Part shown: piece by piece, positions 1-64,000 of the stretch | How positions within the stretch are numbered: the stretch's first letter is position 1 | Layout of the letters: every line of letters begins with the position of its first letter | Assembly (NCBI GenBank): GCA_035479295.1 | Contig: DATIIV010000033.1 | Span: 2,901 to 66,900, forward strand | Length of the DNA stretch: 64,000 bases | DNA from: Candidatus Saccharimonadia bacterium | Lineage (GTDB): Bacteria > Patescibacteriota > Saccharimonadia > UBA4664 | Reading direction: 5' to 3' | The notes under the pieces: generated by a model | Seen by the model: only the letters and a program-made list of their open reading frames with translations | Database searches by the model: none | What the model was told of the DNA's origin: nothing | Made by a program: the position numbers and the translations under genes

Positions 1-396
1 GATGCTACGCCCAGCATCGGCCTGCCAATTCTCGGTCTTGTCGCTGCCGGTCAGCCAATCGAGACTCTAGGTACGCACGCCGAGACACTTGAGGTGCCGC
101 CATTTATGGTGGGCCGGCGCAACTCGTACGTGCTCCAGGTTAAAGGTGATTCTATGATCGACGAGGGCATCAATAACGAAGACTTCGTCGTAGTTCAAGA
201 GAAAGAGGTGCCCTCAAACGGCGAGATGGTCATTGCGCTCATCAATGGTCGCGAGGCCACCCTCAAACGCTACTACAAAGAGAAGGGTCATATCCGGCTG
301 CAGCCATCCAACGCTGCCATGGAGCCTATCATCATTAAGCCGGGCACGCCAATCGAGATCCAGGGCGTGGTGATCGGCCTGATTCGGAAGTACTAG
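1..396 (+). CDS. lexA: LexA repressor, 5'-truncated at window edge (S24 peptidase C-terminal domain present)
   Basis: Frame 1 is open from nt 1 and reads GLPILGLVAAGQPIE...VKGDSMIDEGI...GEMVIALINGREATLKRYY, a LexA linker plus catalytic Ser/Lys domain signature. Confidence 0.85.
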   Translation, partial: DATPSIGLPILGLVAAGQPIETLGTHAETLEVPPFMVGRRNSYVLQVKGDSMIDEGINNEDFVVVQEKEVPSNGEMVIALINGREATLKRYYKEKGHIRLQPSNAAMEPIIIKPGTPIEIQGVVIGLIRKY

Positions 397-613
397 AGAT
401 GCTGCCCGATCTTGTAAACTCTTTTCGCTGTCGTATCTACATCTCGCCGGCCGATAGTTTTCAGCCCCTCTTGCCGACGAGTGTACGGCCGCGACGAGTC
501 GCAGCCTTTGAGCCCATCACGTACGAGGAGCTCTTCAGCTCAGGGCTACAGCCGCTACTGGTGGTATTTAATAGCCTCCAAGAGGCGGCTTCCTAATTTT
601 TGTGCAGGTAGAA

Positions 614-1000
614 TTAAGTGGCCGGAGCTAAGCGCTCCATTACTTTGCGATAGAGATCTTCGATGGTCCAGTCGGCCTTAACCAGAAAATCATAGGCGTC
701 ATTGTTGACCGCCTCGTAGACCTTCTCGGAGTCGCTCAGGTTTGTCAGAACGATTACTGGCAGTTTGCGGCCCTCTGGGTGCTCACGTAGTTTCTGTAGC
801 ATGGTCATGCCGTCCATTTTGGGCAGAACAATGTCGAGCAGAATGATATTTGGCTTTTTGGTCAAGGCTGCGTCGAGTCCGGCTTGGCCGTCCTGGGCGG
901 TAACCACCTCAAAGTTCTCACTCTTAAACTTATCGCTTAACACACTCAATAGCTCAGACTCGTCCTCAACGATTAAGATGGTGCGGGTGATGGGGGTCAT
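614..1000 (-). CDS. Single-domain response regulator (CheY-like receiver)
   Basis: ILIVEDE...LLDIVLPKMDG...VIVLTNLSD receiver motifs. It overlaps the histidine kinase gene by 4 nt, indicating one operon. Confidence 0.8.
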   Translation of the reverse strand: MTPITRTILIVEDESELLSVLSDKFKSENFEVVTAQDGQAGLDAALTKKPNIILLDIVLPKMDGMTMLQKLREHPEGRKLPVIVLTNLSDSEKVYEAVNNDAYDFLVKADWTIEDLYRKVMERLAPAT

Positions 1001-2499
1001 AGGGATCTCCTTATGGTTGCCAGTGGCGGCTTAGGTTTGGGCGGTTTGACGGAATCGTGAGCCAAGGCCAGAGGCAGTGCCACATAAAAGGTCGAGCCGT
1101 GATCTTCCTCTGACTCAAACCATATACGCCCTTGGAGCTTTTCGACAATAGCTTTTGCTACATATAGCCCCAATCCGGACCCATCGGTAACGAGCGCTCG
1201 AGCGTTATCGGCTCGAAATAACTTGGTAAATATCTTGCGCTGGGCCGGGCGGGGAATGCCGCAGCCTGTATCGGCCACGCTAATAACCAGATCTTGGCCC
1301 TGGGTGGCGATTCTTATATTAACGCTGCCTGGCTCCGGAGTGTAGTGAAGAGCGTTGGATATGAGGTTCTGGAGCACCACGCGGATTAACTCGGGGTCGG
1401 TTTGGAGGCGCGGCAGATGCTCGGCCGAGGTTAAGGTGAACCGAATAGCTTTGTGCTCAAGCATGGCGGCTAAGTCGCGAGCTAAGGTTTCGGCTACCGC
1501 CGTGATATCGGTGGGCTTGGGGTGAACCTTAAGGCTACCCATCTCTATGCGCGAGACATGCAGCAGCACATCGATCTGTTCGATCATGCGTCGGTTGGCG
1601 GCATGGATTGTGAGTAAGTACCGGCGCAGGTCGGGATGAAGCTCATGTTTGGCCAGATCAAGGGCCGCCTCGGCATACCATTTAACGGTAGTAAGCGGGG
1701 TACGCAGCTGATGAGAGGCGATAGAGATAATCTCGGTTTTGGCGCGGTCCAGATTGACCTCTTGGCTAATATCGCGCAAGAGACAGACCGCGCCAACAGT
1801 GCGCCGGCCAAAAATAACGGGCGCGGCCGCAATAGCCACCGCGACGGGCGAAACGGAGCTGGGCGAGGGCGGGGAAGACTTGGCGGACTTGCGGGGGCTT
1901 TTAGTGTGCACGGAGCCGCCCGGCACCGGCACTAAATACAGTTGTGCCGCCATGCCGCAGTCCACCTTGCGCCCGGTTGTGAGCGCCATAGCGGCTGGCT
2001 GCTCGGTTGTCGGTCGGCGATGGCCGGCCTGATCCTGCAGAGGCGCCAGTTCAAAGTACGACTGGCCCAGTGCTTGCTCTCGCGGGCAACCTAGCAGCAC
2101 CGCCGCCGGCTCATTAATAAAAGTAACGCGGCCGGTCTTATCGATCATCACTAGGCCATCGCCGATACCACCCAGAATAGCCTCATCGATGGCCTTCTCT
2201 TGCTCGAGCGCTCGATTGGCCGCACGCAAGTGGCGTATGGCATTAGTGTTCTCGGTAATCTTGCTGCGGATAACGCCGAGCATGAGCTGAACCCCCACAA
2301 ACAGCTCGGTTAGCTCCCCTTGCTGGTGCGGCCGAGGCACATTTTGTGAAAAGTCACCAATGGCTGCTTTGGCAAAGATGGGAAGGAGAAGATCAAGCTT
2401 AGCCATAACTGACTGTTGGTAGCGCTCCAGCTCGGGATTTGGCTGGCTGGTCACAAGATAACCGAGGCGAGACGAGTCTGCCGCGACGAAGAAGCGCAA
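997..2499 (-). CDS. Sensor histidine kinase (PAS, HisKA, HATPase_c) with Ala/Pro/Ser-rich linker
   Basis: H-box HQLRTPLTTVKWYAE and G-boxes DTGCGIP...GSGLGLYVAKAIV. A PAS-like segment lies upstream of a low-complexity SPPSPSSVSP linker. Confidence 0.8.
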   Translation of the reverse strand: MRFFVAADSSRLGYLVTSQPNPELERYQQSVMAKLDLLLPIFAKAAIGDFSQNVPRPHQQGELTELFVGVQLMLGVIRSKITENTNAIRHLRAANRALEQEKAIDEAILGGIGDGLVMIDKTGRVTFINEPAAVLLGCPREQALGQSYFELAPLQDQAGHRRPTTEQPAAMALTTGRKVDCGMAAQLYLVPVPGGSVHTKSPRKSAKSSPPSPSSVSPVAVAIAAAPVIFGRRTVGAVCLLRDISQEVNLDRAKTEIISIASHQLRTPLTTVKWYAEAALDLAKHELHPDLRRYLLTIHAANRRMIEQIDVLLHVSRIEMGSLKVHPKPTDITAVAETLARDLAAMLEHKAIRFTLTSAEHLPRLQTDPELIRVVLQNLISNALHYTPEPGSVNIRIATQGQDLVISVADTGCGIPRPAQRKIFTKLFRADNARALVTDGSGLGLYVAKAIVEKLQGRIWFESEEDHGSTFYVALPLALAHDSVKPPKPKPPLATIRRSL

Positions 2500-2655
2500 C
2501 GACCTTGGCGTCTAGGAGGAAGGTTAGGGCTTGGCATACTAAAACGGCGTCTCTCTAATAAAGCTTATGGTTAAGATAGCACGTTACAGCTAGCCGCAGA
2601 CAGGCGCTTTGCCAGCTTTTTGCCCACTAGACCAAACCAAAACTAGAGATTTGCA

Positions 2656-3606
2656 TCAAGCCGCAGTTAATGTCGGTCGATCCGGCATGGCCAACGCCTG
2701 CATGAGCGCCCGGGCCAGGCGGTAGCGGCCAGCTTCCTGATGATGCGCGATGAGCCGACCAACCGGTTGACGGTGCTGGGCGTCGTGCAAAAAGAAGGTG
2801 TCGTCGGCATAAGTCTTAAGAAACTGAGCCGGCGCCGCACCGGGCGTGAGCGCCTGAACATGATGGGCCAGGAGCACAAAAGCGTCGTAGCAGTCGCGTT
2901 GAGGCTTGCTGGCATTGCGCAGGGGCCGAGCCAGATCCAGTGCATACTGAAAGGTGCGAGCCAGCTGCAGAAACTCGTCGGTGTCGAGCAGGATGTCGAG
3001 AGCGTTATCGAGTGCATCGGCGTAGCCTGCCGAGGCCGGGGCCAGCTGCTCAATCTTAACCTCGTGCTCCTCGAGAAACAGCTCCACGGCCTGCCACGTA
3101 GCAGCTAGTTTGGTCTCTAGCGCGGCCTTGGCTTTAAGGCCAAAGTCGCCGGTCTGGACCTGGCCCAGATAGTCCACTAGCAGGCTGGCCGGTGGCAGCT
3201 CGTCCAATAATTGAGCCAGATCGGTCACCGACAGCTTGGTGGTGAGGTAGACACTGAGGCAGTTAGCCGGCAGCAGCCGTAGCTGGTTTGGCCGTACAAA
3301 GTAAGCTTGCGCGCCCGGCTCTTCGTGCGGCGGCCCGGTTACAAAGCTCATATGCTGCATGTGAGTAATGGTGTGGGTGTACTTTAAAATATCGTCGGCA
3401 CTTATGGCTGTTAGTCGCCGCCGTTGCAATATTCTGGCTATCTTAAGCCATTGCTTGTGAGCTAGGGCCATCATAGCGGCCGGCTCTTCGCACACGATCA
3501 GCGCGGTGCCTAGGTGCTGTCGGGCGTGTAGGTGGCGCATTACGTCGGCCGCCAGGTTAGTCTGCTCTAAGTGAATCCGTCGGCGAGTCTCTAGATATCG
3601 CGCCAT
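2656..3606 (-). CDS. Hypothetical protein (316 aa)
   Basis: Long ORF with GC3-rich codon usage. No motif recognised. Confidence 0.4.
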   Translation of the reverse strand: MARYLETRRRIHLEQTNLAADVMRHLHARQHLGTALIVCEEPAAMMALAHKQWLKIARILQRRRLTAISADDILKYTHTITHMQHMSFVTGPPHEEPGAQAYFVRPNQLRLLPANCLSVYLTTKLSVTDLAQLLDELPPASLLVDYLGQVQTGDFGLKAKAALETKLAATWQAVELFLEEHEVKIEQLAPASAGYADALDNALDILLDTDEFLQLARTFQYALDLARPLRNASKPQRDCYDAFVLLAHHVQALTPGAAPAQFLKTYADDTFFLHDAQHRQPVGRLIAHHQEAGRYRLARALMQALAMPDRPTLTAA

Positions 3607-3636
3607 TGTGCTGTGCCTCCAACCATTTGTTCTTTT

Positions 3637-4305
3637 TTATAGTAAATGGTGCTGTCGAAAACTAAAATAGTCTGTTTTGCTAATAATCAGATGATCGCGC
3701 AGAGCCACCCCCAGGAGCTGCCCGGCCGCCGCCAGTTGTTGCGTAAGTGTGATGTCTTGCGCGCTGGGGTTAAGGTCGCCCGACGGATGATTGTGGGCCA
3801 CAATCACGCTGGCGGCGCGGTCTACAATGGCGTCGGCGAAGACCTCGCGCGGATGAGCCAGCACCGTGTCGAGCGTGCCGATGGTAACGATGCGCTGAGC
3901 GATCAGCCGCTGGCCGCCGTCGAGCGATAGCGCCACCACGTACTCTTGCTGCTTGGTGCGAATATCGTCGAGCCGAGCCACGATGTCGCTCATGGTGCGC
4001 AGCGGCTCGATGTCTTTGATGAGGTGGCGCTTGGCTAGCTCCATGGCGGCCAGCAGCTTGCCGGCGTGGGCCGTGCTGACGCCATGAAGGTTAGTAAGAG
4101 CCTCGTAGCTGAGGCCCGAGGCGCCTTTTTGCAGGAGCTTCTGCACCTGTCGGGCGATCTGGCCGACGTCGGCGCCGGCCGTACCGTTACCAATGAGTAC
4201 CTCGAGCAGCTCGAAGTCGGACAGGGCGGCCGCGCCCTTGCGCCGCAGCTTTTCGCGCGGACGGTCGAGGGCGGGTAATTCGTGGATGCGGCGGCGTTTT
4301 GGCAT
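3637..4305 (-). CDS. radC: RadC-like JAMM family protein (UPF0758)
   Basis: N-terminal LPALDRPREKL... HhH region and C-terminal JAMM motif HNHPSGDLNPSAQD. Confidence 0.8.
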   Translation of the reverse strand: MPKRRRIHELPALDRPREKLRRKGAAALSDFELLEVLIGNGTAGADVGQIARQVQKLLQKGASGLSYEALTNLHGVSTAHAGKLLAAMELAKRHLIKDIEPLRTMSDIVARLDDIRTKQQEYVVALSLDGGQRLIAQRIVTIGTLDTVLAHPREVFADAIVDRAASVIVAHNHPSGDLNPSAQDITLTQQLAAAGQLLGVALRDHLIISKTDYFSFRQHHLL

Positions 4306-4519
4306 ACCATGCAGTGTAGCAGAGGCTGCCGGCTGCGACCATCTCAGCGCTTCCTCAGCTGGTCTTGGTACGATCTGCTCGTCGATTCTTGCCCAACCAC
4401 TCCCTTAAGGTGAGCTTCGGCATAACACCATCGGCCCCTCGCGGGGCCGATTTTTTGGTTGAGCCAGCATATTATTGACAAATCCGGTCATTAGATAGAG
4501 CATAAGAAGTAAGCAATTT

Positions 4520-4966
4520 ATGGTGGGCACTATGTTCAAACATCTCCGCAGCAAGCAAGGTTTTACGCTCCTCGAGCTCTTGATCGTCATCGTCATCATT
4601 GGTATCTTGGCGTTGTTGATCATTCCTAATATCACCTCGGCGCCCAAGAAGGCGCGCGACACCCAGCGCAAGACCGACCTTAAGGCCATTCAAAAGGGCC
4701 TCGAGGAGTACTTTGTGTCGAATAACGTCTACCCCAACGCTCTCAGTGATCTCACGGCCAGCAACCCGCCGATCCTGAAGACGGTGCCGACCGACCCCAA
4801 GAATAGCGGCGAGTACGTTTACACCTACACTCCAGCTAACACCAACAGCACCTACACGCTGCACGGTTGTTTGGAGAATGGCGGTGATTCGGGCACCGGT
4901 GTGGTGAGCGGCGACTCGGCCTGCACCAGCACTAGCAAGGGCTTCCAGCTGGTTAACAACAACTAG
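4520..4966 (+). CDS. Type IV pilin / pseudopilin with prepilin-type N-terminal cleavage/methylation domain
   Basis: MFKHLRSKQG|FTLLELLIVIVIIGILA is a classic class III signal. Start is ATG at 4520 or 4532. Confidence 0.75.
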   Translation: MVGTMFKHLRSKQGFTLLELLIVIVIIGILALLIIPNITSAPKKARDTQRKTDLKAIQKGLEEYFVSNNVYPNALSDLTASNPPILKTVPTDPKNSGEYVYTYTPANTNSTYTLHGCLENGGDSGTGVVSGDSACTSTSKGFQLVNNN

Positions 4967-4985
4967 TGGCCAGCGCTCTCCGGCG

Positions 4986-6056
4986 CTACGACGAGCGGCC
5001 CTGGCCTGACGGCTGGGGCCGCTTAAGTTTGCGGGCTACTTGCCGCATATCCTCGTGCTGATCAAACTCGTCGCGAATCTCCCGGTCGATGATCTCCTCG
5101 AGCACATCCTCGATGGTGACGATGCCGAGCACTTCAGAGAACTCATTGATCACGACCGACAGGTGGCTGCGCGACTTGAGAAAGGCGTTGAGGGTGTCGT
5201 CGAGGTGGTCGTTCTCGTTAACGAAGCGGACGCTGGGCCGGGCGATCTCGGCCACGGTTTTGGCGCCCAGCTTAAGGCCGATGAGGTCCTTGGCGTAGAG
5301 GATGCCGATGATGTTATCTTGGCTGGCCCGATATGCCGGCAGCCGCGAGAAGCCGGCCTGTTTGAGCTCCTTGATGAATTTGGCGTCGATGAGCGCCTCG
5401 GCCGGGAGCATGCGGGCGACGCTTCGTGGCGTCATCACCTCGCGAATGAGCCGGTCGCCAAAGTTGAGCGCCCCGGTGGCGATACGCACCTCGTCTTGGT
5501 CGAGGCCGCTCTCATGGTGGTCGCGGTGCTCCTCGATGATGCGCGCCAGCTCGGGCTTGGAGTAGACGGTGGGCAGCTCGTCGCCCAGGATTCGGTCGAG
5601 CGCCCAGGCAATCGGCGCACAGACGGGGTAGAGCACGATCATGAGTAGGCGCACCAGGCCGGTAAACTGCGCGCCGATGCGCAGAGCGTAGCGAGCCACG
5701 ATGGCCTGCGGCACAATCTCGCCAAAAACCGTGATGAGCACGGTGGTGAGCAGGCCGGCCACCACGCCGTGGTAGACCGAATCAAGCACGATCGACAGTG
5801 CCGAGATGGCCGCCACGTTGCCCGTTAGGAGCGTTACGAGCAGCAGATTGCCACGCACCCGCACGCGGTAAACCTTGCGAGCGTCCTTGTCGCCCAGTTC
5901 GGCTTTGCGCCTAAGCTCGAAGGTATCGAGGCTCATCAGACCCAGATTGAGGCCGGAGAAAATTGCCGCGAGCACTACCAGTGTCGCTGCGATCACAATT
6001 AACATAGTGAGTATTGTAGGCCAGGCGTGGCGGCTATACAAATGAGCATTATCCAA
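4986..6056 (-). CDS. HlyC/CorC (CNNM) family transporter: DUF21 membrane domain, CBS pair, CorC_HlyC C-terminus
   Basis: TM-rich N-terminus, CBS-like ...IARMLPAEALIDAKF..., and a C-terminal transporter-associated domain. The start is a TTG at 6056 or an internal ATG at 6005, and neither has a clear SD. Confidence 0.75.
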   Translation of the reverse strand: MDNAHLYSRHAWPTILTMLIVIAATLVVLAAIFSGLNLGLMSLDTFELRRKAELGDKDARKVYRVRVRGNLLLVTLLTGNVAAISALSIVLDSVYHGVVAGLLTTVLITVFGEIVPQAIVARYALRIGAQFTGLVRLLMIVLYPVCAPIAWALDRILGDELPTVYSKPELARIIEEHRDHHESGLDQDEVRIATGALNFGDRLIREVMTPRSVARMLPAEALIDAKFIKELKQAGFSRLPAYRASQDNIIGILYAKDLIGLKLGAKTVAEIARPSVRFVNENDHLDDTLNAFLKSRSHLSVVINEFSEVLGIVTIEDVLEEIIDREIRDEFDQHEDMRQVARKLKRPQPSGQGRSS

Positions 6057-6315
6057 ACCCGTTTGATCGCAGGATTGGCTTCATCTACAATGGGGCCAAC
6101 GAATGAAGCCTCGCAATAAATTACCTTTATACACGGTAGTGGTAGCGGCGGGCCGGGGATCGCGCATGGCGAGCGCGACTCCGAAGCTGATGGTATTTTG
6201 ACTCAACAATCTAACTTCTATGTAGACTCACTCTGACAGAATGTGACTCTGGGCAAAGGGTTGTAGGCTGCTTCGTGGCCTAGACAACCAGATTACCGTC
6301 CCTTACAATCCGGTC

Positions 6316-7392
6316 ATGAGACTTGCAATTATCGTTGGTACGCGGCCCGAGATCATTAAGATGAGCCCAATTATTGTAGCCTGCCAGGAGCGTGGCCTGG
6401 ACTTCTCGGTTATTAATACCCGACAACATTTTTCGGACAACATGAACACTAGCTTCTTCCACGATCTAGAGCTGCCGCCCCCGGTCTTTACTCTAGAGAC
6501 TGCCTCAGGATCACATGGCACGCAATTTGCCTCCATGCTGCCAAAGCTCGAAGAGCTTTTTGAGACAAATTCCTTTGATATTGTCCTGGTGCAAGGTGAC
6601 ACTAATACGGTATTTGCGGGTGCGTTTATGGCGAGCAGGCAAGGTATTGCCATCGGTCATGTCGAGGCAGGGCTGCGCTCTGGTGATAAGTCAATGCCAG
6701 AAGAAACCAATCGCATAATGGTCGATCATATCGCAGATTTTTGTTTTGCCACGAGCGAGACTACGCTAAACAACCTGCATCTTGAAGGCCTTAAAGGTCC
6801 GCATATCCTCAATGTAGGCAATACGGTAGTTGACGCGACGATGCGCGGACTTGAGCTTGCTCGTCGCTCCGTGGAAAAAGCTGCATTCTCACCACCGAAG
6901 CAGCCCTATATGCTGGTCACTATTCATCGAGCCTCAAATGTCGACAACCCGGAGACACTGCAGGGTATCATGGATGGCATACATGAATCGCTTGAGCGTC
7001 ATGGCTTAGTAGCTATCTTTCCAGTTCATCCGCGAACAAATAAGCAGATCATAGCAAACAACATCAAGCTGCCCAGTAAAATGAAGCTTATAGAGCCTCT
7101 AGGCTACTTGGATTTTTTGCGGCTTCATTCAGGGGCAACTATTATGCTAACCGACTCTGGCGGAGTTCAAGAAGAGGCTTGTATTATGCATGTGCCTTGC
7201 GTGACGGTGCGCGAGAATACCGAACGTCCGGAAACGATTGACATAGGTGCAAATTTGCTAGGAAGGACAGACCCTAAGTCGATCGTTCACGCTGTAGATC
7301 ATATGCTAAAAGCGCCGAAGAACTGGGACATACCCTATGGCGATGGAACTGCTGGCGCAAAGATAGTTGACGCGATCTTAAATTCTAAGTAG
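6316..7392 (+). CDS. wecB: UDP-N-acetylglucosamine 2-epimerase (non-hydrolysing)
   Basis: MRLAIIVGTRPEIIKMSPII... HVEAGLRS... TDSGGVQEEA match the WecB/MnaA signature. About 48% GC, well below the window average. Confidence 0.85.
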   Translation: MRLAIIVGTRPEIIKMSPIIVACQERGLDFSVINTRQHFSDNMNTSFFHDLELPPPVFTLETASGSHGTQFASMLPKLEELFETNSFDIVLVQGDTNTVFAGAFMASRQGIAIGHVEAGLRSGDKSMPEETNRIMVDHIADFCFATSETTLNNLHLEGLKGPHILNVGNTVVDATMRGLELARRSVEKAAFSPPKQPYMLVTIHRASNVDNPETLQGIMDGIHESLERHGLVAIFPVHPRTNKQIIANNIKLPSKMKLIEPLGYLDFLRLHSGATIMLTDSGGVQEEACIMHVPCVTVRENTERPETIDIGANLLGRTDPKSIVHAVDHMLKAPKNWDIPYGDGTAGAKIVDAILNSK

Positions 7393-7419
7393 TTCTCTTC
7401 ATTTTGCTATAATCATGGC

Positions 7420-8208
7420 GTGCCAAAACCTATGCTGCACGCCATACCCGACCATGTACTGTCGGGCACGTTCAAAACCGCTTTTGTGTCTCGATCGGAA
7501 TCAAACTGGGTCGATCAAATCATCGAAAAGCTCAACTGTGACGGTCTTGCTACCTTTGATGGTGTGACCTCCACTGCAGAATTCCTTGAGTTTGCGGCCT
7601 GCTTTGGTGAGGTACGAGTCCATCCTCAGACGGACCAGCACGGCATAACAACTATGACTACAAGCGATAAATACCACATTCAGAGTGGTATTGTAGAGAC
7701 GCCGTTCGCAAAAGAGCAATTGTTCCATACGGATGGGTCAAAGATGGTTGATCCTCCTGGAGTGGTGGCAATTTATTGCGAGGCTCCCGATCCCAACACT
7801 CCGAGAGTCAACGTTTTTGCCCATGGCGGAACTTTGTTTGAGAGGCTGGTCGAGGAGAATCCCAATCTGCTGGAGGTGCTTCGACAGCCGATCGATTTTG
7901 GTGAATTCAGAAGCCCTGTCTTTACAACCCGTGAGGATGGTCTCACTAGCGTCCGTTTTAGGCAGGCGCCTGAACCTCCCAAGATGGATCTTCCCGATGA
8001 AGTTCGCTTTGCGGTTGATGCCAGACTGCGGCAGCCTGATCTGCTACTTGGCGTTACGCTATCTCAGGGGCAAGGTGTTATATTTAATAACCACATTATG
8101 CTCCACGGCCTAGGGAGGTCATTCGGCATAGGTCGGGTTGCAAAGCGGGTTCAGCTTACAACTGGCCCGGATTCGCCAATAAAGGCGGGGTTTAGGCTAC
8201 AAGCCTAG
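7420..8208 (+). CDS. TauD/TfdA-like Fe(II)/2-oxoglutarate-dependent dioxygenase (putative)
   Basis: HTDGS (HxD) followed downstream by HIMLHG, compatible with a 2-His-1-carboxylate facial triad. Low GC. Start is GTG at 7420 or ATG at 7432, immediately after an extended -10 (TGcTATAAT, 7405-7413). Confidence 0.5.
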   Translation: MPKPMLHAIPDHVLSGTFKTAFVSRSESNWVDQIIEKLNCDGLATFDGVTSTAEFLEFAACFGEVRVHPQTDQHGITTMTTSDKYHIQSGIVETPFAKEQLFHTDGSKMVDPPGVVAIYCEAPDPNTPRVNVFAHGGTLFERLVEENPNLLEVLRQPIDFGEFRSPVFTTREDGLTSVRFRQAPEPPKMDLPDEVRFAVDARLRQPDLLLGVTLSQGQGVIFNNHIMLHGLGRSFGIGRVAKRVQLTTGPDSPIKAGFRLQA

Positions 8209-8289
8209 AGCAAGCATGTGAATATAAGTTCTCGCCTACCCAGTAGGGGTGACCACTCAGAGCTTTGCCTTGAGCAGTGAGCTTCACAA

Positions 8290-8324
8290 GCGCTCCATGC
8301 CATCGGTATGGAGCGCCTTTTTTG
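8290..8324 (+). terminator. Rho-independent terminator after the TauD-like gene
   Basis: GCGCTCCAT-gccatcggt-ATGGAGCGC stem followed by TTTTTT. Confidence 0.5.
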
Positions 8325-8490
8325 GGCCCTGAGTGCCGGCAAAACTTGACCTCATGCCGGTTATGATTGATAAAATTATTGAACAAACGCCGGGCATACT
8401 TTATACTCGGTCACGGCGTGTACGCGCTGTGCCGCCACAAATGGCCCTTTCAGACTCAGACCATGTTCCCGAGGATAAGGGATTGATCTC

Positions 8491-9516
8491 GTGTCGACGA
8501 CGTCAACACTGGAACGCAACGAGTCGAGTGTAGGTTCCTTAGGAGACGCCCCGGCTGTGCCGGCAGTCGAACTCCCGCAAGTCTCCCGCCGAAAGCTGCT
8601 GAAGAGCCTGTTGGCCCCGGAAGCGCTCTTGGCTACCGATGTTGCTCTGCATGAGCAGGCCAACCGCCCGCCCCGCGTTGACCAGTTTCGCCTCTGGGCG
8701 GTGGCTGCCAAGCAGCGCTTTAGCCCCTGGATGGCACTGGTGGCCGGCTTAGCGGCGCTAGTGTCATGTAGTGCTCAGGTGATCCGCTGGGTCTTGGTGA
8801 GCACTCAGGGCGTCACGCTGGGCTGGCCGCTGACCGCGCTGATCTTTGCTGCCATCAAGTATGGCCGGCAGAGGCCTCATCGCACAAGCGGCGGGGCCAC
8901 CTACCGCCGTCAGGTGCGGCTCAGCCTTGCCCTGTCGTTCGAGCTTATATGCACGAACGCGGTGTTGCTAGGGGTGTTGCTGTGCTACGGCGCCAACCTC
9001 TTCAACGGGATATTCTACATCACGATTGGCCTGTGGGTCTTCGGTGCGCTTAGGACAGTGAGGCGCTGGAACCGAGAAACGAGTAATCACCGGTTCGTCC
9101 GCGCCGGCATTCTGGTGAATATTGTGCCGATGTATCTGCAGGCGGCCAACTACCTCATCGTCGGGGTTGGCGGTATGCCGCTGTGGAATCTGGCGGTGCT
9201 CGAAGCACTCACGCTGGGCGCCTTTGTCATCTCCACCTGGCCCTTCGATGACGGCCGCCGCGGCCGTCTGAACCGAAAAAGGGCATTCCAGGCCGGCAGT
9301 TACGTCACCTTTAGGCTGACGCGCCACGAGTTGGTGGCTCAGAGTACGCTCGGCCTTTGCGGCCTGATCAGCTACTTCTGGCTGCCGGGCGGCCATCTGG
9401 ATGTGCCATGGAACATTTTGGAGGGTTTGATGCTGCACGCCTGGGACAGCCTGAACGCCTATCTGTCCTCGTTCCATCTCCATTTTCTGGGGGATCCCGC
9501 ACAAGTTATCGCCTAG
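8491..9516 (+). CDS. Hypothetical polytopic membrane protein
   Basis: 341-aa ORF with multiple hydrophobic helices. No recognised motif. Confidence 0.45.
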   Translation: MSTTSTLERNESSVGSLGDAPAVPAVELPQVSRRKLLKSLLAPEALLATDVALHEQANRPPRVDQFRLWAVAAKQRFSPWMALVAGLAALVSCSAQVIRWVLVSTQGVTLGWPLTALIFAAIKYGRQRPHRTSGGATYRRQVRLSLALSFELICTNAVLLGVLLCYGANLFNGIFYITIGLWVFGALRTVRRWNRETSNHRFVRAGILVNIVPMYLQAANYLIVGVGGMPLWNLAVLEALTLGAFVISTWPFDDGRRGRLNRKRAFQAGSYVTFRLTRHELVAQSTLGLCGLISYFWLPGGHLDVPWNILEGLMLHAWDSLNAYLSSFHLHFLGDPAQVIA

Positions 9517-9605
9517 GAGGCACTGGGGACTGGGGAACATTTTGCACCACTCTAACGTGGCTCCACGGGCCGGCGGACAACGATGTCTGCCGGCCCGCAA
9601 CCGTT

Positions 9606-10145
9606 TTAATCGCGCAAAACGGTGATGTGGCCCGTCTCGGCGATCTGAATAAGTTTGGAGGCGCGAGTGCTGGTGCGGCCGCGGCGATAAAAATCGACCG
9701 CGTCGCCAAAGTAGGCCCGCGCCTCGGCCAGCGTGGCAGCCGGCGGCAGCCCCTCAGGGTTGGCGCTTGGCGCGATCAGCGGGCCGGCCTGCCGCAAAAA
9801 CCGCCGTAGCGCCGGCTTGCCCGGCAGCCGAAACGCCAGGCTGCGTGTGCCACGGTGCAGGTACGCCAGGTCGGCCCGCGGGCAGGGCAGAATCACGCTG
9901 ACCGGCCCCGGCCAGTAGGCGCTTAGCTGCTGCCGGAGCTCGGCCGTCGGCTCGATGCCGAAGCCCGCCAGATCCTCGTAGCGGCCAATCAGGATGATGC
10001 ACGGCTTGCTCGGCCGGCGGTGCTTGAGCTGATAGACCCGCTCTACGGTCGCGCGGTCCAGCGCCGGCGCTACCACGCCGTACAACGTGTCGGTGGCCAA
10101 GACGCCCACGCCACCCGCCCGCAAAATACCGATTACCCGTTTCAT
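9606..10145 (-). CDS. tsaC: L-threonylcarbamoyladenylate synthase, TsaC/YrdC family
   Basis: VLATDTLYGVVAPALD...VYQLKHRRPSKPCIILI matches the YrdC fold signature. Confidence 0.8.
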   Translation of the reverse strand: MKRVIGILRAGGVGVLATDTLYGVVAPALDRATVERVYQLKHRRPSKPCIILIGRYEDLAGFGIEPTAELRQQLSAYWPGPVSVILPCPRADLAYLHRGTRSLAFRLPGKPALRRFLRQAGPLIAPSANPEGLPPAATLAEARAYFGDAVDFYRRGRTSTRASKLIQIAETGHITVLRD

Positions 10146-10400
10146 TTATTGCGCCAGGTCTTTCTTAATAATCTCTTTGCGAAGCCACATCCGATCAGCC
10201 CTAGCTACGTTGCCATCGAACGTTACGCCCAATAACTCACTAATCCAGGCCCGCACCTTAGCCGGAATGCTCTCGTTCCACGGCGCCGCACTAGCGGCCT
10301 GAGCCGACTGGCCTTGCCGTTGCAGTAGCTCCGCGTAGGCAATGATGCCGGCGTAGGCGTCTATATCTAAATAACGCGAGCCCGAGGTAACGATGCGCAT
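10146..10400 (-). CDS. Small hypothetical protein, possible DHH-phosphoesterase N-terminal fragment
   Basis: IVTSGSRYLDIDAYAGIIAYAELL resembles the DHH motif I/II region (DxD...AYG) but the ORF is only 84 aa. It abuts the tsaC start. Confidence 0.25.
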   Translation of the reverse strand: MRIVTSGSRYLDIDAYAGIIAYAELLQRQGQSAQAASAAPWNESIPAKVRAWISELLGVTFDGNVARADRMWLRKEIIKKDLAQ

Positions 10401-10521
10401 GGTGCTTTCTGACCGTGATTAATGTCGGGCACAATAGTACCATTGGTTACGAGTTTTTGCACGTGCACACATAGGAATACATTGAGCAGTAGGCCCGACG
10501 TGCCGTATAGTTAATACACTT

Positions 10522-11358
10522 ATGCTTAAACCACGACCAGCCTGGCACATTGACGCAAAATGGGTCTGCGCCATCTTGCTCATGGGTTTGCTGGCGGTGA
10601 CATTGCCGGTGGTGGCGCTCTTTCGGTTGACGCAGATGGGGCCGGCCACCACCATCATTGCCTATACGCTGGTGGGGCTCACCAGCCCGCAGGGGATCGA
10701 TAGTCCGGCCGGCCTCGAAGAGCTGACGGCCAAGGTAGCGGCGACGGGTAGCGAGACGTTAACGGTGAGTGGTGTGGCGGTGACGATCACCCGAGCCGAC
10801 GTCCAAAAGCTGTCGCCGCGGCAGTTGCGGCTCAAAGTGTTTGGCGCCTTTGCAGCCGAGTTTTACCGGCTGGGCGCCAAAGGCGTGGCCGCGAGCCACC
10901 AGGCCAGCCCGGCCGACGCCACCAAGCTCCAGAGCGATGCGACCGCGCTCAGCTTCTTTACCAGCCAGAACCACGCGCGGATTGGCCTCGTGGCGGCGCT
11001 GCTAGTGGGCCTTAGCGCGCTGCTGACCGGGCTGCTAGTGCTCTTTAGTTACCGGGTGGGTCGGCTCGTGAGCCCCGGCCTGGTGCTTGGCTGGATGGGC
11101 GCGTCCGGGTTGGCGCTGGCGGCCGTAGCTACACACCTGGGCGCTCTACCGGCCGGCACCGCTCGTCCCGCCAGCGCCGACGGCCCCCTGGCGCTGGCCA
11201 GCGGCTTTGCTAACTATTTGGCGCCATTGGTGGTGCCGTACCTGGCTAGTACCTACCTGGCAGTGCTCGGCGCCGGGTTATTCCTGCTGGTATTGGCCGT
11301 GCTCGTTCGCCTGGTGATAGCAGTTAAGCGCCGCCGCTCGCCTCATTTACCCGCCTAA
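10522..11358 (+). CDS. Hypothetical membrane protein
   Basis: 278-aa ORF with several TM segments. No motif. Confidence 0.45.
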   Translation: MLKPRPAWHIDAKWVCAILLMGLLAVTLPVVALFRLTQMGPATTIIAYTLVGLTSPQGIDSPAGLEELTAKVAATGSETLTVSGVAVTITRADVQKLSPRQLRLKVFGAFAAEFYRLGAKGVAASHQASPADATKLQSDATALSFFTSQNHARIGLVAALLVGLSALLTGLLVLFSYRVGRLVSPGLVLGWMGASGLALAAVATHLGALPAGTARPASADGPLALASGFANYLAPLVVPYLASTYLAVLGAGLFLLVLAVLVRLVIAVKRRRSPHLPA

Positions 11359-11421
11359 GCTCATAATTTTTTATAATATCCTCCACATTACTAGCCACGC
11401 GCCTCCCGCTATAGTTGGGTC

Positions 11422-12324
11422 ATGGAATCGATTGGGCACGAAGCAAAGACCGTTCTGGTCACCGGTGGCGCCGGCCATGTGGGATCGCACGTCATCGAGC
11501 AGCTGCTGGCCCAGTATCCGGCCTATCGCGTCATCTCGCTCGACAACTACTCCAATGGCCATACCCTCAATCATATTGCCGGCGCCGAGTATCGGGCCGG
11601 CGACACCAAGAACATCGCTCGCGAGGTGCCGGAGCAGCCCGACATCGTCTACCACCTGGGCGAGTACGCTCGCATTGCGCCATCGTTTACTGAACCCGAG
11701 CGCGTCTACGAGCTCAATGTGCAGGGCACTTTTGCCGTCGCCGAGTTCTGTCGGCAGCGGGGCGCCAAGCTAGTTTATGCCGCCTCGAGCACCAAATTTG
11801 CCATTGAGGGCGATGGCCGCCACCAAAATCCGTACTCGTTTACCAAGGCCACCAATGTCGATCTGATCAACGATTATGGCCGTTGGTACAACCTGCCCTA
11901 TGCCATTTGCTATTTTTATAATGCTTATGGTCCGCGCGAAAAGGGCACCGGCCAGTACGCCACCCTCATCGCCAAGTTTGAGCAGAAATATCTGCGCGGC
12001 GAGCCGTTTACAGTGGTGCGTCCAGGCACGCAAAAGCGCAACTTTACCTATGTAGGTGATCTGGCGCGCGGCCTCATTCTAACGGGCGAGCGTGGCCAGG
12101 GTGATGGCTATGCGCTTGGTAATACCAACGGATTTTCCATTGTAGAAATAGCCGAAGCCTTTGGTGGGCCCATCGAGTACATCGACGGCTACCCAGGCCG
12201 GGCCGAGTCGGGCCAGGCGCCCACCAAGGCGCGCCAGGAGCTGGGCTGGGATACCACGGTGGATATTCTGGACTACATTCGCGACTTTGTGCGGGAGCAC
12301 CCGCGGGCGGGGATTAACCGCTGA
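11422..12324 (+). CDS. NAD-dependent epimerase/dehydratase (extended SDR)
   Basis: VLVTGGAGHVGSHVIEQLL Rossmann motif plus Y...K catalytic region YSFTKA. Confidence 0.8.
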   Translation: MESIGHEAKTVLVTGGAGHVGSHVIEQLLAQYPAYRVISLDNYSNGHTLNHIAGAEYRAGDTKNIAREVPEQPDIVYHLGEYARIAPSFTEPERVYELNVQGTFAVAEFCRQRGAKLVYAASSTKFAIEGDGRHQNPYSFTKATNVDLINDYGRWYNLPYAICYFYNAYGPREKGTGQYATLIAKFEQKYLRGEPFTVVRPGTQKRNFTYVGDLARGLILTGERGQGDGYALGNTNGFSIVEIAEAFGGPIEYIDGYPGRAESGQAPTKARQELGWDTTVDILDYIRDFVREHPRAGINR

Positions 12325-12865
12325 TCGCTATCAGTACAATGCTTAGGTGCGATAGATAGATGTAAGCCAGTTCGTAAATAATAAAGCGAGGTCGGTTTAC
12401 CATCATAGCAACAAAGAGGAGGGCCATGACTACCGCGAGTGTATACTCGGCCCAGCCCACCAGGCCGCTCTGTATCTGGGCAAAGAGAACAGCCAGCACG
12501 AACATAGCCACGCCCATGAGATAGGCAAAGATGCTGTGCGCTCGGCGAATCCAGCCATAAGTGGCCGGAAGTATACCCAGTACTATCTCGCTGAGGCACA
12601 TAACGAGAGCAGCGGCGCTAATCCCCGCCGAGGTGTGGCTGCGTGGCGCTACATAGAGCAGGAGCGTTAGCCCAAATAAAACTGAGCAGGGAAACAGAAT
12701 GAGCCGGAACACCAGCAGTCCTCGTGGTGATGCCGCGGCCATGTCGCTGAGTGGCCGTGGCTGAGCTGAATCATGCAGCCTCAGCGCGAGCCAAGTTAGG
12801 CCGGTCATCGAGACGATAGTGGCCAAAACGGCCGGATAGATCCAAATGGATGAGCTGAGCCTCAA
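12314..12865 (-). CDS. Hypothetical 6-TM membrane protein
   Basis: Hydrophobic 183-aa ORF, tightly packed with the two downstream minus-strand genes. Confidence 0.4.
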   Translation of the reverse strand: MRLSSSIWIYPAVLATIVSMTGLTWLALRLHDSAQPRPLSDMAAASPRGLLVFRLILFPCSVLFGLTLLLYVAPRSHTSAGISAAALVMCLSEIVLGILPATYGWIRRAHSIFAYLMGVAMFVLAVLFAQIQSGLVGWAEYTLAVVMALLFVAMMVNRPRFIIYELAYIYLSHLSIVLIAISG

Positions 12866-12866
12866 T

Positions 12867-13400
12867 TTACCGCCGCCGTTGATAGACCAGCAGACTTACT
12901 ATCGTCAGCGCCGTTACTGCAAAGCCAATTGCGGCCGCCATCACCACTGGAGAGGTTGACGGTGCAGCGCCCCGGCCCACGCGCACATCGTAAGCCAGGC
13001 TAAACGGCTGAAACTCTCCTGCCTGCCGCGGCTTGCTCTGGAGTGTTATATCGTAGACTACCGGCCGCGGAAAGGTGTAGACGACCTCAAGCATTGACGT
13101 TCGCGGAGCCTCCTGGGCCGTAATTGGCCGGTCCATCAGGGTGCGATCGCCGTCCTTAATAACGAGGCGGCAGTCGCAGGCGGCGGCGGTAAACTTATGC
13201 TCAGAATCGGTTAGGCTAAACCACAGTCCTGTTTTCTGCCCGGCCGTCGGCTCGTCATCTGGGTTAATGTGGAGCAGCGCCTTAATGGCGCCATCGGCCT
13301 CCAGCGTGTGAGCCGATGCCACCAGCGGCCAGCCAGCACCCCAAATTATGGCTATGAGGAGCCCGAGAATGGCAAATTGACGTAGCTTCATGTCTGGCAT
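12867..13400 (-). CDS. Secreted, C-terminally anchored hypothetical protein, possible CopC/YcnI-like metal-binding fold
   Basis: Signal peptide ...LVASA|HTLEADG leaves an N-terminal His after predicted cleavage, and there is a C-terminal TM helix. The assignment is weak. Confidence 0.35.
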   Translation of the reverse strand: MPDMKLRQFAILGLLIAIIWGAGWPLVASAHTLEADGAIKALLHINPDDEPTAGQKTGLWFSLTDSEHKFTAAACDCRLVIKDGDRTLMDRPITAQEAPRTSMLEVVYTFPRPVVYDITLQSKPRQAGEFQPFSLAYDVRVGRGAAPSTSPVVMAAAIGFAVTALTIVSLLVYQRRR

Positions 13401-13424
13401 TGTAGCAAGCGGGCCAGAATGTCG

Positions 13425-13736
13425 CTAACGAATGACCAGCAGAGCCACAAACGTCAGCATGAGCAGCACCAAGAACGATGCCATGGTGTAGCCCAGCAAC
13501 TCCAGCGCCGCTCGCTTCTTGCCGTCGATGTACCACATGAGTGGTTGGCCAAATACCAAAATGCCCATTAACGCCGCTGAAAAGACCAGCAGCATAAGTG
13601 CCGCGACCGGTGCTAGCGCCGTGTCCTTCTGCCCAAAGATGCGCGAGGCGTTCGACATAAAGAGCCCCACCGCCGTAATGTAGGCGAATGCCGCCAAGGC
13701 ATTGGTGGCTGCTCGTTTGACGATAGTTGATTTCAT
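13425..13736 (-). CDS. Small 3-TM membrane protein
   Basis: 103-aa hydrophobic ORF. Confidence 0.4.
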   Translation of the reverse strand: MKSTIVKRAATNALAAFAYITAVGLFMSNASRIFGQKDTALAPVAALMLLVFSAALMGILVFGQPLMWYIDGKKRAALELLGYTMASFLVLLMLTFVALLVIR

Positions 13737-13837
13737 GGGCTTATTATAGCGGCAAAGCGATAAAGAGACTATAAGGAAGTCCTTGCGTTCGATAAAATAT
13801 AACCGAAACTAACCACCCACCAAGGACAACAACCTCC

Positions 13838-14272
13838 ATGCCAACGATCAACCCCTACATCAACTTCAACGGCAATGCCGAAGAAGCCTTTAATTTTTAC
13901 AGATCGGTGTTCGGGGGAGAGTTCGAAACGATTATACGCTTCAAAGATCTCAAAAGCCCGGAGCTTCCTATAGCCGAAAACGAGGCCAATAACATTATGC
14001 GCATTACGTTGCCTATCGGAGAAAACACGCTCATAGCCAATGATGTGCCCGAGAGTATGGGGCCAGTCAATGAGCAAGAGAATCGGTCTAAGATATCGGT
14101 TAGCGCGCAAAGCCGGGCCGAAGCCGACAAAATCTTCGCGGGGCTTACGCCGGGCGGAACGATTGAAATGCCGCTGAGCGATAGTCCGTGGGGTACTTAT
14201 TTTGGAATGTTTAGGGACAAATTTGGTATTGAGTGGACGGTGGAATTCGAAGGAGACAAGAAAGAAGCCTGA
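13838..14272 (+). CDS. VOC-family (glyoxalase/PhnB-like) protein
   Basis: INPYINFNGNAEEAFNFY...GIEW matches the PhnB-like VOC fold. About 45% GC. Confidence 0.75.
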   Translation: MPTINPYINFNGNAEEAFNFYRSVFGGEFETIIRFKDLKSPELPIAENEANNIMRITLPIGENTLIANDVPESMGPVNEQENRSKISVSAQSRAEADKIFAGLTPGGTIEMPLSDSPWGTYFGMFRDKFGIEWTVEFEGDKKEA

Positions 14273-14299
14273 TTGAGGCTTCTTTTCGTTGGATAGTTC

Positions 14300-14330
14300 C
14301 TGGCTCCGCATAGTGAAGGACGTTAGAACC
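14300..14330. repeat. Direct repeat copy A, tRNA-3'-end-like att-type sequence
   Basis: ctggctccgcatagtgaaggacgttagaacc matches the 16972-17002 copy at 28 of 31 positions. It shares ttcctggctccg with the 3' end of tRNA-Asn at 17438-17449. Confidence 0.5.
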
Positions 14331-14449
14331 GTTGTGTCGTCTTTAGCGCTTAACATAAGCAAAATATTTATTTGTTTACATTCAACTTGCCAATGTAAAC
14401 AAAACAGGCTATTCTGTTTACGTTAACTAACGAGATGTAAACAAACCGT

Positions 14450-15610
14450 ATGAGTGTCATAGGCAACTACCGAAAGCAGCCGAAAGGCTTTAACGCTTTT
14501 ATTCCTAATTCATTTCCCCCGACGGAAGAGATTGCGATATCAAGGGAATTGTCTCAGAAACATACTGAGGCCGTTAGGCTCGTGGGCAAGCTAGACGGTA
14601 TTACCGAATTGCTCCCAGACAAAGATTATTTCTTGGAAATGTTTGTTCGCAAAGATGCATCTTCTTCAAGTCAGATAGAGGGAACAAAAGCCACGATGAT
14701 GGACGCCATTGAAGCGGCCAACATCGAGCGTGGATCAGATCTTCCCGATGACGTTGATGATATTCTTCATTACATTAATGCATTAAATTTCGGGCTCAAG
14801 CGCGCAAAGGAGCTCCCATTAAGCCTGCGGCTTATTCAGGAGCTGCATGAAAAACTCATGACCGACGCGCGAAGCACACATAACGCTTATCCGGGAGAAT
14901 TCCGCCGTAGCCAAAACTGGATTGGTGGAACAAGACCAGATAACGCCCGATTTGTGCCGCCTCCGGTTCATGAAATGAAGCAAGCGCTAGGCGAGCTTGA
15001 GAACTTCGTGTATGGAGAAGACAACTACCCTCCACTCATCAAGGCGGGACTGATTCACGCTCAATTTGAGACTATCCACCCTTTTGCAGATGGTAACGGG
15101 AGAACGGGGCGTATGCTGGTCACTATGTATTTATGGCAGCTTAAGCTACTTGAGATGCCGCTCCTATATCTTTCGGCTTACTTCAAGCAGCACCAGGACG
15201 CGTATTACGAGCGGCTCAATGGCTACCATTCGAAGGACGGGCATATCGATAGGTGGTTAGATTTTTTCATGGACGGGCTGATTGACACTGCCAAGTCGGC
15301 TATTACGACGTGCCAGAAAATCACCGCTTTGCGGGAGGAAGATATGCGTAAGGTGCAGCAACTCGGACGCGTATCGGCCCCGACCACAATCGAAGTGCTC
15401 AGAAACCTTTACAGGTTGCCCACCGTGGGCGTCGCAGATATTGCGGAGTGGACGGGCTTCACGCGCCCTGGAGCCTACAAGATGATAGATCGATTGGTAA
15501 AGATGGAAATACTTAGCCCCATCAAGGAACCGGGTTCTTATGGGCAGAAGTATACATATCGCAGATATGTCGAACTGTTTACTGATGAATCAAACGAAAA
15601 AGAGGCTTGA
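14450..15610 (+). CDS. Fic family protein (class II: internal inhibitory motif plus FIC core)
   Basis: FIC motif HPFADGNGRTGR. Upstream SSQIEG fits the [ST]xxxE[GN] inhibitory helix. Low GC. Confidence 0.85.
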   Translation: MSVIGNYRKQPKGFNAFIPNSFPPTEEIAISRELSQKHTEAVRLVGKLDGITELLPDKDYFLEMFVRKDASSSSQIEGTKATMMDAIEAANIERGSDLPDDVDDILHYINALNFGLKRAKELPLSLRLIQELHEKLMTDARSTHNAYPGEFRRSQNWIGGTRPDNARFVPPPVHEMKQALGELENFVYGEDNYPPLIKAGLIHAQFETIHPFADGNGRTGRMLVTMYLWQLKLLEMPLLYLSAYFKQHQDAYYERLNGYHSKDGHIDRWLDFFMDGLIDTAKSAITTCQKITALREEDMRKVQQLGRVSAPTTIEVLRNLYRLPTVGVADIAEWTGFTRPGAYKMIDRLVKMEILSPIKEPGSYGQKYTYRRYVELFTDESNEKEA

Positions 15611-15756
15611 AAAAGCCTCTTTTTAAACATAAGTTCTTTGGCTCCCCCTAGCCAACTTGTTCCCGAACCGAGAGGTTGAGCTGGAAAGCGACCTGTCCGC
15701 AACGGAAAAGCTAATTTCCAGCCTCGGCCTGGCTCTAAGCTGATAAAATCAATCCT

Positions 15757-16257
15757 ATGAAAACTATCTGCTCACTCGTAATTTCTGCCGACGGCCTCAT
15801 CGCCTATCCCGATGGCCGAAGCGTCTCATCCGACTACAACTGGCAAGTCTTCCAGCGTGAGGCTCACGACCACAACAACTTTATCGTCGGTCGGCGCACT
15901 TTTGAGCTGGCTACAGATGCGCTGGCCCAAGTTAAGTGCGACCACAAAATCATCGTTTCATCTCGCGCCGATCTGACTATCCCGCCAGGCTTCACTGTAG
16001 CCGCCACACCCCAGGCTGCCCTTGGCCATCTCAAAGACAAGGTCGAAGCCACCTACCTCGTCGGCGGTGCGGGCATCAATACTAGCTTTGCGGCTGCTGG
16101 TCTCATTGATGAGCTGGTCCTAACGGTCGAGCCAAAAGTGATTGGAGCAGGGGAGCATATGTTTTCGAGCGCCTTGAATGATGTAAAGCTGGAATTGCTA
16201 GAGTCTGAGCCTTTGCCAGACAATCGCATCCGCCTAAGCTATAGGATTGCCAAATGA
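15757..16257 (+). CDS. Dihydrofolate reductase family protein (RibD C-terminal domain-like)
   Basis: MKTICSLVISADGLIAYPDG...FIVGRRTF matches the YwjB/RibD_C pattern. Confidence 0.7.
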   Translation: MKTICSLVISADGLIAYPDGRSVSSDYNWQVFQREAHDHNNFIVGRRTFELATDALAQVKCDHKIIVSSRADLTIPPGFTVAATPQAALGHLKDKVEATYLVGGAGINTSFAAAGLIDELVLTVEPKVIGAGEHMFSSALNDVKLELLESEPLPDNRIRLSYRIAK

Positions 16258-16850
16258 CCAAATACGTCGTAAATTCTGGCGGCATCTTTAATGGCGGCGA
16301 CATGGGCCGCGCCTTTTTCAACGAGGTCATCAAAGGCTTAGGCTCAAGCCCCATCATCCTCATGTGCTTTTTCGCTAGCCCACGCGAAGAGTGGCAAGAG
16401 AGGTTTCCTAAATACACCGATGGCTTTAAGGCTGTTCTCTCGGATAGGGTTGACCCAACGTTTGAATTAGCCTTGCCCGAAAAGTTCGCGGCGCAAGTAG
16501 CCGCGTGTGATGCCCTCTACATGCACGGCGGCGACAACGACCGCATTATGACTGCATTGCGCCAATACGACCTGCCAAAAACGTGGGACAACAAGGTTGT
16601 AGCCACCAATTCGGCCAGCTCAATCGCTTTAGCGGCCCACTCATGGACCTGCGACGAGCGCAAATGTGTTAATGGCTTGGGCATCTTACCTATCAGGTTC
16701 ATCGCCCATTACCAATCAAATTATGGGGCTGACGACCCACGCGGGCCGATCGACTGGCAAAAAGGCTACGATGAATTGGCCGCCTATGGCGGTCAAAGCC
16801 TCCCCATCTACGCGCTCAAAGAAGGCGAGCTTAAAGTATTTGAGGGTTAG
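16254..16850 (+). CDS. Peptidase E-like / class I glutamine amidotransferase-like protein (S51 family, putative)
   Basis: LYMHGGDNDRIM...ATNSASSIALAAH nucleophile-elbow-like region. Translationally coupled to the upstream gene through an ATGA overlap. Confidence 0.5.
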   Translation: MTKYVVNSGGIFNGGDMGRAFFNEVIKGLGSSPIILMCFFASPREEWQERFPKYTDGFKAVLSDRVDPTFELALPEKFAAQVAACDALYMHGGDNDRIMTALRQYDLPKTWDNKVVATNSASSIALAAHSWTCDERKCVNGLGILPIRFIAHYQSNYGADDPRGPIDWQKGYDELAAYGGQSLPIYALKEGELKVFEG

Positions 16851-16971
16851 CCACTCGACTAGAGTGAGCTAGCGCGACACGGCTCGTTTTATAGCCTCAA
16901 AGACGACGCTGAAATAAGTGTTGCCATGAGGCACATATCGATTTGATGGCTTCTTGCGTAAAAAATGATAA

Positions 16972-17002
16972 CTGGCTCCGGATCGTGGAGGACGTTAGAA
17001 CC
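16972..17002. repeat. Direct repeat copy B, tRNA-3'-end-like att-type sequence
   Basis: ctggctccggatcgtggaggacgttagaacc, paired with 14300-14330. Confidence 0.5.
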
Positions 17003-17034
17003 ACCGGAAAACGATCGTTGATACCCCCTCATGG

Positions 17035-17388
17035 CTATATAAGCATGTAGGAATATGCCAACAGCGTTACCGTGCCACCTAGGAGCGCTGCCAGGCCAAG
17101 AATTACGAGGGTCACGAACTTATCATCACGCATAGTTTTCTTGCTCGTTAGCACCAGCGGCAATGCCCCCAGGAGCGCAAATCCCCAGTAAACGACTTGC
17201 GCCAGGCCATCGCTACTATGATAGGGGGCAACTGCGCTACTGCAGTGATTGCCGCAATCGAGGTGACCTATGTCGGCGCCCCAAATGATCAAAAAGAAAG
17301 CCAGAGCGCCCACCGCCAAACAGCAGGCAAACAAAAAACCGAGGGATAAGAGGATGCCGAGAACAGAGGGTTTCTGAGGCTCTTTCAT
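17035..17388 (-). CDS. Hypothetical small membrane protein (low GC)
   Basis: The longest ORF would overlap the tRNA, so the start is placed at the internal ATG at 17388 (MKEPQKPSV...). About 45% GC. Confidence 0.4.
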   Translation of the reverse strand: MKEPQKPSVLGILLSLGFLFACCLAVGALAFFLIIWGADIGHLDCGNHCSSAVAPYHSSDGLAQVVYWGFALLGALPLVLTSKKTMRDDKFVTLVILGLAALLGGTVTLLAYSYMLI

Positions 17389-17443
17389 TATGGTTAAGTA
17401 TAGCAAAAAAGAGACCTTAAGCCTCTTTTTGATAAATAATTCC

Positions 17444-17518
17444 TGGCTCCGGAGGTCGGGCTCGAACCGACGACCCAACGGTTAACAGCCGTTTGCTCTA
17501 CCACTGAGCTACTCCGGA
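17444..17518 (-). tRNA. tRNA-Asn (anticodon GTT)
   Basis: Reverse complement folds as a cloverleaf: acceptor TCCGGAG / CTCCGGA, D-arm TAGCTCAGTGGTAGAGCA, anticodon loop CTGTTAA, T-arm GTCGGTTCGAGCCCGAC, discriminator G, encoded CCA. Confidence 0.85.
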
Positions 17519-17537
17519 TCACCTTTTGTACCAGCCG

Positions 17538-17566
17538 ATTATACCTAGGGGTGGGCGATTGGTCAA
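17538..17566 (-). promoter_or_regulatory. Sigma-70-like promoter for tRNA-Asn
   Basis: On the minus strand TTGACC-17nt-TATAAT sits about 17 nt upstream of the tRNA 5' end. Confidence 0.45.
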
Positions 17567-17637
17567 TGTGGTGGGGCGGCCGAGTGGCCGGCGCCTCGCA
17601 ACTTTACAGTCCCGCTCCAACCGGCTACGATTCAGAT

Positions 17638-18171
17638 ATGTCAAAGCGGTTGTTGTTAATTTTGGCCATTGTATTAGTGGCGGGCGGATTGTATGTGCGC
17701 GCACAGAACCAACGCCAGGCGCAGAAGCTGGCCGATGTGCTGGTGGCGGCCGATAAAGCCGCTCAGGATACCAAGGTGCCGCTGCAGAGCCTACGTGATT
17801 ACGTGGCGGCGCACATGGGCGCTCGGACTACGGTGACGCTGCAGGCGGCCTACGACCGAGCAGTGGCCGCGGCCAAGGCCCAGGCCAACGCGCAGGCGGC
17901 CAACGATCAGGTGTATGCCGACGCTCAGCGAGCCTGCATGAGCAAGGCCGACTCATTGGTGCAGGCGCACTGCAATCAGCAGTATTTGGCCAACCACCTG
18001 GTGGCCCTGCCGCCGGCCGGCCCTGTAGCGGCGCCCAAGCTGGCCGATTATCGGTACAATTTGCGCGCACCACTGTGGACGCCTGACTTGGCTGGCGCGC
18101 TGCTGCTGGGCGCCGCCGTGGCGCTGGCTTGGCTTGGCCTTAAGCTGCTGCGGCTGAGGCGCCGACGATGA
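17638..18171 (+). CDS. Hypothetical N-terminally anchored protein
   Basis: MSKRLLLILAIVLVAGGLYV TM anchor then an Ala/Gln-rich region. An upstream in-frame extension to 17551 is possible. Confidence 0.4.
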   Translation: MSKRLLLILAIVLVAGGLYVRAQNQRQAQKLADVLVAADKAAQDTKVPLQSLRDYVAAHMGARTTVTLQAAYDRAVAAAKAQANAQAANDQVYADAQRACMSKADSLVQAHCNQQYLANHLVALPPAGPVAAPKLADYRYNLRAPLWTPDLAGALLLGAAVALAWLGLKLLRLRRRR

Positions 18172-18770
18172 CCTGGCAAGATCTGCTGCGCCGGTTTGGG
18201 CGCGTACTGCGGCCCACCTTGGCGCAGGCGCTGGGTGCCATCTTTTTGGCGCTGGCCACACTCACCTTGGCTCAGACTCAGTCGATCTTTGCCCGGCTCG
18301 GTATTAGCCAGGAGGCCGTGACCGCCACCCATAACCAGGTGTTGATGCGGTTTGGGGTGATTCTGGAGTCGTCGATTACGGCCAACGTGGCGCTGGTGAC
18401 GTTCTGGGCCACCGTCGGCCTCATCGCCTATCTGGTGTGCTGGGGGCTGTACAACGTTATCATCGAAGCGCGCAATGAAGTGACCCTGGAGACGCAGTAC
18501 ATGAACCGCGGTCACTGGCATGGGGCAGTGGAGACGCTGGCGCTCAAAGCCGTGGCCGGGGTGATTCTCATGCTCTACGTCGGCGCCTTTAAGTATGGCC
18601 TCTCGCTCTGGCTGGCCCTGGCGTCGGCGCCGTTGGATGACCTTTCGACCATGAGTGTGCTTATGGCGGTCCTCGGCGTTCTTGGTTTTGCATCGCAATT
18701 ATATGGCCTTTTAGTGCTCGTTCAATTGACAATTACCCCCTGGTATCGCAAAAAAGCGTTTACAGCGTGA
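18168..18770 (+). CDS. Hypothetical membrane protein
   Basis: ATGA overlap with the upstream gene. About 5 TM helices. Confidence 0.45.
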   Translation: MTWQDLLRRFGRVLRPTLAQALGAIFLALATLTLAQTQSIFARLGISQEAVTATHNQVLMRFGVILESSITANVALVTFWATVGLIAYLVCWGLYNVIIEARNEVTLETQYMNRGHWHGAVETLALKAVAGVILMLYVGAFKYGLSLWLALASAPLDDLSTMSVLMAVLGVLGFASQLYGLLVLVQLTITPWYRKKAFTA

Positions 18771-18872
18771 CGAATATAGGCTACACTTTCACCCGTAAGT
18801 ATTAATCGTCCCGAAGACGATCGTCGTCCCAGCCCTGAGCTTGGCGATACATAATAAGCGGAGCCAAGTTAC

Positions 18873-19133
18873 GTGGCCAAGAAACTGTTCGTCGGCAACC
18901 TGCCGTATACACTAACCAATGAGGAACTCGCCGAGTTCTTCGCTAAGTTCGGTGAGGTCGAGGAGGCTACGGTCATCATGGACCGTGCCACCGGCCGCTC
19001 CAAGGGCTTTGGTTTCGTCTCGATGCCTGACGACAACGCCGCCGACACCGCTATCGCCCAGGGCGACGGTGCCGACCTCGACGGTCGCAAGCTGACCGTC
19101 AGCGAGGCCCGTCCCAAGGCCGACGCTCGCTAG
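18873..19133 (+). CDS. RNA-binding protein with RRM domain
   Basis: RNP2 KLFVGNL and RNP1 KGFGFVSM motifs. GTG start. Confidence 0.8.
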   Translation: MAKKLFVGNLPYTLTNEELAEFFAKFGEVEEATVIMDRATGRSKGFGFVSMPDDNAADTAIAQGDGADLDGRKLTVSEARPKADAR

Positions 19134-19150
19134 GTTAACGCCTCAGCACT

Positions 19151-19176
19151 AAAAAAGACCCGCCAGGGTCTTTTTT
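19151..19176. terminator. Bidirectional rho-independent terminator
   Basis: AAAAAA-AGACCC-gcca-GGGTCT-TTTTTT between convergent genes. Confidence 0.6.
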
Positions 19177-19195
19177 AGTTGGGCCGGCTGGTATT

Positions 19196-20998
19196 TTAAG
19201 CAGCTTGATTGAGATGCGGTCGAGTCCGATCAAGGACGGCCATAACCCGGCGCCGAGTCTGCAGCACGATATCCTGAGCGGCCTGCTGAAACTGGCGGCC
19301 GCGATCTTCGCCTTGCTCGGCCGAGCGCAGAAGGTCGGCCAGGGTTAGGAAGTCGGGGCTTAGTGCGAGACCCTTGCCTGCCGAAAACCGGGCGGCCCAC
19401 GGGTCGTCGGAGGGGCGAGTCATTTGGTGGCTGGCAAATAAATCGTTCATTTGGGCGGAATATTGCTGCCAGGCGGCCGCTAGCTCGGTCTTTGACGGGT
19501 CCGCCGCCTCTTTGGGATGCTCCAAGAGCTGAGTGTGTGCTTTAAGGGCGCTAAAGAGAGCACTGGCGCTGCGCATCGTACGGTTAAGCCCTGATAGGCC
19601 TTTAGCCTCCAGCGTTCGTAACTCCACCGCGGTGGAAGCATCTCCCTGGATGTCTTCACTGCTTCGTTCCATAATGCCGCCGTTACCCTTGCAGGCCCAG
19701 CCGCCCTCAGGAGCGGTTGATGCTTGTTCCAGCCGTTCGGCACTACAGCTCCAACCGGTAGCCTCCAGCCCGTGCAATAAGGTATACACCTCATTGCCGG
19801 CCGGGCCGTTAGTACTGACTTCGGCGCCCGTAAGATGCAGCGGATACGAATACTCATTGCGGAGAAGGTCGGCCTGCATCAGGGCCTGGACTTCGCGCGT
19901 GTGGGTGAGGTAGCTGTAAGCCGGGCGAGGGGCGAATTCCCACATGGCGTCGCTACCCGCTGGTATACCCAGTTGCTCGCTGTGGCGATAATTGGCTTGT
20001 CGCTGGTAGGCTCGAGCCTCTCGCTCCTCACTAGAAAGGTTCAAGTTGTCATCAACTAATAATGACTCTTCTTCGATCTCTACTTCTATGCCTAGCGTGG
20101 TGCTATAAGGCGAGGGATTGTCCTCTTGATAGGCGGCAATAATTAGTCGCTCTTTAAACTGCTCAGGAGTGTGCGACGATAAGGGGCGCTCCATCAGAAC
20201 CCAGAGATTCTGGAGCGTCTCCGAACGCTTACCGGAGCCCTGGGAACTAACCATAAGATCAGGTTTTCGGCGAAGGCTCTGCCCAAAGTCTGGGTCGTTC
20301 ACGCTGTCATTAAAGAATTCTTGGGCATAGGCCAGAGCCAGGACTTCGGGACGAGATATCGTCCGGAAGTAGTTGAGAGCTTCTGCCCGCTGGCCGCGGT
20401 GACGAACGCCTTTAACATACTCATCGAGCCAGCCCTCTACGTGCTGCTGCCATTGTTCCCGGCTCGCCTCCGAGGTGGCTCGGTGCTCAATGGCCGAGGC
20501 TACGAACAGCGCATCGTTCATCTTGTAACTGCGGTACTCTGGGTCTGGTTCGGTGGCGATAGCATGGGACGCATAGGCAGCGAGGTGGGGTAGTAGCTGG
20601 TCGTCACCCAATCGAGCTAGGGCGACACGCAATGGTTGTTCCATTTTGCCCTGTTGAACAACATAATCAGCAATCTCGGGCACATTTTCCCTCGTAGCAG
20701 CGGCGTTTACCAGACTGGCACTAAGCTCCGGTATAAGCCTGCCTTGGCTAAGTTCTTGGAGTACGGCATGGGCGGCTGGAGCTCCTTCTTGTCGAAACTG
20801 GCGTAGTAAGGCTACGGCACGTGTCTTCTCGGCGTCACTGGGCTTCAGCTTTAATTGGATAGCTGCAAACTCGTGAGTCAGGGCCGTCAGATCCTCCTGG
20901 TTCGTCTCACTGGTGTTGGCTGTGAGGTCGCGGTAGGCGTCGGCGCCCTGAAAGTCCGGCTTGTCACCATGATGGGGCGAGTGGTGCTCGTAGTTCAT
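19196..20998 (-). CDS. Large hypothetical protein (600 aa)
   Basis: Long GC3-rich ORF with no recognised domain. Confidence 0.45.
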   Translation of the reverse strand: MNYEHHSPHHGDKPDFQGADAYRDLTANTSETNQEDLTALTHEFAAIQLKLKPSDAEKTRAVALLRQFRQEGAPAAHAVLQELSQGRLIPELSASLVNAAATRENVPEIADYVVQQGKMEQPLRVALARLGDDQLLPHLAAYASHAIATEPDPEYRSYKMNDALFVASAIEHRATSEASREQWQQHVEGWLDEYVKGVRHRGQRAEALNYFRTISRPEVLALAYAQEFFNDSVNDPDFGQSLRRKPDLMVSSQGSGKRSETLQNLWVLMERPLSSHTPEQFKERLIIAAYQEDNPSPYSTTLGIEVEIEEESLLVDDNLNLSSEEREARAYQRQANYRHSEQLGIPAGSDAMWEFAPRPAYSYLTHTREVQALMQADLLRNEYSYPLHLTGAEVSTNGPAGNEVYTLLHGLEATGWSCSAERLEQASTAPEGGWACKGNGGIMERSSEDIQGDASTAVELRTLEAKGLSGLNRTMRSASALFSALKAHTQLLEHPKEAADPSKTELAAAWQQYSAQMNDLFASHQMTRPSDDPWAARFSAGKGLALSPDFLTLADLLRSAEQGEDRGRQFQQAAQDIVLQTRRRVMAVLDRTRPHLNQAA

Positions 20999-21031
20999 GC
21001 TACTTATGGTAGTTCAGCTAGGTACTCTTGG

Positions 21032-21358
21032 CTAGGCGGCCGGGCGCCAGGTGCGCTGATCGTTAACCGCTTCTTTGTCGCGAAAGGCTCGTTCTAGGTC
21101 CACCTCATAATGATTGGCGATGGCAGTGAGCACAATTAAGATATCGGCCAGTTCCTCGGCGATAGTGCCAACTTTGGAGTGCTCATCCACCCGCAGCTGC
21201 TCTTGTTTGCGCACGGCTTTGCTGAGCTCGCCGACCTCCTCGGTCAGCAACAGGCACTCTTGTAGTACCGAATTACTACTAAAGCCGCGCTCCTGGGTCA
21301 TTTGGCGAACGTAGCGTTGCAGATCTTGAACGGTAGCGTGGGCCGGTAGGGTAGCCAT
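21032..21358 (-). CDS. MazG-like nucleotide pyrophosphohydrolase
   Basis: ...LLLTEEVGELSKAVRK...ELADILIVLTAIANHYEVDLE matches the MazG EExxE/ExxD helix pattern. Confidence 0.7.
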   Translation of the reverse strand: MATLPAHATVQDLQRYVRQMTQERGFSSNSVLQECLLLTEEVGELSKAVRKQEQLRVDEHSKVGTIAEELADILIVLTAIANHYEVDLERAFRDKEAVNDQRTWRPAA

Positions 21359-21455
21359 AAAACCTCACAATCTTAGGCCGTTATTATACCGAACATGATT
21401 AGAACAAACAAGGAGCCCGGAGGCTCCTTGCGGTGGACGGCGCGGAGAGACGAGC

Positions 21456-21968
21456 CTACTTGTTGCCCTGAGCAATGTAGTCTTTAATGGCCTTAACGAC
21501 CTTACCGTCGTCCTTGAGGTTCTCCCAGAACAGGACCTGTGAGCGGCTGATGAACATCGAGTCCTCGGGCCCATGCAGCTCGCCGCCAAGCTTGGCCAGC
21601 GAGACCTGCTGGTTATTATTGGCCGATGAGCTGCTATCCTTGGGCTGAACGGTCTGCTGGACCTGCAGGTAGTAGATGTTGCTGAGCTTAACGTAGCTTG
21701 AATCGACGCTCGAGACCTTGCCAAAGTAGACCTGACCATTGGTGAGGAAGACGGCTTGGTACTGCTTGCCCTTAACGGCGCTATCGGCGGTGAGGCTACC
21801 GATGGCCCGCGTGGCGTAGTAGCCCATAAAGGTGAGCGCGGCCAGAATGAGGGCGATCGAGAGTAACTTGTTGAGCAGCGAGCTGCTCGCGTTGGCGACC
21901 GAGGCGAGAGCCGGGCTGTGCTCGGCTGGGGCCGCTCCTCTGCTTGGCATCTGAGAACGCATTTCCAT
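21456..21968 (-). CDS. Hypothetical N-terminally anchored protein
   Basis: One TM helix (LLSIALILAALTFMGYY) then a soluble domain. Start chosen at the MEMRSQ ATG, but an upstream extension to 22034 is possible. Confidence 0.4.
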   Translation of the reverse strand: MEMRSQMPSRGAAPAEHSPALASVANASSSLLNKLLSIALILAALTFMGYYATRAIGSLTADSAVKGKQYQAVFLTNGQVYFGKVSSVDSSYVKLSNIYYLQVQQTVQPKDSSSSANNNQQVSLAKLGGELHGPEDSMFISRSQVLFWENLKDDGKVVKAIKDYIAQGNK

Positions 21969-22108
21969 GAGGCTTAAACTCCACCTATCATTAGCAATTA
22001 AGCTTATGGTACAGGAGCAGGGCAGTCGAGGCAAGTTCGTCGCGGGCGGTCTGATCTAGCGGTGACGGCTGGCGGGCGCTATAATCATAACAACTATCGA
22101 GGTGAACG

Positions 22109-22954
22109 ATGCGGGTCCGCCGCCCCAACTTAATCCGACGAGCCATAGTCGTGGCGGCTTGGGCGGCCGTGGCGTTGGCAGGATTGGGAGCAGCGCCGGC
22201 GGCTCTGGCTAGCCTGTCGCAGGCCTACGCCACTACGGCCAGCATTCCCGACGGCAGCTTGGTGGCGCTGGATACCAAGTCGGCCGGCAGCGTGGTAGTG
22301 GCCGACCTCACCAACGCCGGCCGACTCTTTGGTGTGACGGCGCCACCGTCCTCGGCGCTGGTGTCGTTGGGCGGCAGCAATAGTAGCGGCCAGGTGCAGG
22401 TAATCACTACCGGCACGGCCAACGCGCTGGTGACGACGTCCGGCGGCGACATTCACGTGGGCGACGCTATCGCTGTCTCGCCGATCGCCGGGGTGGGCCA
22501 GAAGGCTAGCGGCAAGGTGCGCATCATCGGCACGGCCCAGAGCGACTTTAGTGCCGCCACTCCCGGCGCCGCCAAGCGCACTATCACCACCGCCACCGGG
22601 AGCCAGCAGGAGGTGGCGATCGGCCAGATTCCCCTCGTGGTAGCCGTAGCCACCTACAATCAAGACACCAGCCAGGCCTACACCGTGCCGAGCTGGCTGC
22701 AAAATTTCTCTAATGCGCTGGCCGGCAAGAACGTCTCGCCGGTACGCATTATTATTGCCGGCCTGATTCTGCTAATATCGTTAGTAAGCGTAAGTGTGTT
22801 GCTGTACGCGGCGGTGCGTAATAGCATCATCTCGATCGGCCGCAACCCGCTGTCGCGCGGCTCGGTCTTGCGCGGCCTGCTGCAGGTTACGCTGATCGCC
22901 TTTGGGATTCTAGGCCTAGCTGCCGGTGCGATGTTCTTGGTGATTACGAGGTGA
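22109..22954 (+). CDS. Hypothetical secreted protein with a C-terminal two-helix membrane hairpin, translationally coupled to atpF
   Basis: N-terminal signal-like region, Gly/Thr/Ser-rich beta-like domain, and a C-terminal TM-IGRNPLSRG-TM hairpin. Its stop overlaps the atpF ATG (ATGA). Confidence 0.45.
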   Translation: MRVRRPNLIRRAIVVAAWAAVALAGLGAAPAALASLSQAYATTASIPDGSLVALDTKSAGSVVVADLTNAGRLFGVTAPPSSALVSLGGSNSSGQVQVITTGTANALVTTSGGDIHVGDAIAVSPIAGVGQKASGKVRIIGTAQSDFSAATPGAAKRTITTATGSQQEVAIGQIPLVVAVATYNQDTSQAYTVPSWLQNFSNALAGKNVSPVRIIIAGLILLISLVSVSVLLYAAVRNSIISIGRNPLSRGSVLRGLLQVTLIAFGILGLAAGAMFLVITR

Positions 22955-23547
22955 GTATGGAAGTCCTTATTTTAGCTGGTTTGGTGCTGCTGTTTACGAT
23001 CGTAACAGTGGTGCAGAGCTACCAGCTGCGGGCGCTGCACAAGCGCGAGGCCGAGCTGGCTGGTAAGCCCAAACCGATTCGCGTAGGCGAGCCGACTGTG
23101 GCCGAGCTCGAGGCCAAGCTCAAGGCTGCCTACGAGGCTCAGATTGCGACCTCCGTGCAGGTCTTTGGCGACGACCTAAAGACTACCTCAGCCAAGTTAG
23201 GCGAGCAGGTGTCGCGACTCACCACCACGGTAATTGAGGAAGAGTTGACGGCCTACCAGAAGACCCTAGAAGAGGTGCGGGCCGCCGCCACCGAGGCCAT
23301 GGACAAGATTCGGGCGGCCGTAGAGCAGCAGCGCGTCGAGTTGCGCCAAGGCATGGAGGCCGATCTGGCCGCCGAGCGCCAGCGCCTGGCCGACAAGTTT
23401 AATGCCAAGCTCGGCGACGTGGTGAGCAGCTACATCGCCGAATCGCTGGGCGGCGGCGTTGATCTGGGCGCGCAGATGCAGTACATTCTGGCCTCGCTCG
23501 AGGCGCACAAGGATGACATCAAGAAGGATCTGACCGGTGGCGTTTGA
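22951..23547 (+). CDS. atpF: F-type ATP synthase subunit b
   Basis: Single N-terminal TM followed by a long charged coiled coil. Its operon position precedes the delta subunit. Confidence 0.7.
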   Translation: MSMEVLILAGLVLLFTIVTVVQSYQLRALHKREAELAGKPKPIRVGEPTVAELEAKLKAAYEAQIATSVQVFGDDLKTTSAKLGEQVSRLTTTVIEEELTAYQKTLEEVRAAATEAMDKIRAAVEQQRVELRQGMEADLAAERQRLADKFNAKLGDVVSSYIAESLGGGVDLGAQMQYILASLEAHKDDIKKDLTGGV

Positions 23548-24019
23548 ATTACCTAGCGCCGTCTACAGCCCCGAGCTGCTTGATAGCGTGAGCTATGAGC
23601 TGGAGCAGTATCTAGCCTGGTACCAGCAGGCGCGCGTGCAGCACCGTTCGGGCGTGGCGCCGGCCGCCGAGCCCTCGTACTCGGCCGAGACCGCTCAGAC
23701 CATTGAGGCTTGGCTAGCGGCCAGCGGCAAAAAGCCGACCATCGAGACCATTGAGGCGCTGCTGGCCCACCTGCGTGGCCTTAAGCTGCCCACGGCCCAC
23801 ATTATGCTGGCCACCTTACCCAACCACGCTCAACGCGCTCAGCTGGTCGACTGGTTTCGGCGCTTGGCCGGCCGGCCCCTGCTGGTGGCCTTTGTGGCCG
23901 ATCGCAATCTGGGCGGCGGCATCGTGGTGCGCACACCCAATCGCATCTTCGATTACTCCTGGCGGCAGCGCTTAACCGAGGGGCGCAGTAAATTGGCGGA
24001 GATTGTAAACCGTGCTTGA
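23537..24019 (+). CDS. atpH: F-type ATP synthase subunit delta (OSCP)
   Basis: C-terminal ...GGGIVVRTPNRIFDYSWRQRL resembles OSCP. Sits between atpF and atpA. Confidence 0.7.
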   Translation: MAFELPSAVYSPELLDSVSYELEQYLAWYQQARVQHRSGVAPAAEPSYSAETAQTIEAWLAASGKKPTIETIEALLAHLRGLKLPTAHIMLATLPNHAQRAQLVDWFRRLAGRPLLVAFVADRNLGGGIVVRTPNRIFDYSWRQRLTEGRSKLAEIVNRA

Positions 24020-25535
24020 TGATAACCCCAAATTTGCCAAACTGGTAGCGGCCGGCAACGCCACCGGGGAGGTCATTGGTGTGGACCGCTTTATTGTAAC
24101 GGTGCGCGGCCTCGGCGAGGTCTCAGTAAACGCGCTGATCTACTTTAGTAACGGCCACCAAGGCCTGGTGCGCGAGGTTCACGAAGAGACGGTGATGGTG
24201 CTCAACATGACGGCCGAGTCGATCGAGCTGGGCACGCTGGCCGTCATTGAGGCCGAGGAGCTGGTGACTGGTGTGGGCGAGGGGCTGGTCGGCCGGGTGC
24301 TATCGGTGCTGGGCCAACCGCTGGACGGCAAAGGTCCGCTCAATATTGCCCAGTACGACCCGGTCTTTAAGGTGGCGCCCGGCATCATTGAGCGCAAGAT
24401 GCTGAGCGACCCGCTGACCACCGGCGTGGCCATCGCCGATCAGCTGTTTCCGCTGGTAAAGGGCCAGCGCATCGCCGTGCTGGGTGATAACAAGGTGGGT
24501 AAGAGCGCCTTTACCACTCAGCTAACGTTGGCGCAAAAGGATACGGGTCGCATCGTCATTCACGTGCTGATCTCCAAGCGTAAGTCCGATGTGGACCGGC
24601 TGATCGCCAAGCTCAACGAGACTGGCGCCATTAAGTACTGCGTCATTATTGTGGCCACGGTCTTCGACTCGCTGACTCAGTCGTACCTGGCGCCGTACGT
24701 GGGCGCTAGTGTCGCCGAGTTTCTGTGGCGGGGCGGCAAGGACTGCATTATCGTGTACGACGATCTGAGTAACCACGCCAAGGTCTATCGCGAACTGTCG
24801 TTGCTGCTTAAGGTGAGCCCCGGCCGCGCTAGCTATCCAGGCGATATGTTTTATGCCCACTCTAGTCTGCTAGAGCGGGCCGGGCGGCTAGCCAGCAATG
24901 GCGCCACGCTGGCCTCGATTCCGGTGGTGCTGACGCCCAACAATGACATTACGGCGCCGCTGCCCACCAGCATCATGTCGATCACCGACGGCCAGCTGAT
25001 CTTTGACACCGACGCCTTTCGCTCCGGCATCCGGCCGGCCATCTCGGTGGGTCTATCGGTGTCGCGCGTCGGCGGCGTGGGCCAGAACAAGCGCCAAAAG
25101 AAGTTGACGGCTAGCCTGTTCAAGAAGCTAGCGCTCTACCGTCAGGCCGCCGAGTTCTCGCACTTTGGCTCCGAGCTGGCCATCGACTCCAAGTACGATC
25201 TGGAGCTGGGCAAAAAGATCTACGAGGCGCTCAAGCAGCCGCCGGACGTCATTTATACTGCCAACGAGCAGGATCTTATTCTGGGCACCGTTATGAAGAC
25301 CGAGGGTAAAATTAGCATTAACATTGATAGCCTTAAGCGCAAAGCCACCGAACTAGCGCCGACTATGACGGCCGACAGCGACTGGGAGGCCACCATTACC
25401 CAGCTGCTGGCCGAGGTAACCGTGCAGGCGCCCAGTGCGCCCCAGCCGGCGCCGCAACCTGGGCCGCAAAACCCCGCGCCGTCCGCCGAAGCTGGCGCCG
25501 CCGCCGCGCCGCCGCCGGCCGGAGCTAAGTCCTAA
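24012..25535 (+). CDS. atpA: F-type ATP synthase subunit alpha (divergent, Pro-rich C-terminal extension)
   Basis: Walker A GDNKVGKS and Walker B/DELSKQA-like region IIVYDDLSNHAKVYRELSLLL. The C-terminus carries a PQPAPQPGPQNPAP tail. Confidence 0.85.
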   Translation: MLDDNPKFAKLVAAGNATGEVIGVDRFIVTVRGLGEVSVNALIYFSNGHQGLVREVHEETVMVLNMTAESIELGTLAVIEAEELVTGVGEGLVGRVLSVLGQPLDGKGPLNIAQYDPVFKVAPGIIERKMLSDPLTTGVAIADQLFPLVKGQRIAVLGDNKVGKSAFTTQLTLAQKDTGRIVIHVLISKRKSDVDRLIAKLNETGAIKYCVIIVATVFDSLTQSYLAPYVGASVAEFLWRGGKDCIIVYDDLSNHAKVYRELSLLLKVSPGRASYPGDMFYAHSSLLERAGRLASNGATLASIPVVLTPNNDITAPLPTSIMSITDGQLIFDTDAFRSGIRPAISVGLSVSRVGGVGQNKRQKKLTASLFKKLALYRQAAEFSHFGSELAIDSKYDLELGKKIYEALKQPPDVIYTANEQDLILGTVMKTEGKISINIDSLKRKATELAPTMTADSDWEATITQLLAEVTVQAPSAPQPAPQPGPQNPAPSAEAGAAAAPPPAGAKS

Positions 25536-26389
25536 TGGCTCGCCAAGCGCTCGGCATCCAAAAGGAGGCCGGCCAGGTCGGCACCATCTCGGAGCTCACC
25601 GGCATCTTCGAGAGCATCGCCAGTATGCGCATCGGCAAGATCAAAGACAAAGTAACGCGCAGCCAAAAGTTCTTCGACGAACTCTGGCAGATCTACACCC
25701 AGTTGCGCGTCGACCCCACCGAGCGCCTGCAGACTCACCGCACCACCAAGCGCGACAAGCCCAACGTCTACCTGGTGCTCACCAGCGAGGGCGGCCTGTC
25801 CGGCGACATCGACCAGCGCATTGTGCACACGGTTCTCGAGAACTTTGATCCCGCTACCACCGACCTCATCGTCATCGGCGCTCACGGTGCTACTCAGTTT
25901 GTGCAGGCCAAGACCCACATTAAGCGCTACTTCCGCCTGCCCGACGTCGATCAGGCCATCGATGTCTCGCCGATCGTCCAGGAGCTGATCGGCTACAAGC
26001 AGTCGACCGTCTGGTTTCAGCGCTACATCAGCCTGAGTGTGCAGGAGGTGGGCCGCATCGACCTGATCAATCGGGTTAAATCGCTGGGCTCGGATGCCGA
26101 GGCTCGCCAAGCTGATATAATTAGCCCGCGCGAGTACCTGTTTGAACCCAACGTCGATGAGGTGGTGCGCTATTTAGAGAGCGTGATGATGGAGATCGCG
26201 CTGTCACAGGTGATCTTAGAGTCGCGGCTGGCGCAGTATGCCTCGCGATTTACGGCCATGAGCGCGGCCAAGAAGCGCTCGCAAGAGATGAAGCTAGCGC
26301 TAGTGATGTCGTTCAACCGGGCCAAGCGCGGCGAAGCCGACGACCGCATTAAAGAGATCGTGAACGCCATGAACGCGCTGAGTATGTAG
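25535..26389 (+). CDS. atpG: F-type ATP synthase subunit gamma
   Basis: N-terminal ...ISELTGIFESIASMRIGKIKDK and C-terminal ...ITKEIVNAMNALSM helices typical of gamma. Confidence 0.8.
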   Translation: MARQALGIQKEAGQVGTISELTGIFESIASMRIGKIKDKVTRSQKFFDELWQIYTQLRVDPTERLQTHRTTKRDKPNVYLVLTSEGGLSGDIDQRIVHTVLENFDPATTDLIVIGAHGATQFVQAKTHIKRYFRLPDVDQAIDVSPIVQELIGYKQSTVWFQRYISLSVQEVGRIDLINRVKSLGSDAEARQADIISPREYLFEPNVDEVVRYLESVMMEIALSQVILESRLAQYASRFTAMSAAKKRSQEMKLALVMSFNRAKRGEADDRIKEIVNAMNALSM

Positions 26390-26424
26390 TGAAGCTATGC
26401 CGAACAAAGAACGAGGGATAGATA

Positions 26425-26598
26425 ATGAAGGCAGCAGAGGTCACTCCGGGTAAGGCTTTTTCCTACGAGGGCAAGGCCTACATTGCTCAGAACGTTACTA
26501 CTAGTAGCCTGCCCGATCATGTCGATATCTACGCTACAAATCCAGCTACTGGCGAGTCGGTCATCCTCCAGGCCATTCCTGCAGACAGGGATGTTTAG
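26425..26598 (+). CDS. Small ORF (57 aa) inserted between atpG and atpD
   Basis: A GAGGGA SD lies 6 nt upstream of the ATG. MKAAEVTPGKAFSYEGKAYIAQNV... The local GC is lower than the rest of the operon. It is absent from the ORF track because it is under 60 aa. Confidence 0.3.
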   Translation: MKAAEVTPGKAFSYEGKAYIAQNVTTSSLPDHVDIYATNPATGESVILQAIPADRDV

Positions 26599-26615
26599 TT
26601 AGCTAGTGCGCTCCC

Positions 26616-26647
26616 GGCGTCCCTTGTCGATGTTGGCAAGGGACGCC
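26616..26647 (+). promoter_or_regulatory. Stable hairpin (attenuator or terminator-like) inside the atp operon
   Basis: GGCGTCCCTTG-tcgatgttgg-CAAGGGACGCC forms an 11-bp perfect stem. It is followed by aatttgttgt, a weak U-tract. Confidence 0.35.
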
Positions 26648-26684
26648 CCAATTTGTTGTATGATAAGGGTAAGCATTATCGTAG

Positions 26685-28004
<1,320 letters not shown>

Positions 28005-28018
28005 GGCGGGTCGGGTAG

Positions 28019-28333
28019 ATGGCGGTCGATGCCAAAGGCAGCCCCACCTACGCCGGCGCCTATGAGTCGCAAGGCGCGGCCAAGGAGTATCAGCATTTTC
28101 ATGTCAAAATCTTTAGCCCCTACGAGACCTATTACGAGGGCGAGGCGGTGAGTTTGAGTGCGGCCAACCGTACCGGGCCGTTCGACATTCTACCCGGCCA
28201 CGTTAACTTCTTCTCGCTGTTGACGGGTGGTCAGGTGGTTATTAACACCGGCTTTCAGCGACTGGAGTTTCAGGTAGCGCGTGGCATTATTCGGGTTAAC
28301 CGAGATACCGTGACGCTCTTTGCCGACGTGTAG
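28019..28333 (+). CDS. atpC: F-type ATP synthase subunit epsilon
   Basis: ...FHVKIFSPYETYYEGEA...GPFDILPGHVNFFSLL matches the beta-sandwich N-domain pattern. Confidence 0.75.
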   Translation: MAVDAKGSPTYAGAYESQGAAKEYQHFHVKIFSPYETYYEGEAVSLSAANRTGPFDILPGHVNFFSLLTGGQVVINTGFQRLEFQVARGIIRVNRDTVTLFADV

Positions 28334-28339
28334 TGGCGG

Positions 28340-28765
28340 CTAGAGGGGATGCACTGGTAGTATTGTGGGCGTTGAGTAGGGCAGATATACTCGGCCAGTA
28401 AAGCACTGATAGCCTCGCCCGTGCTCGACGGCATTGATAGAGCCGATCGGACTGGAGTGAGCCGATTGATTTGACGGCAGGGTAGACGTCGCAAAGGTAG
28501 CGCACAACTGGAAGTCCGTGGCATTGACGGTGTGGTAGCTAAGGCCGGTGTGGTCGCCCGAGACCCGGTCAAGGCTAGTCGGCAACTGGTCGTGATCATT
28601 AACGTAGGTCTGCAGTGCAACGTTGATGTTGTCGAGCCGCAGGGCCAGGGCCTCGTCGGCCCGCGCCGGAATATTAAGCTGTGTCTCGGCGACTACGGCA
28701 CCTCCGCCCACCATGATAATCAGCGCCATCGCCAGGTAGTAGGGCTTCATGTTGCTCGTGGCCAT
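28340..28765 (-). CDS. Hypothetical N-terminally anchored secreted protein
   Basis: MKPYYLAMALIIMVGGGAVVA anchor. Confidence 0.35.
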   Translation of the reverse strand: MATSNMKPYYLAMALIIMVGGGAVVAETQLNIPARADEALALRLDNINVALQTYVNDHDQLPTSLDRVSGDHTGLSYHTVNATDFQLCATFATSTLPSNQSAHSSPIGSINAVEHGRGYQCFTGRVYLPYSTPTILPVHPL

Positions 28766-28768
28766 CGG

Positions 28769-29479
28769 CTACTGCCCCTTGTGGTGTTCATCGCGCCAGT
28801 AGTAGGCAAAGATGCTGCCGGCGATGCCGACCGTAACGAGAGTATGCAAGAAGCTGGCGAAGGCCGGAGTATTGGCTGCTACGCCCAGGAAGTAATCGGA
28901 GCTCGTGCCATTCATGAGGCTGTAAATGTAGGTGACGAGGCGGAAGAGACCCCAAATAAAGGTGACGATGAGCGTCAACTGCACCGCGTGTCGGCGCGAG
29001 GCATCGGCGCGAATGCCCGGTTCGGCCAGCTCGGCGCGCTTAAGGCGCAAGAATAGCAGGGCAAAGATGGGCAAGCCTACGATGAGCGCCGAGGCGGCAA
29101 ACGAGATGAAGCTATCGTTGGCGTTGTCGCCGCGACCAAAGCCTAGGTCAACCACATTGTGCAGCAGCGCGCCCAGCGACACGGCCGTGACGCCGAGCGC
29201 CAGGAACATAATGGTGTACTCCAGGCCGCGCGTGGTGCGCTGCTGCACCACGGCAATAGGCGCGACCGACCGATGGCGGTCACCTAGCTGACTGCCGGCG
29301 TCGTGGTCGGCGACTCCGGGCGGTGGTGGCGGCATCAGCAGGGCCTCGTCGCCGGCCTTAAGCGCCGCGGCCACCTGCCCGGCCTCCCAGCCGGCGCCCA
29401 CCAAGTTATCGCGAATATCCTGGTCGCTCAATTTGCGCGATCGGGCAAAGGTAATGTATTGCAGCAGCTGCTGGTTCAT
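28769..29479 (-). CDS. Hypothetical membrane protein with soluble N-terminal domain and PPPPP linker
   Basis: About 45-aa helical N-domain, a proline linker, then 4 TM helices. Confidence 0.4.
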   Translation of the reverse strand: MNQQLLQYITFARSRKLSDQDIRDNLVGAGWEAGQVAAALKAGDEALLMPPPPPGVADHDAGSQLGDRHRSVAPIAVVQQRTTRGLEYTIMFLALGVTAVSLGALLHNVVDLGFGRGDNANDSFISFAASALIVGLPIFALLFLRLKRAELAEPGIRADASRRHAVQLTLIVTFIWGLFRLVTYIYSLMNGTSSDYFLGVAANTPAFASFLHTLVTVGIAGSIFAYYWRDEHHKGQ

Positions 29480-29587
29480 AAATGCTCCGGCTTAGGTTAA
29501 TGCAAGTATCTAGCGACGCTACTCAGGAGTCAATGCAAGAAATTGCAGAATCATGATCAGATAATTCCTTGGCAAAAGCCAATTATG

Positions 29588-29616
29588 GTTGACATGATCT
29601 CAAGCATAAGCATAAT
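29588..29616 (+). promoter_or_regulatory. Strong sigma-70-like promoter in an AT-rich intergenic region
   Basis: TTGACA-17nt-ATAATA. Serves the small ORF at 29649 and probably the downstream ABC genes. Confidence 0.45.
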
Positions 29617-29648
29617 ACAGGTAAGAATATAATTAAACAGGAATTGTT

Positions 29649-29876
29649 ATGGCTTTTTCCCACACCAATTCAAAGGGGCAGCAGTACTTTCTGCATATGA
29701 AAGATGTGACGCTCAAGGGTGGTCGGTTGCAGCGCATCTACTACTTCGCCAAACTGCCAAACCATCCCAAGGGCACCCCGGTGGACGAGCTGCCGGTTGG
29801 ACGCATTGTCGTGGAGAATCTACGCACGGGCTTGCCGGTACTCAAAAAAGACGTGGCCTTGGGGGCCGCGGCGTAA
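29649..29876 (+). CDS. Small hypothetical protein (75 aa)
   Basis: ORF immediately downstream of a consensus-like promoter. No motif. Confidence 0.35.
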   Translation: MAFSHTNSKGQQYFLHMKDVTLKGGRLQRIYYFAKLPNHPKGTPVDELPVGRIVVENLRTGLPVLKKDVALGAAA

Positions 29877-29973
29877 CGCTCTGATTCGAGACCGATAAAC
29901 CAACGAACCGTCGCCTGGCGGTTTTTTGGTGTGGTTGAAGCGAGACTGGCCAAAGTGCTAAGGTAGGAACATT

Positions 29974-30738
29974 ATGACGCAAAAACCACTCCTGGAGATC
30001 AAAAACCTCCGTAAGATGTATGATGATGGTTTTGAGGCCGTTAAAGGCATATCGTTTAGCGTGCGCAAAGGTGAGGTGTTCGGCATTCTGGGCCCCAACG
30101 GCGCCGGCAAGACGACCACACTCGAAATGATCGAGGGCATGCGGCCTATTACTGGCGGCACAGCGCTGCTGGACGGTCTCAATGTGCAAGAGGAGCCTTA
30201 CGCGGTTAAGGAGCGCATTGGGGTGCAGCTGCAGGCCTCATCGTTCTTTCCCAATTTGAGCCTACTGGAGCTCCTCAAGCTCTTTAGCGATCTGTACGCC
30301 GAGTCGACCAATGCCATGGAGCTACTGCGCGAGGTGGGACTCGAAGAGAAGGCCAAGTCGGCCGTTAAGGAGCTGTCTGGCGGCCAGAAGCAGCGCTTTA
30401 GCATCGCCACCACGCTGGTGAACAACCCCGTGGCCGTCTTTCTCGATGAGCCTACCACCGGCCTCGATCCGCAAGCGCGGCGTAACCTGTGGGACCTGGT
30501 GCAGCAGATCCAAAAGCGGGGCACCACGGTTATTATCACCACTCATTATATGGAAGAGGCGCAGGTACTGTGCGACCGAGTGGCCATTATGGACGAGGGT
30601 AAGATTATCGCTCTGGATACGCCCGATAAGCTCATTCAGCAGCTGCTTGATCGCGGCTTTAAGCCGCAGACCAAGGTCGCCCCGGCTACCCTCGAGGATG
30701 TCTTTATCGACCTAACCGGCAAGGAGCTGAGGGACTAG
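29974..30738 (+). CDS. ABC transporter ATP-binding protein
   Basis: Walker A GPNGAGKTT, signature LSGGQKQR, Walker B VFLDEPTTGLD. Confidence 0.85.
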   Translation: MTQKPLLEIKNLRKMYDDGFEAVKGISFSVRKGEVFGILGPNGAGKTTTLEMIEGMRPITGGTALLDGLNVQEEPYAVKERIGVQLQASSFFPNLSLLELLKLFSDLYAESTNAMELLREVGLEEKAKSAVKELSGGQKQRFSIATTLVNNPVAVFLDEPTTGLDPQARRNLWDLVQQIQKRGTTVIITTHYMEEAQVLCDRVAIMDEGKIIALDTPDKLIQQLLDRGFKPQTKVAPATLEDVFIDLTGKELRD

Positions 30739-30739
30739 C

Positions 30740-31843
30740 ATGAAACGTACACTGATTTCGCTCTGGAGCCTCACGGTGGCTTCGACTAAGATGTACTTCC
30801 GTAATAAGTCGGCCGTCTTCTTTACGCTGTTCTTGCCACTGGCGTTCATTGGCGTGTTTGGGCTGCTCAGTCAGTCGGGCAATAGCTCGTTTACGCTCGA
30901 TGTCACTAATCACTCGACCACACCGCTAGCCAAGAATGTAGTGACCGGGCTGGGTAAGGTGAGCGCCTTTAAGGTTAATCAGGTGAGCGAGGCCGACGGC
31001 GCTACCCAGCTGGGCAAGGGCAAGGCCGATCTGCAGGTGATCATTCCAGCCGGCTTTGGCCAGATTGACCCAGCCACGCATCGCGTGAGCGCCACCAAGA
31101 TCATTACGCACTATAATGCCGGCAAGCCGCAGAACGGCCAGGCCGCCAACCTGGTGCTGGGCCAGATTGTGGCTGGGCTCAACGACCAGGTGACGCAGAC
31201 GCCGCAGATCATTAGCCTCGAGTCGAGTGGCGTTAAGACCAACAACCTCGGCACCATCGACTTCTTGCTGCCGGGCATCCTGGCCATGAGCATCATGCAG
31301 CTTGGTATCTTTAGCGTCGCCTTTGCCTTCGTTAGCATGAAGACCACCGGGATGCTGCGGCGCATTCAGGCTACGCCCACGCATCCCATTAACTTCGTTA
31401 TCGCTCAGGGCGCCACCCGGCTGCTGATCGGTCTGCTGCAGGTGGTGCTGCTGACGGTGCTGGGCGTGTGGTTGTTTGGCTTTCATATGCTGGGCAACTG
31501 GCTAACGTTCTTGTTGATGGCCATTCTGGGCACGCTGGTATTCTTAGGCTTTGGCTTTACGGTAGCCGGCTGGGCCAAGGACGAGAACCAGGCCGCTCCT
31601 ATCGCCAACATCTTCTCGTTTCCAATGCTGTTTCTCAGCGGCATCTTCTTCCCCCGCGATGCGTTCCCGGACTGGCTCAAGCACATCACCGACTTCTTCC
31701 CGCTGACATACCTGGCCGACGCCATGCGCAGTATTGCCAACGAGGGGGCGCATTTGGCGCAGCTGAGCGGCGACATTTTGGGTCTCGTGGTGTGGGGCCT
31801 CATTATGTTTGCTCTGGCGGTGAAGGTCTTTAAGTGGGAGTAG
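30740..31843 (+). CDS. ABC-2 family transporter permease
   Basis: N-terminal TM, large extracytoplasmic loop, then 5 TM helices. Starts 2 nt after the ATPase stop. Confidence 0.75.
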   Translation: MKRTLISLWSLTVASTKMYFRNKSAVFFTLFLPLAFIGVFGLLSQSGNSSFTLDVTNHSTTPLAKNVVTGLGKVSAFKVNQVSEADGATQLGKGKADLQVIIPAGFGQIDPATHRVSATKIITHYNAGKPQNGQAANLVLGQIVAGLNDQVTQTPQIISLESSGVKTNNLGTIDFLLPGILAMSIMQLGIFSVAFAFVSMKTTGMLRRIQATPTHPINFVIAQGATRLLIGLLQVVLLTVLGVWLFGFHMLGNWLTFLLMAILGTLVFLGFGFTVAGWAKDENQAAPIANIFSFPMLFLSGIFFPRDAFPDWLKHITDFFPLTYLADAMRSIANEGAHLAQLSGDILGLVVWGLIMFALAVKVFKWE

Positions 31844-31895
31844 GCCGGGGCGGCGCTTCAGCTAGCTCTCAGCCCATAGCGATTACACTAGAGCC

Positions 31896-32345
31896 ATGAA
31901 ACGCGCCATTGCTGCTACGCTTAAGCCGCTGAGTCTGTATGGCCACTATGCGGCCTGGACCATCGCGCTGCTGGCTACGGTTATCAGCCTGTACCTCAGC
32001 GAGGGCCTCCATCTGGTGCCATGCGTACTGTGCTGGTACACCCGCGTGCTGATGTACCCGCTGGTGGCCATCATTGGTCTGGGCGTGCTGCGGCGCGAGC
32101 AGCAGTGGGTCTACTATGCCGCACCGCTGGTGGGGGTAGGGCTACTCATTACGGCCTACCACTCGCTGCTGCAGTGGGGCATCATTCCCGAGGCGGTGGC
32201 ACCGTGCATGAACGGTATGTCGTGTGCCACGCGGCAGGTTAATTTACTGGGCTTTGTGACCATTCCGTTCCTGGGATGGCTGTCCTTTGCCGCAATTGCT
32301 GTATGCTTATACCTATACTGGAAGGAGACAAGACGTGTCGCGTGA
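31896..32345 (+). CDS. Disulfide bond formation protein B (DsbB/BdbC-like)
   Basis: 4 TM with periplasmic-loop cysteines VPCVLCWYTR and CMNGMSC. Confidence 0.7.
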   Translation: MKRAIAATLKPLSLYGHYAAWTIALLATVISLYLSEGLHLVPCVLCWYTRVLMYPLVAIIGLGVLRREQQWVYYAAPLVGVGLLITAYHSLLQWGIIPEAVAPCMNGMSCATRQVNLLGFVTIPFLGWLSFAAIAVCLYLYWKETRRVA

Positions 32346-32997
32346 AGCAAAAATTCTGATTGGGATCTTGGTGGTAGTAGTGGGTGGCATGATTGGGCTG
32401 TTTATATATGCTAATCAGGGCTCATCGTCGTCGGCGGGAGTGGGGCCGGCGGTGTCGGACCAGACGCTGCTTAAATCTGATACGCATCATGAGGGCAATG
32501 GCTCGGTTAAGCTGGTGGAGTTCGGCGATTATCAGTGCCCGGCCTGCGGGGCGGCCTACCCCGTGGTCAAGCAAATTATGAAGGAGTATAACGGTAAAGT
32601 TACGCTCTACTTCCGCAACTTCCCGCTCACCAATCTGCACCCCAACGCTATGGCAGCGGCCAATGCGGCCGAGGCGGCGGCCGACCAGGGCAAGTTCTGG
32701 GAGATGCACGATGCGCTATATGAGCATCAAGACGATTGGGCCAAGTTACCGACCGACCAAGCGGCTGATAAGTGGGCTAGTTACGCCACGGCGCTCGGCC
32801 TGGACGGCGACAAGATTAAGGCGGCGGCCGTCGGCGAGACCAAGAAGGATCGCATCGCTGCCGACATTAACGACGGCAATACGTTGCAGATTCAAGGTAC
32901 GCCAACCTTCTTCGTTAACGACCACCAGGTGACGGCCGGCAATAGTTACGATGACCTGAAGGCGGCCATTGAGGCGGCGCTGCACTCCGGCAAATAG
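32335..32997 (+). CDS. DsbA-like thioredoxin-fold thiol:disulfide oxidoreductase, membrane anchored
   Basis: CPAC active site in FGDYQCPACGAAYP. GTG start with a GGAAGGA SD. Overlaps the DsbB stop. Confidence 0.75.
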   Translation: MSREAKILIGILVVVVGGMIGLFIYANQGSSSSAGVGPAVSDQTLLKSDTHHEGNGSVKLVEFGDYQCPACGAAYPVVKQIMKEYNGKVTLYFRNFPLTNLHPNAMAAANAAEAAADQGKFWEMHDALYEHQDDWAKLPTDQAADKWASYATALGLDGDKIKAAAVGETKKDRIAADINDGNTLQIQGTPTFFVNDHQVTAGNSYDDLKAAIEAALHSGK

Positions 32998-33073
32998 CTT
33001 TAGCAGTAGATAATAAAAACGGTGAAGGGCGCCTCGCGAACGAGGCGCCCTTTGCGGCATCGACCTTCGCCAC

Positions 33074-33736
33074 CTACATCTCGACCTCCCGAGAGTCGGA
33101 ACAGTTCGCGGTGGGGCATAGCGGCTGCAGGTGTCGGCGCGATTGCCAGAGCTCGCGAATCGTTTTGCCGATGGGCGGCACCACGGTTAGAGAGATCAAC
33201 CCAAAGATCAGCCAGGCGGCCAGGTTGATGAGATACGGTTGGTTGAAGAGCCAGGCCGTCAGGCCGCCGAGGGCCACCAGTAGCGAAGCCCCAAAGTCGC
33301 AGGTAAAGTGGAGCCGGTTGGCCTCGTGACGCTCCAGTCGCGGTGTGCGCCACAGACCGTAGGCGTTGATGGCCAGACCGGTGAGGCCGGCGCTCAGGCT
33401 AACCAGCAGCTGGGCTGTGCCCGCCGTGTCGGTGTGCTCCCACAGCGGCGCCACGCCCACAAACGCCAGCGTTACCACGTAGATGGCCAGCTTGAGTCCG
33501 CGCTGGCCGTGGTAATGCAGGCCATGGTGCTTGGTGCGAGCCAGGCGTCGACCAATAGCGCTGGCGGCCAGCAGGGTCGGGCCATCGAAGGCGTTGTGAA
33601 TACCATCGCTGGTCACGGCGGCATTGTGCAGCCAGAAGTGGCCGAGAAACAGCTCGATGGGTGCGAACACCAGGAACATCAGACCGACTTGCGTTACGGC
33701 GTCGGCCTGGCGTAACTGGCGCCAAACAGCGTTCAT
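33074..33736 (-). CDS. Cation diffusion facilitator-like membrane protein (TM domain only, putative)
   Basis: Two HxxxD motifs in TM helices (IHNAFD and HFTCD). No cytoplasmic C-terminal domain. Confidence 0.45.
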   Translation of the reverse strand: MNAVWRQLRQADAVTQVGLMFLVFAPIELFLGHFWLHNAAVTSDGIHNAFDGPTLLAASAIGRRLARTKHHGLHYHGQRGLKLAIYVVTLAFVGVAPLWEHTDTAGTAQLLVSLSAGLTGLAINAYGLWRTPRLERHEANRLHFTCDFGASLLVALGGLTAWLFNQPYLINLAAWLIFGLISLTVVPPIGKTIRELWQSRRHLQPLCPTANCSDSREVEM

Positions 33737-33897
33737 GGCAACCCTTCCGAATCAACGTGGTGGGAGAGGTACGGGAACGGCGTAGTTTAGTGTAGCGGCC
33801 GAAGCCCATTTTAGCAACTAAAAAAAATGAAGTGCGGCAGTTGTATGTTAAGCATGAGTGGTATGGGAGTGGCATTTGGCGTATAAATGTAACCATG

Positions 33898-34392
33898 AAG
33901 CGATGGCTTGCGAGGGGAATAATGTGGGGTGTGGCGGCGGCCGCGGGCTGTGGGAGCGGCTGGGCAACGGCCCAGGCGAGCTTGCCGGGTGCCTCGGCCC
34001 AGCCCGGCCGCTGTGTCGCGGTGCAGGCAGCAATTACGCAGCGGGTCGGCACGCTGGGCCAGCAGCAGGCTACGGCCAATGCGGCCCTGCAGCGGTTAGA
34101 TGCCCGACTGACCGACCTGGTGGGTCGGGCTGACGCCCGCGGTTACGATATCGGCCGCCTCCAGGCTGACCAGACTGAGCTAGAGCACCGAGCCGCCGCC
34201 ATCAAGGACGATTATGCCGCGCTCCTGACCGCCACTAAGGCGGCGGCGGCCCAGTGCGGCGCAACCGGATCGTTGGCGCCGGCTCGCGCCAAGCTAGCTC
34301 GCCTGCGCGCTGACGTGGCCGCGCTGCAAACCTGGCGCCAGGCCAGCCTTGCAGTCGATCTGCAGACACTCAGTAAGGCCTCGTCATCATGA
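33898..34392 (+). CDS. Hypothetical secreted coiled-coil protein
   Basis: MKRWLARGIMWGVAAAAGCGSGWATAQA signal/lipobox-like N-terminus, then an Ala/Gln-rich region. Confidence 0.4.
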   Translation, partial: KRWLARGIMWGVAAAAGCGSGWATAQASLPGASAQPGRCVAVQAAITQRVGTLGQQQATANAALQRLDARLTDLVGRADARGYDIGRLQADQTELEHRAAAIKDDYAALLTATKAAAAQCGATGSLAPARAKLARLRADVAALQTWRQASLAVDLQTLSKASSS

Positions 34393-34721
34393 CTCATCAC
34401 CGTACTGCCGCTACTCGGCCTACCGCGGCCGATGTCCTCGAGCCGTCCGCCCCAGTGTCTCATTCAGCTCATCCTCGTCATCGGCCGCACAAGCATCACC
34501 GCGCGCTCACCTGGGTGGTCGCTCTCCTGAGTTCAGCGCTTATCGTGGCGCTGGTCTTGGCCTTTGGCAGTGGTCCGTCCGTACCGCATTTGGTAGCCCC
34601 CAGCGGCTCCATGGCTGGTGATATCAAGGCCGCCAACCTCGGTCTCGGTCAAGATTTTGATCAGCTCTCGGCTGGCCTCCCGACCAACGACCAGCTTAAT
34701 GAAGCCAGCCTAACTCAATAA
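34389..34721 (+). CDS. Hypothetical His/Arg-rich N-terminus plus TM protein
   Basis: ATGA-coupled to the upstream gene. Confidence 0.35.
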   Translation: MTHHRTAATRPTAADVLEPSAPVSHSAHPRHRPHKHHRALTWVVALLSSALIVALVLAFGSGPSVPHLVAPSGSMAGDIKAANLGLGQDFDQLSAGLPTNDQLNEASLTQ

Positions 34722-34803
34722 ATTCTAGCCCTAAACGATTTTGCCCCGCCGAAACCACCAACCACTCCTGCGGTCAGCTGTCTCGGCGGGGCTCCTGGCT
34801 TGA

Positions 34804-34941
34804 TCAGTCGTCGACACCGGCGATCTTGCGGGTTACAGCGGCGGCCCTTGCGGCGCAGCCACTGCAGATAGTGCCCGCATCCTTTACTTCAACCTGCTTG
34901 CAGTTCTCGTACTTGGGCTTGGCCGGGGGCATATTAACCAT
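34804..34941 (-). CDS. Small Cys-containing peptide (45 aa), hypothetical
   Basis: MVNMPPAKPKYENCKQVEVKDAGTICSGCAARAAAVTRKIAGVDD. It lies 20 nt downstream of the sigma-r4/alpha-CTD-like gene on the same strand, with GGAAG about 10 nt upstream. Not in the ORF track (under 60 aa). Confidence 0.3.
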   Translation of the reverse strand: MVNMPPAKPKYENCKQVEVKDAGTICSGCAARAAAVTRKIAGVDD

Positions 34942-34960
34942 GGTGACTCACTTCCGTTCA

Positions 34961-36106
34961 TCAGCTAGCAATAATCTCTTCGTCGACAAGCTGGACGAGC
35001 GGGCTCGATGGGTTCTCGCCCCGCAGAGCCAGCCCCTGGTGAAATAGAGCTAGCCGAACTGCATCAAGGTACACGGGACCAAAGCTGGGCCAGGCCTTCA
35101 ACCAGTCGGCCGTCACATCGCGCAGATCCTGCGCCGAGGCGATGTTCATTTTGGCCAACAGCGGTAGAAGCTGATGTTTCAGGTAGCCTCCCAGGGGCGT
35201 CAGCAAATCCTCGATCGGTATATCTCGAGGCGTCGCCAGATACATACTAGCAACTGCCAGTCGGCCTCGTTCCAGCAGGCTTTTGACCGCCCGAGGCGTC
35301 AGACTGGTGGCCTGCGCAATCTCGCCGAGTGGCTGATGGCTCAGCCCGTCAAGGCCGTAGTACAGCTTAAGGACGCGCTGAACCGTCTCGTCCAGCCTGT
35401 TGACCAGACTCAGCCTGGTCTGCCACCAGGCTGGGCTGTAGCAGTTTGGCAGCTCGGGGTTTCGGGCCAGCGTGACCTTTTGTGGCCGCCACACCTCTTC
35501 TCCGGCCAGGGCCAGACCATGATAGCTCAGGCTCACTCGAACGAGGTCGACAAACGCCTTGCTAAAGCCGGGCCAGACGAGAAGCCAGTCTTTGGCGGTG
35601 CCCGTGAGGTCACGAAGGGTATGAATGCCCATGTCGTGAAGCAAGTCCAGAATCCTAGCAGCCTCAAGCTGCCGGTGGGTAGCAAATTTTAGCTCCCGAA
35701 TCGATCGGCAGGCCGACAGCTCATCGGTTGGCCTTGCCTTATCCTGAGCTTGAGCGGCTACATATGCTCGCTGAATCCGCTTTTCGATGGTCCTGCGGCT
35801 TAGCCCAACTTGCCTTTCTAGCTGAAGATAGGTAAGAGCGGGCCCGTCCAGGCCATAATAGCGGCGGATGAGGCTTTGCACCTGGGGGTGAAGTCGCTCG
35901 AGAAGCTCCTGATGTGCCTCCCACCAGCGACCAGTAATCTGCTTGATCTGGGTAGGAGACAGCGTAGGCACAGCACCTGGTCCCTTCGCACATAGAGGCG
36001 TCCCGGACTGGACGCCAGGACGACTATACAATAAATTCCATAGAAAAGTGAAGCAGCATCTCGCCAGGGGCTTATCTATTGCCTGTCCTTGACTCTTCCG
36101 CAGCAA
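34961..36106 (-). CDS. Protein with tandemly duplicated module: sigma-70 region-4-like HTH plus RNAP alpha-subunit C-terminal-domain-like HhH (putative transcription regulator)
   Basis: Module 1 is VQSLIRRYYGLDG...LSRRTIEKRIQRA followed by GIHTLRDL...DWLLVWPGFSKAFVDLVRVSLSYHGLAL. Module 2 is VQRVLKLYYGLDG...LTPRAVKSLLERGR followed by NIASAQDL...DWLKAWPSFGPVYLDAVRLALFHQGLAL. Confidence 0.55.
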   Translation of the reverse strand: MLRKSQGQAIDKPLARCCFTFLWNLLYSRPGVQSGTPLCAKGPGAVPTLSPTQIKQITGRWWEAHQELLERLHPQVQSLIRRYYGLDGPALTYLQLERQVGLSRRTIEKRIQRAYVAAQAQDKARPTDELSACRSIRELKFATHRQLEAARILDLLHDMGIHTLRDLTGTAKDWLLVWPGFSKAFVDLVRVSLSYHGLALAGEEVWRPQKVTLARNPELPNCYSPAWWQTRLSLVNRLDETVQRVLKLYYGLDGLSHQPLGEIAQATSLTPRAVKSLLERGRLAVASMYLATPRDIPIEDLLTPLGGYLKHQLLPLLAKMNIASAQDLRDVTADWLKAWPSFGPVYLDAVRLALFHQGLALRGENPSSPLVQLVDEEIIAS

Positions 36107-36183
36107 TCAGCATATTAAATAAGCCCTCGGATGAGCGCGCTCGAGGCGCCCAGTTTAATCGGAACCAGCAAGGAGCCCCATTT

Positions 36184-36381
36184 ATGGCGGAGATTCCTGA
36201 CGAAGAGACCAGCCCGCGACCTAACCGGTTGACGTTCGAACAACAGCAAGCACGGCAGGCCGCTGCCCCGGTCGATGCCGGTGGGAATCCGCGGCTTCCA
36301 CGCTGCAAGAACTGCGTATGCGGCGGCTGTACCCTCGGCATAGGCTGTGAGGGTTGCACGACCTGTAATCCACCGAGCTAG
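36184..36381 (+). CDS. Leader plus Cys-rich-core small peptide (65 aa), candidate RiPP precursor or metal-binding peptide
   Basis: An AAGGAG SD lies 8 nt upstream of the ATG. MAEIPDEETSPRPNRLTFEQQQARQAAAPVDAGGNPRLPR-CKNCVCGGCTLGIGCEGCTTCNPPS has 7 Cys in the last 25 residues. A terminator follows. Confidence 0.5.
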   Translation: MAEIPDEETSPRPNRLTFEQQQARQAAAPVDAGGNPRLPRCKNCVCGGCTLGIGCEGCTTCNPPS

Positions 36382-36457
36382 TCTGCCGCAGCACACACTG
36401 TCGTAATGATCGCTCGGCGCCGGGTGGCGTCGATTACTAGTTGCGATAGGCTCAGTC

Positions 36458-36492
36458 GGGATTGGGCAAGACCTCGCCCAATCCCGGCTTTT
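36458..36492 (+). terminator. Rho-independent terminator after the Cys-rich peptide gene
   Basis: GGGATTGGGC-aagacctc-GCCCAATCCC followed by GGCTTTTGTT. Confidence 0.5.
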
Positions 36493-36505
36493 GTTGGAGG
36501 CGACT

Positions 36506-36670
36506 CTAGGATAGCCCTAGCTCGCGCCAAAGCGCTTCATCGTGCCTTTTCAGGTCATTTTTCGCGTTACGGAGACGGATTTCCAGCCTGTAACGATCTC
36601 CTGGCCCGAGACCAGCCTCTTGTAGTTTCTCGGTAGCCGCCTCAATCACACCCACGAGGTGCGTGGCCAT
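36506..36670 (-). CDS. Small helical hypothetical protein (54 aa)
   Basis: An AGGAAG SD lies 6 nt upstream of the ATG. MATHLVGVIEAATEKLQEAGL... Convergent with the peptide gene. Confidence 0.3.
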   Translation of the reverse strand: MATHLVGVIEAATEKLQEAGLGPGDRYRLEIRLRNAKNDLKRHDEALWRELGLS

Positions 36671-36734
36671 CGGGTCTTCCTGATGCGACTCGCCGCTAGC
36701 GTCTGACACGACCCATTCCTTTGCTCCGCGATTT

Positions 36735-36758
36735 CTGTCCTGCGGGCATGCAGGACAG
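36735..36758. other. Perfect 9-bp-arm palindrome
   Basis: CTGTCCTGC-gggcat-GCAGGACAG. On the minus strand it lies just downstream of the tRNA-Ile 3' end. Confidence 0.3.
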
Positions 36759-36823
36759 AAGGGCAGAGTAAAAGCTTGGCTGCTTACCATCGGCCGCCTG
36801 GGCAATAGTTAAGAATAATTCCT

Positions 36824-36899
36824 TGGTAGGCCCGGCTGGATTCGAACCAGCGACCAGTACCTTATAAGAGTACCGCTCTAACCGCTGAGCTACGGGCCC
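36824..36899 (-). tRNA. tRNA-Ile with anticodon TAT (UAU)
   Basis: Reverse complement is GGGCCCGTAGCTCAGCGGTTAGAGCGGTACTCTTATAAGGTACTGGTCGCTGGTTCGAATCCAGCCGGGCCTACCA. It folds as a cloverleaf with anticodon loop CTTATAA, U33, A37 and discriminator A73. Confidence 0.7.
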
Positions 36900-36927
36900 G
36901 GATTGAATCAGTATATAATACTTTTGT

Positions 36928-37335
36928 ATGAAGATGGCCAACCTCGGGCGCAAGCTCCTCAAGTTTCGGTTTAATCTCGTCAACGCACTCAATGTGGCGG
37001 GGGCGGTGGTGATTGTGTATTTGCTGGTGACGCTGATTCAGACGATTAAGCAAAACTACGACCTAAATATGCAGAGTAATCAGCTAAAGTCGGAGATATC
37101 GCTACTGCAAGACCAAAACGACGAGCTAAGCTATAACATTCAGTACTACAAGACCGACTCGTTTAAGCAGCGCGAGGCACGCTCCAAGCTGGGCTTGCAG
37201 CTGCCCGACGAGCACGAAGTGGTGCTGCCCGAGCCAACGGCCACCCCGGCGCCGGCGGCCGACGCCCAGACCAAGTCGACCAAGAAACGCTCAAACGTGC
37301 AGCAATGGCTCGACTTCTTGGCCGGCAATAGCTAA
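36928..37335 (+). CDS. FtsB/DivIC-like septum formation initiator (putative)
   Basis: N-terminal TM then a coiled coil with heptad Leu/Gln (SEISLLQDQNDELSYNIQYYKTDSFKQREARSKLGL). A TATATAAT box ends about 8 nt before the ATG. Confidence 0.5.
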   Translation: MKMANLGRKLLKFRFNLVNALNVAGAVVIVYLLVTLIQTIKQNYDLNMQSNQLKSEISLLQDQNDELSYNIQYYKTDSFKQREARSKLGLQLPDEHEVVLPEPTATPAPAADAQTKSTKKRSNVQQWLDFLAGNS

Positions 37336-38474
37336 GATTTAGCGCGCGACGCTCGCAGAGTGAGCATGAGTGCACCAGCGGCCCACCACCAAGCGGCTAG
37401 CCCAAGCACAAAACCCACTACCGGTACGCTACAGACGAGCAACAGGGCGGGCACGCCGATAACGCCGGCCCAGGCCACCGAGCCTTGGTGCCACTTAAAT
37501 TGGTTGAGTAGCCAAGCGCCCACTGCTATGGCCGCCTTGGTGAGCAAGAATGGAATCAGTACCAACCAGCCGACGCCGGCCAGTAGCGCTAGTGGCGCGC
37601 CCACTACCGTGAGACTCACCACTATCAGCACGAACGGCAGCGCCAGTGCCATTAGTGCGCCCCAGCCTAGGCTGACCCAAGGCCGCTGGCGCATGGTGGT
37701 GGTAACGCCAGCCAGACGGCGTGGCGCCAGCTTGGCTAGCAGTAGGGCCAGAATAATACCCACCACCGACCAATACAAGTAATTGCCCAGCCAAGCCATA
37801 AACAGTTGGCGTGGCTCCGGGTGTTGCGGCTGCGGTGGCAGATGATGGTGAACGTCGCCCTTCACCTTATTAGGCGCCAGGGTGACAGCGTTGGTGCTGG
37901 TGTAGTCCAGGTCGCCGGCCACGCGCGCGCTGGCGCCAAGCGTCAGGTTCTCGATTTGGGTGGTAACGCTGCCGCTGACCGGCGCGTTAATGGTGAGGTT
38001 CTGGCCGGCGCCGTAGGCGTCGTGGCTAATGGGGCCGTTCAGGGTGGCCGTTTGGGCCGCAAAGCCCACCTCGCCCAGCACCCGACTGGCCGCCTGCAGA
38101 GCCAACGACTGAGCGGCCACCGTGACATTGCGCCCCACCGAGTTGCTAATGCTTACGCTCTGGCCCACCGCTCGCACGCTGCCGGCCACCGGCCCGTTAA
38201 TCGTGACTGTCTGGCCGGCGCAGAGCACGTCGCCATGGACCGAGCCGTTTACGGTGATGGTCTGGCCGCCGCAGACCAGATCGCCCTCCACATCGCCGTC
38301 GATGCTCACCGTTTGGCCGCTGGCATACAGTGTGCCTTGGTGCGTTTTGCCCTTAGCTAAGGTTACGCTATCGCCCGTTAGAGTGCCAAAGGCTAGCGCC
38401 AAGCCGGGCACAAAGGCCAGCATTGCCACCAACGCACCCACCTTTAGCCATGAGCTAAATCGCTTTGTCATCAT
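37332..38474 (-). CDS. Bactofilin-like beta-helical repeat protein fused to a C-terminal polytopic membrane domain
   Basis: Repeats GDVEGDLVCGGQTITVNGSVHGDVLCAGQTVTINGPVAGSV... are typical of polymer-forming cytoskeletal (DUF583) proteins. There are about 5 C-terminal TM helices. Confidence 0.45.
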   Translation of the reverse strand: MMTKRFSSWLKVGALVAMLAFVPGLALAFGTLTGDSVTLAKGKTHQGTLYASGQTVSIDGDVEGDLVCGGQTITVNGSVHGDVLCAGQTVTINGPVAGSVRAVGQSVSISNSVGRNVTVAAQSLALQAASRVLGEVGFAAQTATLNGPISHDAYGAGQNLTINAPVSGSVTTQIENLTLGASARVAGDLDYTSTNAVTLAPNKVKGDVHHHLPPQPQHPEPRQLFMAWLGNYLYWSVVGIILALLLAKLAPRRLAGVTTTMRQRPWVSLGWGALMALALPFVLIVVSLTVVGAPLALLAGVGWLVLIPFLLTKAAIAVGAWLLNQFKWHQGSVAWAGVIGVPALLLVCSVPVVGFVLGLAAWWWAAGALMLTLRASRAKS

Positions 38475-38567
38475 CGTATCCCACTTTATAGTGCTACCAT
38501 AGGTTAATTTGAACGATGATGATAGTGGTATTTCTTCCAACAAAGCCTCGCCGCCGCGAGTGCCACC

Positions 38568-38596
38568 TTGACGATGATGGACTAATCTGCTAAATT
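38568..38596 (+). promoter_or_regulatory. Sigma-70-like promoter for the initiator tRNA
   Basis: TTGACG-17nt-TAAATT about 16 nt upstream of the tRNA 5' end. Confidence 0.45.
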
Positions 38597-38612
38597 AATC
38601 AGCGGTAGACAA

Positions 38613-38689
<77 letters not shown>

Positions 38690-38703
38690 GATATGTATCT
38701 TTC

Positions 38704-38743
38704 AAACCGCCCCTGACCAGAGAAATCTGGTCAGGGGCGGTTT
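38704..38743 (+). terminator. Terminator hairpin after tRNA-fMet
   Basis: AAACCGCCCCTGACCAG-agaaat-CTGGTCAGGGGCGGTTT is a 17-bp perfect stem. Confidence 0.6.
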
Positions 38744-38903
38744 GATGTGCGCCGTCCGTGCCGTCATCGCCAAGCGTCGCCAGAATCGCGCAGAGGTTTT
38801 CGTTGCAGGTATTAATTTTCTACTATCTTTCTTTCGCGTTTTTAATCCTTTACTTCTCAAACCGCTAGGCTTATCCTGGGGTACGGTAAACAGAGGTCAG
38901 ATC

Positions 38904-39251
38904 ATGGCTCGTTCGGCAAACAACTCCTCTCGCTCGACGCGCACCTATGCGCTTCTGGGCATAGGCGGGGCCTCGGTGCTCCTAAACGTGGCGTTGCTCA
39001 GCTATTGGTACTACCTGGTCAATATCAACCAGGCGCCACTCGCTCAGATCGTGGTCACGCACCGCTGCAACGAACCCGGCTACTCGCAGTGGATGCACCA
39101 GATCGACCAGACCAGTAGTAATCCAACTCAGGACAAGAAGTTTGGGGCAGCCGCAGAGTGCTTTACGGACTACCAGACAGGCAAGCAGCTTGATCTAGGC
39201 AGCTTGCGGCCGCAGACTGGCGGAATTCAGGTGCTGCCAGCGCATCCGTAG
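38904..39251 (+). CDS. Hypothetical N-terminally anchored protein
   Basis: MARSANNSSRSTRTYALLGIGGASVLLNVALL anchor. An upstream extension in the ORF track is less likely. Confidence 0.35.
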   Translation: MARSANNSSRSTRTYALLGIGGASVLLNVALLSYWYYLVNINQAPLAQIVVTHRCNEPGYSQWMHQIDQTSSNPTQDKKFGAAAECFTDYQTGKQLDLGSLRPQTGGIQVLPAHP

Positions 39252-39412
39252 TAGCACATCTGTGTAAAGTGGTAAATCGGGTAAGGCTTCAAGATCGATA
39301 GCCGGGCAGAATCAGAATCCGATGGGGCGCAATCAGAGCGGTAGTGTAGCCGGAGGAGTCGGCGATGAACTCCTCCGGCCACAGGCGCGACGGTTTGTGG
39401 TTGTGGCGTGGG

Positions 39413-40234
39413 TTAGCGCAGGACGGCTCGCACCGCGTTGGCGATGATGGTCTGGCCGACTGCGGTGGGGTGGAGCTGACCCGGAGTGCCGGGTAGCTGC
39501 AGCGGCACCGGCATCTCGAGCGGCACCACGGTGACGTGCGGGAAGTGGCTGCCGACCTCAGCGATCATGCTGTTGAGGGCGCCCCGCCAGAGCCGATATT
39601 GGTCCTGCTCGTCGGGCGTAAAGCCCAACTGGGCCGGCGTGAACGGCAGACCGGCAAAGATGTCGTAGTACTCCAAGAGTACGATCTGCTGCGGTTGGGC
39701 CAGCTCCAGGCCGGCCAACGAGATGGCCAATCCCACCCGCGCTCGCTCCAGGTTGGCGGCAAAGGCGGCTCGGTTCTCCGGCGTAGCGCAATTGGTCGCC
39801 ACGCACTGAGCGATGAGGCCGCTCCAGTTCACATCGTTCGCCCCGACGATGCCCACGGCCACGCGTGCCCGCGGCTGCTGATAGGTTTGCAGCAGCTGCG
39901 ATGGCACGGTGGTGCCGTTGGCCATTTGGTTACCCACTACGCCGTGCCAGGTGGTGGCGCCGGCGCAGGCCAGGTTGGTGGTGGGCGCGTGGAGCGCTGC
40001 GCCCAATTGCGCCACAAACGATTGTGGCGATCGCCCGCAGGCCGCATCGAACGGCCCGGCGGGGCTCGTGGATCCCAGGCCGACGCCCGCCGCTATCGAG
40101 TCGCCCCAGCCCAGGATGCTGATGGCCTCCTCGGTCGCGACCGCTCGTATCGGCGCCGCTTGAGCAGGCGCTGCCGCTGCGGCCATTACTCCTAGTGTGA
40201 GCGCCAGCGCGGCCAGTATTCTCCTTGCGCGCAA
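39413..40234 (-). CDS. Secreted SGNH/GDSL hydrolase
   Basis: Signal peptide then block I GWGDSIAAG. Catalytic-triad region near the C-terminus. Confidence 0.7.
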   Translation of the reverse strand: MRARRILAALALTLGVMAAAAAPAQAAPIRAVATEEAISILGWGDSIAAGVGLGSTSPAGPFDAACGRSPQSFVAQLGAALHAPTTNLACAGATTWHGVVGNQMANGTTVPSQLLQTYQQPRARVAVGIVGANDVNWSGLIAQCVATNCATPENRAAFAANLERARVGLAISLAGLELAQPQQIVLLEYYDIFAGLPFTPAQLGFTPDEQDQYRLWRGALNSMIAEVGSHFPHVTVVPLEMPVPLQLPGTPGQLHPTAVGQTIIANAVRAVLR

Positions 40235-40346
40235 CAGCCTCTCCTCTTTTTGTCGAAGGTTGCGGAATCCCGCTCTCGCATTGTAGAGGCTGCCTGGGGT
40301 CTCGCCAAATCGGCCAAATGCCGCTATAATGGTCAGGTTAAAACCT

Positions 40347-40421
<75 letters not shown>

Positions 40422-40432
40422 GAAATTATGAC

Positions 40433-40460
40433 AAAAAAGACCCCGAGCCGGGTCTTTTTT
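40433..40460. terminator. Bidirectional rho-independent terminator
   Basis: AAAAAA-GACCC-cgagcc-GGGTC-TTTTTT. Confidence 0.6.
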
Positions 40461-40548
40461 GTACGTTAGCAAGCAGAAGCCCTGGTGTGCGTTGGGAGCA
40501 CACCAGGGCGGTGGGTGGGAGCGAGCTCGCGAACGAGTCTGCGCTACG

Positions 40549-41208
40549 TTAGAGTCCATGTCTCCTCATCATTACGGGGATGGTGACAACCATCACCTTG
40601 AGCAGGCCGAGAATGGTGCGGGTGGCGGCAAACTCCTCGTCGAACTGGCGAGCCAGTCGGAGCATCGTCTGATGGTCGCTGGGCGTCTCGATGACCGCCC
40701 GCTCGACCTCCGGTCTGGTCTGGGCGTAGCCGGTGATGCCGGGGCCCTGGCGGAACATGTGGGGATACTGGCTCAGCGCCAGCTCGATGCCGCCAGGTAA
40801 CTCCGTCTCGGGCATCGGCCGATAACCCACCACGTTCATCTGGCCCGCGAGGACGTTGAAGAACTGTGGCAGTTCGTCGAGATGGCTCGGTCTCAGAAAG
40901 CGCCCCAGCCAGGTACGGTTGTCGTCGTTTGAGGTGACGAAGCCGCCGTCGAGGTGCTTGAGCGTCCGGAACTTGATGGGCCGGAAGAGCCGGCCGTCAC
41001 GGCCGACGCGCTCGGGGCGAAAGAATAGCGGCCCAAAGTCGCCGCTGAACCACATGGCCAGCCGCACCAACAGGCAGGCCACCACGGCGACCAGTGCGCC
41101 CATGGCGGCGACGCTGTAGTTGAGCGTCCAGCAGGCCGCGGCGTTGGTCGCGACGCGCCAGGTGTGCGACTCGATCTGAGCAGTGGGCGCGTAGCCAGAG
41201 ACGGACAT
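40549..41208 (-). CDS. Monotopic phosphoglycosyl transferase (bacterial sugar transferase, WbaP/WcaJ C-domain type)
   Basis: ...SGDFGPLFFRPERVGRDGRLFRPIKFRTL...DELPQFFNVLAGQMNVVGYRP signature. Confidence 0.8.
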   Translation of the reverse strand: MSVSGYAPTAQIESHTWRVATNAAACWTLNYSVAAMGALVAVVACLLVRLAMWFSGDFGPLFFRPERVGRDGRLFRPIKFRTLKHLDGGFVTSNDDNRTWLGRFLRPSHLDELPQFFNVLAGQMNVVGYRPMPETELPGGIELALSQYPHMFRQGPGITGYAQTRPEVERAVIETPSDHQTMLRLARQFDEEFAATRTILGLLKVMVVTIPVMMRRHGL

Positions 41209-41339
41209 CGAGGCCTCCCAGTAGGGTAGGAAGATGGGAAAGGACGTTTGTGAATTATAACATATATCACTAATTATGCAATGGTTTTAATATTGACATT
41301 CAACATAGGGCGTGTCAGTATAGGAAATAATCTACTGCT

Positions 41340-41985
41340 CGTGGGTAGGTCTTTGACGGTAAGAGAGTAACTAGCTCCCGGATGCGAGCCGCCGGCCAGA
41401 ATGTGGCGATTGGCACCCGGGAGCTATAGAATCTGAGGAGGCGTCATGAGCAACCGCGACAGCTAGCACTGGCAGCTTCCTCAGGACCGGGATCCTGGTC
41501 CCCCGACGAAGGGAGGAGGGGCAGGTGCCACCACTGCACGACACGTAGGTGCCGCCATGGTTTCCGTAGCGCCCGCGGCAATGGGCGCAATGCAAGTGGT
41601 ACCCCCTGTGCTACCGCAGGGAGCGGTAGCGCAATTTAAGGACGTGGCCGAAGGCCGCCATAGAGCGTTGATCTCTCGAGCCACGCGCACGCTTGCTGGG
41701 CTACCGTTCACGGGTTTGGCCCCCTGAGTTTGAAGGGAAACCAGATGAGGCGAAGACAGGCATCGCTCCGCTAGCAGCGAAGCTTCCGGTGCTGGCACCG
41801 GAGATTTCACTGCTTTGCGACCCGTACTGGCGTTGGGTCGCCGCGTGGCGGAGGGCCTCCCCGGGTCCTCCGCCACACCGCCAACCTCATTCTCGGCTGT
41901 TTTACTGCTATTATTCATGACCAAACGGCCCTTATGGGCTGTTTTTTTAGTGCCCGGCGGCCGGCAATTGTGTATGATAGGATCC
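41340..41985 (+). other. About 650-nt GC-rich non-coding region with multiple stable hairpins, candidate structured RNA or long leader
   Basis: No ORF has plausible composition. Hairpins include AGCTCCCGG...CCGGGAGCT (41373-41425), the near-palindrome GGACCGGGATCCTGGTCC, GCTACCGC-aggga-GCGGTAGC, and a terminal GGCCC..GGGCTGTTTTTTT. Confidence 0.3.
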
Positions 41986-42771
41986 ATGGAAACCGACGCT
42001 CCAGTTACCAAGGCCCGCGCCGACCGTGCCACCGTGGTGCTGCGCTGGGCGGTGGGCGTGGTGCTGGCGGCCGTGGTGGTGCTGGCCGGGTTGGCGGCTG
42101 TTGCTTACGCACAGACTCCCGAGGGCATTCGCCATCCCGCCGGTACGCACTATCACTTCCGATTGCAGCTTATCGTGGGCGGCCAGGCGGTCAATTTTGG
42201 CTCGGCCGCGTACCAAACGCCGCTCAATCACGACATCTGCACCGCCAAGCTCACTAATGAGCCGATCCATTTTCACGATAATCTCGACCAGTTTGCTCAT
42301 ATTCATTGGGCACATATTACCGGCGGCCTTTTTCTCAAGAATTACGGTTGGAATCTGGTGGGCGGGCTGTCCGGTGTGCTTGGCTATCGATTCGACCAGT
42401 TGCCCAAGGTGACTGCTGTGCCAATTCACGGCCACGTCCTGCCCGCGCCGCCGGCCGGGGCTCATTACTATATTTACACCGGCGATCAAACCAGCTATCA
42501 GCAGCGCAATTGGAACGATTTCTTGCATCAAGACATTAACGTGTTCTTTGGCCACCCCACCATCTCGGCGGCTCAACCAACCAGCCAGAGCTGGTGGTTA
42601 TGGCTGGTGCCAACCGCCTCCGCTCACGGCGACGAGACTGAGCTGACCGAGCTCAATCATGTCGTGGGCAGCGCGGTTATTTTTGTTCAGCCAGAGGCGC
42701 CGACCGCCGCCCAGATCAAAGACCGCTTTAACCACCTGATACCGCTGCCCACGAGTACTTGTGGTGGCTAA
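41986..42771 (+). CDS. Hypothetical N-terminally anchored His-rich protein
   Basis: TM anchor then a domain rich in His clusters (HYHF, HFHDN, HIHWAHI, HGH). Alternative ATG at 41974. Confidence 0.4.
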   Translation: METDAPVTKARADRATVVLRWAVGVVLAAVVVLAGLAAVAYAQTPEGIRHPAGTHYHFRLQLIVGGQAVNFGSAAYQTPLNHDICTAKLTNEPIHFHDNLDQFAHIHWAHITGGLFLKNYGWNLVGGLSGVLGYRFDQLPKVTAVPIHGHVLPAPPAGAHYYIYTGDQTSYQQRNWNDFLHQDINVFFGHPTISAAQPTSQSWWLWLVPTASAHGDETELTELNHVVGSAVIFVQPEAPTAAQIKDRFNHLIPLPTSTCGG

Positions 42772-42865
42772 GCCGCGCTCGGCAGCGTATACTAGATAGG
42801 TATTCCGAACGGCCGCTCGTAGCCACCAAGCCGCGGGCAGGCCCCATTGCTGTAATAAACGTAGG

Positions 42866-44782
42866 ATGAATATGAAGTTGAAGAAGAGTACTCGAGGCTT
42901 TCTGTTTTTGATAGGAGCGATCCTGGTGGCGGCCGTGCTGCTGGTAATCTCGCTGCCTAGCACTCGCACCGAGCAGGTCTCGTTGTCGCAGATCGTCGAT
43001 GAGGCCAAGAATGGCAAGGTGGATCGCATTCAAGTGGATGGCGCCACGCTCACTGCCACGCTCAAGGATGCCAGTGCCCCCAAGCAGATTGCCTACAAAG
43101 ATAGCGCCCAGGCTAGCCTGGTAAAAGACTACGGTCTCGATCCGAGCAAGGTTACGATCGACCCCAAGAACCCCGATAACGGCAATAGCCGGCTGCTCGA
43201 TGTGGCGCTAACGTTGCTGCCAGTACTCATTATCGTGGGCTTCTTCTACTTTATGATGCGGCAGGCTCAAGGGCAGGGTAATCAGGCCATGAACTTTGGC
43301 AAGAGCCGCGCCCGGCTGTACGGCAGCGACAAGAAAAAGGTGACCTTTAAGGAGGTAGCCGGCGCCGACGAGGCTAAGCAAGAGCTAACCGAAATTGTAG
43401 AGTTCCTTAAGTATCCCGCTAAATTTGAGGCGCTGGGAGCCAAGATTCCCAAGGGCGTGCTGTTGTTTGGCCCTCCCGGCACCGGCAAGACGCTGCTGGC
43501 GCGGGCCGTAGCAGGCGAGGCTGGCGTGCCGTTCTTCTCCATCGCTGGGTCGGACTTTGTGGAGATGTTTGTGGGTGTGGGTGCTAGCCGTGTGCGCGAT
43601 CTCTTTATGAAGGCCAAGAAGAACGCGCCTTGCATCATCTTTATCGATGAGATCGACGCCGTGGGGCGCCAGCGTGGCACCGGCATGGGCGGCGGTCACG
43701 ATGAGCGCGAGCAGACGCTTAACCAGATTCTGGTGGAGATGGACGGCTTTGAGCAGGGCACCAATGTGATTGTGATGGCGGCCACCAACCGGCCCGATGT
43801 GCTCGACCCGGCACTGCTGCGGCCCGGCCGGTTCGACCGCCGCGTCACGCTCGACTCGCCCGACTACAAGAGCCGTCTGGCCATTCTCGAGGTTCACTCG
43901 CAGGGCAAGCCGCTCAGCTCGGACACCGATCTGGATGAGATCGCCAAGAAGACGCCTGGTTTTAGCGGCGCCGACCTCGAGAACCTGATGAACGAGGGCG
44001 CCATTCTGGCCGCGCGCCACGACAAAAAGAAGATCAATCAGCACGACCTGACCGCCTCGCTCGAGAAGGTGCTGATGGGTCCCGAGCGCAAGACGCACAT
44101 TATGAACGCGGCCGAGAAGAAGATCGTGGCCTACCACGAGGCCGGCCACGCCATCGTGGCGCATATGTTGCCGCACTGTCACCCCGTTAATAAGGTCTCG
44201 ATCATCTCGCGTGGCCGAGCTGGCGGCTTTACCTGGACGCTGCCCGAGGACGATCGTCACCTTAACTCGGTGGCCGACTTTAAGGATGATCTAGCTCAGC
44301 TGGTGGGCGCCCGATTCGCCGAACAGATCGTCTTTGGCGAGAGCGCCGTTACCACCGGCGCCTCCGATGACCTACAGAAGGCCACTCAGCTGGCCCGCCA
44401 CATGATCATGGACTACGGCATGAGCGAGAAGCTGCCCAACCGCGTCTTTGGTTCGCAGAGCGACGCCGTGTTCTTGGGCCGCGAGCTGGGCGAGCAACGC
44501 AACTACTCCGAGGATGTGGCCAAGATCATCGACGAAGAAGTAGCTAAGCTCATCAACGAGGCGGGCGAGCGGGCCCAGGCTGTCATCACCGCTAACCGCG
44601 ACAAGCTCGATAAGATCGCCGCCAAGCTCATCAAAGATGAAGTGATCGACAAAGACGAGTTTATCGAGCTGGTCGGCCCGCGGCCGCACGAGCCCAAGAA
44701 GGCCGATCCGCGCGAGCCCGGTGCGCCCGAGCAAGAGATCGGCCCCGGTATCACCGGCGCAGCGGCCACTACGGAGCAGTAG
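42866..44782 (+). CDS. ftsH: ATP-dependent zinc metalloprotease FtsH
   Basis: Walker [12 protein letters not shown] region, and HEAGHA zinc motif. Confidence 0.9.
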
Positions 44783-44804
44783 GTAAGTACATCAAGGAGG
44801 CCAC

Positions 44805-45080
44805 ATGGCGGACAAATCATCGACTCGCGAAGAGTTTCAGCTGAATGGCGAACAACTGATCGCTAAGGTCAAGGAGCTCATCAAAGAGGGTAACGTTCGG
44901 CGCATTAGCATTAAGAGCAAAGAGGGTAAGACGCTGGTAGAGATGCCCCTAACTATTGGCGTGGTGGGTGCGGCTGTGGCACCGGTGCTGGCGGCTGTGG
45001 GTGCCATCGCGGCGCTGGTTACTGAGTGCAGCATTGTGGTGGAGCGCGATGAGGCACCCACCGAGGGCCACCGGGGCTAA
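44805..45080 (+). CDS. DUF4342-like small protein
   Basis: ISIKSKEGKTLVEMPLTIGVVGAAVAPVLAAVGAIAALVTECSIVVER matches that family's conserved core. Confidence 0.55.
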   Translation: MADKSSTREEFQLNGEQLIAKVKELIKEGNVRRISIKSKEGKTLVEMPLTIGVVGAAVAPVLAAVGAIAALVTECSIVVERDEAPTEGHRG

Positions 45081-45083
45081 CCA

Positions 45084-46673
45084 ATGGTAAACCAGGCTAA
45101 GCGGCTGCTGGGCCGAGCCAATCAGCGTCAAACCGTGGGTGCTGCGGCGCTGATGATCTCGGCAGCGTACTTGCTGTCGCGACTGCTCGGCCTGCTGCGC
45201 GATCGCCTGTTGGTAACCCACTACGGCATTGGCCCAGTGGCCGATGCCTACAATGCCGCCTTTCGGCTACCCGAGATGCTCTTTACACTACTGGTATCAG
45301 GCGCCTTTGCGGTTGCCTTTATTCCGATTCTGGCCAAGCACCTGCAGACCGAGCAGCGTAAGCAGGCGTGGGAGCTCACCTCCACGCTGCTCAACTTGTT
45401 GGTCCTGGCTACGGTTGGTGGCGGCATCATCATTGGCATCTTTGCCGATCCGCTCACCACGCTGATTAGCCCTGGCTTCGACCCATTCCGTCACCAGCTG
45501 GCGGTTAATCTAACGCGCATCATGCTCATTTCGCCGGTGATGTTTGCTGTCTCGAGCGTGTTGGGGAGCGTGCAGCAGGCCTTCAATCGGTTCCTCATCT
45601 TCTCACTCGCTGGAGTCTTCTACAACGTTGGCATTATCGTGGGCATCCTGTGGTTGTCGCCGCACGCGGGCATTTATGGTGTGGCCTGGGGCGTGGTAAT
45701 CGGCGTGGTATTGCAGGCGCTGCTGCAGGGGCTGGGGCTGATGGGGCTCGGCTTCCGTTATCGGTTGCAGTTAAATCTGCGGCTGAGCGGCGTGCGCCAG
45801 ACGCTCAAGTTGATGTTGCCGCGCAGCATCGATCAAGGCATCGACCAGATCAACTTTGCGGTCGGTACCATCATTGGCTCAACGCTGCACGAAGGCTCGA
45901 TCGCAGCCTTTACCTATGCCAATAATCTTAAGAACGTGCCGCTGGTGCTGATCGCTAGTTCTATTACGACGGCAGTGTTTCCCCGGCTAGCGACGCGGGC
46001 GGCCGAGGGCGCGCGGACCGAGCTGATCGAAACCTATGTGCAGACCGCCCGGCTGATTCTGTTTATGGCCGTGCCGGCGGCCGTCTTTACGGTTATCGGC
46101 CGGGGGTATTTGGTGCGCTTACTGTATGCTTCGGGCAGTCTGGAAACGGCCAACACACTGGGCTGGTTCGCTGGTACCATTATTTTTACCAGCTTGTTCT
46201 TTCTGGTGTCGCGTATTTATTACGCCATGCAGGATACGCGTACGCCGCTGTACTTGAGCTTGGCGAGCGTGCCGATCGATATTGTGCTAAGTATTGTGCT
46301 GGCGCGGCGCTACGGCGTGGCCGGTCTGGCCATGAGCGCCAGCATTGTGGCGGCGCTCGAGACTATAGCGCTCATGGTGATTCTGCGGTTGCGTCAAGGC
46401 CGCTTTGGCGAGCGCGCCATCTGGAGCGGGGCCTGGCGCATGGGTATCGCAGCGGCTATTATGGCGCCGGTGCTGTATCTGTCCATTAGTCACTTATTGC
46501 CACTCTATGCCATTGACCGTGGCTTCTGGGTGCTGGCGCCCAAGTTCGCCTTATTACTTATCATTGGCTTAACGGCTTATTTGGCGCCATGTTACATTTT
46601 GGGCCTTAAAGAAGCCAGTAATATCGTGGCTCGCATTAAGGACATCATGGTTCGATCGCTTAACTTGACTTAG
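45084..46673 (+). CDS. murJ: Lipid II flippase MurJ
   Basis: N-terminal ...AAALMISAAYLLSRLLGLLRDRLLVTHYG and 14-TM architecture. Confidence 0.85.
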   Translation: MVNQAKRLLGRANQRQTVGAAALMISAAYLLSRLLGLLRDRLLVTHYGIGPVADAYNAAFRLPEMLFTLLVSGAFAVAFIPILAKHLQTEQRKQAWELTSTLLNLLVLATVGGGIIIGIFADPLTTLISPGFDPFRHQLAVNLTRIMLISPVMFAVSSVLGSVQQAFNRFLIFSLAGVFYNVGIIVGILWLSPHAGIYGVAWGVVIGVVLQALLQGLGLMGLGFRYRLQLNLRLSGVRQTLKLMLPRSIDQGIDQINFAVGTIIGSTLHEGSIAAFTYANNLKNVPLVLIASSITTAVFPRLATRAAEGARTELIETYVQTARLILFMAVPAAVFTVIGRGYLVRLLYASGSLETANTLGWFAGTIIFTSLFFLVSRIYYAMQDTRTPLYLSLASVPIDIVLSIVLARRYGVAGLAMSASIVAALETIALMVILRLRQGRFGERAIWSGAWRMGIAAAIMAPVLYLSISHLLPLYAIDRGFWVLAPKFALLLIIGLTAYLAPCYILGLKEASNIVARIKDIMVRSLNLT

Positions 46674-47559
46674 CCAGCTCGATGAATCGGGCGACCAGAG
46701 CGGGCCAATCGAGGCCGGCGGTGGCGGCAGCCTTGGGGAAGAGGCTCTGAGCCGTGAGACCAGGTAACGTGTTGGTCTCTAGGATAAAGAGGCGGTGGTC
46801 GGCCGTAATCATGATGTCGGTGCGGGATAGGTGGCGGCAGCCGGCCAGGCGATGGGCGGCCTCGCCTAGCTGCTGAGCGGCGCGCTGATCGGCGGGGGTG
46901 ATGTGCTGAGGCGGACAGAGTTCGGCCGTGGCACCGTTGTATTTATTGTCATAATCGAACTCTTGCCCCTGCGGCGGAATAATCTCAACTACCGGCAGCG
47001 CGGTGTCGTCGAGCACGGCCACGGTGGCCTCGGTGCCGTCGATGAGCTCTTCGAGCAGCATGGTGGGGTAGCGATCAAAGGCGGCGGTCAGGCCCGTGGG
47101 GAGATGAGCTGGGTTGCGAACGATAAAGGTATCGACGCTTGAGCCGCCGTCGGTTGGCTTGAGGACAAATGGCCGTTTCGCTAGCGGCGAGCTGGCCAAG
47201 CCAGCCGCATCGACCACCGCCGCGGCAGGCGTGGGTAGCTGATGCCGGCGCAGCAACGTCTTAAAGGCCGATTTATCAAAGCAGAGTCGCGAGGCCGCCG
47301 GTCCCGAGCCTAGATAGGGTATGCCGGCGGCCTCCAGCTGGTCTTGAATCTGGCCGTCTTCGCCGCCCACCCCATGCAGAATCGGCAGTACCACATCGGC
47401 GGCTTTTATGGCTGTCGATAACTGGGCAGCTTGATCGCGCGGATCGAGCTCCGTCACCTCGTGTCCCAACTGCCGGGCCGCCGCCGCTACGGCCGCACCC
47501 GACCGCAACGATACCTCTCGTTCGTCTGAACTGCCGCCGCAAAGCACTAAAATCTTCAT
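46660..47559 (-). CDS. ddl: D-alanine--D-alanine ligase
   Basis: MKILVLCGGSSDEREVSLRSG... and ATP-grasp motifs. Confidence 0.85.
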   Translation of the reverse strand: MKILVLCGGSSDEREVSLRSGAAVAAAARQLGHEVTELDPRDQAAQLSTAIKAADVVLPILHGVGGEDGQIQDQLEAAGIPYLGSGPAASRLCFDKSAFKTLLRRHQLPTPAAAVVDAAGLASSPLAKRPFVLKPTDGGSSVDTFIVRNPAHLPTGLTAAFDRYPTMLLEELIDGTEATVAVLDDTALPVVEIIPPQGQEFDYDNKYNGATAELCPPQHITPADQRAAQQLGEAAHRLAGCRHLSRTDIMITADHRLFILETNTLPGLTAQSLFPKAAATAGLDWPALVARFIELAKSS

Positions 47560-47621
47560 AGCGTCAGCATATCAAATAGCCCGGCGACCTGCACGCACGG
47601 CTGGTCTGCTACAATTGGGAC

Positions 47622-48593
47622 ATGACGGCACAAACAGGTATTCCAGAATCGCAGTGGGACGAGCAGGTGGCGCGGCTCGGTGGCCACTTGTACCAGAGCC
47701 GGGCGTGGGGGCAGTTTCAGGCAGCTCAAGGGCGAGCGGTCTGGACCGAGGCGGCGGCCGACTGGAGCTGGCTGGCGGCTCTGCGGCGCGGCCGCGGCGG
47801 TATCACATACTTGTATGCTGCCTACGGTCCAACGGTGCGCCAGAGTGGCCTAGCTGACGCCCTAGCCTCACTGGCCGCGGCTGGCCGGGCGGCCGGCGCT
47901 GACTTTGTGCGCCTGGAACCGATGGGTCAGGTTGAGGCAGACCAGCTGATCGCCGCCGGTGCTCGCCCTGTAGCCGACGTCCAGCCGCGCTATCGGCTGG
48001 TGCTAGACATCACCGCCTCCGAGGCCGACTTGCGCCACAACATTTCGTCCAGCAATCGTAATCTCATCAACACAGCCGAAAAGCGCGGCTTATCGTTTGT
48101 AATCAGCCAAGATCCGGCTCAGATGGCCGACTACCTGGCCATGCAGCGCGAAACTGCCGCTCGCGATGCCTTTAGGCCTCAATCTGACCAGTACTATGAT
48201 CACTTAGCGCAGAGTCTTCTACCAAGCGGAGCGGCCAAACTCTACTTTGTCTATTACGAGGGCCAGCCTGTCGCCAGTGCCATCTGCGCCGATTTTGCTG
48301 GCACGCGCTACTACGTGTATGCCGCCACTTACCCCCAACAAAACCGGCAGCTCAAGGCCGCCATCGCCTTGCTTTGGTGGATGATTATGGACGCTAAAGC
48401 CCAGGGCCTAACCCACTTTGATTACGGCGGCATCGCGCCCGACGATCAGCCCAACCACGCCTGGGTCGGCCATACCAAATTTAAGCGTTCGATCGGTGGC
48501 GAGACCGTTGCTACTATCGGCACATGGGACCTACCTCTGAAAGCTGGCAAATATCGGCTCTACCAGCTGGCTCGCAAGGTGGTGCCATTATGA
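47622..48593 (+). CDS. FemAB-family peptidoglycan aminoacyltransferase, paralog 1
   Basis: Acetyltransferase-like FemABX fold motifs (QSRAWGQF..., ...YYVYAATYPQ). Confidence 0.7.
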   Translation: MTAQTGIPESQWDEQVARLGGHLYQSRAWGQFQAAQGRAVWTEAAADWSWLAALRRGRGGITYLYAAYGPTVRQSGLADALASLAAAGRAAGADFVRLEPMGQVEADQLIAAGARPVADVQPRYRLVLDITASEADLRHNISSSNRNLINTAEKRGLSFVISQDPAQMADYLAMQRETAARDAFRPQSDQYYDHLAQSLLPSGAAKLYFVYYEGQPVASAICADFAGTRYYVYAATYPQQNRQLKAAIALLWWMIMDAKAQGLTHFDYGGIAPDDQPNHAWVGHTKFKRSIGGETVATIGTWDLPLKAGKYRLYQLARKVVPL

Positions 48594-49633
48594 GATATGC
48601 TACCGGCGAAGAGCTAGCGCGTTGGGATGAGCTAGTGGCGGCCAATCCCGATGGGGGTAATGTGCTGCAGACGCAGGTTTATGGCGAGTTTAAGGCCGCT
48701 TACGGCTGGCGCCCCCAGCATATTATTCATCAGCTGCCGGAGGCCACCGTGGCGGCGCTGTATCTGGCGCGAACCGTACCGGGCCTCGGCGAGCTGTGGT
48801 ATGCGCCCAAGGGCCCCGGTGTGGTGTCGGTGGTGCAGCTACAGGCGGTGTTGGCTGACCTTCAAGCGCCTCGGGCCTTCATGCTCAAGCTCGAGCCAGA
48901 CCTGGCGGCCGAAACTACGCGTGTGTCCGAGCTTCAGCATCTGGGTCTGGTCAAGGCCAAATTTGATTTGCAATGGAATCGCTATACAGTAGTTATCGAC
49001 CTGCGCCCCAGCGAAGATGACATCTTGGCCGGCTTTAAGCAGAAGACGCGCTACAACATTCGCCTGGCCGAGCGCAAAGGCGTGCAGGTGCAGCCGGTGG
49101 AGTTAACCGAGGCCAATATTACTCAAATGTATGACCTGATGCTGGCGGTACAGGCACGAGCGGGCTTCTACATGCGCTCACGGGATTACTTGGCTCGGTT
49201 CTGGCAGATGCATACGGAAGCCGGCCATGGGCAGCTCTTTTTTGCCACCTACCAAGGCCAGGTGCTGGCGGGCATCTTTGCTCTGTACGAGGGTAAGCAG
49301 GGACTCTACAAAGACGGCGGCTCCGTTCGCGACCACCCCGAGTTGCAGGCGCCCTACCTGCTGCAGTGGGAGGTGATGCGCTGGCTGAAGGCCCAGGGCT
49401 GTCGTGAGTACGACCTGCACGGAACGCCACCGCGCCACCGCCTCGATGACCGCAGTCATCCGCTGGCCGGGCTAGCTCAATTTAAGACCGGCTTCAATCC
49501 TGGCCACCTCACCGAGTACGTTGGCGTCTACGACCTGCCGCTCAAGCCGTTGCAGTACCAGCTGTGGCAGCGCGCGGGCGAGAAACTGGTGGCTGGCTAC
49601 TCGTTTCGGGTTAAGCACGAGTTGTACTACTAA
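48590..49633 (+). CDS. FemAB-family peptidoglycan aminoacyltransferase, paralog 2
   Basis: ATGA-coupled to paralog 1. QTQVYGEFKAAYGW... is the FemAB pattern. Confidence 0.7.
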   Translation: MRYATGEELARWDELVAANPDGGNVLQTQVYGEFKAAYGWRPQHIIHQLPEATVAALYLARTVPGLGELWYAPKGPGVVSVVQLQAVLADLQAPRAFMLKLEPDLAAETTRVSELQHLGLVKAKFDLQWNRYTVVIDLRPSEDDILAGFKQKTRYNIRLAERKGVQVQPVELTEANITQMYDLMLAVQARAGFYMRSRDYLARFWQMHTEAGHGQLFFATYQGQVLAGIFALYEGKQGLYKDGGSVRDHPELQAPYLLQWEVMRWLKAQGCREYDLHGTPPRHRLDDRSHPLAGLAQFKTGFNPGHLTEYVGVYDLPLKPLQYQLWQRAGEKLVAGYSFRVKHELYY

Positions 49634-49670
49634 TAGCCTTAACCGTGAGTTCGGGGTATAATCAATCATC

Positions 49671-51596
49671 GTGAATCAAGCCCATACCCGAAATTTTTGT
49701 ATTATTGCGCATATCGACCACGGCAAATCGACGCTGGCCGACCGTATGCTCGAGCTTACCGGCACGGTAGAGAAACGCGCCATGCAGGCTCAGCTGCTCG
49801 ATAGCATGGATCTGGAGCGCGAGAAGGGCATCACCATTAAGCTGCAGCCGGTGCGCATGCGGTGGACGCCAAGCATGCCTGGTGGTGAGAGTGGGGCCGA
49901 CGCAGAGGCGATTAATGCTGCGCCCGCCGGCGTTGGTAAAGACGATGCTTCGAGGGAAGAGGTGCCTCAAGTTCGCCGGCCAGCAGCGTTAATTGGCTCG
50001 GAGCAACCTACCTACACCCTCAACCTCATCGACACCCCCGGCCACGTTGACTTTAGCTATGAGGTCTCGCGTAGCCTGGCCGCCTGCGAAGGCGCCGTGT
50101 TGGTGGTGGACGCTTCGCAGGGTATTCAGGCGCAGACATTGGCCAATGTCTACCTGGCGATCGAGGCCGGCCTCACTATTATCCCGGTGCTCAATAAGAT
50201 TGACCTGCCGGCGGCCGATCCGGAGCGAGTGGCGGCTGAGGTCTCCAGCTTGCTTGGCTGTGATCCAGATAGCATTCTGCGCGTCTCGGGCAAGACTGGC
50301 GCTGGCGTAACCGAGTTGCTCGATGCTATCGTGGCGCAGATTCCGGCGCCTCAGGGTGAGGCGGAGGCGCCGCTCCGAGCGCTCATCTTCGACTCGATCT
50401 ACGACGAGTACCGCGGCGTTATCCTGTTTGTGCGCGTCGTCGATGGCGCGTTGCACAAGGGCGACACACTCAAGCTGATGGCCACCCGCGCCACCGGCCT
50501 GGCCGTTGAGTCTGGCATTTTTATGCCCAAGCAGACGCCGACGGCCGAGATCGCCACTGGCCAGATCGGCTACGTTGTCACCAACCTTAAATCTATCGCC
50601 GAGGCTCGGGTGGGCGATACCGTTACACTGGTGGCTGCGCCGGCTGTCGAGGCGTTGCCGGGCTACCGTCAGGTTAAGCCGTTTGTATTTGCCGGCTTCT
50701 TCCCCAGCTCGGGCGAGCAATACCCCGACCTCAAGGACGCGCTCGAGAAGCTTAAGCTTAACGATGCGGCGCTGCTGTACGAGCCCGAGTCGTCGCAGGT
50801 GTTGGGCTTTGGCTACCGCGTCGGCTTTTTGGGCCTGCTCCATCTCGATATTATCAAAGAGCGCCTGGAGCGCGAGTACGGCCTCGACCTGGTCGTTACC
50901 AGCCCCAGCACCGACTACATTGTGCACGAAACCGATGGCAGCGAGCGTACCATTCGCAGCGCCGCTGAGCTGCCCGACGCCTCCAAGATCGACTACATTC
51001 GCGAGCCGTGGATTGGTGGTGAGGTGGTGGTGCCCAACGAGTACGTCGGCGGTGTCATTCAGCTGATCAACCGCGTTCGTGGTCGTCAATCCAACCTGAG
51101 CTACCTCGACGAGACACTCGCATTGGTTGCCTTTGAGGCGCCGCTAGCCAACGTACTCACCGACTTTTATGACGCACTCAAGTCGATTACCTCGGGTTAT
51201 GGCAGCTTTAACTACGAGTTGGGCGATTACCGCCGCGAGAACTTGGTGCGGCTCGATATTTTGGTAGGCGGTGAGATGATCGATAGTCTCAGCCTGGTCA
51301 TTCACCGCGATGAGGCCTATCGCGCCGGCAAAGAGATCGTCGACAAGCTCAAAGAGATCATCCCCAAGCAGCTCTACGAGGTCAGCCTGCAGGCGGCCAT
51401 CGGTGGCAAGATCATCGCTCGCGAAGACGTTAAGGCCATGCGCAAAGACGTGACGGCCAAACTCTACGGCGGTGATGTCACCCGCAAAAACAAGCTGCTG
51501 GACAAGCAAAAGAAAGGCAAAAAGCGCATGAAACGTATCGGCAAGATCGATATCCCGGCCGAGGCGTTTATGGTGCTGGTGCGCAAGGATGGATAA
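49671..51596 (+). CDS. lepA: Elongation factor 4 (LepA) with an insertion in the G domain
   Basis: NFCIIAHIDHGKST, DTPGHVDF, NKID and C-terminal LepA_C motifs (KQKKGKKRMK). Confidence 0.9.
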   Translation: MNQAHTRNFCIIAHIDHGKSTLADRMLELTGTVEKRAMQAQLLDSMDLEREKGITIKLQPVRMRWTPSMPGGESGADAEAINAAPAGVGKDDASREEVPQVRRPAALIGSEQPTYTLNLIDTPGHVDFSYEVSRSLAACEGAVLVVDASQGIQAQTLANVYLAIEAGLTIIPVLNKIDLPAADPERVAAEVSSLLGCDPDSILRVSGKTGAGVTELLDAIVAQIPAPQGEAEAPLRALIFDSIYDEYRGVILFVRVVDGALHKGDTLKLMATRATGLAVESGIFMPKQTPTAEIATGQIGYVVTNLKSIAEARVGDTVTLVAAPAVEALPGYRQVKPFVFAGFFPSSGEQYPDLKDALEKLKLNDAALLYEPESSQVLGFGYRVGFLGLLHLDIIKERLEREYGLDLVVTSPSTDYIVHETDGSERTIRSAAELPDASKIDYIREPWIGGEVVVPNEYVGGVIQLINRVRGRQSNLSYLDETLALVAFEAPLANVLTDFYDALKSITSGYGSFNYELGDYRRENLVRLDILVGGEMIDSLSLVIHRDEAYRAGKEIVDKLKEIIPKQLYEVSLQAAIGGKIIAREDVKAMRKDVTAKLYGGDVTRKNKLLDKQKKGKKRMKRIGKIDIPAEAFMVLVRKDG

Positions 51597-51622
51597 TCGG
51601 GAGGAGAGCAACAAGGCGCCTT

Positions 51623-52000
51623 ATGGAAAGTCAATCAAGTAATAAATTTAGCAAAAATGCTGAAGTTGCTGTGCAGCTTGCCACTGACCGGCGTGTGTCA
51701 ACTAGGGCTCTTATCGAAGCTTACGTATCAGAAAGAATCAAGTTCCTGGCAGACCTTGCGGGTTACTCACTTGCGGGGTTGGGAGGGTCTCTTATGATAG
51801 TGACTACCAATCCAGGCCCTATTATTAAACCCCCCCCAGCACTTTTCTATGTAGCATCAGCTGGCTTCATACTAATTATCGCGATCACACTTATTATGCG
51901 CGGAATATGGATTGGGTACTTAATGAGTGCTTACACGTACATTGAATTAAGATATGGATGGTTAGCCGGAGCGGCAAGGGGGTCAGTTACTCAGTCCTGA
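51623..52000 (+). CDS. Hypothetical membrane protein (low GC, contains C8 homopolymer tract)
   Basis: 125-aa ORF, about 45% GC, two TM helices. CCCCCCCC at 51830-51837 encodes KPPP. Confidence 0.4.
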   Translation: MESQSSNKFSKNAEVAVQLATDRRVSTRALIEAYVSERIKFLADLAGYSLAGLGGSLMIVTTNPGPIIKPPPALFYVASAGFILIIAITLIMRGIWIGYLMSAYTYIELRYGWLAGAARGSVTQS

Positions 52001-52193
52001 CGATCCAGTTGTCCAGGCGAGGCTTAGTGAGGAGCTGGGTGCACCCCACGAGGTTCCGGTGGCCTCCTCGGTAGTCGAAGGTATTACGAATAGCATTAGC
52101 GCCCTCTTTATTGGTTCACTTCTTTTGTTTGTAATGGCATTGGTTTTTAAAATTCAGGCTTGATTAAATCCTCAGTGTAATTACAATGTAATC

Positions 52194-52478
52194 ATGAACA
52201 AGCTCGCCGTGGCCGCCAAGTTAATCCAGATCGGTAACTCGCGCGGGGTGCGGTTGCCCAAGGAGCTGATTGAGCAGGCGGGCCTGGGCGATGAGATAGA
52301 GCTAGTGGTACGCGACGGCGAGATTCTGATTGCTAATCGCCGGCGGCCGCGCCAGGGCTGGGCCGAGATCTACGAGGAGCTAGCACGGACGGGTCAGCTA
52401 GCGCTGACGGAGGAGGACCAAGAGTGGCTGAATATGCGCTCCTTGCCCGAAGAGGAGGCCGATTGGGAGTGGGAGTGA
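52194..52478 (+). CDS. mazE: MazE-like antitoxin (SpoVT/AbrB swapped-hairpin)
   Basis: ...IQIGNSRGVRLPKELIEQAGL... AbrB-type N-domain and acidic C-tail EEEADWEWE. Stop overlaps the mazF GTG. Confidence 0.65.
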   Translation: MNKLAVAAKLIQIGNSRGVRLPKELIEQAGLGDEIELVVRDGEILIANRRRPRQGWAEIYEELARTGQLALTEEDQEWLNMRSLPEEEADWEWE

Positions 52479-52792
52479 GGCGTGGCGAAGTCTACTTGGT
52501 GCGATTTGGCCCCGCCGTTGGCAGTGAGGTTGTAAAAGACCGGCCGTGCGTGGTGGTCTCGCCCGACGAGATGAACGCCAAGGCTGCGACCTTTATTGGC
52601 GTGCCGCTTACGACCAAGTATCGGCCCTATCCCAGTCGGATTCGTTGTGAAGTGCGCGATAAAGTTGGCTATGCTATGTTGGACCAGGTTCAAGTATTGA
52701 GTCCGCAGCGGATTATCAGCCAAATAACTCAGCTTCATCAAAGTGAGCTGGAACGAGTGCTTGACCGCTTAGCCGAGATGTTTGCATTGTGA
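52475..52792 (+). CDS. mazF: MazF/PemK-family endoribonuclease toxin
   Basis: RRGEVYLVRFGPAVGSEVVKDRPCVVVS...GVPLTT signature. GTG start with a GGGAG SD (GTGA overlap). Confidence 0.8.
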   Translation: MRRGEVYLVRFGPAVGSEVVKDRPCVVVSPDEMNAKAATFIGVPLTTKYRPYPSRIRCEVRDKVGYAMLDQVQVLSPQRIISQITQLHQSELERVLDRLAEMFAL

Positions 52793-52820
52793 ATGAAGTT
52801 AGTGCCAGAGAAGGAGAATT

Positions 52821-53555
52821 ATGCGCACACCCTTGAATGATAGCGCTATGGCGCCGGCTCGCCAGTACGTGGAGCGGGAGCTGAGGCGGCTGGAGTGGAC
52901 CGAGTCACTGACGAGCGAGGAGCTGTGGGGCTGGCTGAGCGCGCTATCGGCGCGGCGGCTCAACGATGTGGGCACGGTGTTGTCGGATGATTCGTTCACC
53001 TGGAAGCTCGAGGAGGTGCCGCTGGAGCAGTTTGTGTTGACCGGCGTTAATCCTCAGGTGAATGCGCTAACGATTGAGCGGGCCAAGGGCCAGCCACTGG
53101 CGCTGCGTCAGCTGGCGCGACAAGAGCCGACAGTGCGGCGGCTCTTGCTCGATGAGGGGGTTGAGCCGGCGCTGAGGCCAGATTACGAGCCGCTGCTGTG
53201 CGCCGAGTCGCGGCCGAGCGAGACCAAGTACGCCGGCAAGCTGCGCGTTTTTGACGGCATGCACCGGCTGCTCGCGGCGGTGCTAGGCAACGAGATGACG
53301 CTGCAGGCCTGGGTAGGCCGCCTTACCAATGAGGCCGGCCGGCCGTTCGTGAGTCCGGCGGCGGTGCGAGCGTTGCTTAAGCTGTGGCGCGAGTGCCCGC
53401 CCAGCATCGACAAAGCAGCACTGGCGGCGGCACTACAGCAGGTGGCGCGCAGCTACGTGGCCACCTACGCCAACGCTCGTCACGTGTTGACCGAGCAGGT
53501 GGCCGGCGCCCGTCAGGATGTGCAGGAGGTCTTTGCGCCGGCGCTCCAGGAGTAG
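52821..53555 (+). CDS. Hypothetical protein (244 aa)
   Basis: An AGGAGAA SD lies upstream. No motif. Confidence 0.4.
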   Translation: MRTPLNDSAMAPARQYVERELRRLEWTESLTSEELWGWLSALSARRLNDVGTVLSDDSFTWKLEEVPLEQFVLTGVNPQVNALTIERAKGQPLALRQLARQEPTVRRLLLDEGVEPALRPDYEPLLCAESRPSETKYAGKLRVFDGMHRLLAAVLGNEMTLQAWVGRLTNEAGRPFVSPAAVRALLKLWRECPPSIDKAALAAALQQVARSYVATYANARHVLTEQVAGARQDVQEVFAPALQE

Positions 53556-53576
53556 CGCGGCAGGCAAATCGAGACG

Positions 53577-53607
53577 GCGCAGCCCGATCCGGGCTGCGCC
53601 GTTTGCA
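53577..53607 (+). terminator. Terminator-like hairpin
   Basis: GGCGCAGCCC-gatcc-GGGCTGCGCC then GTTTGCAT. Confidence 0.4.
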
Positions 53608-53668
53608 TCTAGCGACACCCGCAAGCATTAGTGGTATAAAAGAGATACACAGCTAAAGCGGGAACGCT

Positions 53669-54142
53669 ATGCCAGAGCCAAATCTGAACTCAACGCCGCC
53701 GAGCTCGCCGACCACCCCGCCGGCGCCCGGCAGCGTGACGCAGCCCAATGTGACCTCGCCGCTGGTGCCGGGCGCCGTACCGGGTCGACCGGCCGGCCCG
53801 GTAGTAACGCCACCCGCCCAACCACCGGTTGCCGTCTCCACCTCGGCGCCACTGCCGGGCCCGATGCGGCCCGACTTGCCGGAGCCGCCCAGCGGTCTGC
53901 GGGCCAGGCTGGCCGTGGTCATCTTAGTTATGCTCGTGCTGGTGGCCGGTGGCGTAGCCCTCTATCAATTCGGTCCGTTTAAGCCGGTGGCTCGGCTGCC
54001 TAAACCCACTGCCACTCCTATTATCACTAGCGATATCCAATCTGAAGTAACTGATGTCAATGCTGCACTACGGGCTGCCGATGCCAATCTAAGCGGTCTA
54101 ACGGCCGGCCTGGCCGATCAGCCGGGGAGCCTGAGCGAATGA
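53669..54142 (+). CDS. Pro-rich N-terminus plus TM hypothetical protein
   Basis: PPSSPTTPPAPG... low-complexity region then one TM helix. Confidence 0.35.
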   Translation: MPEPNLNSTPPSSPTTPPAPGSVTQPNVTSPLVPGAVPGRPAGPVVTPPAQPPVAVSTSAPLPGPMRPDLPEPPSGLRARLAVVILVMLVLVAGGVALYQFGPFKPVARLPKPTATPIITSDIQSEVTDVNAALRAADANLSGLTAGLADQPGSLSE

Positions 54143-54933
54143 GCCGTTTTACGCGTAGCCTCCTCATCGGCATGGTGGCAGCGGCCGTGCCGAGCCTCGT
54201 ACTGGCGGCCGACATTCTGCCGAGCCCCACGCCCACGCCGGGTCCGGTCTCGTCGGCGCAGCAGTCGGCTCACCTTAATCGCCTCAAGACCAACGGTGCC
54301 GCCGAGGCCGACCGCCGCCGCGCCGCCTTGCAGGATGCACTCAGCAAAGTTCAGGGCAGCACCAAGCTCGACGCTGCTACCAAGAAAGCGCTCACCGATC
54401 AGCTCCAGGCTGAGATTACCAAGCTCACCACTACCGAGTCTAAGCTAGGCTCTGAGACCGACTTGACCTCGGCCCGCATCGACGCCCAGACTATCTTTGC
54501 CGAGTATGGTGCTTATGCTTTACTCCTGTCTAAGGCTCAATTACTAGCTGCCGCCGACCGGCTGGTGTTAGCTGGCGGTAAGCTGCAGGTTATTACCGGC
54601 CATCTGGAGGCCAAGATAAATGGCGCACAAACTCAGGGCAAGGACGTAACGGCCGCTCAAAAACGTTTAACCGATCTTAAGGCCAAATTAGCCCACGCCA
54701 AGCTCCAATACGACGGCCTAGCCGCTAAGGCTATGCCATTAACCGTGGCCGACTATGCCAATAGCCATAAGGCGCTCGCGACTGAGGCCGTTGGTCTTGC
54801 TACCGCTCGCAGCGACTTTCAGGTTGCCTTAGATGATGTCAATGGAATTGTCTCTGAGTTGAGCAACCTCAAGACCGCTACTCCCACGCCGAGCCCTTCG
54901 CCATCGGCGAGCCCCAGCCCGGCCGCTCACTAG
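54139..54933 (+). CDS. Secreted Ala/Lys-rich coiled-coil hypothetical protein
   Basis: Signal peptide plus PTPTPGP and PTPSPSPSASPSP end-linkers. ATGA-coupled to the upstream gene. Confidence 0.4.
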   Translation: MSRFTRSLLIGMVAAAVPSLVLAADILPSPTPTPGPVSSAQQSAHLNRLKTNGAAEADRRRAALQDALSKVQGSTKLDAATKKALTDQLQAEITKLTTTESKLGSETDLTSARIDAQTIFAEYGAYALLLSKAQLLAAADRLVLAGGKLQVITGHLEAKINGAQTQGKDVTAAQKRLTDLKAKLAHAKLQYDGLAAKAMPLTVADYANSHKALATEAVGLATARSDFQVALDDVNGIVSELSNLKTATPTPSPSPSASPSPAAH

Positions 54934-54940
54934 CGTTGGC

Positions 54941-55108
54941 TTACTTAACCTTGGGTGTGCCCGAGCCGGGATTTGAGCCACTGACGAGACGGTACAAGAA
55001 TAACACCACGGCTACCACGAGCAGCAGATGAATCAGCGCCCCGCCCAAGTGAATGAGGAGCCCAATTAGCCACAAGGCCAGCAGTACGGTAATAATAGTG
55101 TAGAGCAC
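54941..55108 (-). CDS. lmo0937-family-like small membrane protein (55 aa)
   Basis: VLYTIITVLLALWLIGLLIHLGGALIHLLLVVAVVLFLYRLV. GTG start with an AAGGAG SD. Not in the ORF track frame list. Confidence 0.5.
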   Translation of the reverse strand: MLYTIITVLLALWLIGLLIHLGGALIHLLLVVAVVLFLYRLVSGSNPGSGTPKVK

Positions 55109-55185
55109 GGTACGTTCTCCTTAGTAGAACCAGTTTGGCTGCTGGGCTAGCTCTTGGCATTATGCAAAGCTCCAGACCGCCGCTG

Positions 55186-55212
55186 TTTGGCACTCTTGAG
55201 AAAAGAGTGCCA
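55186..55212 (+). promoter_or_regulatory. CIRCE operator (HrcA site) upstream of hrcA-grpE
   Basis: TTGGCACTC-ttgagaaaa-GAGTGCCAA (arms extend to 11 bp). The -35 TTGAGA sits in the spacer and TAAAAT lies 17 nt downstream. Confidence 0.7.
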
Positions 55213-55230
55213 AACAGCTAAAATAGCGCC

Positions 55231-55923
55231 ATGACACCACGCCAACAACAGATTCTCACCGCTATCGTTGAGCTCTATGCCCAGACGGCTGAGCCGGTTG
55301 GCTCGCTGGCGCTTTGCCGACAGTTCGAGATGAGCAGCGCCACCATTCGCGCCGAGATGGCCGAGCTGGAACGCCAGGGGTTCATTATGCAGCCGCACAT
55401 CTCGGCTGGGCGGGTGCCGACCGACAAAGGCTATCGTTTTTATGTAAATGGCTTGGGTGAGCGGCCGGCCGACAGCCGCACCGAACAGGCGCTGGCCAAG
55501 CGCGTCCGTAGCGCCGGTCAAGCCGAGCAATCTATCAAGAGCGCCGTCGAGAGCTTGGCACATGTTACGCACAACCTAGGGTTGGGTACCATCGGTCGCA
55601 ACCTCTATCTTAGTGGCATGGCCAGCCTGTTTCAGCAGCCTGAGTTCTATGGCGGCGCGCAGGCCTATGAGGTGGCACGGCTGCTCGACAGCCTCGAAGA
55701 GTGGCTGGCTGAGGCAGCACCAAACGATCCGATCAGCGTCTACATTGGCCAAGAGAACCCGATCGGCCGCTCCAGCGGCGCCACGCTCATCATTAGCCGG
55801 TTTGAGTCGCCCTACAGCGATCGCAGCTACATTGGCGTGCTTGGCCCCACGCGCCAGCATTACGATTCGGTCATTGGCCTGGTAGAATACACCGGAAAGC
55901 TATTGGAGGAGGCGCTAAATTAA
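55231..55923 (+). CDS. hrcA: Heat-inducible transcription repressor HrcA (short form)
   Basis: N-terminal wHTH ...ILTAIVELYAQTAEPVGSLAL...SSATIRAEMAELE. Confidence 0.8.
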   Translation: MTPRQQQILTAIVELYAQTAEPVGSLALCRQFEMSSATIRAEMAELERQGFIMQPHISAGRVPTDKGYRFYVNGLGERPADSRTEQALAKRVRSAGQAEQSIKSAVESLAHVTHNLGLGTIGRNLYLSGMASLFQQPEFYGGAQAYEVARLLDSLEEWLAEAAPNDPISVYIGQENPIGRSSGATLIISRFESPYSDRSYIGVLGPTRQHYDSVIGLVEYTGKLLEEALN

Positions 55924-56492
55924 TGAGCAAAAAAACTACTCAGCCCGATGACCTCGCCACCCAAGTCGAGGAGTTGACGCAAGATTTGCAACGGGTGCAG
56001 GCCGAATTTATGAACTTTAAACGCCGGGTCGAAGAGGAGAAGACCGAGCTGTTGGGCTTTGCTAAAAGTCGAATTGTGCGCGAATTCTTGACGGTGCGCG
56101 ATAATTTTGACCAAGAGCTGGCTCATCGTCCGGCCGGCATCGACGCGCAGTGGGCTGCCTCGATCGACGCCATTCGCAAGCAGTTCGATGCCGTGCTCAC
56201 GGGGCTTGGGGTGCGGCGATTCGACAGCCAGGGCCACGCTTTTGATCCCCGCCGCCACCAAGCTGTCACCATGGAAGACGGCGCTGGCGAGCACGAGGTG
56301 GTGCTCGATGAGCTGCAGCCGGGCTACGAGCGCGATGGTGTGGTGCTGCGGCCGGCGGTGGTTAAGGTGGGCCACAGCGACACGCCGCCGCCCGAGGCCG
56401 CCGGTAACGCCCAGGCCGCCGAGATCATCGAGGCCGAGCAGACGGAGCCTGAGGCGGTGCAGCCGCACCACCGCGACACCGAGGCCGATTAG
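55923..56492 (+). CDS. grpE: Nucleotide exchange factor GrpE
   Basis: ...VQAEFMNFKRRVEEE... coiled coil and C-terminal beta domain. Overlaps the hrcA stop by 1 nt. Confidence 0.85.
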   Translation: MSKKTTQPDDLATQVEELTQDLQRVQAEFMNFKRRVEEEKTELLGFAKSRIVREFLTVRDNFDQELAHRPAGIDAQWAASIDAIRKQFDAVLTGLGVRRFDSQGHAFDPRRHQAVTMEDGAGEHEVVLDELQPGYERDGVVLRPAVVKVGHSDTPPPEAAGNAQAAEIIEAEQTEPEAVQPHHRDTEAD

Positions 56493-56691
56493 CGAAAGCC
56501 CCCGACCGCCAGCCGGCAAAGGGCTTTCGGTCGGGGGCGGTGGCCATTAGCCCAGGTGCCGCCAGTGTTGTCGGTCGCGGCGGTGAGCAGCGCGCCGGTC
56601 TCGCAGCGAATCCTGCCATATGGCTACAAGGGTGCGGTGGTCTTGCGCGGCTCACGCATCAGGCAGGCCAATAGGCCGGTGGCCGAGAAGA

Positions 56692-57672
56692 TCACGTAGC
56701 CTCCGGGTGGTCGGGCCGAATGGACGATGTTGGTTCCGGCGCCAGCTCCGGCAGACTGCGCATGAGCAGCGTTCCCCCCAGAACCTGGGGCCGAACCTCC
56801 TCCGGTAGCAGGCTCAGCCAGAAGTTAGCAGGCTTTGCTTCGCCTCGCATAAGCAGCTGCCGGTAGTCGGCTGGCATCAGCGCTAGCACGATGTGGCCTA
56901 GCGCCCGCACGGTGTGCAGTCGAGGCTGTTGCTGCCCATACCGCACTGATCGAACGAGGTTGGCCAGCAGCGACGGCCACAGTCGCCACAGCTGCCAGCC
57001 CTGCCCGCCGCTCACATACAGGTAGAGCTCATTATAGTCCAGGCCATGGTAGAGCCGATAATGCTGGTTCTTAGCCCAGAACAGCAGCGTTTTGACCTGG
57101 GTAAGGAGCGCCAGGGCTTTCAGAACGTTGCCCTGAGTGACATAGAGCCGGGCCCTCATGCCCAGCGACGCACCCAGATCAGCTTGCGCCAGTCGTCGGT
57201 CGTACGCATAAGCCACATAGGCGCCGTTGCAGGCCTGGCGAAGGCGCTCGTCGGCCTCATCTAGCAGTGCTGTTCGCTCCGGTCCCACGCAAAGCGTGGC
57301 AGCCTGATGGCGACGCCACTCGGCGCCGTCGCGCCACAGCCGAAGCTGAAGCTGTCGCTTCATTGTGCAGTCAGGTACAGCAGAAAGGGCAGTCTTGGCC
57401 TGACGTTCGTGAGCCTGAGCTCCCTCATAGTCGCCCCGCAGCCGTGCCGTGATCATCTGGTCGATCAGGGTATTGGCGTAGATGCTGGACATAGTGGCTC
57501 CGGTCGGCGCCGGCCGCTGGCTCAAGAACTGGCGTAGTAGCCAGGACGTACCCGTGTGGTTGCGGCGGGGTTTTATCTCGTAATGAAACCGCAGCCCTCT
57601 CTGGGCCTTCCAGCCGTGCGGCGTCTGTCTCATCAGGTACTCCTTGTCTGTGCGGGCTGTAAATTGACTCAC
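56692..57672 (-). CDS. Hypothetical protein
   Basis: 326-aa ORF between grpE and dnaK on the opposite strand. The start may be internal (MRQTPHG). Confidence 0.4.
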   Translation of the reverse strand: MSQFTARTDKEYLMRQTPHGWKAQRGLRFHYEIKPRRNHTGTSWLLRQFLSQRPAPTGATMSSIYANTLIDQMITARLRGDYEGAQAHERQAKTALSAVPDCTMKRQLQLRLWRDGAEWRRHQAATLCVGPERTALLDEADERLRQACNGAYVAYAYDRRLAQADLGASLGMRARLYVTQGNVLKALALLTQVKTLLFWAKNQHYRLYHGLDYNELYLYVSGGQGWQLWRLWPSLLANLVRSVRYGQQQPRLHTVRALGHIVLALMPADYRQLLMRGEAKPANFWLSLLPEEVRPQVLGGTLLMRSLPELAPEPTSSIRPDHPEAT

Positions 57673-57725
57673 CAGACGAAGCTGCCGATTACTATACCAT
57701 GAAATTAGTTGTTACTCTATGGACG

Positions 57726-57752
57726 TTAGCACTCTTGACGTCCGAGTGCTAA
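57726..57752 (+). promoter_or_regulatory. CIRCE operator upstream of dnaK (perfect consensus)
   Basis: TTAGCACTC-ttgacgtcc-GAGTGCTAA, with TTGACG (-35) in the spacer and TACAAT 17 nt downstream. Confidence 0.8.
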
Positions 57753-57772
57753 CTTTCTACAATAGAATCAAC

Positions 57773-57799
57773 TTAGCAAGCGTTCCCAGCGAGTGCTAA
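57773..57799 (+). promoter_or_regulatory. Second, degenerate CIRCE-like element upstream of dnaK
   Basis: TTAGCAAGC-gttcccagc-GAGTGCTAA. Confidence 0.4.
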
Positions 57800-57825
57800 C
57801 ATAGCTTTAGAAGGAGATCTTATTC

Positions 57826-59757
<1,932 letters not shown>

Positions 59758-59778
59758 CTCACCTGCTACAATTGCCTC

Positions 59779-60189
59779 ATGTATACACCTTACCTCGTGC
59801 CCATCTCTTGCAAAGGAATCGTCTGGGAAGGCGGCAAAGTCTGGCTACGCAAGAACGAGCGCAATGAGTGGGAGCTACCCGGCGGCAAACTTGATCCCGG
59901 CGAACAACCGGCCGAAACGGTGGCGCGCGAAATGCTCGAAGAGCTGGGCGTGAAGGTGCACGTGGGCCGGGTGGTTGACAACTACTTGTACACCATTCAC
60001 ATGAGCGTCGATGAGAATCGCGGTGTGCTGGTAGCTAGCTACGCCTGCGAATTTGTAGAGCGGGTTGGCCAGGTCGAACACATCGGCGAAGCAGGCCGAG
60101 CGGAGTTTCGCCAGTTTCCGCCGGGGGAGATCGAGGCGCTGAACATGCCAGAGTTCTACAAACGAGCCATTAAGCTGGTCCGGTCATGA
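59779..60189 (+). CDS. NUDIX hydrolase
   Basis: Nudix box GGKLDPGEQPAETVAREMLEELG. Confidence 0.8.
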   Translation: MYTPYLVPISCKGIVWEGGKVWLRKNERNEWELPGGKLDPGEQPAETVAREMLEELGVKVHVGRVVDNYLYTIHMSVDENRGVLVASYACEFVERVGQVEHIGEAGRAEFRQFPPGEIEALNMPEFYKRAIKLVRS

Positions 60190-60454
60190 TCAAGCTCCTT
60201 AACCCAACTGATCGCCGCGAGCGCCGTCAGCTCTATAAACTGGTGCACGAGTCGCAGCGCTTCAGCGCGTCACCCTGGACGGCCTGGAGCGCGATGACGA
60301 GTCGTTCGCGAAGTTAGTGCACAGCATCATTCGCCACAATCTGCGCGATCCCAAGCTGGCCTACTATTTGAACTGGCGCGACGACCGAGCGGTGGGCCAT
60401 ATTCTGCTGCGCGAGCTAGCCACAGCCACTGGTAATCGGCGCGAACGTGGTTGA
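60186..60454 (+). pseudogene. Possible frameshifted small gene
   Basis: Frame A reads MIKLLNPTDRRERRQLYKLVHESQRFSA and stops after 43 codons. The -1 frame continues protein-like (VTLDGLERDDESFAKLVHSIIRHNLRDPKLAYYLNWRDDRAVGHILLREL) but has no start codon. Confidence 0.3.
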
Positions 60455-61669
60455 GTGCGCTGGGTCGCCCAGCACATTAGCCGTAGCCGTAATGGTATAC
60501 AGGCCGCTGGGCAAATGGGCTATGCGTATATATGAGCTATCGGTAGCCGTTCCGGGCCCGCTGAACGTCTGTTGAACCAGGGAATAGAGTGTGGCCCCAA
60601 TCGAGCTGGCGCTCGTAATGGTATAAACGACCTGCACGCTGCTGGCCGTGCCGGCACTAAAGGTGGCCTGGACATTCATCTCGCAATCGTTCACGAAGCC
60701 TGGGTCTTGGCGCTGATTGTCTATGAGACTGACAGGTGTAAGCGGGCTCGTCAAGAAAGACGTTCGTTGGGGCGATTGCAGCGGCTGTGGGCTGGCGCAG
60801 GTACTAAAGATAGCTGGGCTGGCGGTGACGCTAATGCTGGGATTGGCAGTATCGGTGATAGTAACACCAATGCGATAGCTGTCTCCGGGCTCCAGGCCTT
60901 GTAGTGGGTAAGCAGGGGGGTGGTCAGTTTGGCTGCCGGCGGCAGAGAAATTGTAGGGGTAGGGATTCTCTATACCGTTGTCGGTTTTAGTGCTGAGCTC
61001 CTCCCAGGTTACATTGACGCTACCACTACCATTGACGCTAAAGGTGACGTATTCGTTGAGGATGCAGTTATGGGCACCGCCGGGGGTGATGGTGGGTGCA
61101 AAATTGGTAATGTTAATGGCGGTCATTGGTCCGGGCGGCGGCGGAGTTGGGGCAGGTGTCGGGGCGGGCGTGGGCGCTGGTGTTGGTGAGGGCTTGGAAG
61201 TTGAGCCGCCCGAGCTGCCGGAACCGCCCGATTTTGTAGTGGTTTTCGTAGCCGGATTGGTAGTTTGGCCCTGCGTGGTTTGTTGCAATTGCGCCACCTG
61301 GGACTGGAGCGCCGTTGAGCCTGTGTCACCGATGCCCTGCAGTAAGGCCGCTGCCGCCGCCGGATTGTGCTGTTGCAACAGTTGTTGCGCTTGCGCCAGC
61401 TTTTGGGCGACCTGCTGAAAGTGCTGATTGCGCTGTTGTTCCGCTCGGATCTGTTGAGCAAGCCCAGGCCAAACGCCCAGCTGGTTAATGGACTGCAGCT
61501 GCTGGGCCGCGGTCACGTAATGTCCAGCCGTATCGAGCTGTTGAGCCGTGCGCAGCTTATGCGTGGCTTGATAGTTCTGGTATCCTAACCAACCGGCCAG
61601 GCCAAGGAGCACCATCATGAACGCCAAGAGGAGTTGCCATCGGCGCGTTTTTAGGGCAGTCAGGAGCAT
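60416..61669 (-). CDS. Hypothetical surface protein with N-terminal TM, Gln-rich coiled coil and PTPA-repeat linker
   Basis: 417-aa ORF with a Ser/Thr-rich beta-like C-terminal domain. Confidence 0.45.
   Translation of the reverse strand: MLLTALKTRRWQLLLAFMMVLLGLAGWLGYQNYQATHKLRTAQQLDTAGHYVTAAQQLQSINQLGVWPGLAQQIRAEQQRNQHFQQVAQKLAQAQQLLQQHNPAAAAALLQGIGDTGSTALQSQVAQLQQTTQGQTTNPATKTTTKSGGSGSSGGSTSKPSPTPAPTPAPTPAPTPPPPGPMTAINITNFAPTITPGGAHNCILNEYVTFSVNGSGSVNVTWEELSTKTDNGIENPYPYNFSAAGSQTDHPPAYPLQGLEPGDSYRIGVTITDTANPSISVTASPAIFSTCASPQPLQSPQRTSFLTSPLTPVSLIDNQRQDPGFVNDCEMNVQATFSAGTASSVQVVYTITSASSIGATLYSLVQQTFSGPGTATDSSYIRIAHLPSGLYTITATANVLGDPAHSTTFAPITSGCG
61148..61195. repeat. Tandem 12-nt repeat (4 units) encoding a TPAP linker
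   Basis: ggggcaggtgtc / ggggcgggcgtg / ggcgctggtgtt / ggtgagggcttg on the plus strand correspond to PSPTPAPTPAPTPAPTPPPP on the minus strand. Confidence 0.3.
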
Positions 61670-61868
61670 AAAGGCAGTCTCGCTAGGCGTTTTTATAATG
61701 CTTGGGTTAATTATAGCAGAATGATTAATCCCGGGGATTTTCCGCTCAGACGAAGTGGTGAATGGCCTGATTTATACCTGGAAACTGTAGCCACGAAAAG
61801 GCCGCCAAGGCCGGCGTCCGGGAAGAGCGCGGGGGCCTTGGCGGCGGTTGGAGCGGTGACCGGCGTCG

Positions 61869-62036
61869 TCAGCTGGCGGGCTGGTCGTCGGGGTCGGTCG
61901 CGGTGTCCGGCTGGTCGTCGGCCGGGGTCGCTCCAGCGGTTGTGCCCAGATTGGGCAGACCGCTGGCCTGAGCGGTCCGGCCGAGGAAGTTGAATAGAGT
62001 GTCCAGGACGTTGTCCGACTTGCCGGGGGTGCTCAT
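61869..62036 (-). CDS. Small acidic Pro/Thr/Asp-rich ORF (55 aa)
   Basis: A GGAGGA SD lies 5 nt upstream of the ATG. MSTPGKSDNVLDTLFNFLGRTAQASGLPNLGTTAGATPADDQPDTATDPDDQPAS. Confidence 0.3.
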   Translation of the reverse strand: MSTPGKSDNVLDTLFNFLGRTAQASGLPNLGTTAGATPADDQPDTATDPDDQPAS

Positions 62037-62055
62037 CGATCCTCCAGGAGTGTCG

Positions 62056-62226
62056 TTACTTGCTGTCGCCAGGGATAATCCCCTGGCTTCTCAAGGCCTG
62101 TCTGAGAGAGGCAGCTACTCTGTCCTCCACATTGCGGAGGGCTACCGCATCCCTGACGTCTCGGTCGGTTGCCGCTAACAGGGCTTCGGCGCCGTCCACG
62201 ATATCGGCAGCGTCGTCGACAAACAT
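62056..62226 (-). CDS. Small ORF (57 aa), upstream partner of 61869-62036
   Basis: MFVDDAADIVDGAEALLAATDRDVRDAVALRNVEDRVAASLRQALRSQG... There is no clear SD. The longer 62316 start is in the ORF track. Confidence 0.25.
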   Translation of the reverse strand: MFVDDAADIVDGAEALLAATDRDVRDAVALRNVEDRVAASLRQALRSQGIIPGDSK

Positions 62227-62309
62227 GGGGCCTGGGCAGTGTGGGCGAAAATACGGCGCATCTGTCACGATTAATATTATAACAGATTTAACAAAGCAAT
62301 ACAATGCTC

Positions 62310-62336
62310 CTGGCACTCTTGATATACGAGTGCTAG
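62310..62336 (+). promoter_or_regulatory. CIRCE-like operator upstream of dnaJ
   Basis: CTGGCACTC-ttgatatac-GAGTGCTAG, with TTGATA (-35) in the spacer and CATAAT 17 nt downstream. Confidence 0.65.
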
Positions 62337-62355
62337 CAAGGCATAATGGAGCGAG

Positions 62356-63471
62356 ATGGCAACCAAGCGTGATTATTATGAAGTTCTGGGAGTGAGCAAG
62401 TCAGCCTCGGCCGAGGAGATTAAGCGCGCCTATCGCAAGCTGGCCATGGAGCACCATCCGGATAAGCACGGCGGCGATGACGCCAAGTTTAAGGAGCTGG
62501 GCGAGGCCTACGAGGTGCTGAAGGATCAGCAGAAGCGGGCGGCCTACGATCAATTTGGCCATGCCGGTGCGCAGGGCAATCCGTTTGGCGGCGGAGCTGG
62601 TGGGCCGGGGGCCGGCGGTTTTGGGGGTGGCTTTGGCGGCGCTGAAGGCTTTGATTTTAGCGATATTCTCAATCAGTTTATGGGCGGCATGGGCGGTCAG
62701 CAGGCCGGCGGACACGGACCGGCGCGCGGACGCGACCTGGAGGTGCTGCTGACGATCGATTTTATGGAGGCGGTGACGGGCGTCGAGAAAGAAGTGACGT
62801 TATCGCTTGATGATACCTGCGAGCACTGCGGTGGCAATGGTGCCGAGCCGGGTTCTACCCTTAAAACCTGCGGTACCTGCAAGGGCCAGGGACAGATTCG
62901 GCGGGTGCAGCAGACGATTCTGGGCGCGATTCAGCAGGTGAGCACCTGCCCTACGTGTGATGGTCGGGGCAAGGTGCCCGAAAAAGTCTGCACCGTTTGC
63001 CATGGCAATGGTGTAATGCGGCGGCAGCGCACGCTGACGATTAAGGTGCCGGCGGGTATTGATGATGGGGCGACCATGCGGCTTGCCGGTAAGGGTGCCG
63101 CGCCCAAAGGCGGCGGAGCCAAGGGTGACCTGTATGTGCAGCTGCGCGTGCGGCCGGATCGTCGATTTGTGCGCCGCGGCCACGATATTTTGAGCGAGGC
63201 AACCGTGCCGATGGCGGCCGCAGCCCTTGGCACCGAGGTGTCGGTAGTGACGGTGGACGGGCCAGTTACGCTTAAGGTGCCAGCCGGAACGCAGTCGGGC
63301 AAGGTCTTTAAGCTCAGCGATCGCGGTATGCCCGATGTGCATGGGCGCGGCCGGGGCGATCACCTGGTGACGGTGGTGGTGGAGACGCCCACTAAATTAT
63401 CGGCTCGGCAGCGCGAATTGCTTGAGCAGTTCGCTCAAGAAGGCGGCAAAAAAGGTTTTTGGCACAAGTAG
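62356..63471 (+). CDS. dnaJ: Chaperone DnaJ
   Basis: J domain with HPD (YRKLAMEHHPDK), G/F region, and four CxxCxGxG zinc-finger repeats. Confidence 0.9.
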   Translation: MATKRDYYEVLGVSKSASAEEIKRAYRKLAMEHHPDKHGGDDAKFKELGEAYEVLKDQQKRAAYDQFGHAGAQGNPFGGGAGGPGAGGFGGGFGGAEGFDFSDILNQFMGGMGGQQAGGHGPARGRDLEVLLTIDFMEAVTGVEKEVTLSLDDTCEHCGGNGAEPGSTLKTCGTCKGQGQIRRVQQTILGAIQQVSTCPTCDGRGKVPEKVCTVCHGNGVMRRQRTLTIKVPAGIDDGATMRLAGKGAAPKGGGAKGDLYVQLRVRPDRRFVRRGHDILSEATVPMAAAALGTEVSVVTVDGPVTLKVPAGTQSGKVFKLSDRGMPDVHGRGRGDHLVTVVVETPTKLSARQRELLEQFAQEGGKKGFWHK

Positions 63472-63511
63472 TTCCAGCCCTGTAACATGAGGGCATAAGG
63501 GAGCGGGCCGC

Positions 63512-64000
63512 ATGAGATTACTGGTTTTGGGGGCGGCCGGCCGAACCGGTCAAGAAGTAGTAAGCCAAGCCTTGGCGCGCGGCCATGAGGTGGTGGCGTT
63601 TGTGCGCCGCTCAGATGTGGCGCTCGCGCCGCAGGAGCGGTTAACGATCGTGGTGGGCGACGCCGAGGACGAGGCAGCGGTCGCGCAGGCGGCGGCCGGG
63701 TGCGATGCGGTAGTGAGCGCGCTAGGCCATACCTCGGTGCGGCGTTCGTCGGCGCAGACTACGGCGGTGGCGGCTCTGGTCAAAGCCCTGCCAGCTGGCA
63801 CGCGCGTGATTAGCCTGACTGGCTTTGGCGTGCCCGACCCCAAGGATCCGTCGCTGCCGTGGACCGGCCGCCTCATGAATCTGGCTATTCGGTGGGTGCC
63901 CGGCGGCCTCTACCATGACGGCGCCGAGCACGCGCGCGTACTGCGCGAGAGTCAGCTGGACTGGACCCTGATCCGGGCGCCGCGCCTAAGCACCGCTCCC
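63512..64000 (+). CDS. NAD(P)-binding oxidoreductase (NmrA/atypical SDR-like), 3'-truncated at window edge
   Basis: An AAGGGAG SD lies upstream. MRLLVLGAAGRTGQEVVSQALARGHEVVAFVRR has a Rossmann GxxGxxG. Confidence 0.6.
   Translation, partial: MRLLVLGAAGRTGQEVVSQALARGHEVVAFVRRSDVALAPQERLTIVVGDAEDEAAVAQAAAGCDAVVSALGHTSVRRSSAQTTAVAALVKALPAGTRVISLTGFGVPDPKDPSLPWTGRLMNLAIRWVPGGLYHDGAEHARVLRESQLDWTLIRAPRLSTAP

What the first reader, a model, noticed from the sequence alone, without database searches (positions are those of the whole stretch)
13760..17520. Low-GC genomic island abutting the 3' end of tRNA-Asn, carrying a class II Fic protein and accessory enzymes
GC falls from about 65% to about 45% over roughly 3.7 kb. 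The island encodes a VOC/PhnB-like protein, a Fic protein (HPFADGNGRTGR with an upstream [ST]xxxEG inhibitory motif), a DHFR-family protein, a peptidase-E-like protein and a small membrane protein. It ends exactly at tRNA-Asn, which is a classic island integration geometry. No integrase is present, suggesting a decayed or satellite-type element.
Basis: partly seen in the sequence, partly recalled or inferred. Interest (0 to 1): 0.6.

Follow-up and report, generated by a model that had tools for sequence, protein, structure and literature searches.

The report
Recombinase-scarred gene-cassette stack at tRNA-Asn
Next to a tRNA-Asn gene in an uncultured Saccharibacteria (TM7) genome lies a stack of four small gene cassettes, one of them a Fic-type candidate anti-phage gene, and the cassette boundaries are scars left by a tRNA-targeting serine recombinase that is no longer present.

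Summary
The island is real, but the GC figures were overstated. Region 13760-17520 is 49.8% GC against 59.1% for the rest of the window, and it is the lowest 3.7-kb stretch. The gene calls hold; the S51 call is weak. The 3' end of tRNA-Asn(GTT) (17444-17518, minus strand) does face the island.

It is not one element. It is a stack of cassettes: VOC | Fic | RibD_C + S51-like | small membrane protein. The boundaries at 14300 and 16972, and a degenerate one at 15639, share one design. Each has a terminator hairpin, an AT-rich spacer and TGGCTCC(G), which is the tRNA 3' end including CCA. Then come the first codons (WLRIVEDVRT...) of the displaced C-terminal tail of a large serine recombinase (LSR). 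Intact LSRs carry this tail. In integrated copies the ORF runs into the tRNA instead.

Related contigs carry the same VOC and Fic cassettes at tRNA-Asn with different neighbours, and the breakpoints fall at the core. No recombinase lies in the 64 kb.

The Fic protein matches the SoFic anti-phage model over its full length (E 2.6e-107).

This is an SCCmec-like composite island in a candidate-phyla-radiation bacterium. I found no prior description. Interest is moderate.

The parts
13818..14299 (+). VOC cassette: VOC/PhnB-like gene 13838-14272, a bidirectional terminator hairpin at about 14261-14285, and the spacer up to the core
   Evidence: Pfam Glyoxalase and 3-dmu-9_3-mt. The hairpin folds at -16 kcal/mol. 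Window 13818-14331 is 82% identical at nucleotide level, and the VOC protein 86% identical, to L060 569-1090, where the left neighbour differs. No recognisable junction lies to its left, so the left edge is approximate.
14300..14334 (+). Junction J1: core CTGGCTCCG (copy of the tRNA-Asn 3' end) plus orphan LSR tail codons WLRIVKDVRTV
   Evidence: Direct repeats D2 and D3. An independent HMM built only from metagenome junctions hits 14289-14334 at E 1.4e-12. The junction is chimeric relative to L060 J1060 (left arm) and J1700 (right arm).
14371..14445 (+). Four TGTTTACA/TGTAAACA inverted-repeat boxes overlapping a promoter-like site upstream of Fic; a probable operator
   Evidence: Inverted repeat I1; promoter-like site 14387-14415; conserved in L001, L060 and L002. 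The operator function is inferred.
14450..15610 (+). SoFic-type class II Fic protein (Fic_N + Fic + C-terminal winged-helix-like domain), 386 aa
   Evidence: PADLOC SoFic E 2.6e-107, covering model positions 5-359 of 361. Pfam Fic_N and Fic. PDB SoFic structures 3EQX and 3ZCN match at E about 1e-26 over the full length.
15597..15670 (+). Fic terminator hairpin + spacer AAACATAAGTTCTT + degenerate junction J2 (TTGGCTCCCCCTAG...CCCGAACC)
   Evidence: The hairpin folds at -16.4 kcal/mol. It is homologous to L001 5888-5961 and L060 2974-3023, which also close the Fic cassette. The independent HMM does not support it (E 7.4), so it rests on positional homology.
15757..16850 (+). Two-gene cassette: RibD_C/DHFR-like reductase (15757-16257) and S51-like protein (16254-16850), overlapping by 4 nt
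   Evidence: Pfam RibD_C E 2.4e-18 and DHFR_1 E 2.5e-6; S51 weak. S51-like homologues are cassette cargo in L030, L049 and L060.
16972..17004 (+). Junction J3: core CTGGCTCCGG plus orphan LSR tail codons WLRIVEDVRTT
   Evidence: Repeat D2. The independent HMM hits 16969-17004 at E 2.5e-11.
17035..17388 (-). Small predicted membrane protein (about 117 aa from ATG 17388); the cassette nearest the tRNA
   Evidence: ORF listing; no family match. Membrane character is judged from the hydrophobic sequence only.
17404..17443 (.). Terminator hairpin + spacer GATAAATAATTCC directly downstream of the tRNA 3' end
   Evidence: Fold of -10.5 kcal/mol on the minus strand. Repeat D3 pairs it with 14278-14308.
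17444..17518 (-). tRNA-Asn(GTT), intact, CCA encoded; the attB-type target. A promoter-like TTGACC-17-TATAAT lies at 17566-17538.
   Evidence: ARAGORN; Rfam tRNA 69.6 bits; promoter scan 11 of 12 matches.

Best explanation
Window 13.8-17.44 kb is an integrase-less composite island. Four small cassettes are stacked against the 3' end of tRNA-Asn(GTT) in a Candidatus Saccharimonadia (TM7/Patescibacteria) genome: VOC; SoFic-type Fic; RibD_C + S51-like; small membrane protein.

The stack was built by site-specific recombination catalysed by a family of large serine recombinases (LSRs) that is abundant in candidate-phyla-radiation bacteria. In this family the attP core lies inside the last codons of the recombinase gene itself: TGG CTC CGN = Trp-Leu-Arg. 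That sequence is also the reverse complement of the tRNA 3' end (acceptor strand, discriminator, CCA).

Integration regenerates the tRNA. It makes the recombinase ORF run into the antisense tRNA. It strands the native tail of about 30 codons (WLR[IV]VEDVRT..YI.IP..) at the far end of the inserted DNA, next to the former tRNA-downstream terminator. Each cassette boundary in the window is such a scar: terminator + spacer + TGGCTCC(G) + tail remnant.

Shown: the scars and their coding origin; the LSR family and its two kinds of C-terminus; re-assortment of the same cassettes between genomes with breakpoints at the core; absence of any serine recombinase in the 64 kb.

Inferred: the recombinase-less cassettes moved as units, through circular intermediates and a recombinase supplied in trans, as for psi-SCC or CIME elements. 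The array here is now fixed unless an LSR exists elsewhere in the genome. The Fic protein acts as an auto-inhibited AMP-transferase toxin giving abortive-infection phage defence. It may be autoregulated through its C-terminal DNA-binding domain and the upstream TGTTTACA boxes.
For: Repeats and junctions in the window
- Repeats lie at 14300, 16972 and the tRNA.
- An HMM built only from 33 metagenome junctions hits the window at 14289-14334 (E 1.4e-12) and 16969-17004 (E 2.5e-11); no other hit reaches E 0.1.

Coding origin of the right arm
- The right arms translate to WLR[IV]VEDVRT, with further conserved positions that were not imposed by the search pattern.
- L041/L063 carry a 530-aa ORF with Resolvase, Recombinase and Zn_ribbon_recom domains. 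It ends in this tail and has no tRNA nearby.
- In L001 the homologous ORF ends ..NNNWLRRSDSNRRPIG* inside tRNA-Asn.
- In L054 an internally deleted LSR abuts tRNA-Asn, with the orphan tail 5.9 kb away.
- L007 has an LSR C-terminal remnant beside tRNA-Asn.

The LSR family
- 1520 homologues at E<1e-30, with source names from Paceibacterota, Patescibacteria and related groups.
- After WL[RP] their C-termini are native tails, tRNA-antisense '..DSN..P..' tails, or an immediate stop.

Cassette modularity
- The Fic cassette, from junction through operator and Fic to the terminator and core, is shared by the window (14278-15651), L001 (4577-5942, 77% nt) and L060 (1692-3023, 74% nt). Neighbours differ on both sides.
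- The VOC cassette is shared with L060.
- Window J1 equals the left arm of L060 J1060 plus the right arm of L060 J1700. That is a precise indel of the AAA_33 cassette.

Generality
- Tandem junctions 0.6-2.7 kb apart, and tRNA-Asn downstream of them, recur in metagenome loci L034, L037, L039, L040, L044, L048, L052, L054 and L057.
- Cargo there includes NUDIX, a Gp49 toxin, NgoFVII endonuclease and HNH.

Other points
- No serine recombinase in the window.
- SoFic assignment. SoFic was reported as a defence gene in bioRxiv 10.1101/2022.05.11.491447 and as a toxic AMPylase in PMC12249575.
- Fic homologues sit in or beside restriction-modification operons.
Against: - No circular cassette intermediate, empty site or recombination activity has been observed. 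Trans-mobilisation is an inference from comparative structure.
- Homologous recombination between the junction repeats of about 45-75 nt could produce the cassette deletions.
- J2 (15639) is degenerate and not supported by the independent model.
- No junction is recognisable left of VOC, so the left edge is soft.
- Left-flank synteny with relatives could not be established, so no true empty site was seen.
- Every LSR found at a tRNA-Asn array is damaged: L001 frameshift (which could be an assembly error), L054 deletion, L007 remnant.
- Cassette divergence between arrays (74-82% nt) is only slightly less than core-gene divergence (67-73% nt). Fic GC3 tracks host GC. Long vertical residence of VOC and Fic is therefore possible.
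- The orphan tails show no overall three-base periodicity beyond the first 10 codons. That fits decay, but it weakens the coding argument for individual scars.
- Anti-phage function of this Fic is untested, and no AS1-like antitoxin ORF was seen.
Confidence: 0.72

Rival explanations
1. Fossil array inherited vertically. The cassettes were captured long ago in an ancestor of this Saccharimonadia group. Differences between genomes reflect differential loss by ordinary deletion or homologous recombination between the repeated junctions. Nothing here has been mobile for a long time, and low GC is a property of these genes rather than a sign of acquisition.
For: - VOC then Fic occur in the same order at the same tRNA in L060, and Fic in L001.
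- Cassette nucleotide identity is 74-82%, against 67-73% for core genes.
- Fic GC3 follows each host.
- There is no LSR in the window, and the LSRs at other tRNA-Asn arrays are damaged.
Against: - The Fic protein is 87-91% identical between arrays. The adjacent conserved membrane protein is at most 67% identical to any homologue, and the RRM protein 72-81%.
- L001 has a clearly more divergent tRNA-Asn and 12 points lower GC, yet carries the closest Fic.
- Cassette order and neighbours differ on both sides in three genomes.
- Five family-level relatives lack these cassettes at the site.
- This rival still needs the LSR mechanism for the original capture, so it differs from the best explanation only in timing.
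Confidence: 0.2
2. One ordinary decayed island or prophage remnant. The internal 'junctions' are chance resemblances to the tRNA end or are merely similar terminators.
For: The short core alone is not significant in the window: 8 matches with up to 1 mismatch against 4.2 expected. J2 is degenerate.
Against: - The extended junctions score E 1e-12 and 2.5e-11 with a model built from unrelated metagenome loci, and no other hit in the 64 kb reaches E 0.1.
- The same motif is the C-terminal coding sequence of a verified LSR.
- Homology blocks with L001 and L060 start and stop at these junctions.
- There were no viral-contig matches, and the island has no phage genes.
Confidence: 0.03
3. The repeated unit is a functional RNA or regulatory element, for example a tRNA-like 3' processing signal or a shared terminator module placed after each gene, rather than a recombination scar.
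For: Each unit contains a strong terminator hairpin and a copy of the tRNA 3' end with CCA. The units sit between convergent or tandem genes.
Against: - Rfam finds nothing except the tRNA.
- The conserved part to the right of the core is conserved as protein sequence and is contiguous with an LSR ORF in L041/L063.
- The hairpin sequences differ from copy to copy; only the core and tail are conserved.
- The units occur only in arrays on the 3' side of tRNA-Asn in the loci examined.
Confidence: 0.05

Closest known systems
SCCmec / composite SCC islands of staphylococci (Ccr large serine recombinases at the 3' end of rlmH/orfX)
   Same: A large serine recombinase integrates DNA at the 3' end of a conserved gene without inactivating it. 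Successive elements stack in tandem, separated by short direct repeats of the integration site. Many units in the stack lack a recombinase (psi-SCC) and are thought to depend on one supplied in trans. Cargo is accessory. (Comparison from established knowledge, not tested here.)
   Different: The target is a tRNA 3' end, not a protein gene. The attP core lies inside the recombinase's own last codons, so integration swaps its C-terminal tail and leaves a coding remnant as the scar. Units here are very small (0.5-1.3 kb, often one gene). The host is a candidate-phyla-radiation bacterium. There is no sequence relationship to Ccr beyond the LSR domain set.
CIME / accretion-mobilisation model (ICESt1-type elements of Streptococcus thermophilus)
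   Same: Integrase-less DNA segments flanked by att-type repeats sit at an integration hot spot. Arrays grow by tandem site-specific accretion, and units can be lost or moved by recombination between att sites.
   Different: Those systems use tyrosine integrases and conjugative partners. Here the recombinase is a serine recombinase and no conjugation genes are seen.
Integrons (IntI, attI, attC cassettes)
   Same: They form arrays of mostly single-gene, promoter-poor cassettes, each carrying its own recombination site. The same cassette is found in different arrays and positions.
   Different: There is no IntI tyrosine recombinase, no attI/Pc platform and no imperfect-palindrome attC folded as single-stranded DNA. 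Insertion is at a tRNA 3' end. Cassettes here have their own terminators and, for Fic, their own promoter and operator.
SSV-type archaeal integrases (attP inside the integrase gene; tRNA targets)
   Same: attP lies within the recombinase gene, the target is a tRNA gene, and integration partitions the gene and leaves fragments as footprints of past integrations. (Established knowledge: She et al. 2001, recalled from memory.)
   Different: Those are tyrosine recombinases split into large N and C parts and thereby inactivated. Here only the last roughly 30 codons of a serine recombinase are exchanged, and the ORF stays open through the tRNA antisense strand.
SoFic (Shewanella oneidensis Fic; single-gene anti-phage system)
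   Same: The window protein has the same full-length architecture, the Fic motif and the N-terminal inhibitory SxxxEG helix. It matches the PADLOC SoFic model at E 2.6e-107 and the PDB SoFic structures over their full length.
   Different: It is only about 30% identical to the solved SoFic proteins. It scores below the NCBIfam equivalog cut-off (145.8 against 550 bits). No AS1-like downstream small gene was seen. Defence activity is untested, and no phage-host system exists for this organism.

Membership tests
tRNA-associated genomic island | Lies directly at the 3' end of a tRNA gene that remains intact | tested here: met
   tRNA-Asn lies at 17444-17518 on the minus strand and is intact (ARAGORN and Rfam, 69.6 bits). 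The island ends at 17443.
tRNA-associated genomic island | A direct repeat of the tRNA 3' end at the distal boundary | tested here: met
   CTGGCTCCG(G) occurs at 14300 and 16972, with a degenerate copy at 15639, and the flanking terminator and spacer are similar.
tRNA-associated genomic island | Composition differs from the host genome | tested here: met
   49.8% against 59.1% GC, the lowest 3.76-kb stretch in the window. GC3 is 54-63% against 62-79%. The deviation is moderate.
tRNA-associated genomic island | Encodes its own integrase | tested here: not met
   No recombinase domain occurs in the island ORFs. An LSR profile finds nothing in the 64 kb. An LSR, damaged in each case, is present in the related arrays L001 and L054, and as a C-terminal remnant in L007.
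tRNA-associated genomic island | Variable presence among related genomes / an empty site | tested here: inconclusive
   Content on the 3' side of tRNA-Asn differs in L007, L009, L014, L015, L019, L060 and L001. No clean empty site with conserved left flank was found.
Large-serine-recombinase composite island (SCC-like) | Unit boundaries are recombination-site copies attributable to an LSR | tested here: met
   The right arm of each junction is the C-terminal coding tail of a verified LSR (Resolvase + Recombinase + Zn_ribbon_recom).
Large-serine-recombinase composite island (SCC-like) | Units re-assort as modules between genomes | tested here: met
   Fic and VOC cassettes appear in the window, L001 and L060 with different neighbours. 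There is a precise cassette indel at the core.
Large-serine-recombinase composite island (SCC-like) | Demonstrated excision or integration by the recombinase | not testable with these tools
   This needs a recombination assay or read-level evidence of circles and empty junctions.
Integron | IntI tyrosine recombinase with attI and Pc next to the array | tested here: not met
   No such gene lies in the island or its flanks. The array abuts a tRNA instead.
Integron | attC sites (imperfect palindromes with conserved R/L boxes) at cassette ends | tested here: not met
   Junctions consist of a variable terminator hairpin, a tRNA-end core and a coding-tail remnant.
SoFic-type class II Fic AMP-transferase (anti-phage) | Fic active-site motif HxFx(D/E)GNGRxxR | tested here: met
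   HPFADGNGRTGR at residues 210-221.
SoFic-type class II Fic AMP-transferase (anti-phage) | Inhibitory (S/T)xxxE(G/N) motif N-terminal to the Fic core (class II) | tested here: met
   SSQIEG at residues 73-78 within the Fic_N domain.
SoFic-type class II Fic AMP-transferase (anti-phage) | Full-length match to the SoFic family model or structures | tested here: met
   PADLOC SoFic E 2.6e-107 over model positions 5-359 of 361. PDB 3EQX, 3ZCN and 9TCL match at E 1e-26 to 1e-28 over residues 45-383. The NCBIfam equivalog score of 145.8 is below the 550 cut-off, so it is a family member, not an equivalog.
SoFic-type class II Fic AMP-transferase (anti-phage) | Protects against phage / toxic AMPylation activity | not testable with these tools
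   Only context is available: homologues lie in or beside type I, IIG and III restriction-modification operons.

The most novel reading that the evidence does not exclude
Candidate-phyla-radiation bacteria may possess an integron-like gene-capture system built on a serine recombinase instead of a tyrosine recombinase. A widespread LSR family, whose attP core is its own Trp-Leu-Arg codons (the mirror of the tRNA ...CCA end), would insert single-gene cassettes at tRNA 3' ends and shuffle them. Each cassette would carry a portable site (terminator + tRNA-end core + tail remnant) and be mobilised in trans. The exchange of the recombinase's C-terminal tail on integration might act as a built-in directionality switch. 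The window would be one such array that has lost its recombinase.
Probability: 0.35. Interest if true: 0.8.

Novelty: new variant of a known kind. Interest (0 to 1): 0.58.

Why it matters
Almost nothing is known about how the tiny, host-dependent genomes of Saccharibacteria and other candidate-phyla-radiation bacteria gain and exchange accessory and defence genes. This locus and its relatives point to a concrete mechanism that can be tested.

The mechanism is a tRNA-targeting serine recombinase whose own gene end is the attachment site. It leaves readable scars and builds stacks of one- or two-gene cassettes that recur in different combinations across genomes.

The scars give a simple sequence signature for mapping such arrays in metagenomes: terminator + TGGCTCC + WLRxVEDVRT codons.

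The recombinases have compact, well-defined attP and attB sites (a tRNA end). That makes them candidates for genome-engineering tools and for genetic manipulation of these organisms.

The Fic cassette adds a SoFic-type candidate defence gene to the known repertoire of this phylum.

Tried and rejected
1. Empty-site test by left-flank synteny. Window proteins from 997 to 13736 have no homologues to the left of tRNA-Asn in any fetched relative. The left boundary therefore rests on the VOC homology block and on composition only.
2. Viral origin. Neither the tRNA 3' half nor the junction pattern occurs in IMG/VR contigs, and the island holds no phage genes.
3. Known RNA family for the repeat. Rfam finds only the tRNA.
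4. tRNA-fragment reading. The junction's right arm does not fold as a T-arm; it is coding sequence of the LSR tail.
5. Recombinase elsewhere in the window. tblastn with two LSRs and an HMM of 60 family members found nothing. Tyrosine integrases outside the island were not searched systematically.
6. Significance of the short core alone. It is not significant; only the extended junction is.
7. Three-base periodicity across all orphan tails beyond codon 10. None was seen overall, which fits decay of stranded tails.
8. Integron membership was rejected: no IntI, attI or attC.
9. AS1-like antitoxin downstream of Fic. No convincing small ORF lies between 15611 and 15756. A dedicated search for ORFs under 50 aa was not run, so this is a provisional negative.
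10. Literature. Five searches combining Saccharibacteria or CPR with serine recombinase, tRNA-Asn or genomic island found no description of this system. The library is incomplete, so prior description cannot be excluded.

Full report
**Observation**

The window is 58.5% GC. The flagged region 13760-17520 is 49.8%, the lowest of all 3.76-kb stretches (sliding mean 58.5%, sd 2.4). Local 400-nt minima fall near 42%. GC3 of the island genes is 54-63%, against 62-79% for neighbouring genes.

ARAGORN and Rfam place an intact tRNA-Asn(GTT) at 17444-17518 on the minus strand. Its 3' end therefore faces the island. A near-consensus promoter lies just upstream at 17566-17538.

The gene calls hold:
- VOC/PhnB-like, 13838-14272.
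- Fic (Fic_N + Fic + a weak MarR-like C-terminal match), 14450-15610.
- RibD_C/DHFR-like, 15757-16257.
- An overlapping S51-like gene, 16254-16850. It scores below the Pfam threshold, but a small profile reaches a cyanophycinase-like S51 structure at E 3e-4.
- A small hydrophobic ORF at about 17035-17388 on the minus strand.

The Fic motif HPFADGNGRTGR (residues 210-221) and the inhibitory motif SSQIEG (73-78) are present.

**Organism**

The Fic and flanking proteins are identical to entries named Candidatus Saccharimonadia bacterium, from a MAG contig of 68,669 bp.

**Repeats**

Reading the intergenic DNA showed copies of the tRNA 3' end inside the island. The repeat finder paired 14300-14330 with 16972-17002 (31 nt, 90%). 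It also paired 14278-14308 with the region just downstream of the tRNA, 17421-17451.

Every copy has the same design:
- a strong terminator hairpin (about -16 kcal/mol at 14261-14285 and 15597-15624);
- a spacer of about 12 nt that is AT-rich;
- (C/T)TGGCTCC, the reverse complement of the acceptor 3' strand, discriminator and CCA;
- about 25 nt ending in TAGAAC.

A more degenerate copy follows the Fic terminator at 15639.

**A relative with a recombinase**

The closest Fic homologue (91% aa) lies on contig L001. That contig also has tRNA-Asn on the minus strand. A large serine recombinase gene, preceded by an HTH_17 gene, ends inside this tRNA..NNNWLRRSDSNRRPIG*. L001 has junction copies at 1567, 3424, 4598 and 5929, so its Fic gene is bracketed by two of them.

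Nucleotide homology between the window and L001 runs from 14278 to 15651. It starts at the junction and ends at the next one (77%).

**What the junction is**

I scanned metagenome contigs for TGGCTCCNNNTNGYGNNGGAYNNTARAAC and obtained 37 loci with GC of 34-56%.
- Several have two to four junctions 0.6-2.7 kb apart.
- Several have tRNA-Asn on the complementary strand to the right.
- The left arms are unrelated terminator hairpins.
- The right arms translate in one frame to W-L-R-[IV]-V-E-D-V-R-T. Further conservation (..I....YI.IP.L, then a stop after about 30 codons) extends beyond the positions fixed by the search pattern.

In L041 this frame is open for 506 codons upstream. The resulting 530-aa protein has Resolvase, Recombinase and Zn_ribbon_recom domains. 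On the longer copy L063 it sits mid-contig behind HTH_17, with no tRNA nearby. I read that as the unintegrated (attP) configuration.

Other loci fit the same picture. L054 has an internally deleted homologue abutting tRNA-Asn, and the orphan tail lies 5.9 kb to its left. L007 has a C-terminal remnant beside its tRNA-Asn.

A database search with the L041 protein returned 1520 homologues at E<1e-30, with source names such as Paceibacterota and Patescibacteria group. After the conserved WL[RP], their C-termini fall into three classes:
- native tails (..VEDVRT.., ..VDKFRTLNW..);
- tails such as RGQDSNLRPID, which are antisense translations of a tRNA T-arm (GAT TCG AAC = D S N);
- an immediate stop.

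The family therefore targets tRNA 3' ends, with the attP core inside its own last codons. Each junction is the scar (attL-type) of one insertion.

**Independent test in the window**

An HMM built only from the metagenome junctions hits the 64-kb window at 14289-14334 (E 1.4e-12) and 16969-17004 (E 2.5e-11). No other hit reaches E 0.1. The copy at 15639 is not recovered (E 7.4). It rests on positional homology with L001 5929 and L060 3016.

**Cassettes behave as modules**

Contig L060 (Fic 87% aa) has a tRNA-Asn identical to the window's. Its array reads:

[S51-like][VOC, 86% aa] J1060 [AAA_33/zeta-like, minus strand] J1700 [Fic] J3016 [229-aa ORF, minus strand] tRNA-Asn

.

Window J1 has the left arm of L060 J1060 (the VOC terminator) and the right arm of L060 J1700 (the Fic leader). 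The two genomes therefore differ by exactly one cassette, with the breakpoint at the core.

Between Fic and the tRNA the three arrays carry different DNA:
- window: RibD_C + S51-like, then the membrane protein;
- L060: a 229-aa ORF;
- L001: a type IIG restriction-modification gene, other ORFs, HTH_17 and the LSR.

S51-like genes recur as cargo in L030, L049 and L060. The VOC homology block starts at 13818, and its left neighbour differs from that in L060. VOC therefore belongs to the variable array, although no junction survives on its left.

**Relatives and age**

The right flank (a gene of about 176 aa, a 200-aa membrane protein, an RRM protein, then the ATP synthase operon) is syntenic in family-level relatives. 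tRNA-Asn lies 1-7 kb upstream in L007, L009, L014, L015 and L019. What lies on its 3' side differs each time. L014 and L015 have their own junctions.

I could not find a clean empty site, because the window's left-flank genes have no counterparts in these loci.

The cassettes are not recent arrivals.
- Fic is 74-77% identical at nucleotide level between arrays, and VOC is 82%. Shared core genes are 67-73%.
- Fic GC3 tracks each host: 0.54 here, 0.42 in L001, 0.30 in L002.
- Against that, Fic protein identity is 87-91%. The neighbouring membrane protein is at most 67% identical to any homologue, and the RRM protein 72-81%.
- L001 has a clearly diverged tRNA-Asn and a 47% GC context.

Exchange between lineages is therefore likely but not proven.

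**The Fic protein**

It matches the PADLOC SoFic model end to end (E 2.6e-107). It also matches the solved SoFic structures over residues 45-383. It falls below the NCBIfam equivalog cut-off.

SoFic was reported as a single-gene anti-phage system (bioRxiv 10.1101/2022.05.11.491447). It was later described as a toxic AMPylase with a small downstream antitoxin in E. coli (PMC12249575). I saw no such small ORF here.

Homologues in other Saccharibacteria sit in or beside type I, IIG and III restriction-modification operons. This fits a defence role.

Four TGTTTACA/TGTAAACA boxes overlap a promoter-like site upstream of Fic. They are conserved in L001, L060 and L002. I infer autoregulation through the C-terminal DNA-binding domain.

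**Mechanism and what remains inferred**

Shown:
- the scars and their coding origin;
- the recombinase family and its tRNA-end targeting;
- modular re-assortment with breakpoints at the core;
- absence of any serine recombinase in this window.

Inferred:
- recombinase-less cassettes move as circles using an LSR supplied in trans;
- this array is now fixed;
- the tail exchange has a regulatory role;
- the Fic protein defends against phage.

The main rival is a fossil array that changes only by deletion. It differs from the best explanation in timing rather than in kind.

**Comparison and novelty**

The closest analogues are SCCmec-type composite islands and the CIME accretion model. There is a resemblance to integrons in cassette size and to SSV-type integrases in having attP inside the recombinase gene. 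The locus fails the defining tests for an integron.

Five literature searches found no description of this system in Saccharibacteria or other candidate-phyla-radiation bacteria. The library is incomplete.

I rate it a new variant of a known kind, with moderate interest. The window itself holds a recombinase-less example. The wider pattern it exposes is the more interesting part.

Noticed in passing
window 6316-8208: A second low-GC patch (49-51% GC, GC3 about 0.50). It encodes a UDP-GlcNAc 2-epimerase and a TauD-family dioxygenase and may be another acquired segment.
   Followed up: partly
window 19196-20998 (minus strand): A 600-aa ORF with no Pfam match. It lies between the RRM gene and the next conserved gene. 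It is absent at that position in syntenic relatives L007 and L009, and L015 has a 36% homologue. It looks like a lineage-specific insertion.
   Followed up: partly
window 36824-36899, 38613-38689, 40347-40421: ARAGORN calls a tRNA-Ile with anticodon TAT, which is uncommon in bacteria, plus two tRNA-Met(CAT) genes nearby. One of the latter could be the lysidine-type tRNA-Ile2.
   Followed up: no
window 14371-14445: Four TGTTTACA/TGTAAACA boxes arranged as inverted repeats overlap a promoter-like site upstream of Fic. They are conserved upstream of Fic homologues in L001, L060 and L002. They are a likely operator for the Fic C-terminal winged-helix domain.
   Followed up: partly
L002 10001-21149; L062 8347-17784; L004/L005/L006 10001-18525; L001 4743-8724: Fic homologues (68-91% identical) in other Saccharibacteria lie directly beside or inside restriction-modification operons. 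They are type I (in L062 between hsdM and hsdS), type III and type IIG. This is a defence-island context.
   Followed up: partly
L009 27-428 (minus strand), next to tRNA-Asn at 685-759: A different Fic-domain gene (35% identical to residues 124-256 of the window Fic) sits on the 3' side of tRNA-Asn at a contig end in a relative.
   Followed up: no
proteins P0185-P0304 (LSR family): After a conserved WL[RP], the C-termini of this candidate-phyla-radiation LSR family are native tails, antisense-tRNA tails containing D-S-N (the T-loop read backwards), or an immediate stop. Many different tRNA genes therefore appear to be targeted across the radiation, not only tRNA-Asn.
   Followed up: partly
L001 11172-12676; L054 9595-10358; L007 8208-8388: Every recombinase found at a tRNA-Asn array is damaged: a frameshift in L001 (which could be an assembly error), an internal deletion in L054 and a short remnant in L007. 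The intact copy with the native tail (L063/L041) has no tRNA next to it.
   Followed up: partly
window 17640-18171: The ORF just beyond the tRNA has unusual codon-position GC (GC2 0.72, GC3 0.47). It is Ala-rich with hydrophobic ends and has no family match. Positional equivalents of about 175 aa exist in relatives, but tblastn detected no similarity at E<=1e-4.
   Followed up: no
L019 3447-3497; L009 about 654-710; L044 698 and 2389: The spacer class AAACATAAGTTCTT closes the Fic cassette in the window and in L060. In L019 it lies directly against a genuine tRNA-Asn; L009 and L044 carry the related variant AAGCATAA(A/G)T(C/T)CTT, in L009 against its tRNA-Asn and in L044 at junctions inside the array. 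This fits the cassette's right end having once abutted the tRNA.
   Followed up: partly

What the first reader, a model, noticed from the sequence alone, without database searches (positions are those of the whole stretch)
14300..17002. 31-bp direct repeats resembling tRNA 3' ends bracket the Fic segment
ctggctccgcatagtgaaggacgttagaacc (14300-14330) and ctggctccggatcgtggaggacgttagaacc (16972-17002) match at 28 of 31 positions. Both share the ttcctggctccg core with the 3' end (CCA side) of tRNA-Asn at 17438-17449. This pattern is expected for attL/attR or serial integrations that duplicate the tRNA 3' end. The 2.6 kb between them (Fic, DHFR-like, peptidase-E-like) would be one module, and the 0.44 kb between repeat B and the tRNA a second remnant.
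Basis: seen in the sequence. Interest (0 to 1): 0.55.

Follow-up and report, generated by a model that had tools for sequence, protein, structure and literature searches.

The report
Serine-integrase scars beside tRNA-Asn

Summary
Repeats A (14300-14330) and B (16972-17002) match at 28/31, with none expected by chance. They lie in a low-GC stretch downstream of tRNA-Asn(GTT) (17444-17518, minus strand).

They are not copies of the tRNA 3' end. Only TGGCTCC(GGA) is shared with the tRNA. The other ~20 nt is the element-side (P') arm of an attachment site.

In intact elements from other Patescibacteria, the same 30 nt are the last codons of a large serine recombinase (LSR) gene (...N-W-L-R-I-V-E-D-V-R-T). 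The attP therefore lies inside the integrase gene. On integration the gene is fused to the antisense of the tRNA.

The P' arm carries the T-loop motif (T)TNGAACC exactly 5 bp further from the core than it lies in the tRNA. This is the attP/attB offset described for serine integrases.

The island is a stack of three recombinase-less remnants: Fic | RibD_C + S51-like | small ORF. The tRNA-proximal junction carries no LSR gene.

A related contig (L028) has the same Fic module next to a resident LSR element at tRNA-Asn.

How the remnants get stacked is unresolved.

The parts
17444..17518 (-). tRNA-Asn(GTT), the integration target. Its 3' end (discriminator + CCA + acceptor, TGGCTCC on the + strand, 17444-17450) is the core shared with all junctions.
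   Evidence: ARAGORN; Rfam tRNA 69.6 bits. Homologous LSR genes end inside tRNA-Asn in L023, L028, L032, L007 and L033.
17405..17443 (.). Left arm of the tRNA-proximal junction T: a bidirectional terminator-like hairpin, a T-run and the spacer GATAAATAATTCC. No LSR gene is present. The junction looks like an unoccupied attB or a heavily deleted attR.
   Evidence: Sequence; alignments A1 and A2. The last 9 nt, AATAATTCC, resemble the last codons AATAATAAC of the L028 LSR. Similarity to the last 55 nt of that gene gives z = 4.3.
16973..17002 (+). Junction B: core TGGCTCC (16973-16979) + 23-nt P' arm (16980-17002). It reads W-L-R-I-V-E-D-V-R-T. The remnant tail ORF runs to 17047.
   Evidence: HMM E 4.2e-8; 28/30 identical to the 3' end of the intact LSR gene of L019 (my count on the sequences).
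17035..17391 (-). Module 3 (B to T): a small ORF of 118 aa with no family match, read by eye as a membrane protein (not tested).
   Evidence: no Pfam or PHROG match.
15757..16850 (+). Module 2 cargo (M to B): a RibD_C/DHFR-like reductase (15757-16257) and a weakly S51-peptidase-like protein (16254-16850).
   Evidence: Pfam.
15639..15669 (+). Junction M: core TGGCTCC (15639-15645) + a decayed P' arm of the '...FRT' tail type with one extra C. It is preceded by the Fic terminator hairpin (15597-15625) and a 13-nt spacer.
   Evidence: It is positionally homologous to L028 site 5930, the attL of a resident LSR element. By the HMM alone it is not significant (core only, E 33).
14450..15610 (+). Module 1 cargo (A to M): a Fic-family protein (Fic_N + Fic, with weak sub-threshold MarR-type HTH matches at the C-terminus).
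   Evidence: Pfam. The whole module, including both flanking junctions, is 77% identical in DNA to L028 4577-5942.
14371..14445 (.). Two palindromic TGTTTAC...GTAAACA repeats upstream of Fic. They are operator-like and probably part of the Fic promoter, not of the att site.
   Evidence: Inverted repeat I1; conserved upstream of Fic in L028 and L029.
14301..14330 (+). Junction A: core TGGCTCC (14301-14307) + 23-nt P' arm (14308-14330). It reads W-L-R-I-V-K-D-V-R-T. The remnant tail ORF runs to 14423.
   Evidence: HMM E 1.3e-8; 29/30 identical to a site in metagenome contig L018 (my count on the sequences).
14264..14300 (.). Left arm of junction A: the terminator hairpin of the VOC gene, a T-run and the spacer CGTTGGATAGTTCC.
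   Evidence: (D3: 14278-14308 vs 17421-17451, 81%).
13838..14272 (+). A VOC/glyoxalase-family gene inside the low-GC stretch. It may be older cargo or host flank. No scar was detected to its left.
   Evidence: Pfam; GC profile; HMM scan negative.

Best explanation
A and B, with the decayed site M between them, are junction scars left by separate integrations of small mobile elements. These elements use a large serine recombinase (LSR) to insert into the 3' end of tRNA-Asn.

In intact elements of this family the attP sits inside the last codons of the integrase gene itself (...S-P-F-N-L-V-L-E-L-A-D-x-P-N-W-L | R-x-x-E-D-V-R-T...). The W-L codons TGGCTC are the antisense of the tRNA's ...GAGCCA end.

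Recombination within (G)CTCC has two products:
- It fuses the integrase ORF to the antisense of the tRNA. This is attR.
- It leaves the displaced tail codons (the P' arm) at the far end of the element, next to whatever lay downstream of the tRNA. This is attL.

Each 31-mer is therefore the core plus the P' arm. That explains why A and B agree with each other, and with sequences from unrelated Patescibacteria, well beyond the part shared with the tRNA.

The P' arm carries the tRNA T-loop motif (T)TNGAACC 5 bp further from the core than it lies in the tRNA. This is the offset expected if the recombinase's zinc-ribbon domain reads the same motif in attP and attB.

Shown here: the sequence relationships, the junction architecture in relatives, and the 5-bp offset.

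Inferred: that an LSR catalysed these particular events; that the three modules (Fic | RibD_C + S51-like | small ORF) are what remains after loss of the recombinase genes; and that new elements insert at the tRNA-proximal junction (accretion).
For: 1. The motif is coding on the window's + strand. In 15 metagenome loci it reads W-L-R/P-phi-phi-E/K-D-V-R-T, with codon-like variation.

2. In L019 it is the C-terminal end of a 530-aa protein with Resolvase + Recombinase + Zn_ribbon_recom domains.

3. That protein has more than 1500 homologues, the best 120 at 70-100% identity. All share ...NWL. After that point 34/120 clearly continue as tRNA antisense (e.g. WLRGQDSNLRPID). A further 62/120 stop within 6 residues, as does P0046, whose stop lies inside the tRNA in L023. 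About 16/120 carry the ...VRT/FRT tail.

4. Complete integrated elements show the predicted attL and attR:
- L023: LSR 10001-11518 overlaps tRNA-Asn 11504-11578; attL at 2611.
- L032: LSR runs into tRNA-Asn; attL at 3444.
- L007: a 100-codon LSR remnant reads into tRNA-Asn, followed by four downstream scars.

5. A prediction held. A 'WLG' tail implied tRNA-Gln, and the LSR in L031 ends in tRNA-Gln(TTG).

6. L028 comes from a related genome (Fic 91% aa identity, tRNA region 87% nt). It has the same Fic module with both junctions. There the M-equivalent is the attL of a resident LSR element that ends in tRNA-Asn.

7. GAACC lies at +14..18 after TGGCTCC in every tRNA arm and at +19..23 in every P' arm examined except the decayed M, which has one extra base. 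This matches the 5-bp shift of the zinc-ribbon-domain motif reported for serine integrases (PMC3783163).

8. An HMM of external sites finds only A and B in the window. GC is low across 13750-17500.
Against: - No LSR gene or sizeable LSR remnant is in the 64-kb window. The enzyme is inferred from relatives only.
- The tRNA-proximal junction T is not an LSR-tRNA fusion.
- Junctions A, M and T have a terminator-like left arm rather than recognisable LSR coding sequence. The route by which recombinase-less modules became stacked is not explained by canonical attP x attB chemistry.
- M is not significant by the HMM alone.
- The metagenome sample was drawn with a pattern that fixed GGTTCTAACGTCC, so conservation of that part is overstated in that sample. 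The protein-based sample is independent of it.
- No recombination was observed directly. No read data were examined.
Confidence: 0.85

Rival explanations
1. The sites are not dead scars. They are still-active att sites of non-autonomous cassettes (P' arm + cargo + terminator-like arm). A family LSR encoded elsewhere would move them in trans, making tRNA-Asn an integron-like capture platform.
For: - The Fic module with both flanking sites is conserved as a unit (77% nt) in L028 but has different neighbours on both sides.
- Left arms of W_A, W_M, W_T and L028 s2-s4 share one terminator + spacer consensus.
- The P' arms of A and B are nearly consensus.
- In L025 an intact LSR is followed by further small modules.
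- Arrays of 3-6 sites are common.
Against: - No LSR is in the window.
- Canonical serine integrases do not recombine two attL-type sites.
- Some modules in L021 are only ~400 bp with no gene.
- M is frameshifted and decayed.
- No circular forms were seen, because no read data were available.
Confidence: 0.25
2. This is a classical tRNA island made by a tyrosine integrase. A and B would be displaced copies of the tRNA 3' end.
For: An 11-12-nt identity with the tRNA-Asn 3' end, the same orientation as the tRNA, and a low-GC island.
Against: - No tyrosine integrase was found in the island or among the large ORFs tested.
- 20 of 31 nt do not match the tRNA.
- The repeats match LSR gene ends instead.
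- In relatives the gene abutting the tRNA is an LSR.
Confidence: 0.04
3. This is an integron-like attC cassette array lacking its integrase (CALIN). GTTAGAA in the repeats would be an R' core site.
For: - GTTAGAA resembles GTTRRRY (a resemblance recalled from memory).
- The cargo is single accessory genes of the kinds I recall as typical of integron cassettes (VOC, DHFR-like, Fic; GNAT and a toxin in L007).
- L007 sites c2 and c4 have an inverted copy of the motif beyond the hairpin.
Against: - No complementary R''/L'' arm exists at A, B or M.
- No IntI is present.
- The motif is fully accounted for as LSR tail codons plus a T-loop mimic.
- Rfam and structure searches gave nothing.
Confidence: 0.02
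4. The repeats are decayed pseudo-tRNA fragments from duplication of the tRNA-Asn gene, each with a 5-nt insertion, or they are a shared regulatory or terminator-associated motif.
For: GGTTC...GGAGCCA looks like a T-arm plus acceptor end. Hairpins lie next to each copy.
Against: - ARAGORN and Rfam find no tRNA-like remnant.
- Variation among copies is codon-like on the opposite strand.
- The same 30 nt end an intact recombinase ORF.
- The 5-nt offset is constant across unrelated genomes.
Confidence: 0.03

Closest known systems
Phage/ICE large serine integrases (phiC31, Bxb1, A118/LI integrase) and their attP/attB architecture
   Same: The domain set is the same: Resolvase + Recombinase + zinc ribbon. 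The site sizes inferred here (half-sites of ~25-30 bp) fit the short 40-50-bp sites described for these enzymes (abstracts). A motif repeated in attP and attB is shifted by 5 bp (vs PMC3783163). A small excisionase-like HTH protein is encoded just upstream.
   Different: The target is the 3' end of a tRNA gene. [quoted passage not shown] The attP lies inside the integrase's own last codons, so integration swaps its C-terminal tail. The best match in characterised phages or plasmids is only 35% identity.
SCCmec / SCC composite islands (Ccr large serine recombinases at the 3' end of rlmH/orfX)
   Same: From memory: LSR-mediated insertion at the 3' end of a conserved gene, direct repeats at every junction, and tandem stacking of elements and recombinase-less remnants next to the target gene. 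The window and its relatives show the same picture.
   Different: The target is a tRNA, not rlmH. There is a single LSR gene rather than ccrAB, and the att site overlaps the recombinase ORF. No membership is claimed, and relatedness to Ccr was not tested.
Islander-type tRNA/tmRNA genomic islands (tyrosine integrases)
   Same: An island downstream of a tRNA, bounded by a fragment identical to the tRNA 3' end. The tRNA is restored by element sequence. Tandem arrays are known (PMC4383910).
   Different: The recombinase family is different. The identity block is only ~5-12 nt. The rest of the repeat is an element arm, not tRNA.
SSV1-type integrases and integration-dependent immunity of mycobacteriophages (attP inside a coding gene)
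   Same: From memory: attP lies within an ORF, so integration changes the protein. SSV1 integrase is split. In BPs/Brujita the repressor loses a C-terminal tag. Here integration replaces the last ~10-35 residues of the integrase.
   Different: Those systems use tyrosine recombinases. Here only the extreme C-terminal tail is exchanged, and a functional consequence is not shown.
CIME/ICE accretion (cis-mobilisable elements of streptococci)
   Same: From memory: recombinase-less remnants flanked by att sites accumulate next to an integration site and can be co-mobilised by a resident element. This matches the stacked modules seen here and the shared Fic module in L028.
   Different: That system uses a tyrosine integrase and is conjugative. 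No mobilisation has been shown here.

Membership tests
attL-type junction of a large-serine-recombinase integrative element | A short core identical to the chromosomal target (attB) | tested here: met
   TGGCTCC(G) is shared by A, B, M and the tRNA-Asn 3' end. In L023 the attL and attR arms diverge immediately outside GCTCC.
attL-type junction of a large-serine-recombinase integrative element | The arm next to the core equals the attP arm of an LSR element | tested here: met
   A and B are 28-29/30 identical (my count sequences) to the 3' ends of an intact LSR gene (L019) and to other sites (L018). HMM E ~1e-8.
attL-type junction of a large-serine-recombinase integrative element | An LSR gene within the element | tested here: not met
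   No LSR or sizeable remnant is in the 64-kb window. One is present in the relatives L023, L028 and L032. Hence 'scar', not an active element.
attL-type junction of a large-serine-recombinase integrative element | A partner junction attR (element arm + target) at the other end | tested here: not met
   Junction T has a terminator-like arm and no LSR ORF. Only AATAATTCC resembles the last LSR codons. attR is present in L007, L023, L028 and L032.
attL-type junction of a large-serine-recombinase integrative element | attP half-site motif displaced 5 bp outward relative to attB (zinc-ribbon-domain motif) | tested here: met
   GAACC lies at +19..23 in A, B and the P' arms of L019, L025 and L023 (+20..24 in the decayed M), against +14..18 in the four tRNA arms. 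Definition from PMC3783163.
attL-type junction of a large-serine-recombinase integrative element | Recombination by the cognate enzyme at a central dinucleotide | not testable with these tools
   The crossover is narrowed only to (G)CTCC, by arm comparison.
Tyrosine-integrase tRNA island (Islander signature) | A tyrosine integrase gene in the island | tested here: not met
   None in the island. None among the large ORFs of the window that were scanned.
Tyrosine-integrase tRNA island (Islander signature) | The displaced fragment is a copy of the tRNA 3' part | tested here: not met
   Only 11-12 nt match. The rest needs a 5-6-nt gap and still differs.
Integron cassette array / CALIN | attC sites with paired R''-L''/L'-R' arms able to fold | tested here: not met
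   No complementary arm at A, B or M. The hairpins are ordinary terminators.
Integron cassette array / CALIN | An IntI integrase near the array | tested here: not met
   No tyrosine recombinase was found among the scanned ORFs.
SCCmec-like composite island | Ccr-clade LSRs and the rlmH target | not tested
   The target here is tRNA-Asn. Relatedness of the LSR to Ccr was not examined. Only the stacking behaviour is similar.

The most novel reading that the evidence does not exclude
A large, undescribed clade of serine integrases targets the CCA end of tRNA genes. Targets seen here are tRNA-Asn and tRNA-Gln in Patescibacteria, tRNA-Asn in Legionella adelaidensis, and tRNA-Leu in a gut virome contig. 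The attP is embedded in the integrase's own last codons. The enzyme would read the universal T-loop motif in both partners with the 5-bp attP/attB offset. Integration swaps the enzyme's C-terminal tail, a possible built-in switch of stability or directionality. Repeated use of the site builds integron-like stacks of recombinase-less gene modules at the tRNA. The window would be one such stack.
Probability: 0.35. Interest if true: 0.8.

Novelty: new variant of a known kind. Interest (0 to 1): 0.6.

Why it matters
In itself, the window holds a decayed genomic island. Its value lies in what the repeats lead to: a very abundant family of serine integrases whose target is a tRNA gene. The family has more than 1500 proteins with E <= 1e-20, and the best 120 are 70-100% identical.

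The 2014 survey of tRNA islands stated that this behaviour was unknown for serine recombinases. My searches of the held library found no description of it.

If confirmed:
- It gives a natural example in which attP and attB share a recognisable motif with the 5-bp offset.
- It identifies a conserved, nearly universal landing site (the tRNA T-loop and CCA end) for serine integrases. That is of interest for genome engineering.
- It explains a recurrent hot spot of accessory genes in the tiny genomes of Patescibacteria (Fic, toxin-antitoxin, restriction-modification).
- It tells annotators that integrase ORFs ending in '...WLRGxDSN...' are fusions with an antisense tRNA.

Tried and rejected
1. Comparative 'empty site' approach. 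The 600-aa right-flank protein has no homologue at all, so close relatives with an unoccupied locus could not be fetched.

2. Viral scan for the repeat. It gave only two chance hits inside coding sequence.

3. My first genome contigs pattern had 11 Ns where the window repeats have 10. By luck it hit L007, which has the same architecture.

4. attC/integron reading, prompted by the inverted arm in L007 c2/c4. Rejected for the window because there is no second arm.

5. tRNA-like or other RNA structure. Rfam finds only the tRNA itself.

6. A possible fourth scar left of the VOC gene (13810-13834). Not supported by the HMM.

7. The two small ORFs read as membrane proteins, 13425-13736 and 17035-17391, as paralogues. 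No similarity.

8. The left arm of B as an LSR remnant. It shares only TGATAAC with distant LSR genes, which is not significant. Against the cognate-lineage LSR (L028) the left arms give z = 1.6-4.3 (W_M only 0.8). This is suggestive for T and B but not decisive.

9. Placing the crossover by dyad symmetry. Different criteria gave different centres. It is only narrowed to (G)CTCC.
Full report
**1. Observation**

The two 31-mers exist as described. 14300-14330 and 16972-17002 match at 28 of 31 positions. They are the only matches in the window, and none occurred in 100 shuffles (family D2).

ARAGORN places tRNA-Asn(GTT) at 17444-17518 on the minus strand with CCA encoded, so the gene's 3' end points towards the repeats.

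- Repeat A shares TTCCTGGCTCCG with 17440-17451.
- Repeat B shares CTGGCTCCGGA with 17443-17453.
- The other ~20 nt of the repeats do not match the tRNA. GAACC can be aligned only by opening a 5-6-nt gap.

GC falls to 43-53% over about 13750-17500, against 58-67% on both sides.

Genes in this stretch:

| Coordinates | Strand | Product |
|---|---|---|
| 13838-14272 | + | VOC/glyoxalase protein |
| 14450-15610 | + | Fic |
| 15757-16257 | + | RibD_C/DHFR-like protein |
| 16254-16850 | + | weakly S51-like protein |
| 17035-17391 | - | small ORF with no family match, read as a membrane protein (not tested) |

No integrase is in the island, and none is among the larger ORFs of the window that I scanned. 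The source is a Candidatus Saccharimonadia MAG.

**2. A fourth junction**

Aligning the intergenic regions showed that the space after Fic has the same layout as the spaces before A and before the tRNA. Each has a hairpin with a T-run, about 12 AT-rich bases, then (T)TGGCTCC.

I call this site M (core 15639-15645). The junction at the tRNA is T.

**3. What the repeats are**

A pattern scan of reference genomes hit one MAG contig, L007. My pattern had one N too many, so this was luck. In L007 a tRNA-Asn is followed by a string of similar sites, each next to a terminator.

A corrected scan of metagenomes gave 15 loci. On the strand opposite to the tRNA, which is the window's + strand, the motif translates as W-L-R/P-phi-phi-E/K-D-V-R-T. 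Variation sits at third positions or swaps hydrophobic residues.

- In L019 and L009 the motif is the end of a long ORF.
- The L019 ORF has Resolvase, Recombinase and Zn_ribbon_recom domains, so it is a large serine recombinase (LSR).

This protein has 1541 homologues at E <= 1e-20. The best 120 are 70-100% identical, and named ones are from Patescibacteria. All end ...SPFNLVLELAxxPN-W-L. After that they fall into classes:

| Class | Count of 120 | Example |
|---|---|---|
| 'VRT/FRT' tail | about 16 | as in repeats A and B |
| Clear antisense translation of a tRNA 3' end | 34 | WLRGQDSNLRPID, where DSN = GATTCGAAC, the T-loop |
| Stop within six residues | 62 | P0046, whose stop lies inside the tRNA in L023 |

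**4. Test of the model in complete elements**

- L023: the LSR gene (10001-11518, +) overlaps tRNA-Asn (11504-11578, -). About 8.9 kb upstream lies terminator + TTGCTCC + a P' arm encoding LLPLLDKFRTANW.
- L032: the same arrangement in an 8.1-kb element.
- L007: a 100-codon LSR remnant reads into the tRNA.
- L031: a tail beginning WLG predicted tRNA-Gln, and the LSR indeed ends in tRNA-Gln(TTG).

The elements carry restriction-modification genes and a small HTH_17 protein that matches excisionases.

The attP therefore lies in the integrase's own last codons. Integration fuses the ORF to the antisense tRNA (attR). It leaves core + tail codons at the far end (attL). A and B have exactly the attL right half. 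By my count on the sequences listed, A is 29/30 identical to a site in L018 and B is 28/30 identical to the L019 gene end. A and B are therefore independent copies of a conserved site, not a local duplication.

**5. The closest relative**

The best Fic homologue (91% aa identity) lies on contig L028. The features of L028 are:

- a tRNA-Asn 87% identical to the window's;
- an LSR gene reading into it, split by one frameshift;
- scars at 1567, 3425, 4599 and 5930.

Window 14278-15651 aligns with L028 4577-5942 at 77%. The whole Fic module, with both junctions, is shared.

In L028 the M-equivalent (5930) is the attL of the resident LSR element. This has two consequences:

- M is a real junction.
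- The arrangement [Fic terminator-spacer-core-tRNA] once served as attB.

M's arm is of the FRT tail type with one extra C. By the HMM alone M is not significant.

**6. Mechanistic detail**

After TGGCTCC, GAACC lies at +14..18 in all four tRNA arms and at +19..23 in the P' arms of A, B, L019, L025 and L023. In the decayed M it lies one base further out.

Rutherford et al. showed that the zinc-ribbon-domain motif of a serine integrase is present in attB shifted 5 bp towards the centre relative to attP (PMC3783163). The P' arm thus mimics the tRNA T-loop region at the attP spacing. The same DNA motif is read as D-S-N in fused proteins and as V-R-T in unfused ones.

In the sites the Arg codon is AGA or CGA in all but one (CGG). 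This points to a constraint at the DNA level.

Arm comparison in L023 and in scars whose first two bases vary (AG, GT, TT, AT...) limits the crossover to (G)CTCC. The exact dinucleotide is not determined.

**7. What remains open**

The window has no LSR. Junctions A, M and T have terminator-like left arms.

Stacks of scars are the rule in this family:

- six sites in 3 kb in L021;
- an intact LSR followed by further scars in L025;
- an older scar outside the attL of L032.

Left arms within a lineage share one consensus. They resemble the last 55 nt of the cognate LSR gene only modestly: z = 4.3 for T, 3.4 for B, 1.6-3.1 for most others and 0.8 for W_M.

Three routes could produce the stacks:

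- insertion into an occupied tRNA-proximal junction, as in SCCmec or CIME accretion;
- en-bloc carriage of older scars;
- deletions bounded by the essential tRNA.

I cannot discriminate among them. Canonical attP x attB chemistry alone does not produce such stacks.

**8. Comparison and novelty**

This is a genomic island at a tRNA, which is a known kind. The recombinase family, the attP inside the integrase ORF, and the T-loop mimicry are not what is described for such islands.

- The text of the large LSR survey held in the library does not contain 'tRNA'.
- My other searches found nothing on this family.

These searches cover open-access text only, so prior description cannot be excluded.

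The family has no close relative in characterised phages or plasmids (best 35% identity). The two best hits nevertheless show the same architecture:

- In Legionella adelaidensis the homologue's ORF (...PKWLPGQDLNL*) ends inside tRNA-Asn.
- In a gut virome contig it ends in tRNA-Leu.

**9. Verdict**

- The window feature itself is a relic.
- The family behind it is a new variant of a known kind and deserves follow-up.

Noticed in passing
L033 (Legionella adelaidensis NCTC12735, NZ_LR134433.1) 3001-4546; L034 (MT837677.1) 841-2389: Distant homologues (34-35% identity) of the Patescibacteria LSR show the same architecture outside that group. The Legionella ORF (WP_084758891.1) ends ...PKWLPGQDLNL* inside tRNA-Asn(GTT). 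A gut 'Bacteriophage sp.' contig has the ORF running into tRNA-Leu(CAG).
   Followed up: partly
L031 3325-4944 / 4825-4899: A family member with the tail 'WLG...' reads through tRNA-Gln(TTG). The family has therefore switched between tRNAs that share the ...AGCCA end.
   Followed up: partly
L021 1500-4600; L025 11501-13300; L032 2560: Dense stacks of scars: six in 3 kb in L021, several after an intact LSR in L025, and one outside the attL of L032. Some modules are only ~400 bp with no gene.
   Followed up: partly
L007 3340-3400 and 5560-5620: Two scars in L007 carry an inverted copy of the P' motif (CGTGGACGTTAGAAAT / CGTGGACGTTGGAAAT) about 15 nt beyond the terminator hairpin. This gives an attC-like look. 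It is unexplained.
   Followed up: no
window 14371-14445: Two palindromes, TGTTTAC-N-GTAAACA, lie upstream of Fic and are conserved upstream of Fic homologues in L028 and L029. They look like operators. If the weak, sub-threshold MarR-type HTH matches at the Fic C-terminus are real, Fic may regulate itself through them.
   Followed up: no
window 17462-17516: In assembly GCA_964451975.1 two contigs end inside tRNA-Asn with a 55-nt overlap, and a Logan contig also stops at 17462. The tRNA is an assembly break point. This is probably because the 55-mer is shared with other organisms in the sample, or because of structural variation at this locus.
   Followed up: partly
window 36824-36899: A tRNA-Ile with anticodon TAT, which I recall as uncommon in bacteria (not checked), lies near two tRNA-Met(CAT) genes (38613-38689, 40347-40421).
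   Followed up: no
window 19196-20998 (-): A 600-aa protein with no Pfam domain has no homologue in the 5.8-billion-protein collection other than itself.
   Followed up: no
L028 11172-12676: The LSR gene of the closest relative is split by one frameshift between the Resolvase and Recombinase domains. This is either recent decay or an assembly error.
   Followed up: no

What the first reader, a model, noticed from the sequence alone, without database searches (positions are those of the whole stretch)
34961..36106. Protein built from two tandem copies of a sigma-70 region-4-like HTH fused to an RNAP alpha-CTD-like domain
Each copy of an internal duplication of about 130 aa contains a region-4-like HTH (YYGLDG...RRTIEKRIQRA / YYGLDG...PRAVKSLLERGR) followed by an alpha-CTD-like HhH (GIHTLRDL...WPGFSKAFVDLVRVSLSYHGLAL / NIASAQDL...WPSFGPVYLDAVRLALFHQGLAL). 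A protein that mimics two promoter-recognition/UP-element-contact modules of RNAP, but has no sigma regions 1-3, could be a DNA-binding regulator or an RNAP decoy. This domain arrangement is not a standard family.
Basis: inference. Interest (0 to 1): 0.65.

Follow-up and report, generated by a model that had tools for sequence, protein, structure and literature searches.

The report
Tandem sigma-4 and alpha-CTD fusion protein
A 336-residue protein of an uncultured Saccharimonadia bacterium consists only of two copies of a unit joining the promoter-reading domain of sigma factors to a domain like the tail of the RNA polymerase alpha subunit; the domains are real, no other protein found has the doubled layout, and its role (probably DNA-binding gene regulation) is untested.

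Summary
The ORF is real and is NCBI HSX02946.1, annotated only as "sigma-70 region 4 domain-containing protein". Its likely start is GTG 35971, not TTG 36106, giving 336 aa.

The two halves are homologous (32% identity over 149 aa, E=7e-22). Each half has two parts:
- **S:** a full sigma region 4 (4.1+4.2). Pfam scores it above its cut-off; hhalign gives 98.5%.
- **A:** an alpha-CTD-like (HhH)2 domain. Pfam alone scores it below cut-off (E=0.15). It is supported by hhalign (90%, E=1.6e-6), by an exhaustive HMMER search that hits alpha-CTD arrays, and by an AF2 model (pLDDT 88) that superposes on solved alpha-CTDs (TM 0.85-0.88, rmsd 1.6-2.3 Å).

Among 1.84 billion cluster representatives there is no orthologue, and no other S-A-S-A protein turned up. 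About ten clusters carry S and A fused once; all are uncharacterised.

The residues that read the -35 element and the UP element are mostly replaced, so the protein does not simply copy RNAP's specificity.

The most likely function is a single-chain pseudo-dimeric DNA-binding regulator. This is inferred, not shown. An RNAP-binding decoy or modulator remains possible.

Verdict: a new variant of known parts, of moderate interest.

The parts
34961..35971 (-). Gene for the 336-aa S-A-S-A protein (GTG start at 35971; stop codon 34961-34963); = NCBI HSX02946.1
   Evidence: ORF list. Start and length agree with genes called on three contigs. DNA is 100% identical in all three.
35762..35929 (-). S1: sigma-70 region 4 (4.1+4.2) domain of module 1 (residues 15-70)
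   Evidence: Pfam and NCBIfam r4 hits; domain envelopes; hhalign 98.5%; AF2 four-helix domain matching sigma-A chains.
35501..35710 (-). A1: alpha-CTD-like (HhH)2 domain of module 1 (residues 88-157). It has a 7-residue insertion where canonical alpha-CTDs have LSVRS, and its hairpin reads WPGFSK.
   Evidence: Weak Pfam RNA_pol_A_CTD hit (E=0.15); alignment to canonical alpha-CTDs; hhalign 90%; Foldseek TM 0.85-0.88 to solved alpha-CTDs.
35264..35431 (-). S2: sigma-70 region 4 domain of module 2 (residues 181-236)
   Evidence: Best Pfam Sigma70_r4_2 stretch (residues 233-284 of the 381-codon ORF numbering); envelopes; homology to S1.
35018..35224 (-). A2: alpha-CTD-like (HhH)2 domain of module 2 (residues 250-318); hairpin reads WPSFGP
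   Evidence: Homology to A1; envelopes; alignment to canonical alpha-CTDs.
36023..36052 (-). Promoter-like site (TTCACT-18-TATAGT) upstream of the GTG start. It is a consensus match only.
   Evidence: 2 sites found in the region against 0.9 expected.
34804..34941 (-). 45-aa ORF that starts 19 nt after the stop codon, probably co-transcribed; 3 Cys; no family. Its link to the main gene rests on position only.
   Evidence: Called as a gene on all three contigs; no Pfam or NCBIfam hit.
36184..36381 (+). Divergently transcribed 65-aa Cys-rich ORF, a candidate target of regulation by position only
   Evidence: Called as a gene. AAGGAG lies 8 nt before the ATG. Promoter-like TTGACT-16-CATATT at 36089-36116 and a terminator-like hairpin at 36454-36489. 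No family hit.

Best explanation
The gene encodes a soluble 336-aa protein with the layout S1-A1-S2-A2. S is a complete sigma-70 region 4 (helices 4.1 and the 4.2 helix-turn-helix). A is an alpha-CTD-like double helix-hairpin-helix domain. The layout arose by tandem duplication of an S-linker-A unit that occurs singly in a few other uncultured bacteria and phage-like contigs. Those points are shown. The following is inferred. The protein is a DNA-binding transcription regulator in which the duplication replaces dimerisation. The two basic S domains (pI about 10) each insert a recognition helix into the major groove, and their recognition helices differ, so the target is an asymmetric, direct-repeat-like site. 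The A domains, joined by flexible linkers of about 20 residues, add backbone or minor-groove contacts through their P-G/S-F-G/S hairpins, or they contact other proteins. Because the residues RNAP uses to read TTGACA and the UP element are mostly replaced, the protein reads its own sites rather than competing generally for promoters. The nearest candidate targets are its own promoter and the divergent Cys-rich small gene.
For: Domain identities. Duplication. Collinear homology of a whole module to single S-A proteins: P0043 E=2e-10, P0069 3e-8, P0100 1e-6, each covering S, linker and A (alignments). No sigma r2 or r3 and no alpha N-terminal domain, so the protein cannot be a sigma factor or an alpha subunit. 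S1 has net charge +5 (pI 10.1) and S2 +3 (pI 9.8); A1 has pI 8.5 and A2 pI 6.0. In the AF2 model both domains are confident while the linker is weaker (block pLDDT 72) and pTM is 0.53, as expected for beads on a string. Both domain families are DNA binders in every characterised setting (established knowledge; solved together on DNA in PDB 3N97, listed). Divergent arrangement with a small gene and promoter-like sites in the 212-bp spacer.
Against: There is no experimental or comparative evidence for DNA binding by this protein. The E. coli alpha-CTD DNA determinant (R265, N268, N294, G296, K298, S299) survives only as R265 in A1 and G296 in A2. A 7-residue insertion extends helix 1 exactly at that determinant. 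Of the sigma-70 residues that read the -35 element (R584, E585, R586, R588, Q589), only R584 is kept, and only in S1 (alignment; the residue roles come from my own knowledge). A2 is neutral to acidic. No significant repeat that could serve as an operator was found in the spacer (at chance level). There are no orthologues, so neither conservation of the gene nor conservation of a site can be checked.
Confidence: 0.45

Rival explanations
1. RNAP-associated modulator or decoy. The free S domains dock on the beta-flap tip, where sigma region 4 normally sits, or the A domains bind partners of the real alpha-CTD (activators, NusA-like HhH repeats). The protein would thereby compete with sigma or alpha and retune transcription without binding DNA itself.
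For: The protein is made only of the two RNAP modules that engage upstream promoter DNA and activators. DNA-reading residues are largely replaced in both domain types, and A2 is acidic, as expected if protein contacts were the selected function. Phages and phage-like contigs also carry small sigma-4 and/or alpha-CTD proteins. By general knowledge of phage biology, not tested here, that would fit host-RNAP manipulation.
Against: No test of RNAP binding is possible with these tools. The alpha '261 determinant' that touches sigma is not kept (E261 becomes K in A1 and L in A2). The S domains remain strongly basic, which suggests nucleic-acid contact. The gene sits in a housekeeping chromosomal region, not in a phage or defence island.
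Confidence: 0.2
2. Architectural or nucleoid-associated protein. Four weak, largely sequence-independent DNA-binding domains on flexible linkers bridge or wrap DNA, in the manner of the long homotypic S(n) and A(n) arrays found as distant relatives.
For: Most relatives found by the exhaustive search are arrays of 2 to 13 S or A domains, which suggests avidity-based binding. The hairpins P-G-F-S and P-S-F-G resemble the generic HhH motif that contacts phosphates non-specifically (my own knowledge of HhH motifs). The linkers are flexible.
Against: The protein has only four domains. Expression level is unknown. Nothing is known about the function of the array proteins either.
Confidence: 0.15
3. 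The region-4 half of a split (two-subunit) sigma factor, working with a separately encoded region-2 partner as in Bacillus YvrI/YvrHa or SigO/RsoA.
For: It carries region 4 without region 2, and a small ORF is co-oriented 19 nt downstream.
Against: Two region-4 copies and two alpha-CTD-like domains are not expected in such a system. None of the neighbouring small ORFs (45, 65, 67, 110 and 156 aa) matches Sigma70_r2 or any other family, and 45 aa is too short to form region 2.
Confidence: 0.05
4. A lineage-specific gene with no current function, either decaying or spurious.
For: It is a singleton cluster with no orthologue in 15 billion proteins. All copies are identical, so selection cannot be measured.
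Against: After an old duplication (32% identity) both copies keep the hydrophobic cores and signature motifs of both folds and an open frame of 336 codons. The AF2 model is confident. The start codon has a plausible ribosome-binding site and promoter.
Confidence: 0.07

Closest known systems
Single-unit sigma-4 + alpha-CTD fusion proteins (uncharacterised; e.g. P0043/P0100, named by JGI 'Sigma-70, region 4/Bacterial RNA polymerase, alpha chain C terminal domain', plus P0069, P0102, P0096, P0202, P0199)
   Same: Collinear S-linker-A unit. Pairwise alignments cover both domains at 24-28% identity. P0043 and P0100 share the non-canonical P-G-F-G hairpin and also lack the R265 equivalent.
   Different: They carry one unit, not two. 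P0100, P0069 and P0102 have an extra conserved N-terminal domain of about 90 aa that is absent here. Several keep canonical RpoD-like and RpoA-like DNA-contact residues. None has a known function.
Sigma-70 family region 4 (Pfam PF04545/PF08281; e.g. sigma-A domain 4 in PDB 4XLP and 9UKO)
   Same: Four-helix fold with the 4.2 helix-turn-helix. The 'Y/F-G-L-D-G' signature of group 1-3 sigma factors is present. Pfam scores exceed the cut-offs.
   Different: No regions 1.2-3, so there is no core-binding or -10 function. The domain is present twice. The -35-reading residues are mostly replaced.
RNA polymerase alpha subunit C-terminal domain (Pfam PF03118; PDB 1Z3E_B, 1LB2, 3K4G)
   Same: (HhH)2 fold, TM 0.85-0.88 and rmsd 1.6-2.3 Å in the model. 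The conserved core pattern I..L...L...GI....DL......L...P.(F/L)G.......L...GL.L is present.
   Different: It is not attached to an alpha N-terminal domain. It falls below the Pfam cut-off (12.3 against 23.8 bits). It has a 7-residue insertion in helix 1. The 265 and 261 determinants are largely lost. It has a Trp-rich 'DWL..WP.F' motif of its own.
Alpha-CTD and sigma region 4 bound side by side on UP-element/-35 DNA (PDB 3N97)
   Same: The same two domain types act together on adjacent DNA. Here they are linked covalently in one chain.
   Different: In RNAP they belong to different subunits and touch through alpha D259/E261 and sigma R603. Those residues are not conserved here, and no S-A interface is confidently predicted (pTM 0.53).
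Homotypic arrays of sigma-4 or alpha-CTD domains (P0002-P0042 and others; uncharacterised)
   Same: The same two domains are used as repeated modules outside RNAP.
   Different: The arrays contain only one domain type (2-13 copies). Some have signal-like N-termini, or sigma r2 plus TPR. None alternates S and A.

Membership tests
Sigma-70 family sigma factor | Region 2 (core binding, -10 recognition) | tested here: not met
   No Sigma70_r2 hit even at E<=10. TIGR02937 scores 27.7 bits against a cut-off of 42.9 and matches only model positions 112-158, which are region 4.
Sigma-70 family sigma factor | Region 4 (4.1 + 4.2 HTH) | tested here: met
   PF08281 33.5 bits (cut-off 25.7) and PF04545 25.4 bits (cut-off 24.1), two stretches each. 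hhalign 98.5%. Structural match to sigma-A chains.
RNA polymerase alpha subunit | N-terminal dimerisation/assembly domain (RNA_pol_L / RNA_pol_A_bac) | tested here: not met
   No such Pfam hit. True RpoA fragments carry PF01000/PF01193; this protein does not.
RNA_pol_A_CTD domain family (PF03118) | Score above the Pfam gathering threshold | tested here: not met
   12.3 bits against 23.8, E=0.15, one stretch in module 1 only.
RNA_pol_A_CTD domain family (PF03118) | Homology by profile-profile comparison and (HhH)2 fold | tested here: met
   hhalign 90%, E=1.6e-6, with cross-controls at 0.2% and 1.2%. The profile of the two halves retrieves alpha-CTD arrays at E down to 2e-24. Top PDB sequence hits of the two-half profile are SigB r4 and alpha-CTD (E about 0.3-0.5). 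Foldseek TM 0.85-0.88. Caveat: the MSA used for AF2 contained canonical alpha-CTDs.
RNA_pol_A_CTD domain family (PF03118) | UP-element DNA-binding determinant (E. coli R265, N268, N294, G296, K298, S299) | tested here: not met
   By alignment, A1 has R, D, G, S, A, F at these positions and A2 has Q, P, S, G, V, Y. The residue roles come from my own knowledge of the E. coli literature.
Single-unit S-A fusion proteins (unnamed group) | Collinear sigma-4, linker, alpha-CTD in one chain | tested here: met
   tblastn alignments of P0043, P0069 and P0100 span S through A of module 1, and also of module 2 for P0069 and P0100.
Single-unit S-A fusion proteins (unnamed group) | Conserved N-terminal domain of about 90 aa (P0100, P0069, P0102) | tested here: not met
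   The protein starts about 14 residues before S1. The alignment shows that domain only in the relatives.
Split two-subunit sigma (YvrI/YvrHa, SigO/RsoA type) | Adjacent partner gene encoding region 2 | tested here: not met
   The neighbouring small ORFs match no Sigma70_r2 or other family.
DNA-binding transcription regulator (functional class) | Specific binding to an operator | not testable with these tools
   No orthologous loci exist for phylogenetic footprinting. Repeats in the spacer are at chance level.

The most novel reading that the evidence does not exclude
The protein is a free-standing, single-chain mimic of the alpha-CTD/sigma-4 pair that RNAP places on upstream promoter DNA, present twice. 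It would represent an unrecognised class of regulators built from RNAP's own promoter-contact modules. Such regulators would act by pre-occupying or bridging upstream promoter regions, or by capturing the partners of sigma-4 and alpha-CTD (beta-flap, activators), in a reduced-genome CPR bacterium that has few conventional regulators. The single-unit S-A proteins and the long S(n) and A(n) arrays would then belong to the same unexplored toolkit.
Probability: 0.15. Interest if true: 0.75.

Novelty: new variant of a known kind. Interest (0 to 1): 0.45.

Why it matters
Sigma region 4 and the alpha-CTD are the two RNAP modules that read upstream promoter DNA and receive most activator contacts. A protein made only of these two modules, in alternation, shows that bacteria reuse them outside RNAP. 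It also gives a compact test case of four small domains and 336 aa. With it one can ask whether such fusions bind DNA, RNAP or activators. The search also revealed a wider, uncharacterised set of proteins: single S-A fusions, and arrays of up to 13 sigma-4 or alpha-CTD domains, some with signal-like N-termini. Current annotation reduces these to "sigma-70 region 4 domain-containing" or "alpha C-terminal domain-containing". For Saccharimonadia, which have small genomes, any lineage-specific transcription factor is useful for understanding regulation. On present evidence, though, this is one orphan gene in one population, with no functional data.

Tried and rejected
- **Single-sequence AF2 of the whole protein.** The model was unusable (pLDDT 41). 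It was replaced by a module-level model built on a 52-row alignment.
- **Word-index homologue search with the full protein.** It found only the protein itself.
- **Genome-contig scans** with the two-half alignment and with the protein: no relative in 185,579 species representatives.
- **Metagenome scan.** With the S-A family alignment it returned only an actinobacterial RpoD.
- **Literature searches** for sigma-4/alpha-CTD fusions or alpha-CTD-like domains: nothing relevant.
- **Operator search in the 212-bp divergent spacer.** It found three 9-mer direct repeats with at most one mismatch, against about 2.4 expected by my estimate, plus short inverted repeats. I rejected these as evidence.
- **Taxonomic placement of the S-A relatives' contigs** through named cluster members: no organism names were obtained.
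- **Selection analysis.** It is impossible because all three contigs are 100% identical.
- **Pfam 'GxGYxYP_N_2nd' hit** (E=3e-4, below cut-off). I dismissed it because the same model also cross-hits genuine alpha-CTD arrays.
- **Mobile-element origin.** A tRNA-Ile is adjacent, but no integrase or phage genes are present and the GC content is unremarkable.
Full report
**1. The observation**

The gene model used in public assemblies is shorter. It starts at GTG 35971 and gives 336 aa (P0001 = NCBI HSX02946.1, [quoted passage not shown]). That start is preceded by GAAGGGA. I therefore take 34961-35971 as the gene.

BLASTP of the two halves gives 32% identity over 149 residues, E=7e-22, with 49 invariant columns. 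The repeat unit is about 150-165 aa rather than about 130. The locus is 100% identical in an NCBI MAG contig and two Logan assemblies, so the long frame is not an assembly artefact.

**2. Domain identities**

Pfam places Sigma70_r4_2 (33.5 bits, cut-off 25.7) and Sigma70_r4 (25.4 bits, cut-off 24.1) in both halves. RNA_pol_A_CTD reaches only 12.3 bits (E=0.15) in module 1. NCBIfam sigma models match only through their region-4 ends, and all fall below their cut-offs. There is no region 2 or 3 and no alpha N-terminal domain.

A profile of the two halves (A1) was run with HMMER against 1.84 billion cluster representatives. It gave 99 hits at E<=1e-3. The C-terminal part of the profile (positions about 105-160) matched proteins that Pfam scores as strong RNA_pol_A_CTD arrays (for example P0003, 452 bits in 11 stretches). 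The N-terminal part matched Sigma70_r4 arrays.

hhalign gave these results:

| Comparison | Probability | E-value |
|---|---|---|
| Our two A segments vs 19 canonical alpha-CTDs | 90% | 1.6e-6 |
| Our two S segments vs 27 canonical region-4 segments | 98.5% | 2.8e-15 |
| Cross-comparison A vs region 4 | 0.2% | 0.29 |
| Cross-comparison S vs alpha-CTD | 1.2% | 0.044 |

Against PDB sequences, the two-half profile alone puts SigB region 4 and three alpha-subunit chains (matched over their C-terminal domain) among its five weak top hits (E 0.3-0.5).

AF2 on module 1 with a 52-row alignment gave mean pLDDT 88.4. It shows a four-helix N-terminal domain, a linker of lower confidence, and a helical C-terminal domain. 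Foldseek against PDB returned alpha-CTD chains (1z3e_B TM 0.88, rmsd 1.6 Å; 1lb2_E TM 0.85, rmsd 2.3 Å) and sigma-A chains (4xlp_F, 4g7h_F, 9uko_F; rmsd 2.0-3.4 Å over about 80 columns). The alignment fed to AF2 contained canonical members of both families. The model therefore corroborates the sequence inference but is not independent of it.

The layout in 336-aa numbering is S1 15-70, A1 88-157, S2 181-236, A2 250-318.

**3. How unusual the layout is**

No orthologue exists in the collections searched. The word-index search found only the protein itself. After the self-hit at 606 bits, the exhaustive search drops to 102 bits, and that score is spread over eight repeats. Two scans of 185,579 species-representative genomes found nothing.

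I mapped S and A domains on all 276 retrieved proteins. Most are homotypic arrays, S(n) or A(n), with up to 13 copies. S-A-S-A occurs once, in this protein.

The single S-A unit does recur:
- P0043, P0100, P0069, P0102, P0096, P0202 and P0199 are S-A.
- P0061 is S-A-A.
- P0032 is S-A5.
- P0211 has the reverse order, A-S.

P0043, P0069 and P0100 align to a whole module, S through A, at 24-28% identity (E 2e-10 to 1e-6 in a window-sized search). They are true relatives of the unit. P0100, P0069 and P0102 share an additional N-terminal domain that this protein lacks.

JGI already labels P0100 [quoted passage not shown], so the fusion has been seen by annotation pipelines. Four literature searches found no study of it. 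An S-A-like protein also occurs on a human-gut phage contig (MT837876.1). BFVD holds phage proteins of 128-139 aa, annotated as alpha-CTD, that align over most of the module.

**4. Residue-level reading**

This part combines the alignments with residue roles taken from my own knowledge of the E. coli literature.

*Sigma-70 residues that read the -35 element:*

| Sigma-70 residue | S1 | S2 |
|---|---|---|
| R584 | R (kept) | P |
| E585 | R | R |
| R586 | T | A |
| R588 | E | K |
| Q589 | K | S |

The two recognition helices differ from sigma-70 and from each other.

*Alpha-CTD residues of the UP-element determinant:*

| Alpha-CTD residue | A1 | A2 |
|---|---|---|
| R265 | R (kept) | Q |
| N268 | D | P |
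| N294 | G | S |
| G296 | S | G (kept) |
| K298 | A | V |
| S299 | F | Y |

- Both A domains carry a 6-7-residue insertion where canonical domains have LSVRS. AF2 models it as an N-terminal extension of helix 1 (H97-112).
- The second hairpin reads WPGFSK in A1 and WPSFGP in A2. This resembles the generic HhH P-G-h-G motif, and P0043 and P0100 share it as LPGFGV.
- The alpha 261 determinant, which touches sigma, is K in A1 and L in A2.
- S1 and S2 are basic (pI 10.1 and 9.8). A1 is mildly basic (pI 8.5) and A2 slightly acidic (pI 6.0).

The protein is therefore not a faithful copy of RNAP's UP/-35 reader. If it binds DNA, it binds with its own specificity and mainly through the S domains.

**5. 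Context**

The window is ordinary chromosome. It carries the following genes:
- ATP synthase, an ABC-2 transporter, DsbA/DsbB and a CDF transporter.
- DivIC, a bactofilin-domain protein, FtsH, MurJ, Ddl and two FemAB genes.
- LepA, DnaK and DnaJ.

The gene lies in an islet of about 3 kb between the CDF transporter gene and tRNA-Ile(UAU). All ORFs in the islet lack family hits. They are:
- a 67-aa ORF;
- a divergent 65-aa Cys-rich ORF (36184-36381, strong Shine-Dalgarno sequence, terminator-like hairpin);
- the S-A-S-A gene;
- a 45-aa ORF that starts 19 nt downstream of it;
- a convergent pair encoding 156-aa and 110-aa products. The 110-aa product has a hydrophobic stretch that could be a membrane anchor; the 156-aa product shows only sub-threshold coiled-coil-type matches.

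There is no integrase or phage gene and no GC anomaly. Repeats in the 212-bp spacer are no more frequent than chance. Rfam finds only the tRNAs.

The S-A relatives sit in housekeeping neighbourhoods too. P0102 lies between clpC and radA-yacL, downstream of nusA. P0043 lies near a ClpC-like AAA protein, a DEAD helicase and topA, and a second sigma-4 fusion (Sigma70_r4 + HARE-HTH) is nearby. None of these has a Cys-rich small ORF next to it, so the proposed peptide link is unsupported.

**6. Mechanism**

*Shown:*
- The domain composition.
- The tandem duplication.
- The absence of the RNAP-assembly parts.
- The flexible linkers.

*Inferred, and my best explanation (confidence about 0.45):* the protein is a single-chain pseudo-dimeric DNA-binding regulator. 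Its two non-identical sigma-4 HTH domains would read an asymmetric, direct-repeat-like site. The A domains would add backbone or minor-groove contacts, or protein contacts. Its own promoter and the divergent small gene are the obvious first targets to test.

*Rivals:*
- An RNAP-binding modulator or decoy that uses the sigma-4/beta-flap or alpha-CTD/partner surfaces (0.2). The loss of DNA-reading residues favours it; the basic S domains and the housekeeping context count against it.
- A non-specific architectural protein, by analogy with the arrays (0.15).
- The region-4 half of a split sigma factor (0.05). No region-2 partner was found.
- A functionless orphan (0.07). Against this, both folds have been preserved after an old duplication.

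**7. Verdict**

It is a new arrangement of two well-known domains, so I rate it a new variant of a known kind. No orthologue exists and no other protein with this arrangement was found; it is related to a small, unstudied group of single S-A fusions.

Interest is moderate (0.45). The architecture is striking and easy to test, but it rests on one orphan gene with no functional evidence. Its key contact residues differ from those that would make it a literal RNAP mimic.

Noticed in passing
window 36184-36381 (+): A 65-aa ORF transcribed divergently from the target. AAGGAG lies 8 nt before its ATG, and a terminator-like hairpin follows at 36454-36489. Seven Cys fall in the last 24 residues (CKNCVCGGCTLGIGCEGCTTCNPPS) after a Pro/Gln/Ala-rich leader-like part, which suggests a RiPP-precursor-like or metallothionein-like peptide. 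It has no Pfam or NCBIfam hit, and no modification enzymes lie within 10 kb. DsbA/DsbB and a CDF metal transporter are nearby.
   Followed up: partly
window 34804-34941 (-): A 45-aa ORF (MVNMPPAKPKYENCKQVEVKDAGTICSGCAARAAAVTRKIAGVDD) that starts 19 nt after the target's stop codon. It is called as a gene on all three contigs, has 3 Cys including a CxxC, and matches no family. It is probably co-transcribed with the target.
   Followed up: partly
window 36824-36899 (-); also 38613-38689 (+) and 40347-40421 (+): A tRNA-Ile with anticodon UAU, an uncommon way for bacteria to read AUA, borders the islet of unannotated small ORFs. Two tRNA-Met(CAU) genes follow within 4 kb; one of them could be an Ile2 or an initiator tRNA.
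   Followed up: no
window 33832-34721 (+): Two overlapping ORFs (186/156 aa and 110 aa; the second has a His/Pro/Arg-rich N-terminus followed by a hydrophobic, possibly membrane-spanning stretch) converge on the target operon. Neither matches any family.
   Followed up: no
proteins P0003, P0014, P0025 (distant relatives, not in the window): Arrays of 3 to 12 canonical alpha-CTD domains that begin with signal-peptide-like hydrophobic N-termini. This suggests secreted or exported alpha-CTD repeat proteins.
   Followed up: no
proteins P0010, P0016, P0004, P0007 (distant relatives): Very long proteins (749-1706 aa) with 4 to 11 tandem sigma region-4 domains. P0010 and P0016 also carry a sigma region 2, and P0010 carries TPR repeats, so these look like sigma-like proteins with multiplied region 4.
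   Followed up: partly
proteins P0158-P0179 (distant relatives): A coherent family of 270-280 aa with an N-terminal Cys-rich zinc-ribbon-like segment followed by two near-canonical alpha-CTD domains. No source gives it a functional name.
   Followed up: no
L004 6001-6696 and L005, L006: The single-unit S-A protein P0102 sits between a clpC-like gene and radA-yacL (PIN/TRAM), downstream of nusA. The arrangement is conserved on 17 contigs. P0043 (L007, L008) also lies near a ClpC-like AAA gene, and L008 encodes a second sigma-4 fusion (Sigma70_r4 + HARE-HTH, 372 aa) at 6429-7547.
   Followed up: partly
phage record MT837876.1 1287-1808 (hit H1); BFVD A0A6J5QDR9, A0A6J5MNY7: A human-gut phage contig encodes a protein that matches 83% of the S-A protein P0199. 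Small phage proteins annotated 'RNA polymerase alpha subunit C-terminal' align structurally over 126-139 columns of the module. Phages may therefore carry HTH plus alpha-CTD fusions.
   Followed up: no
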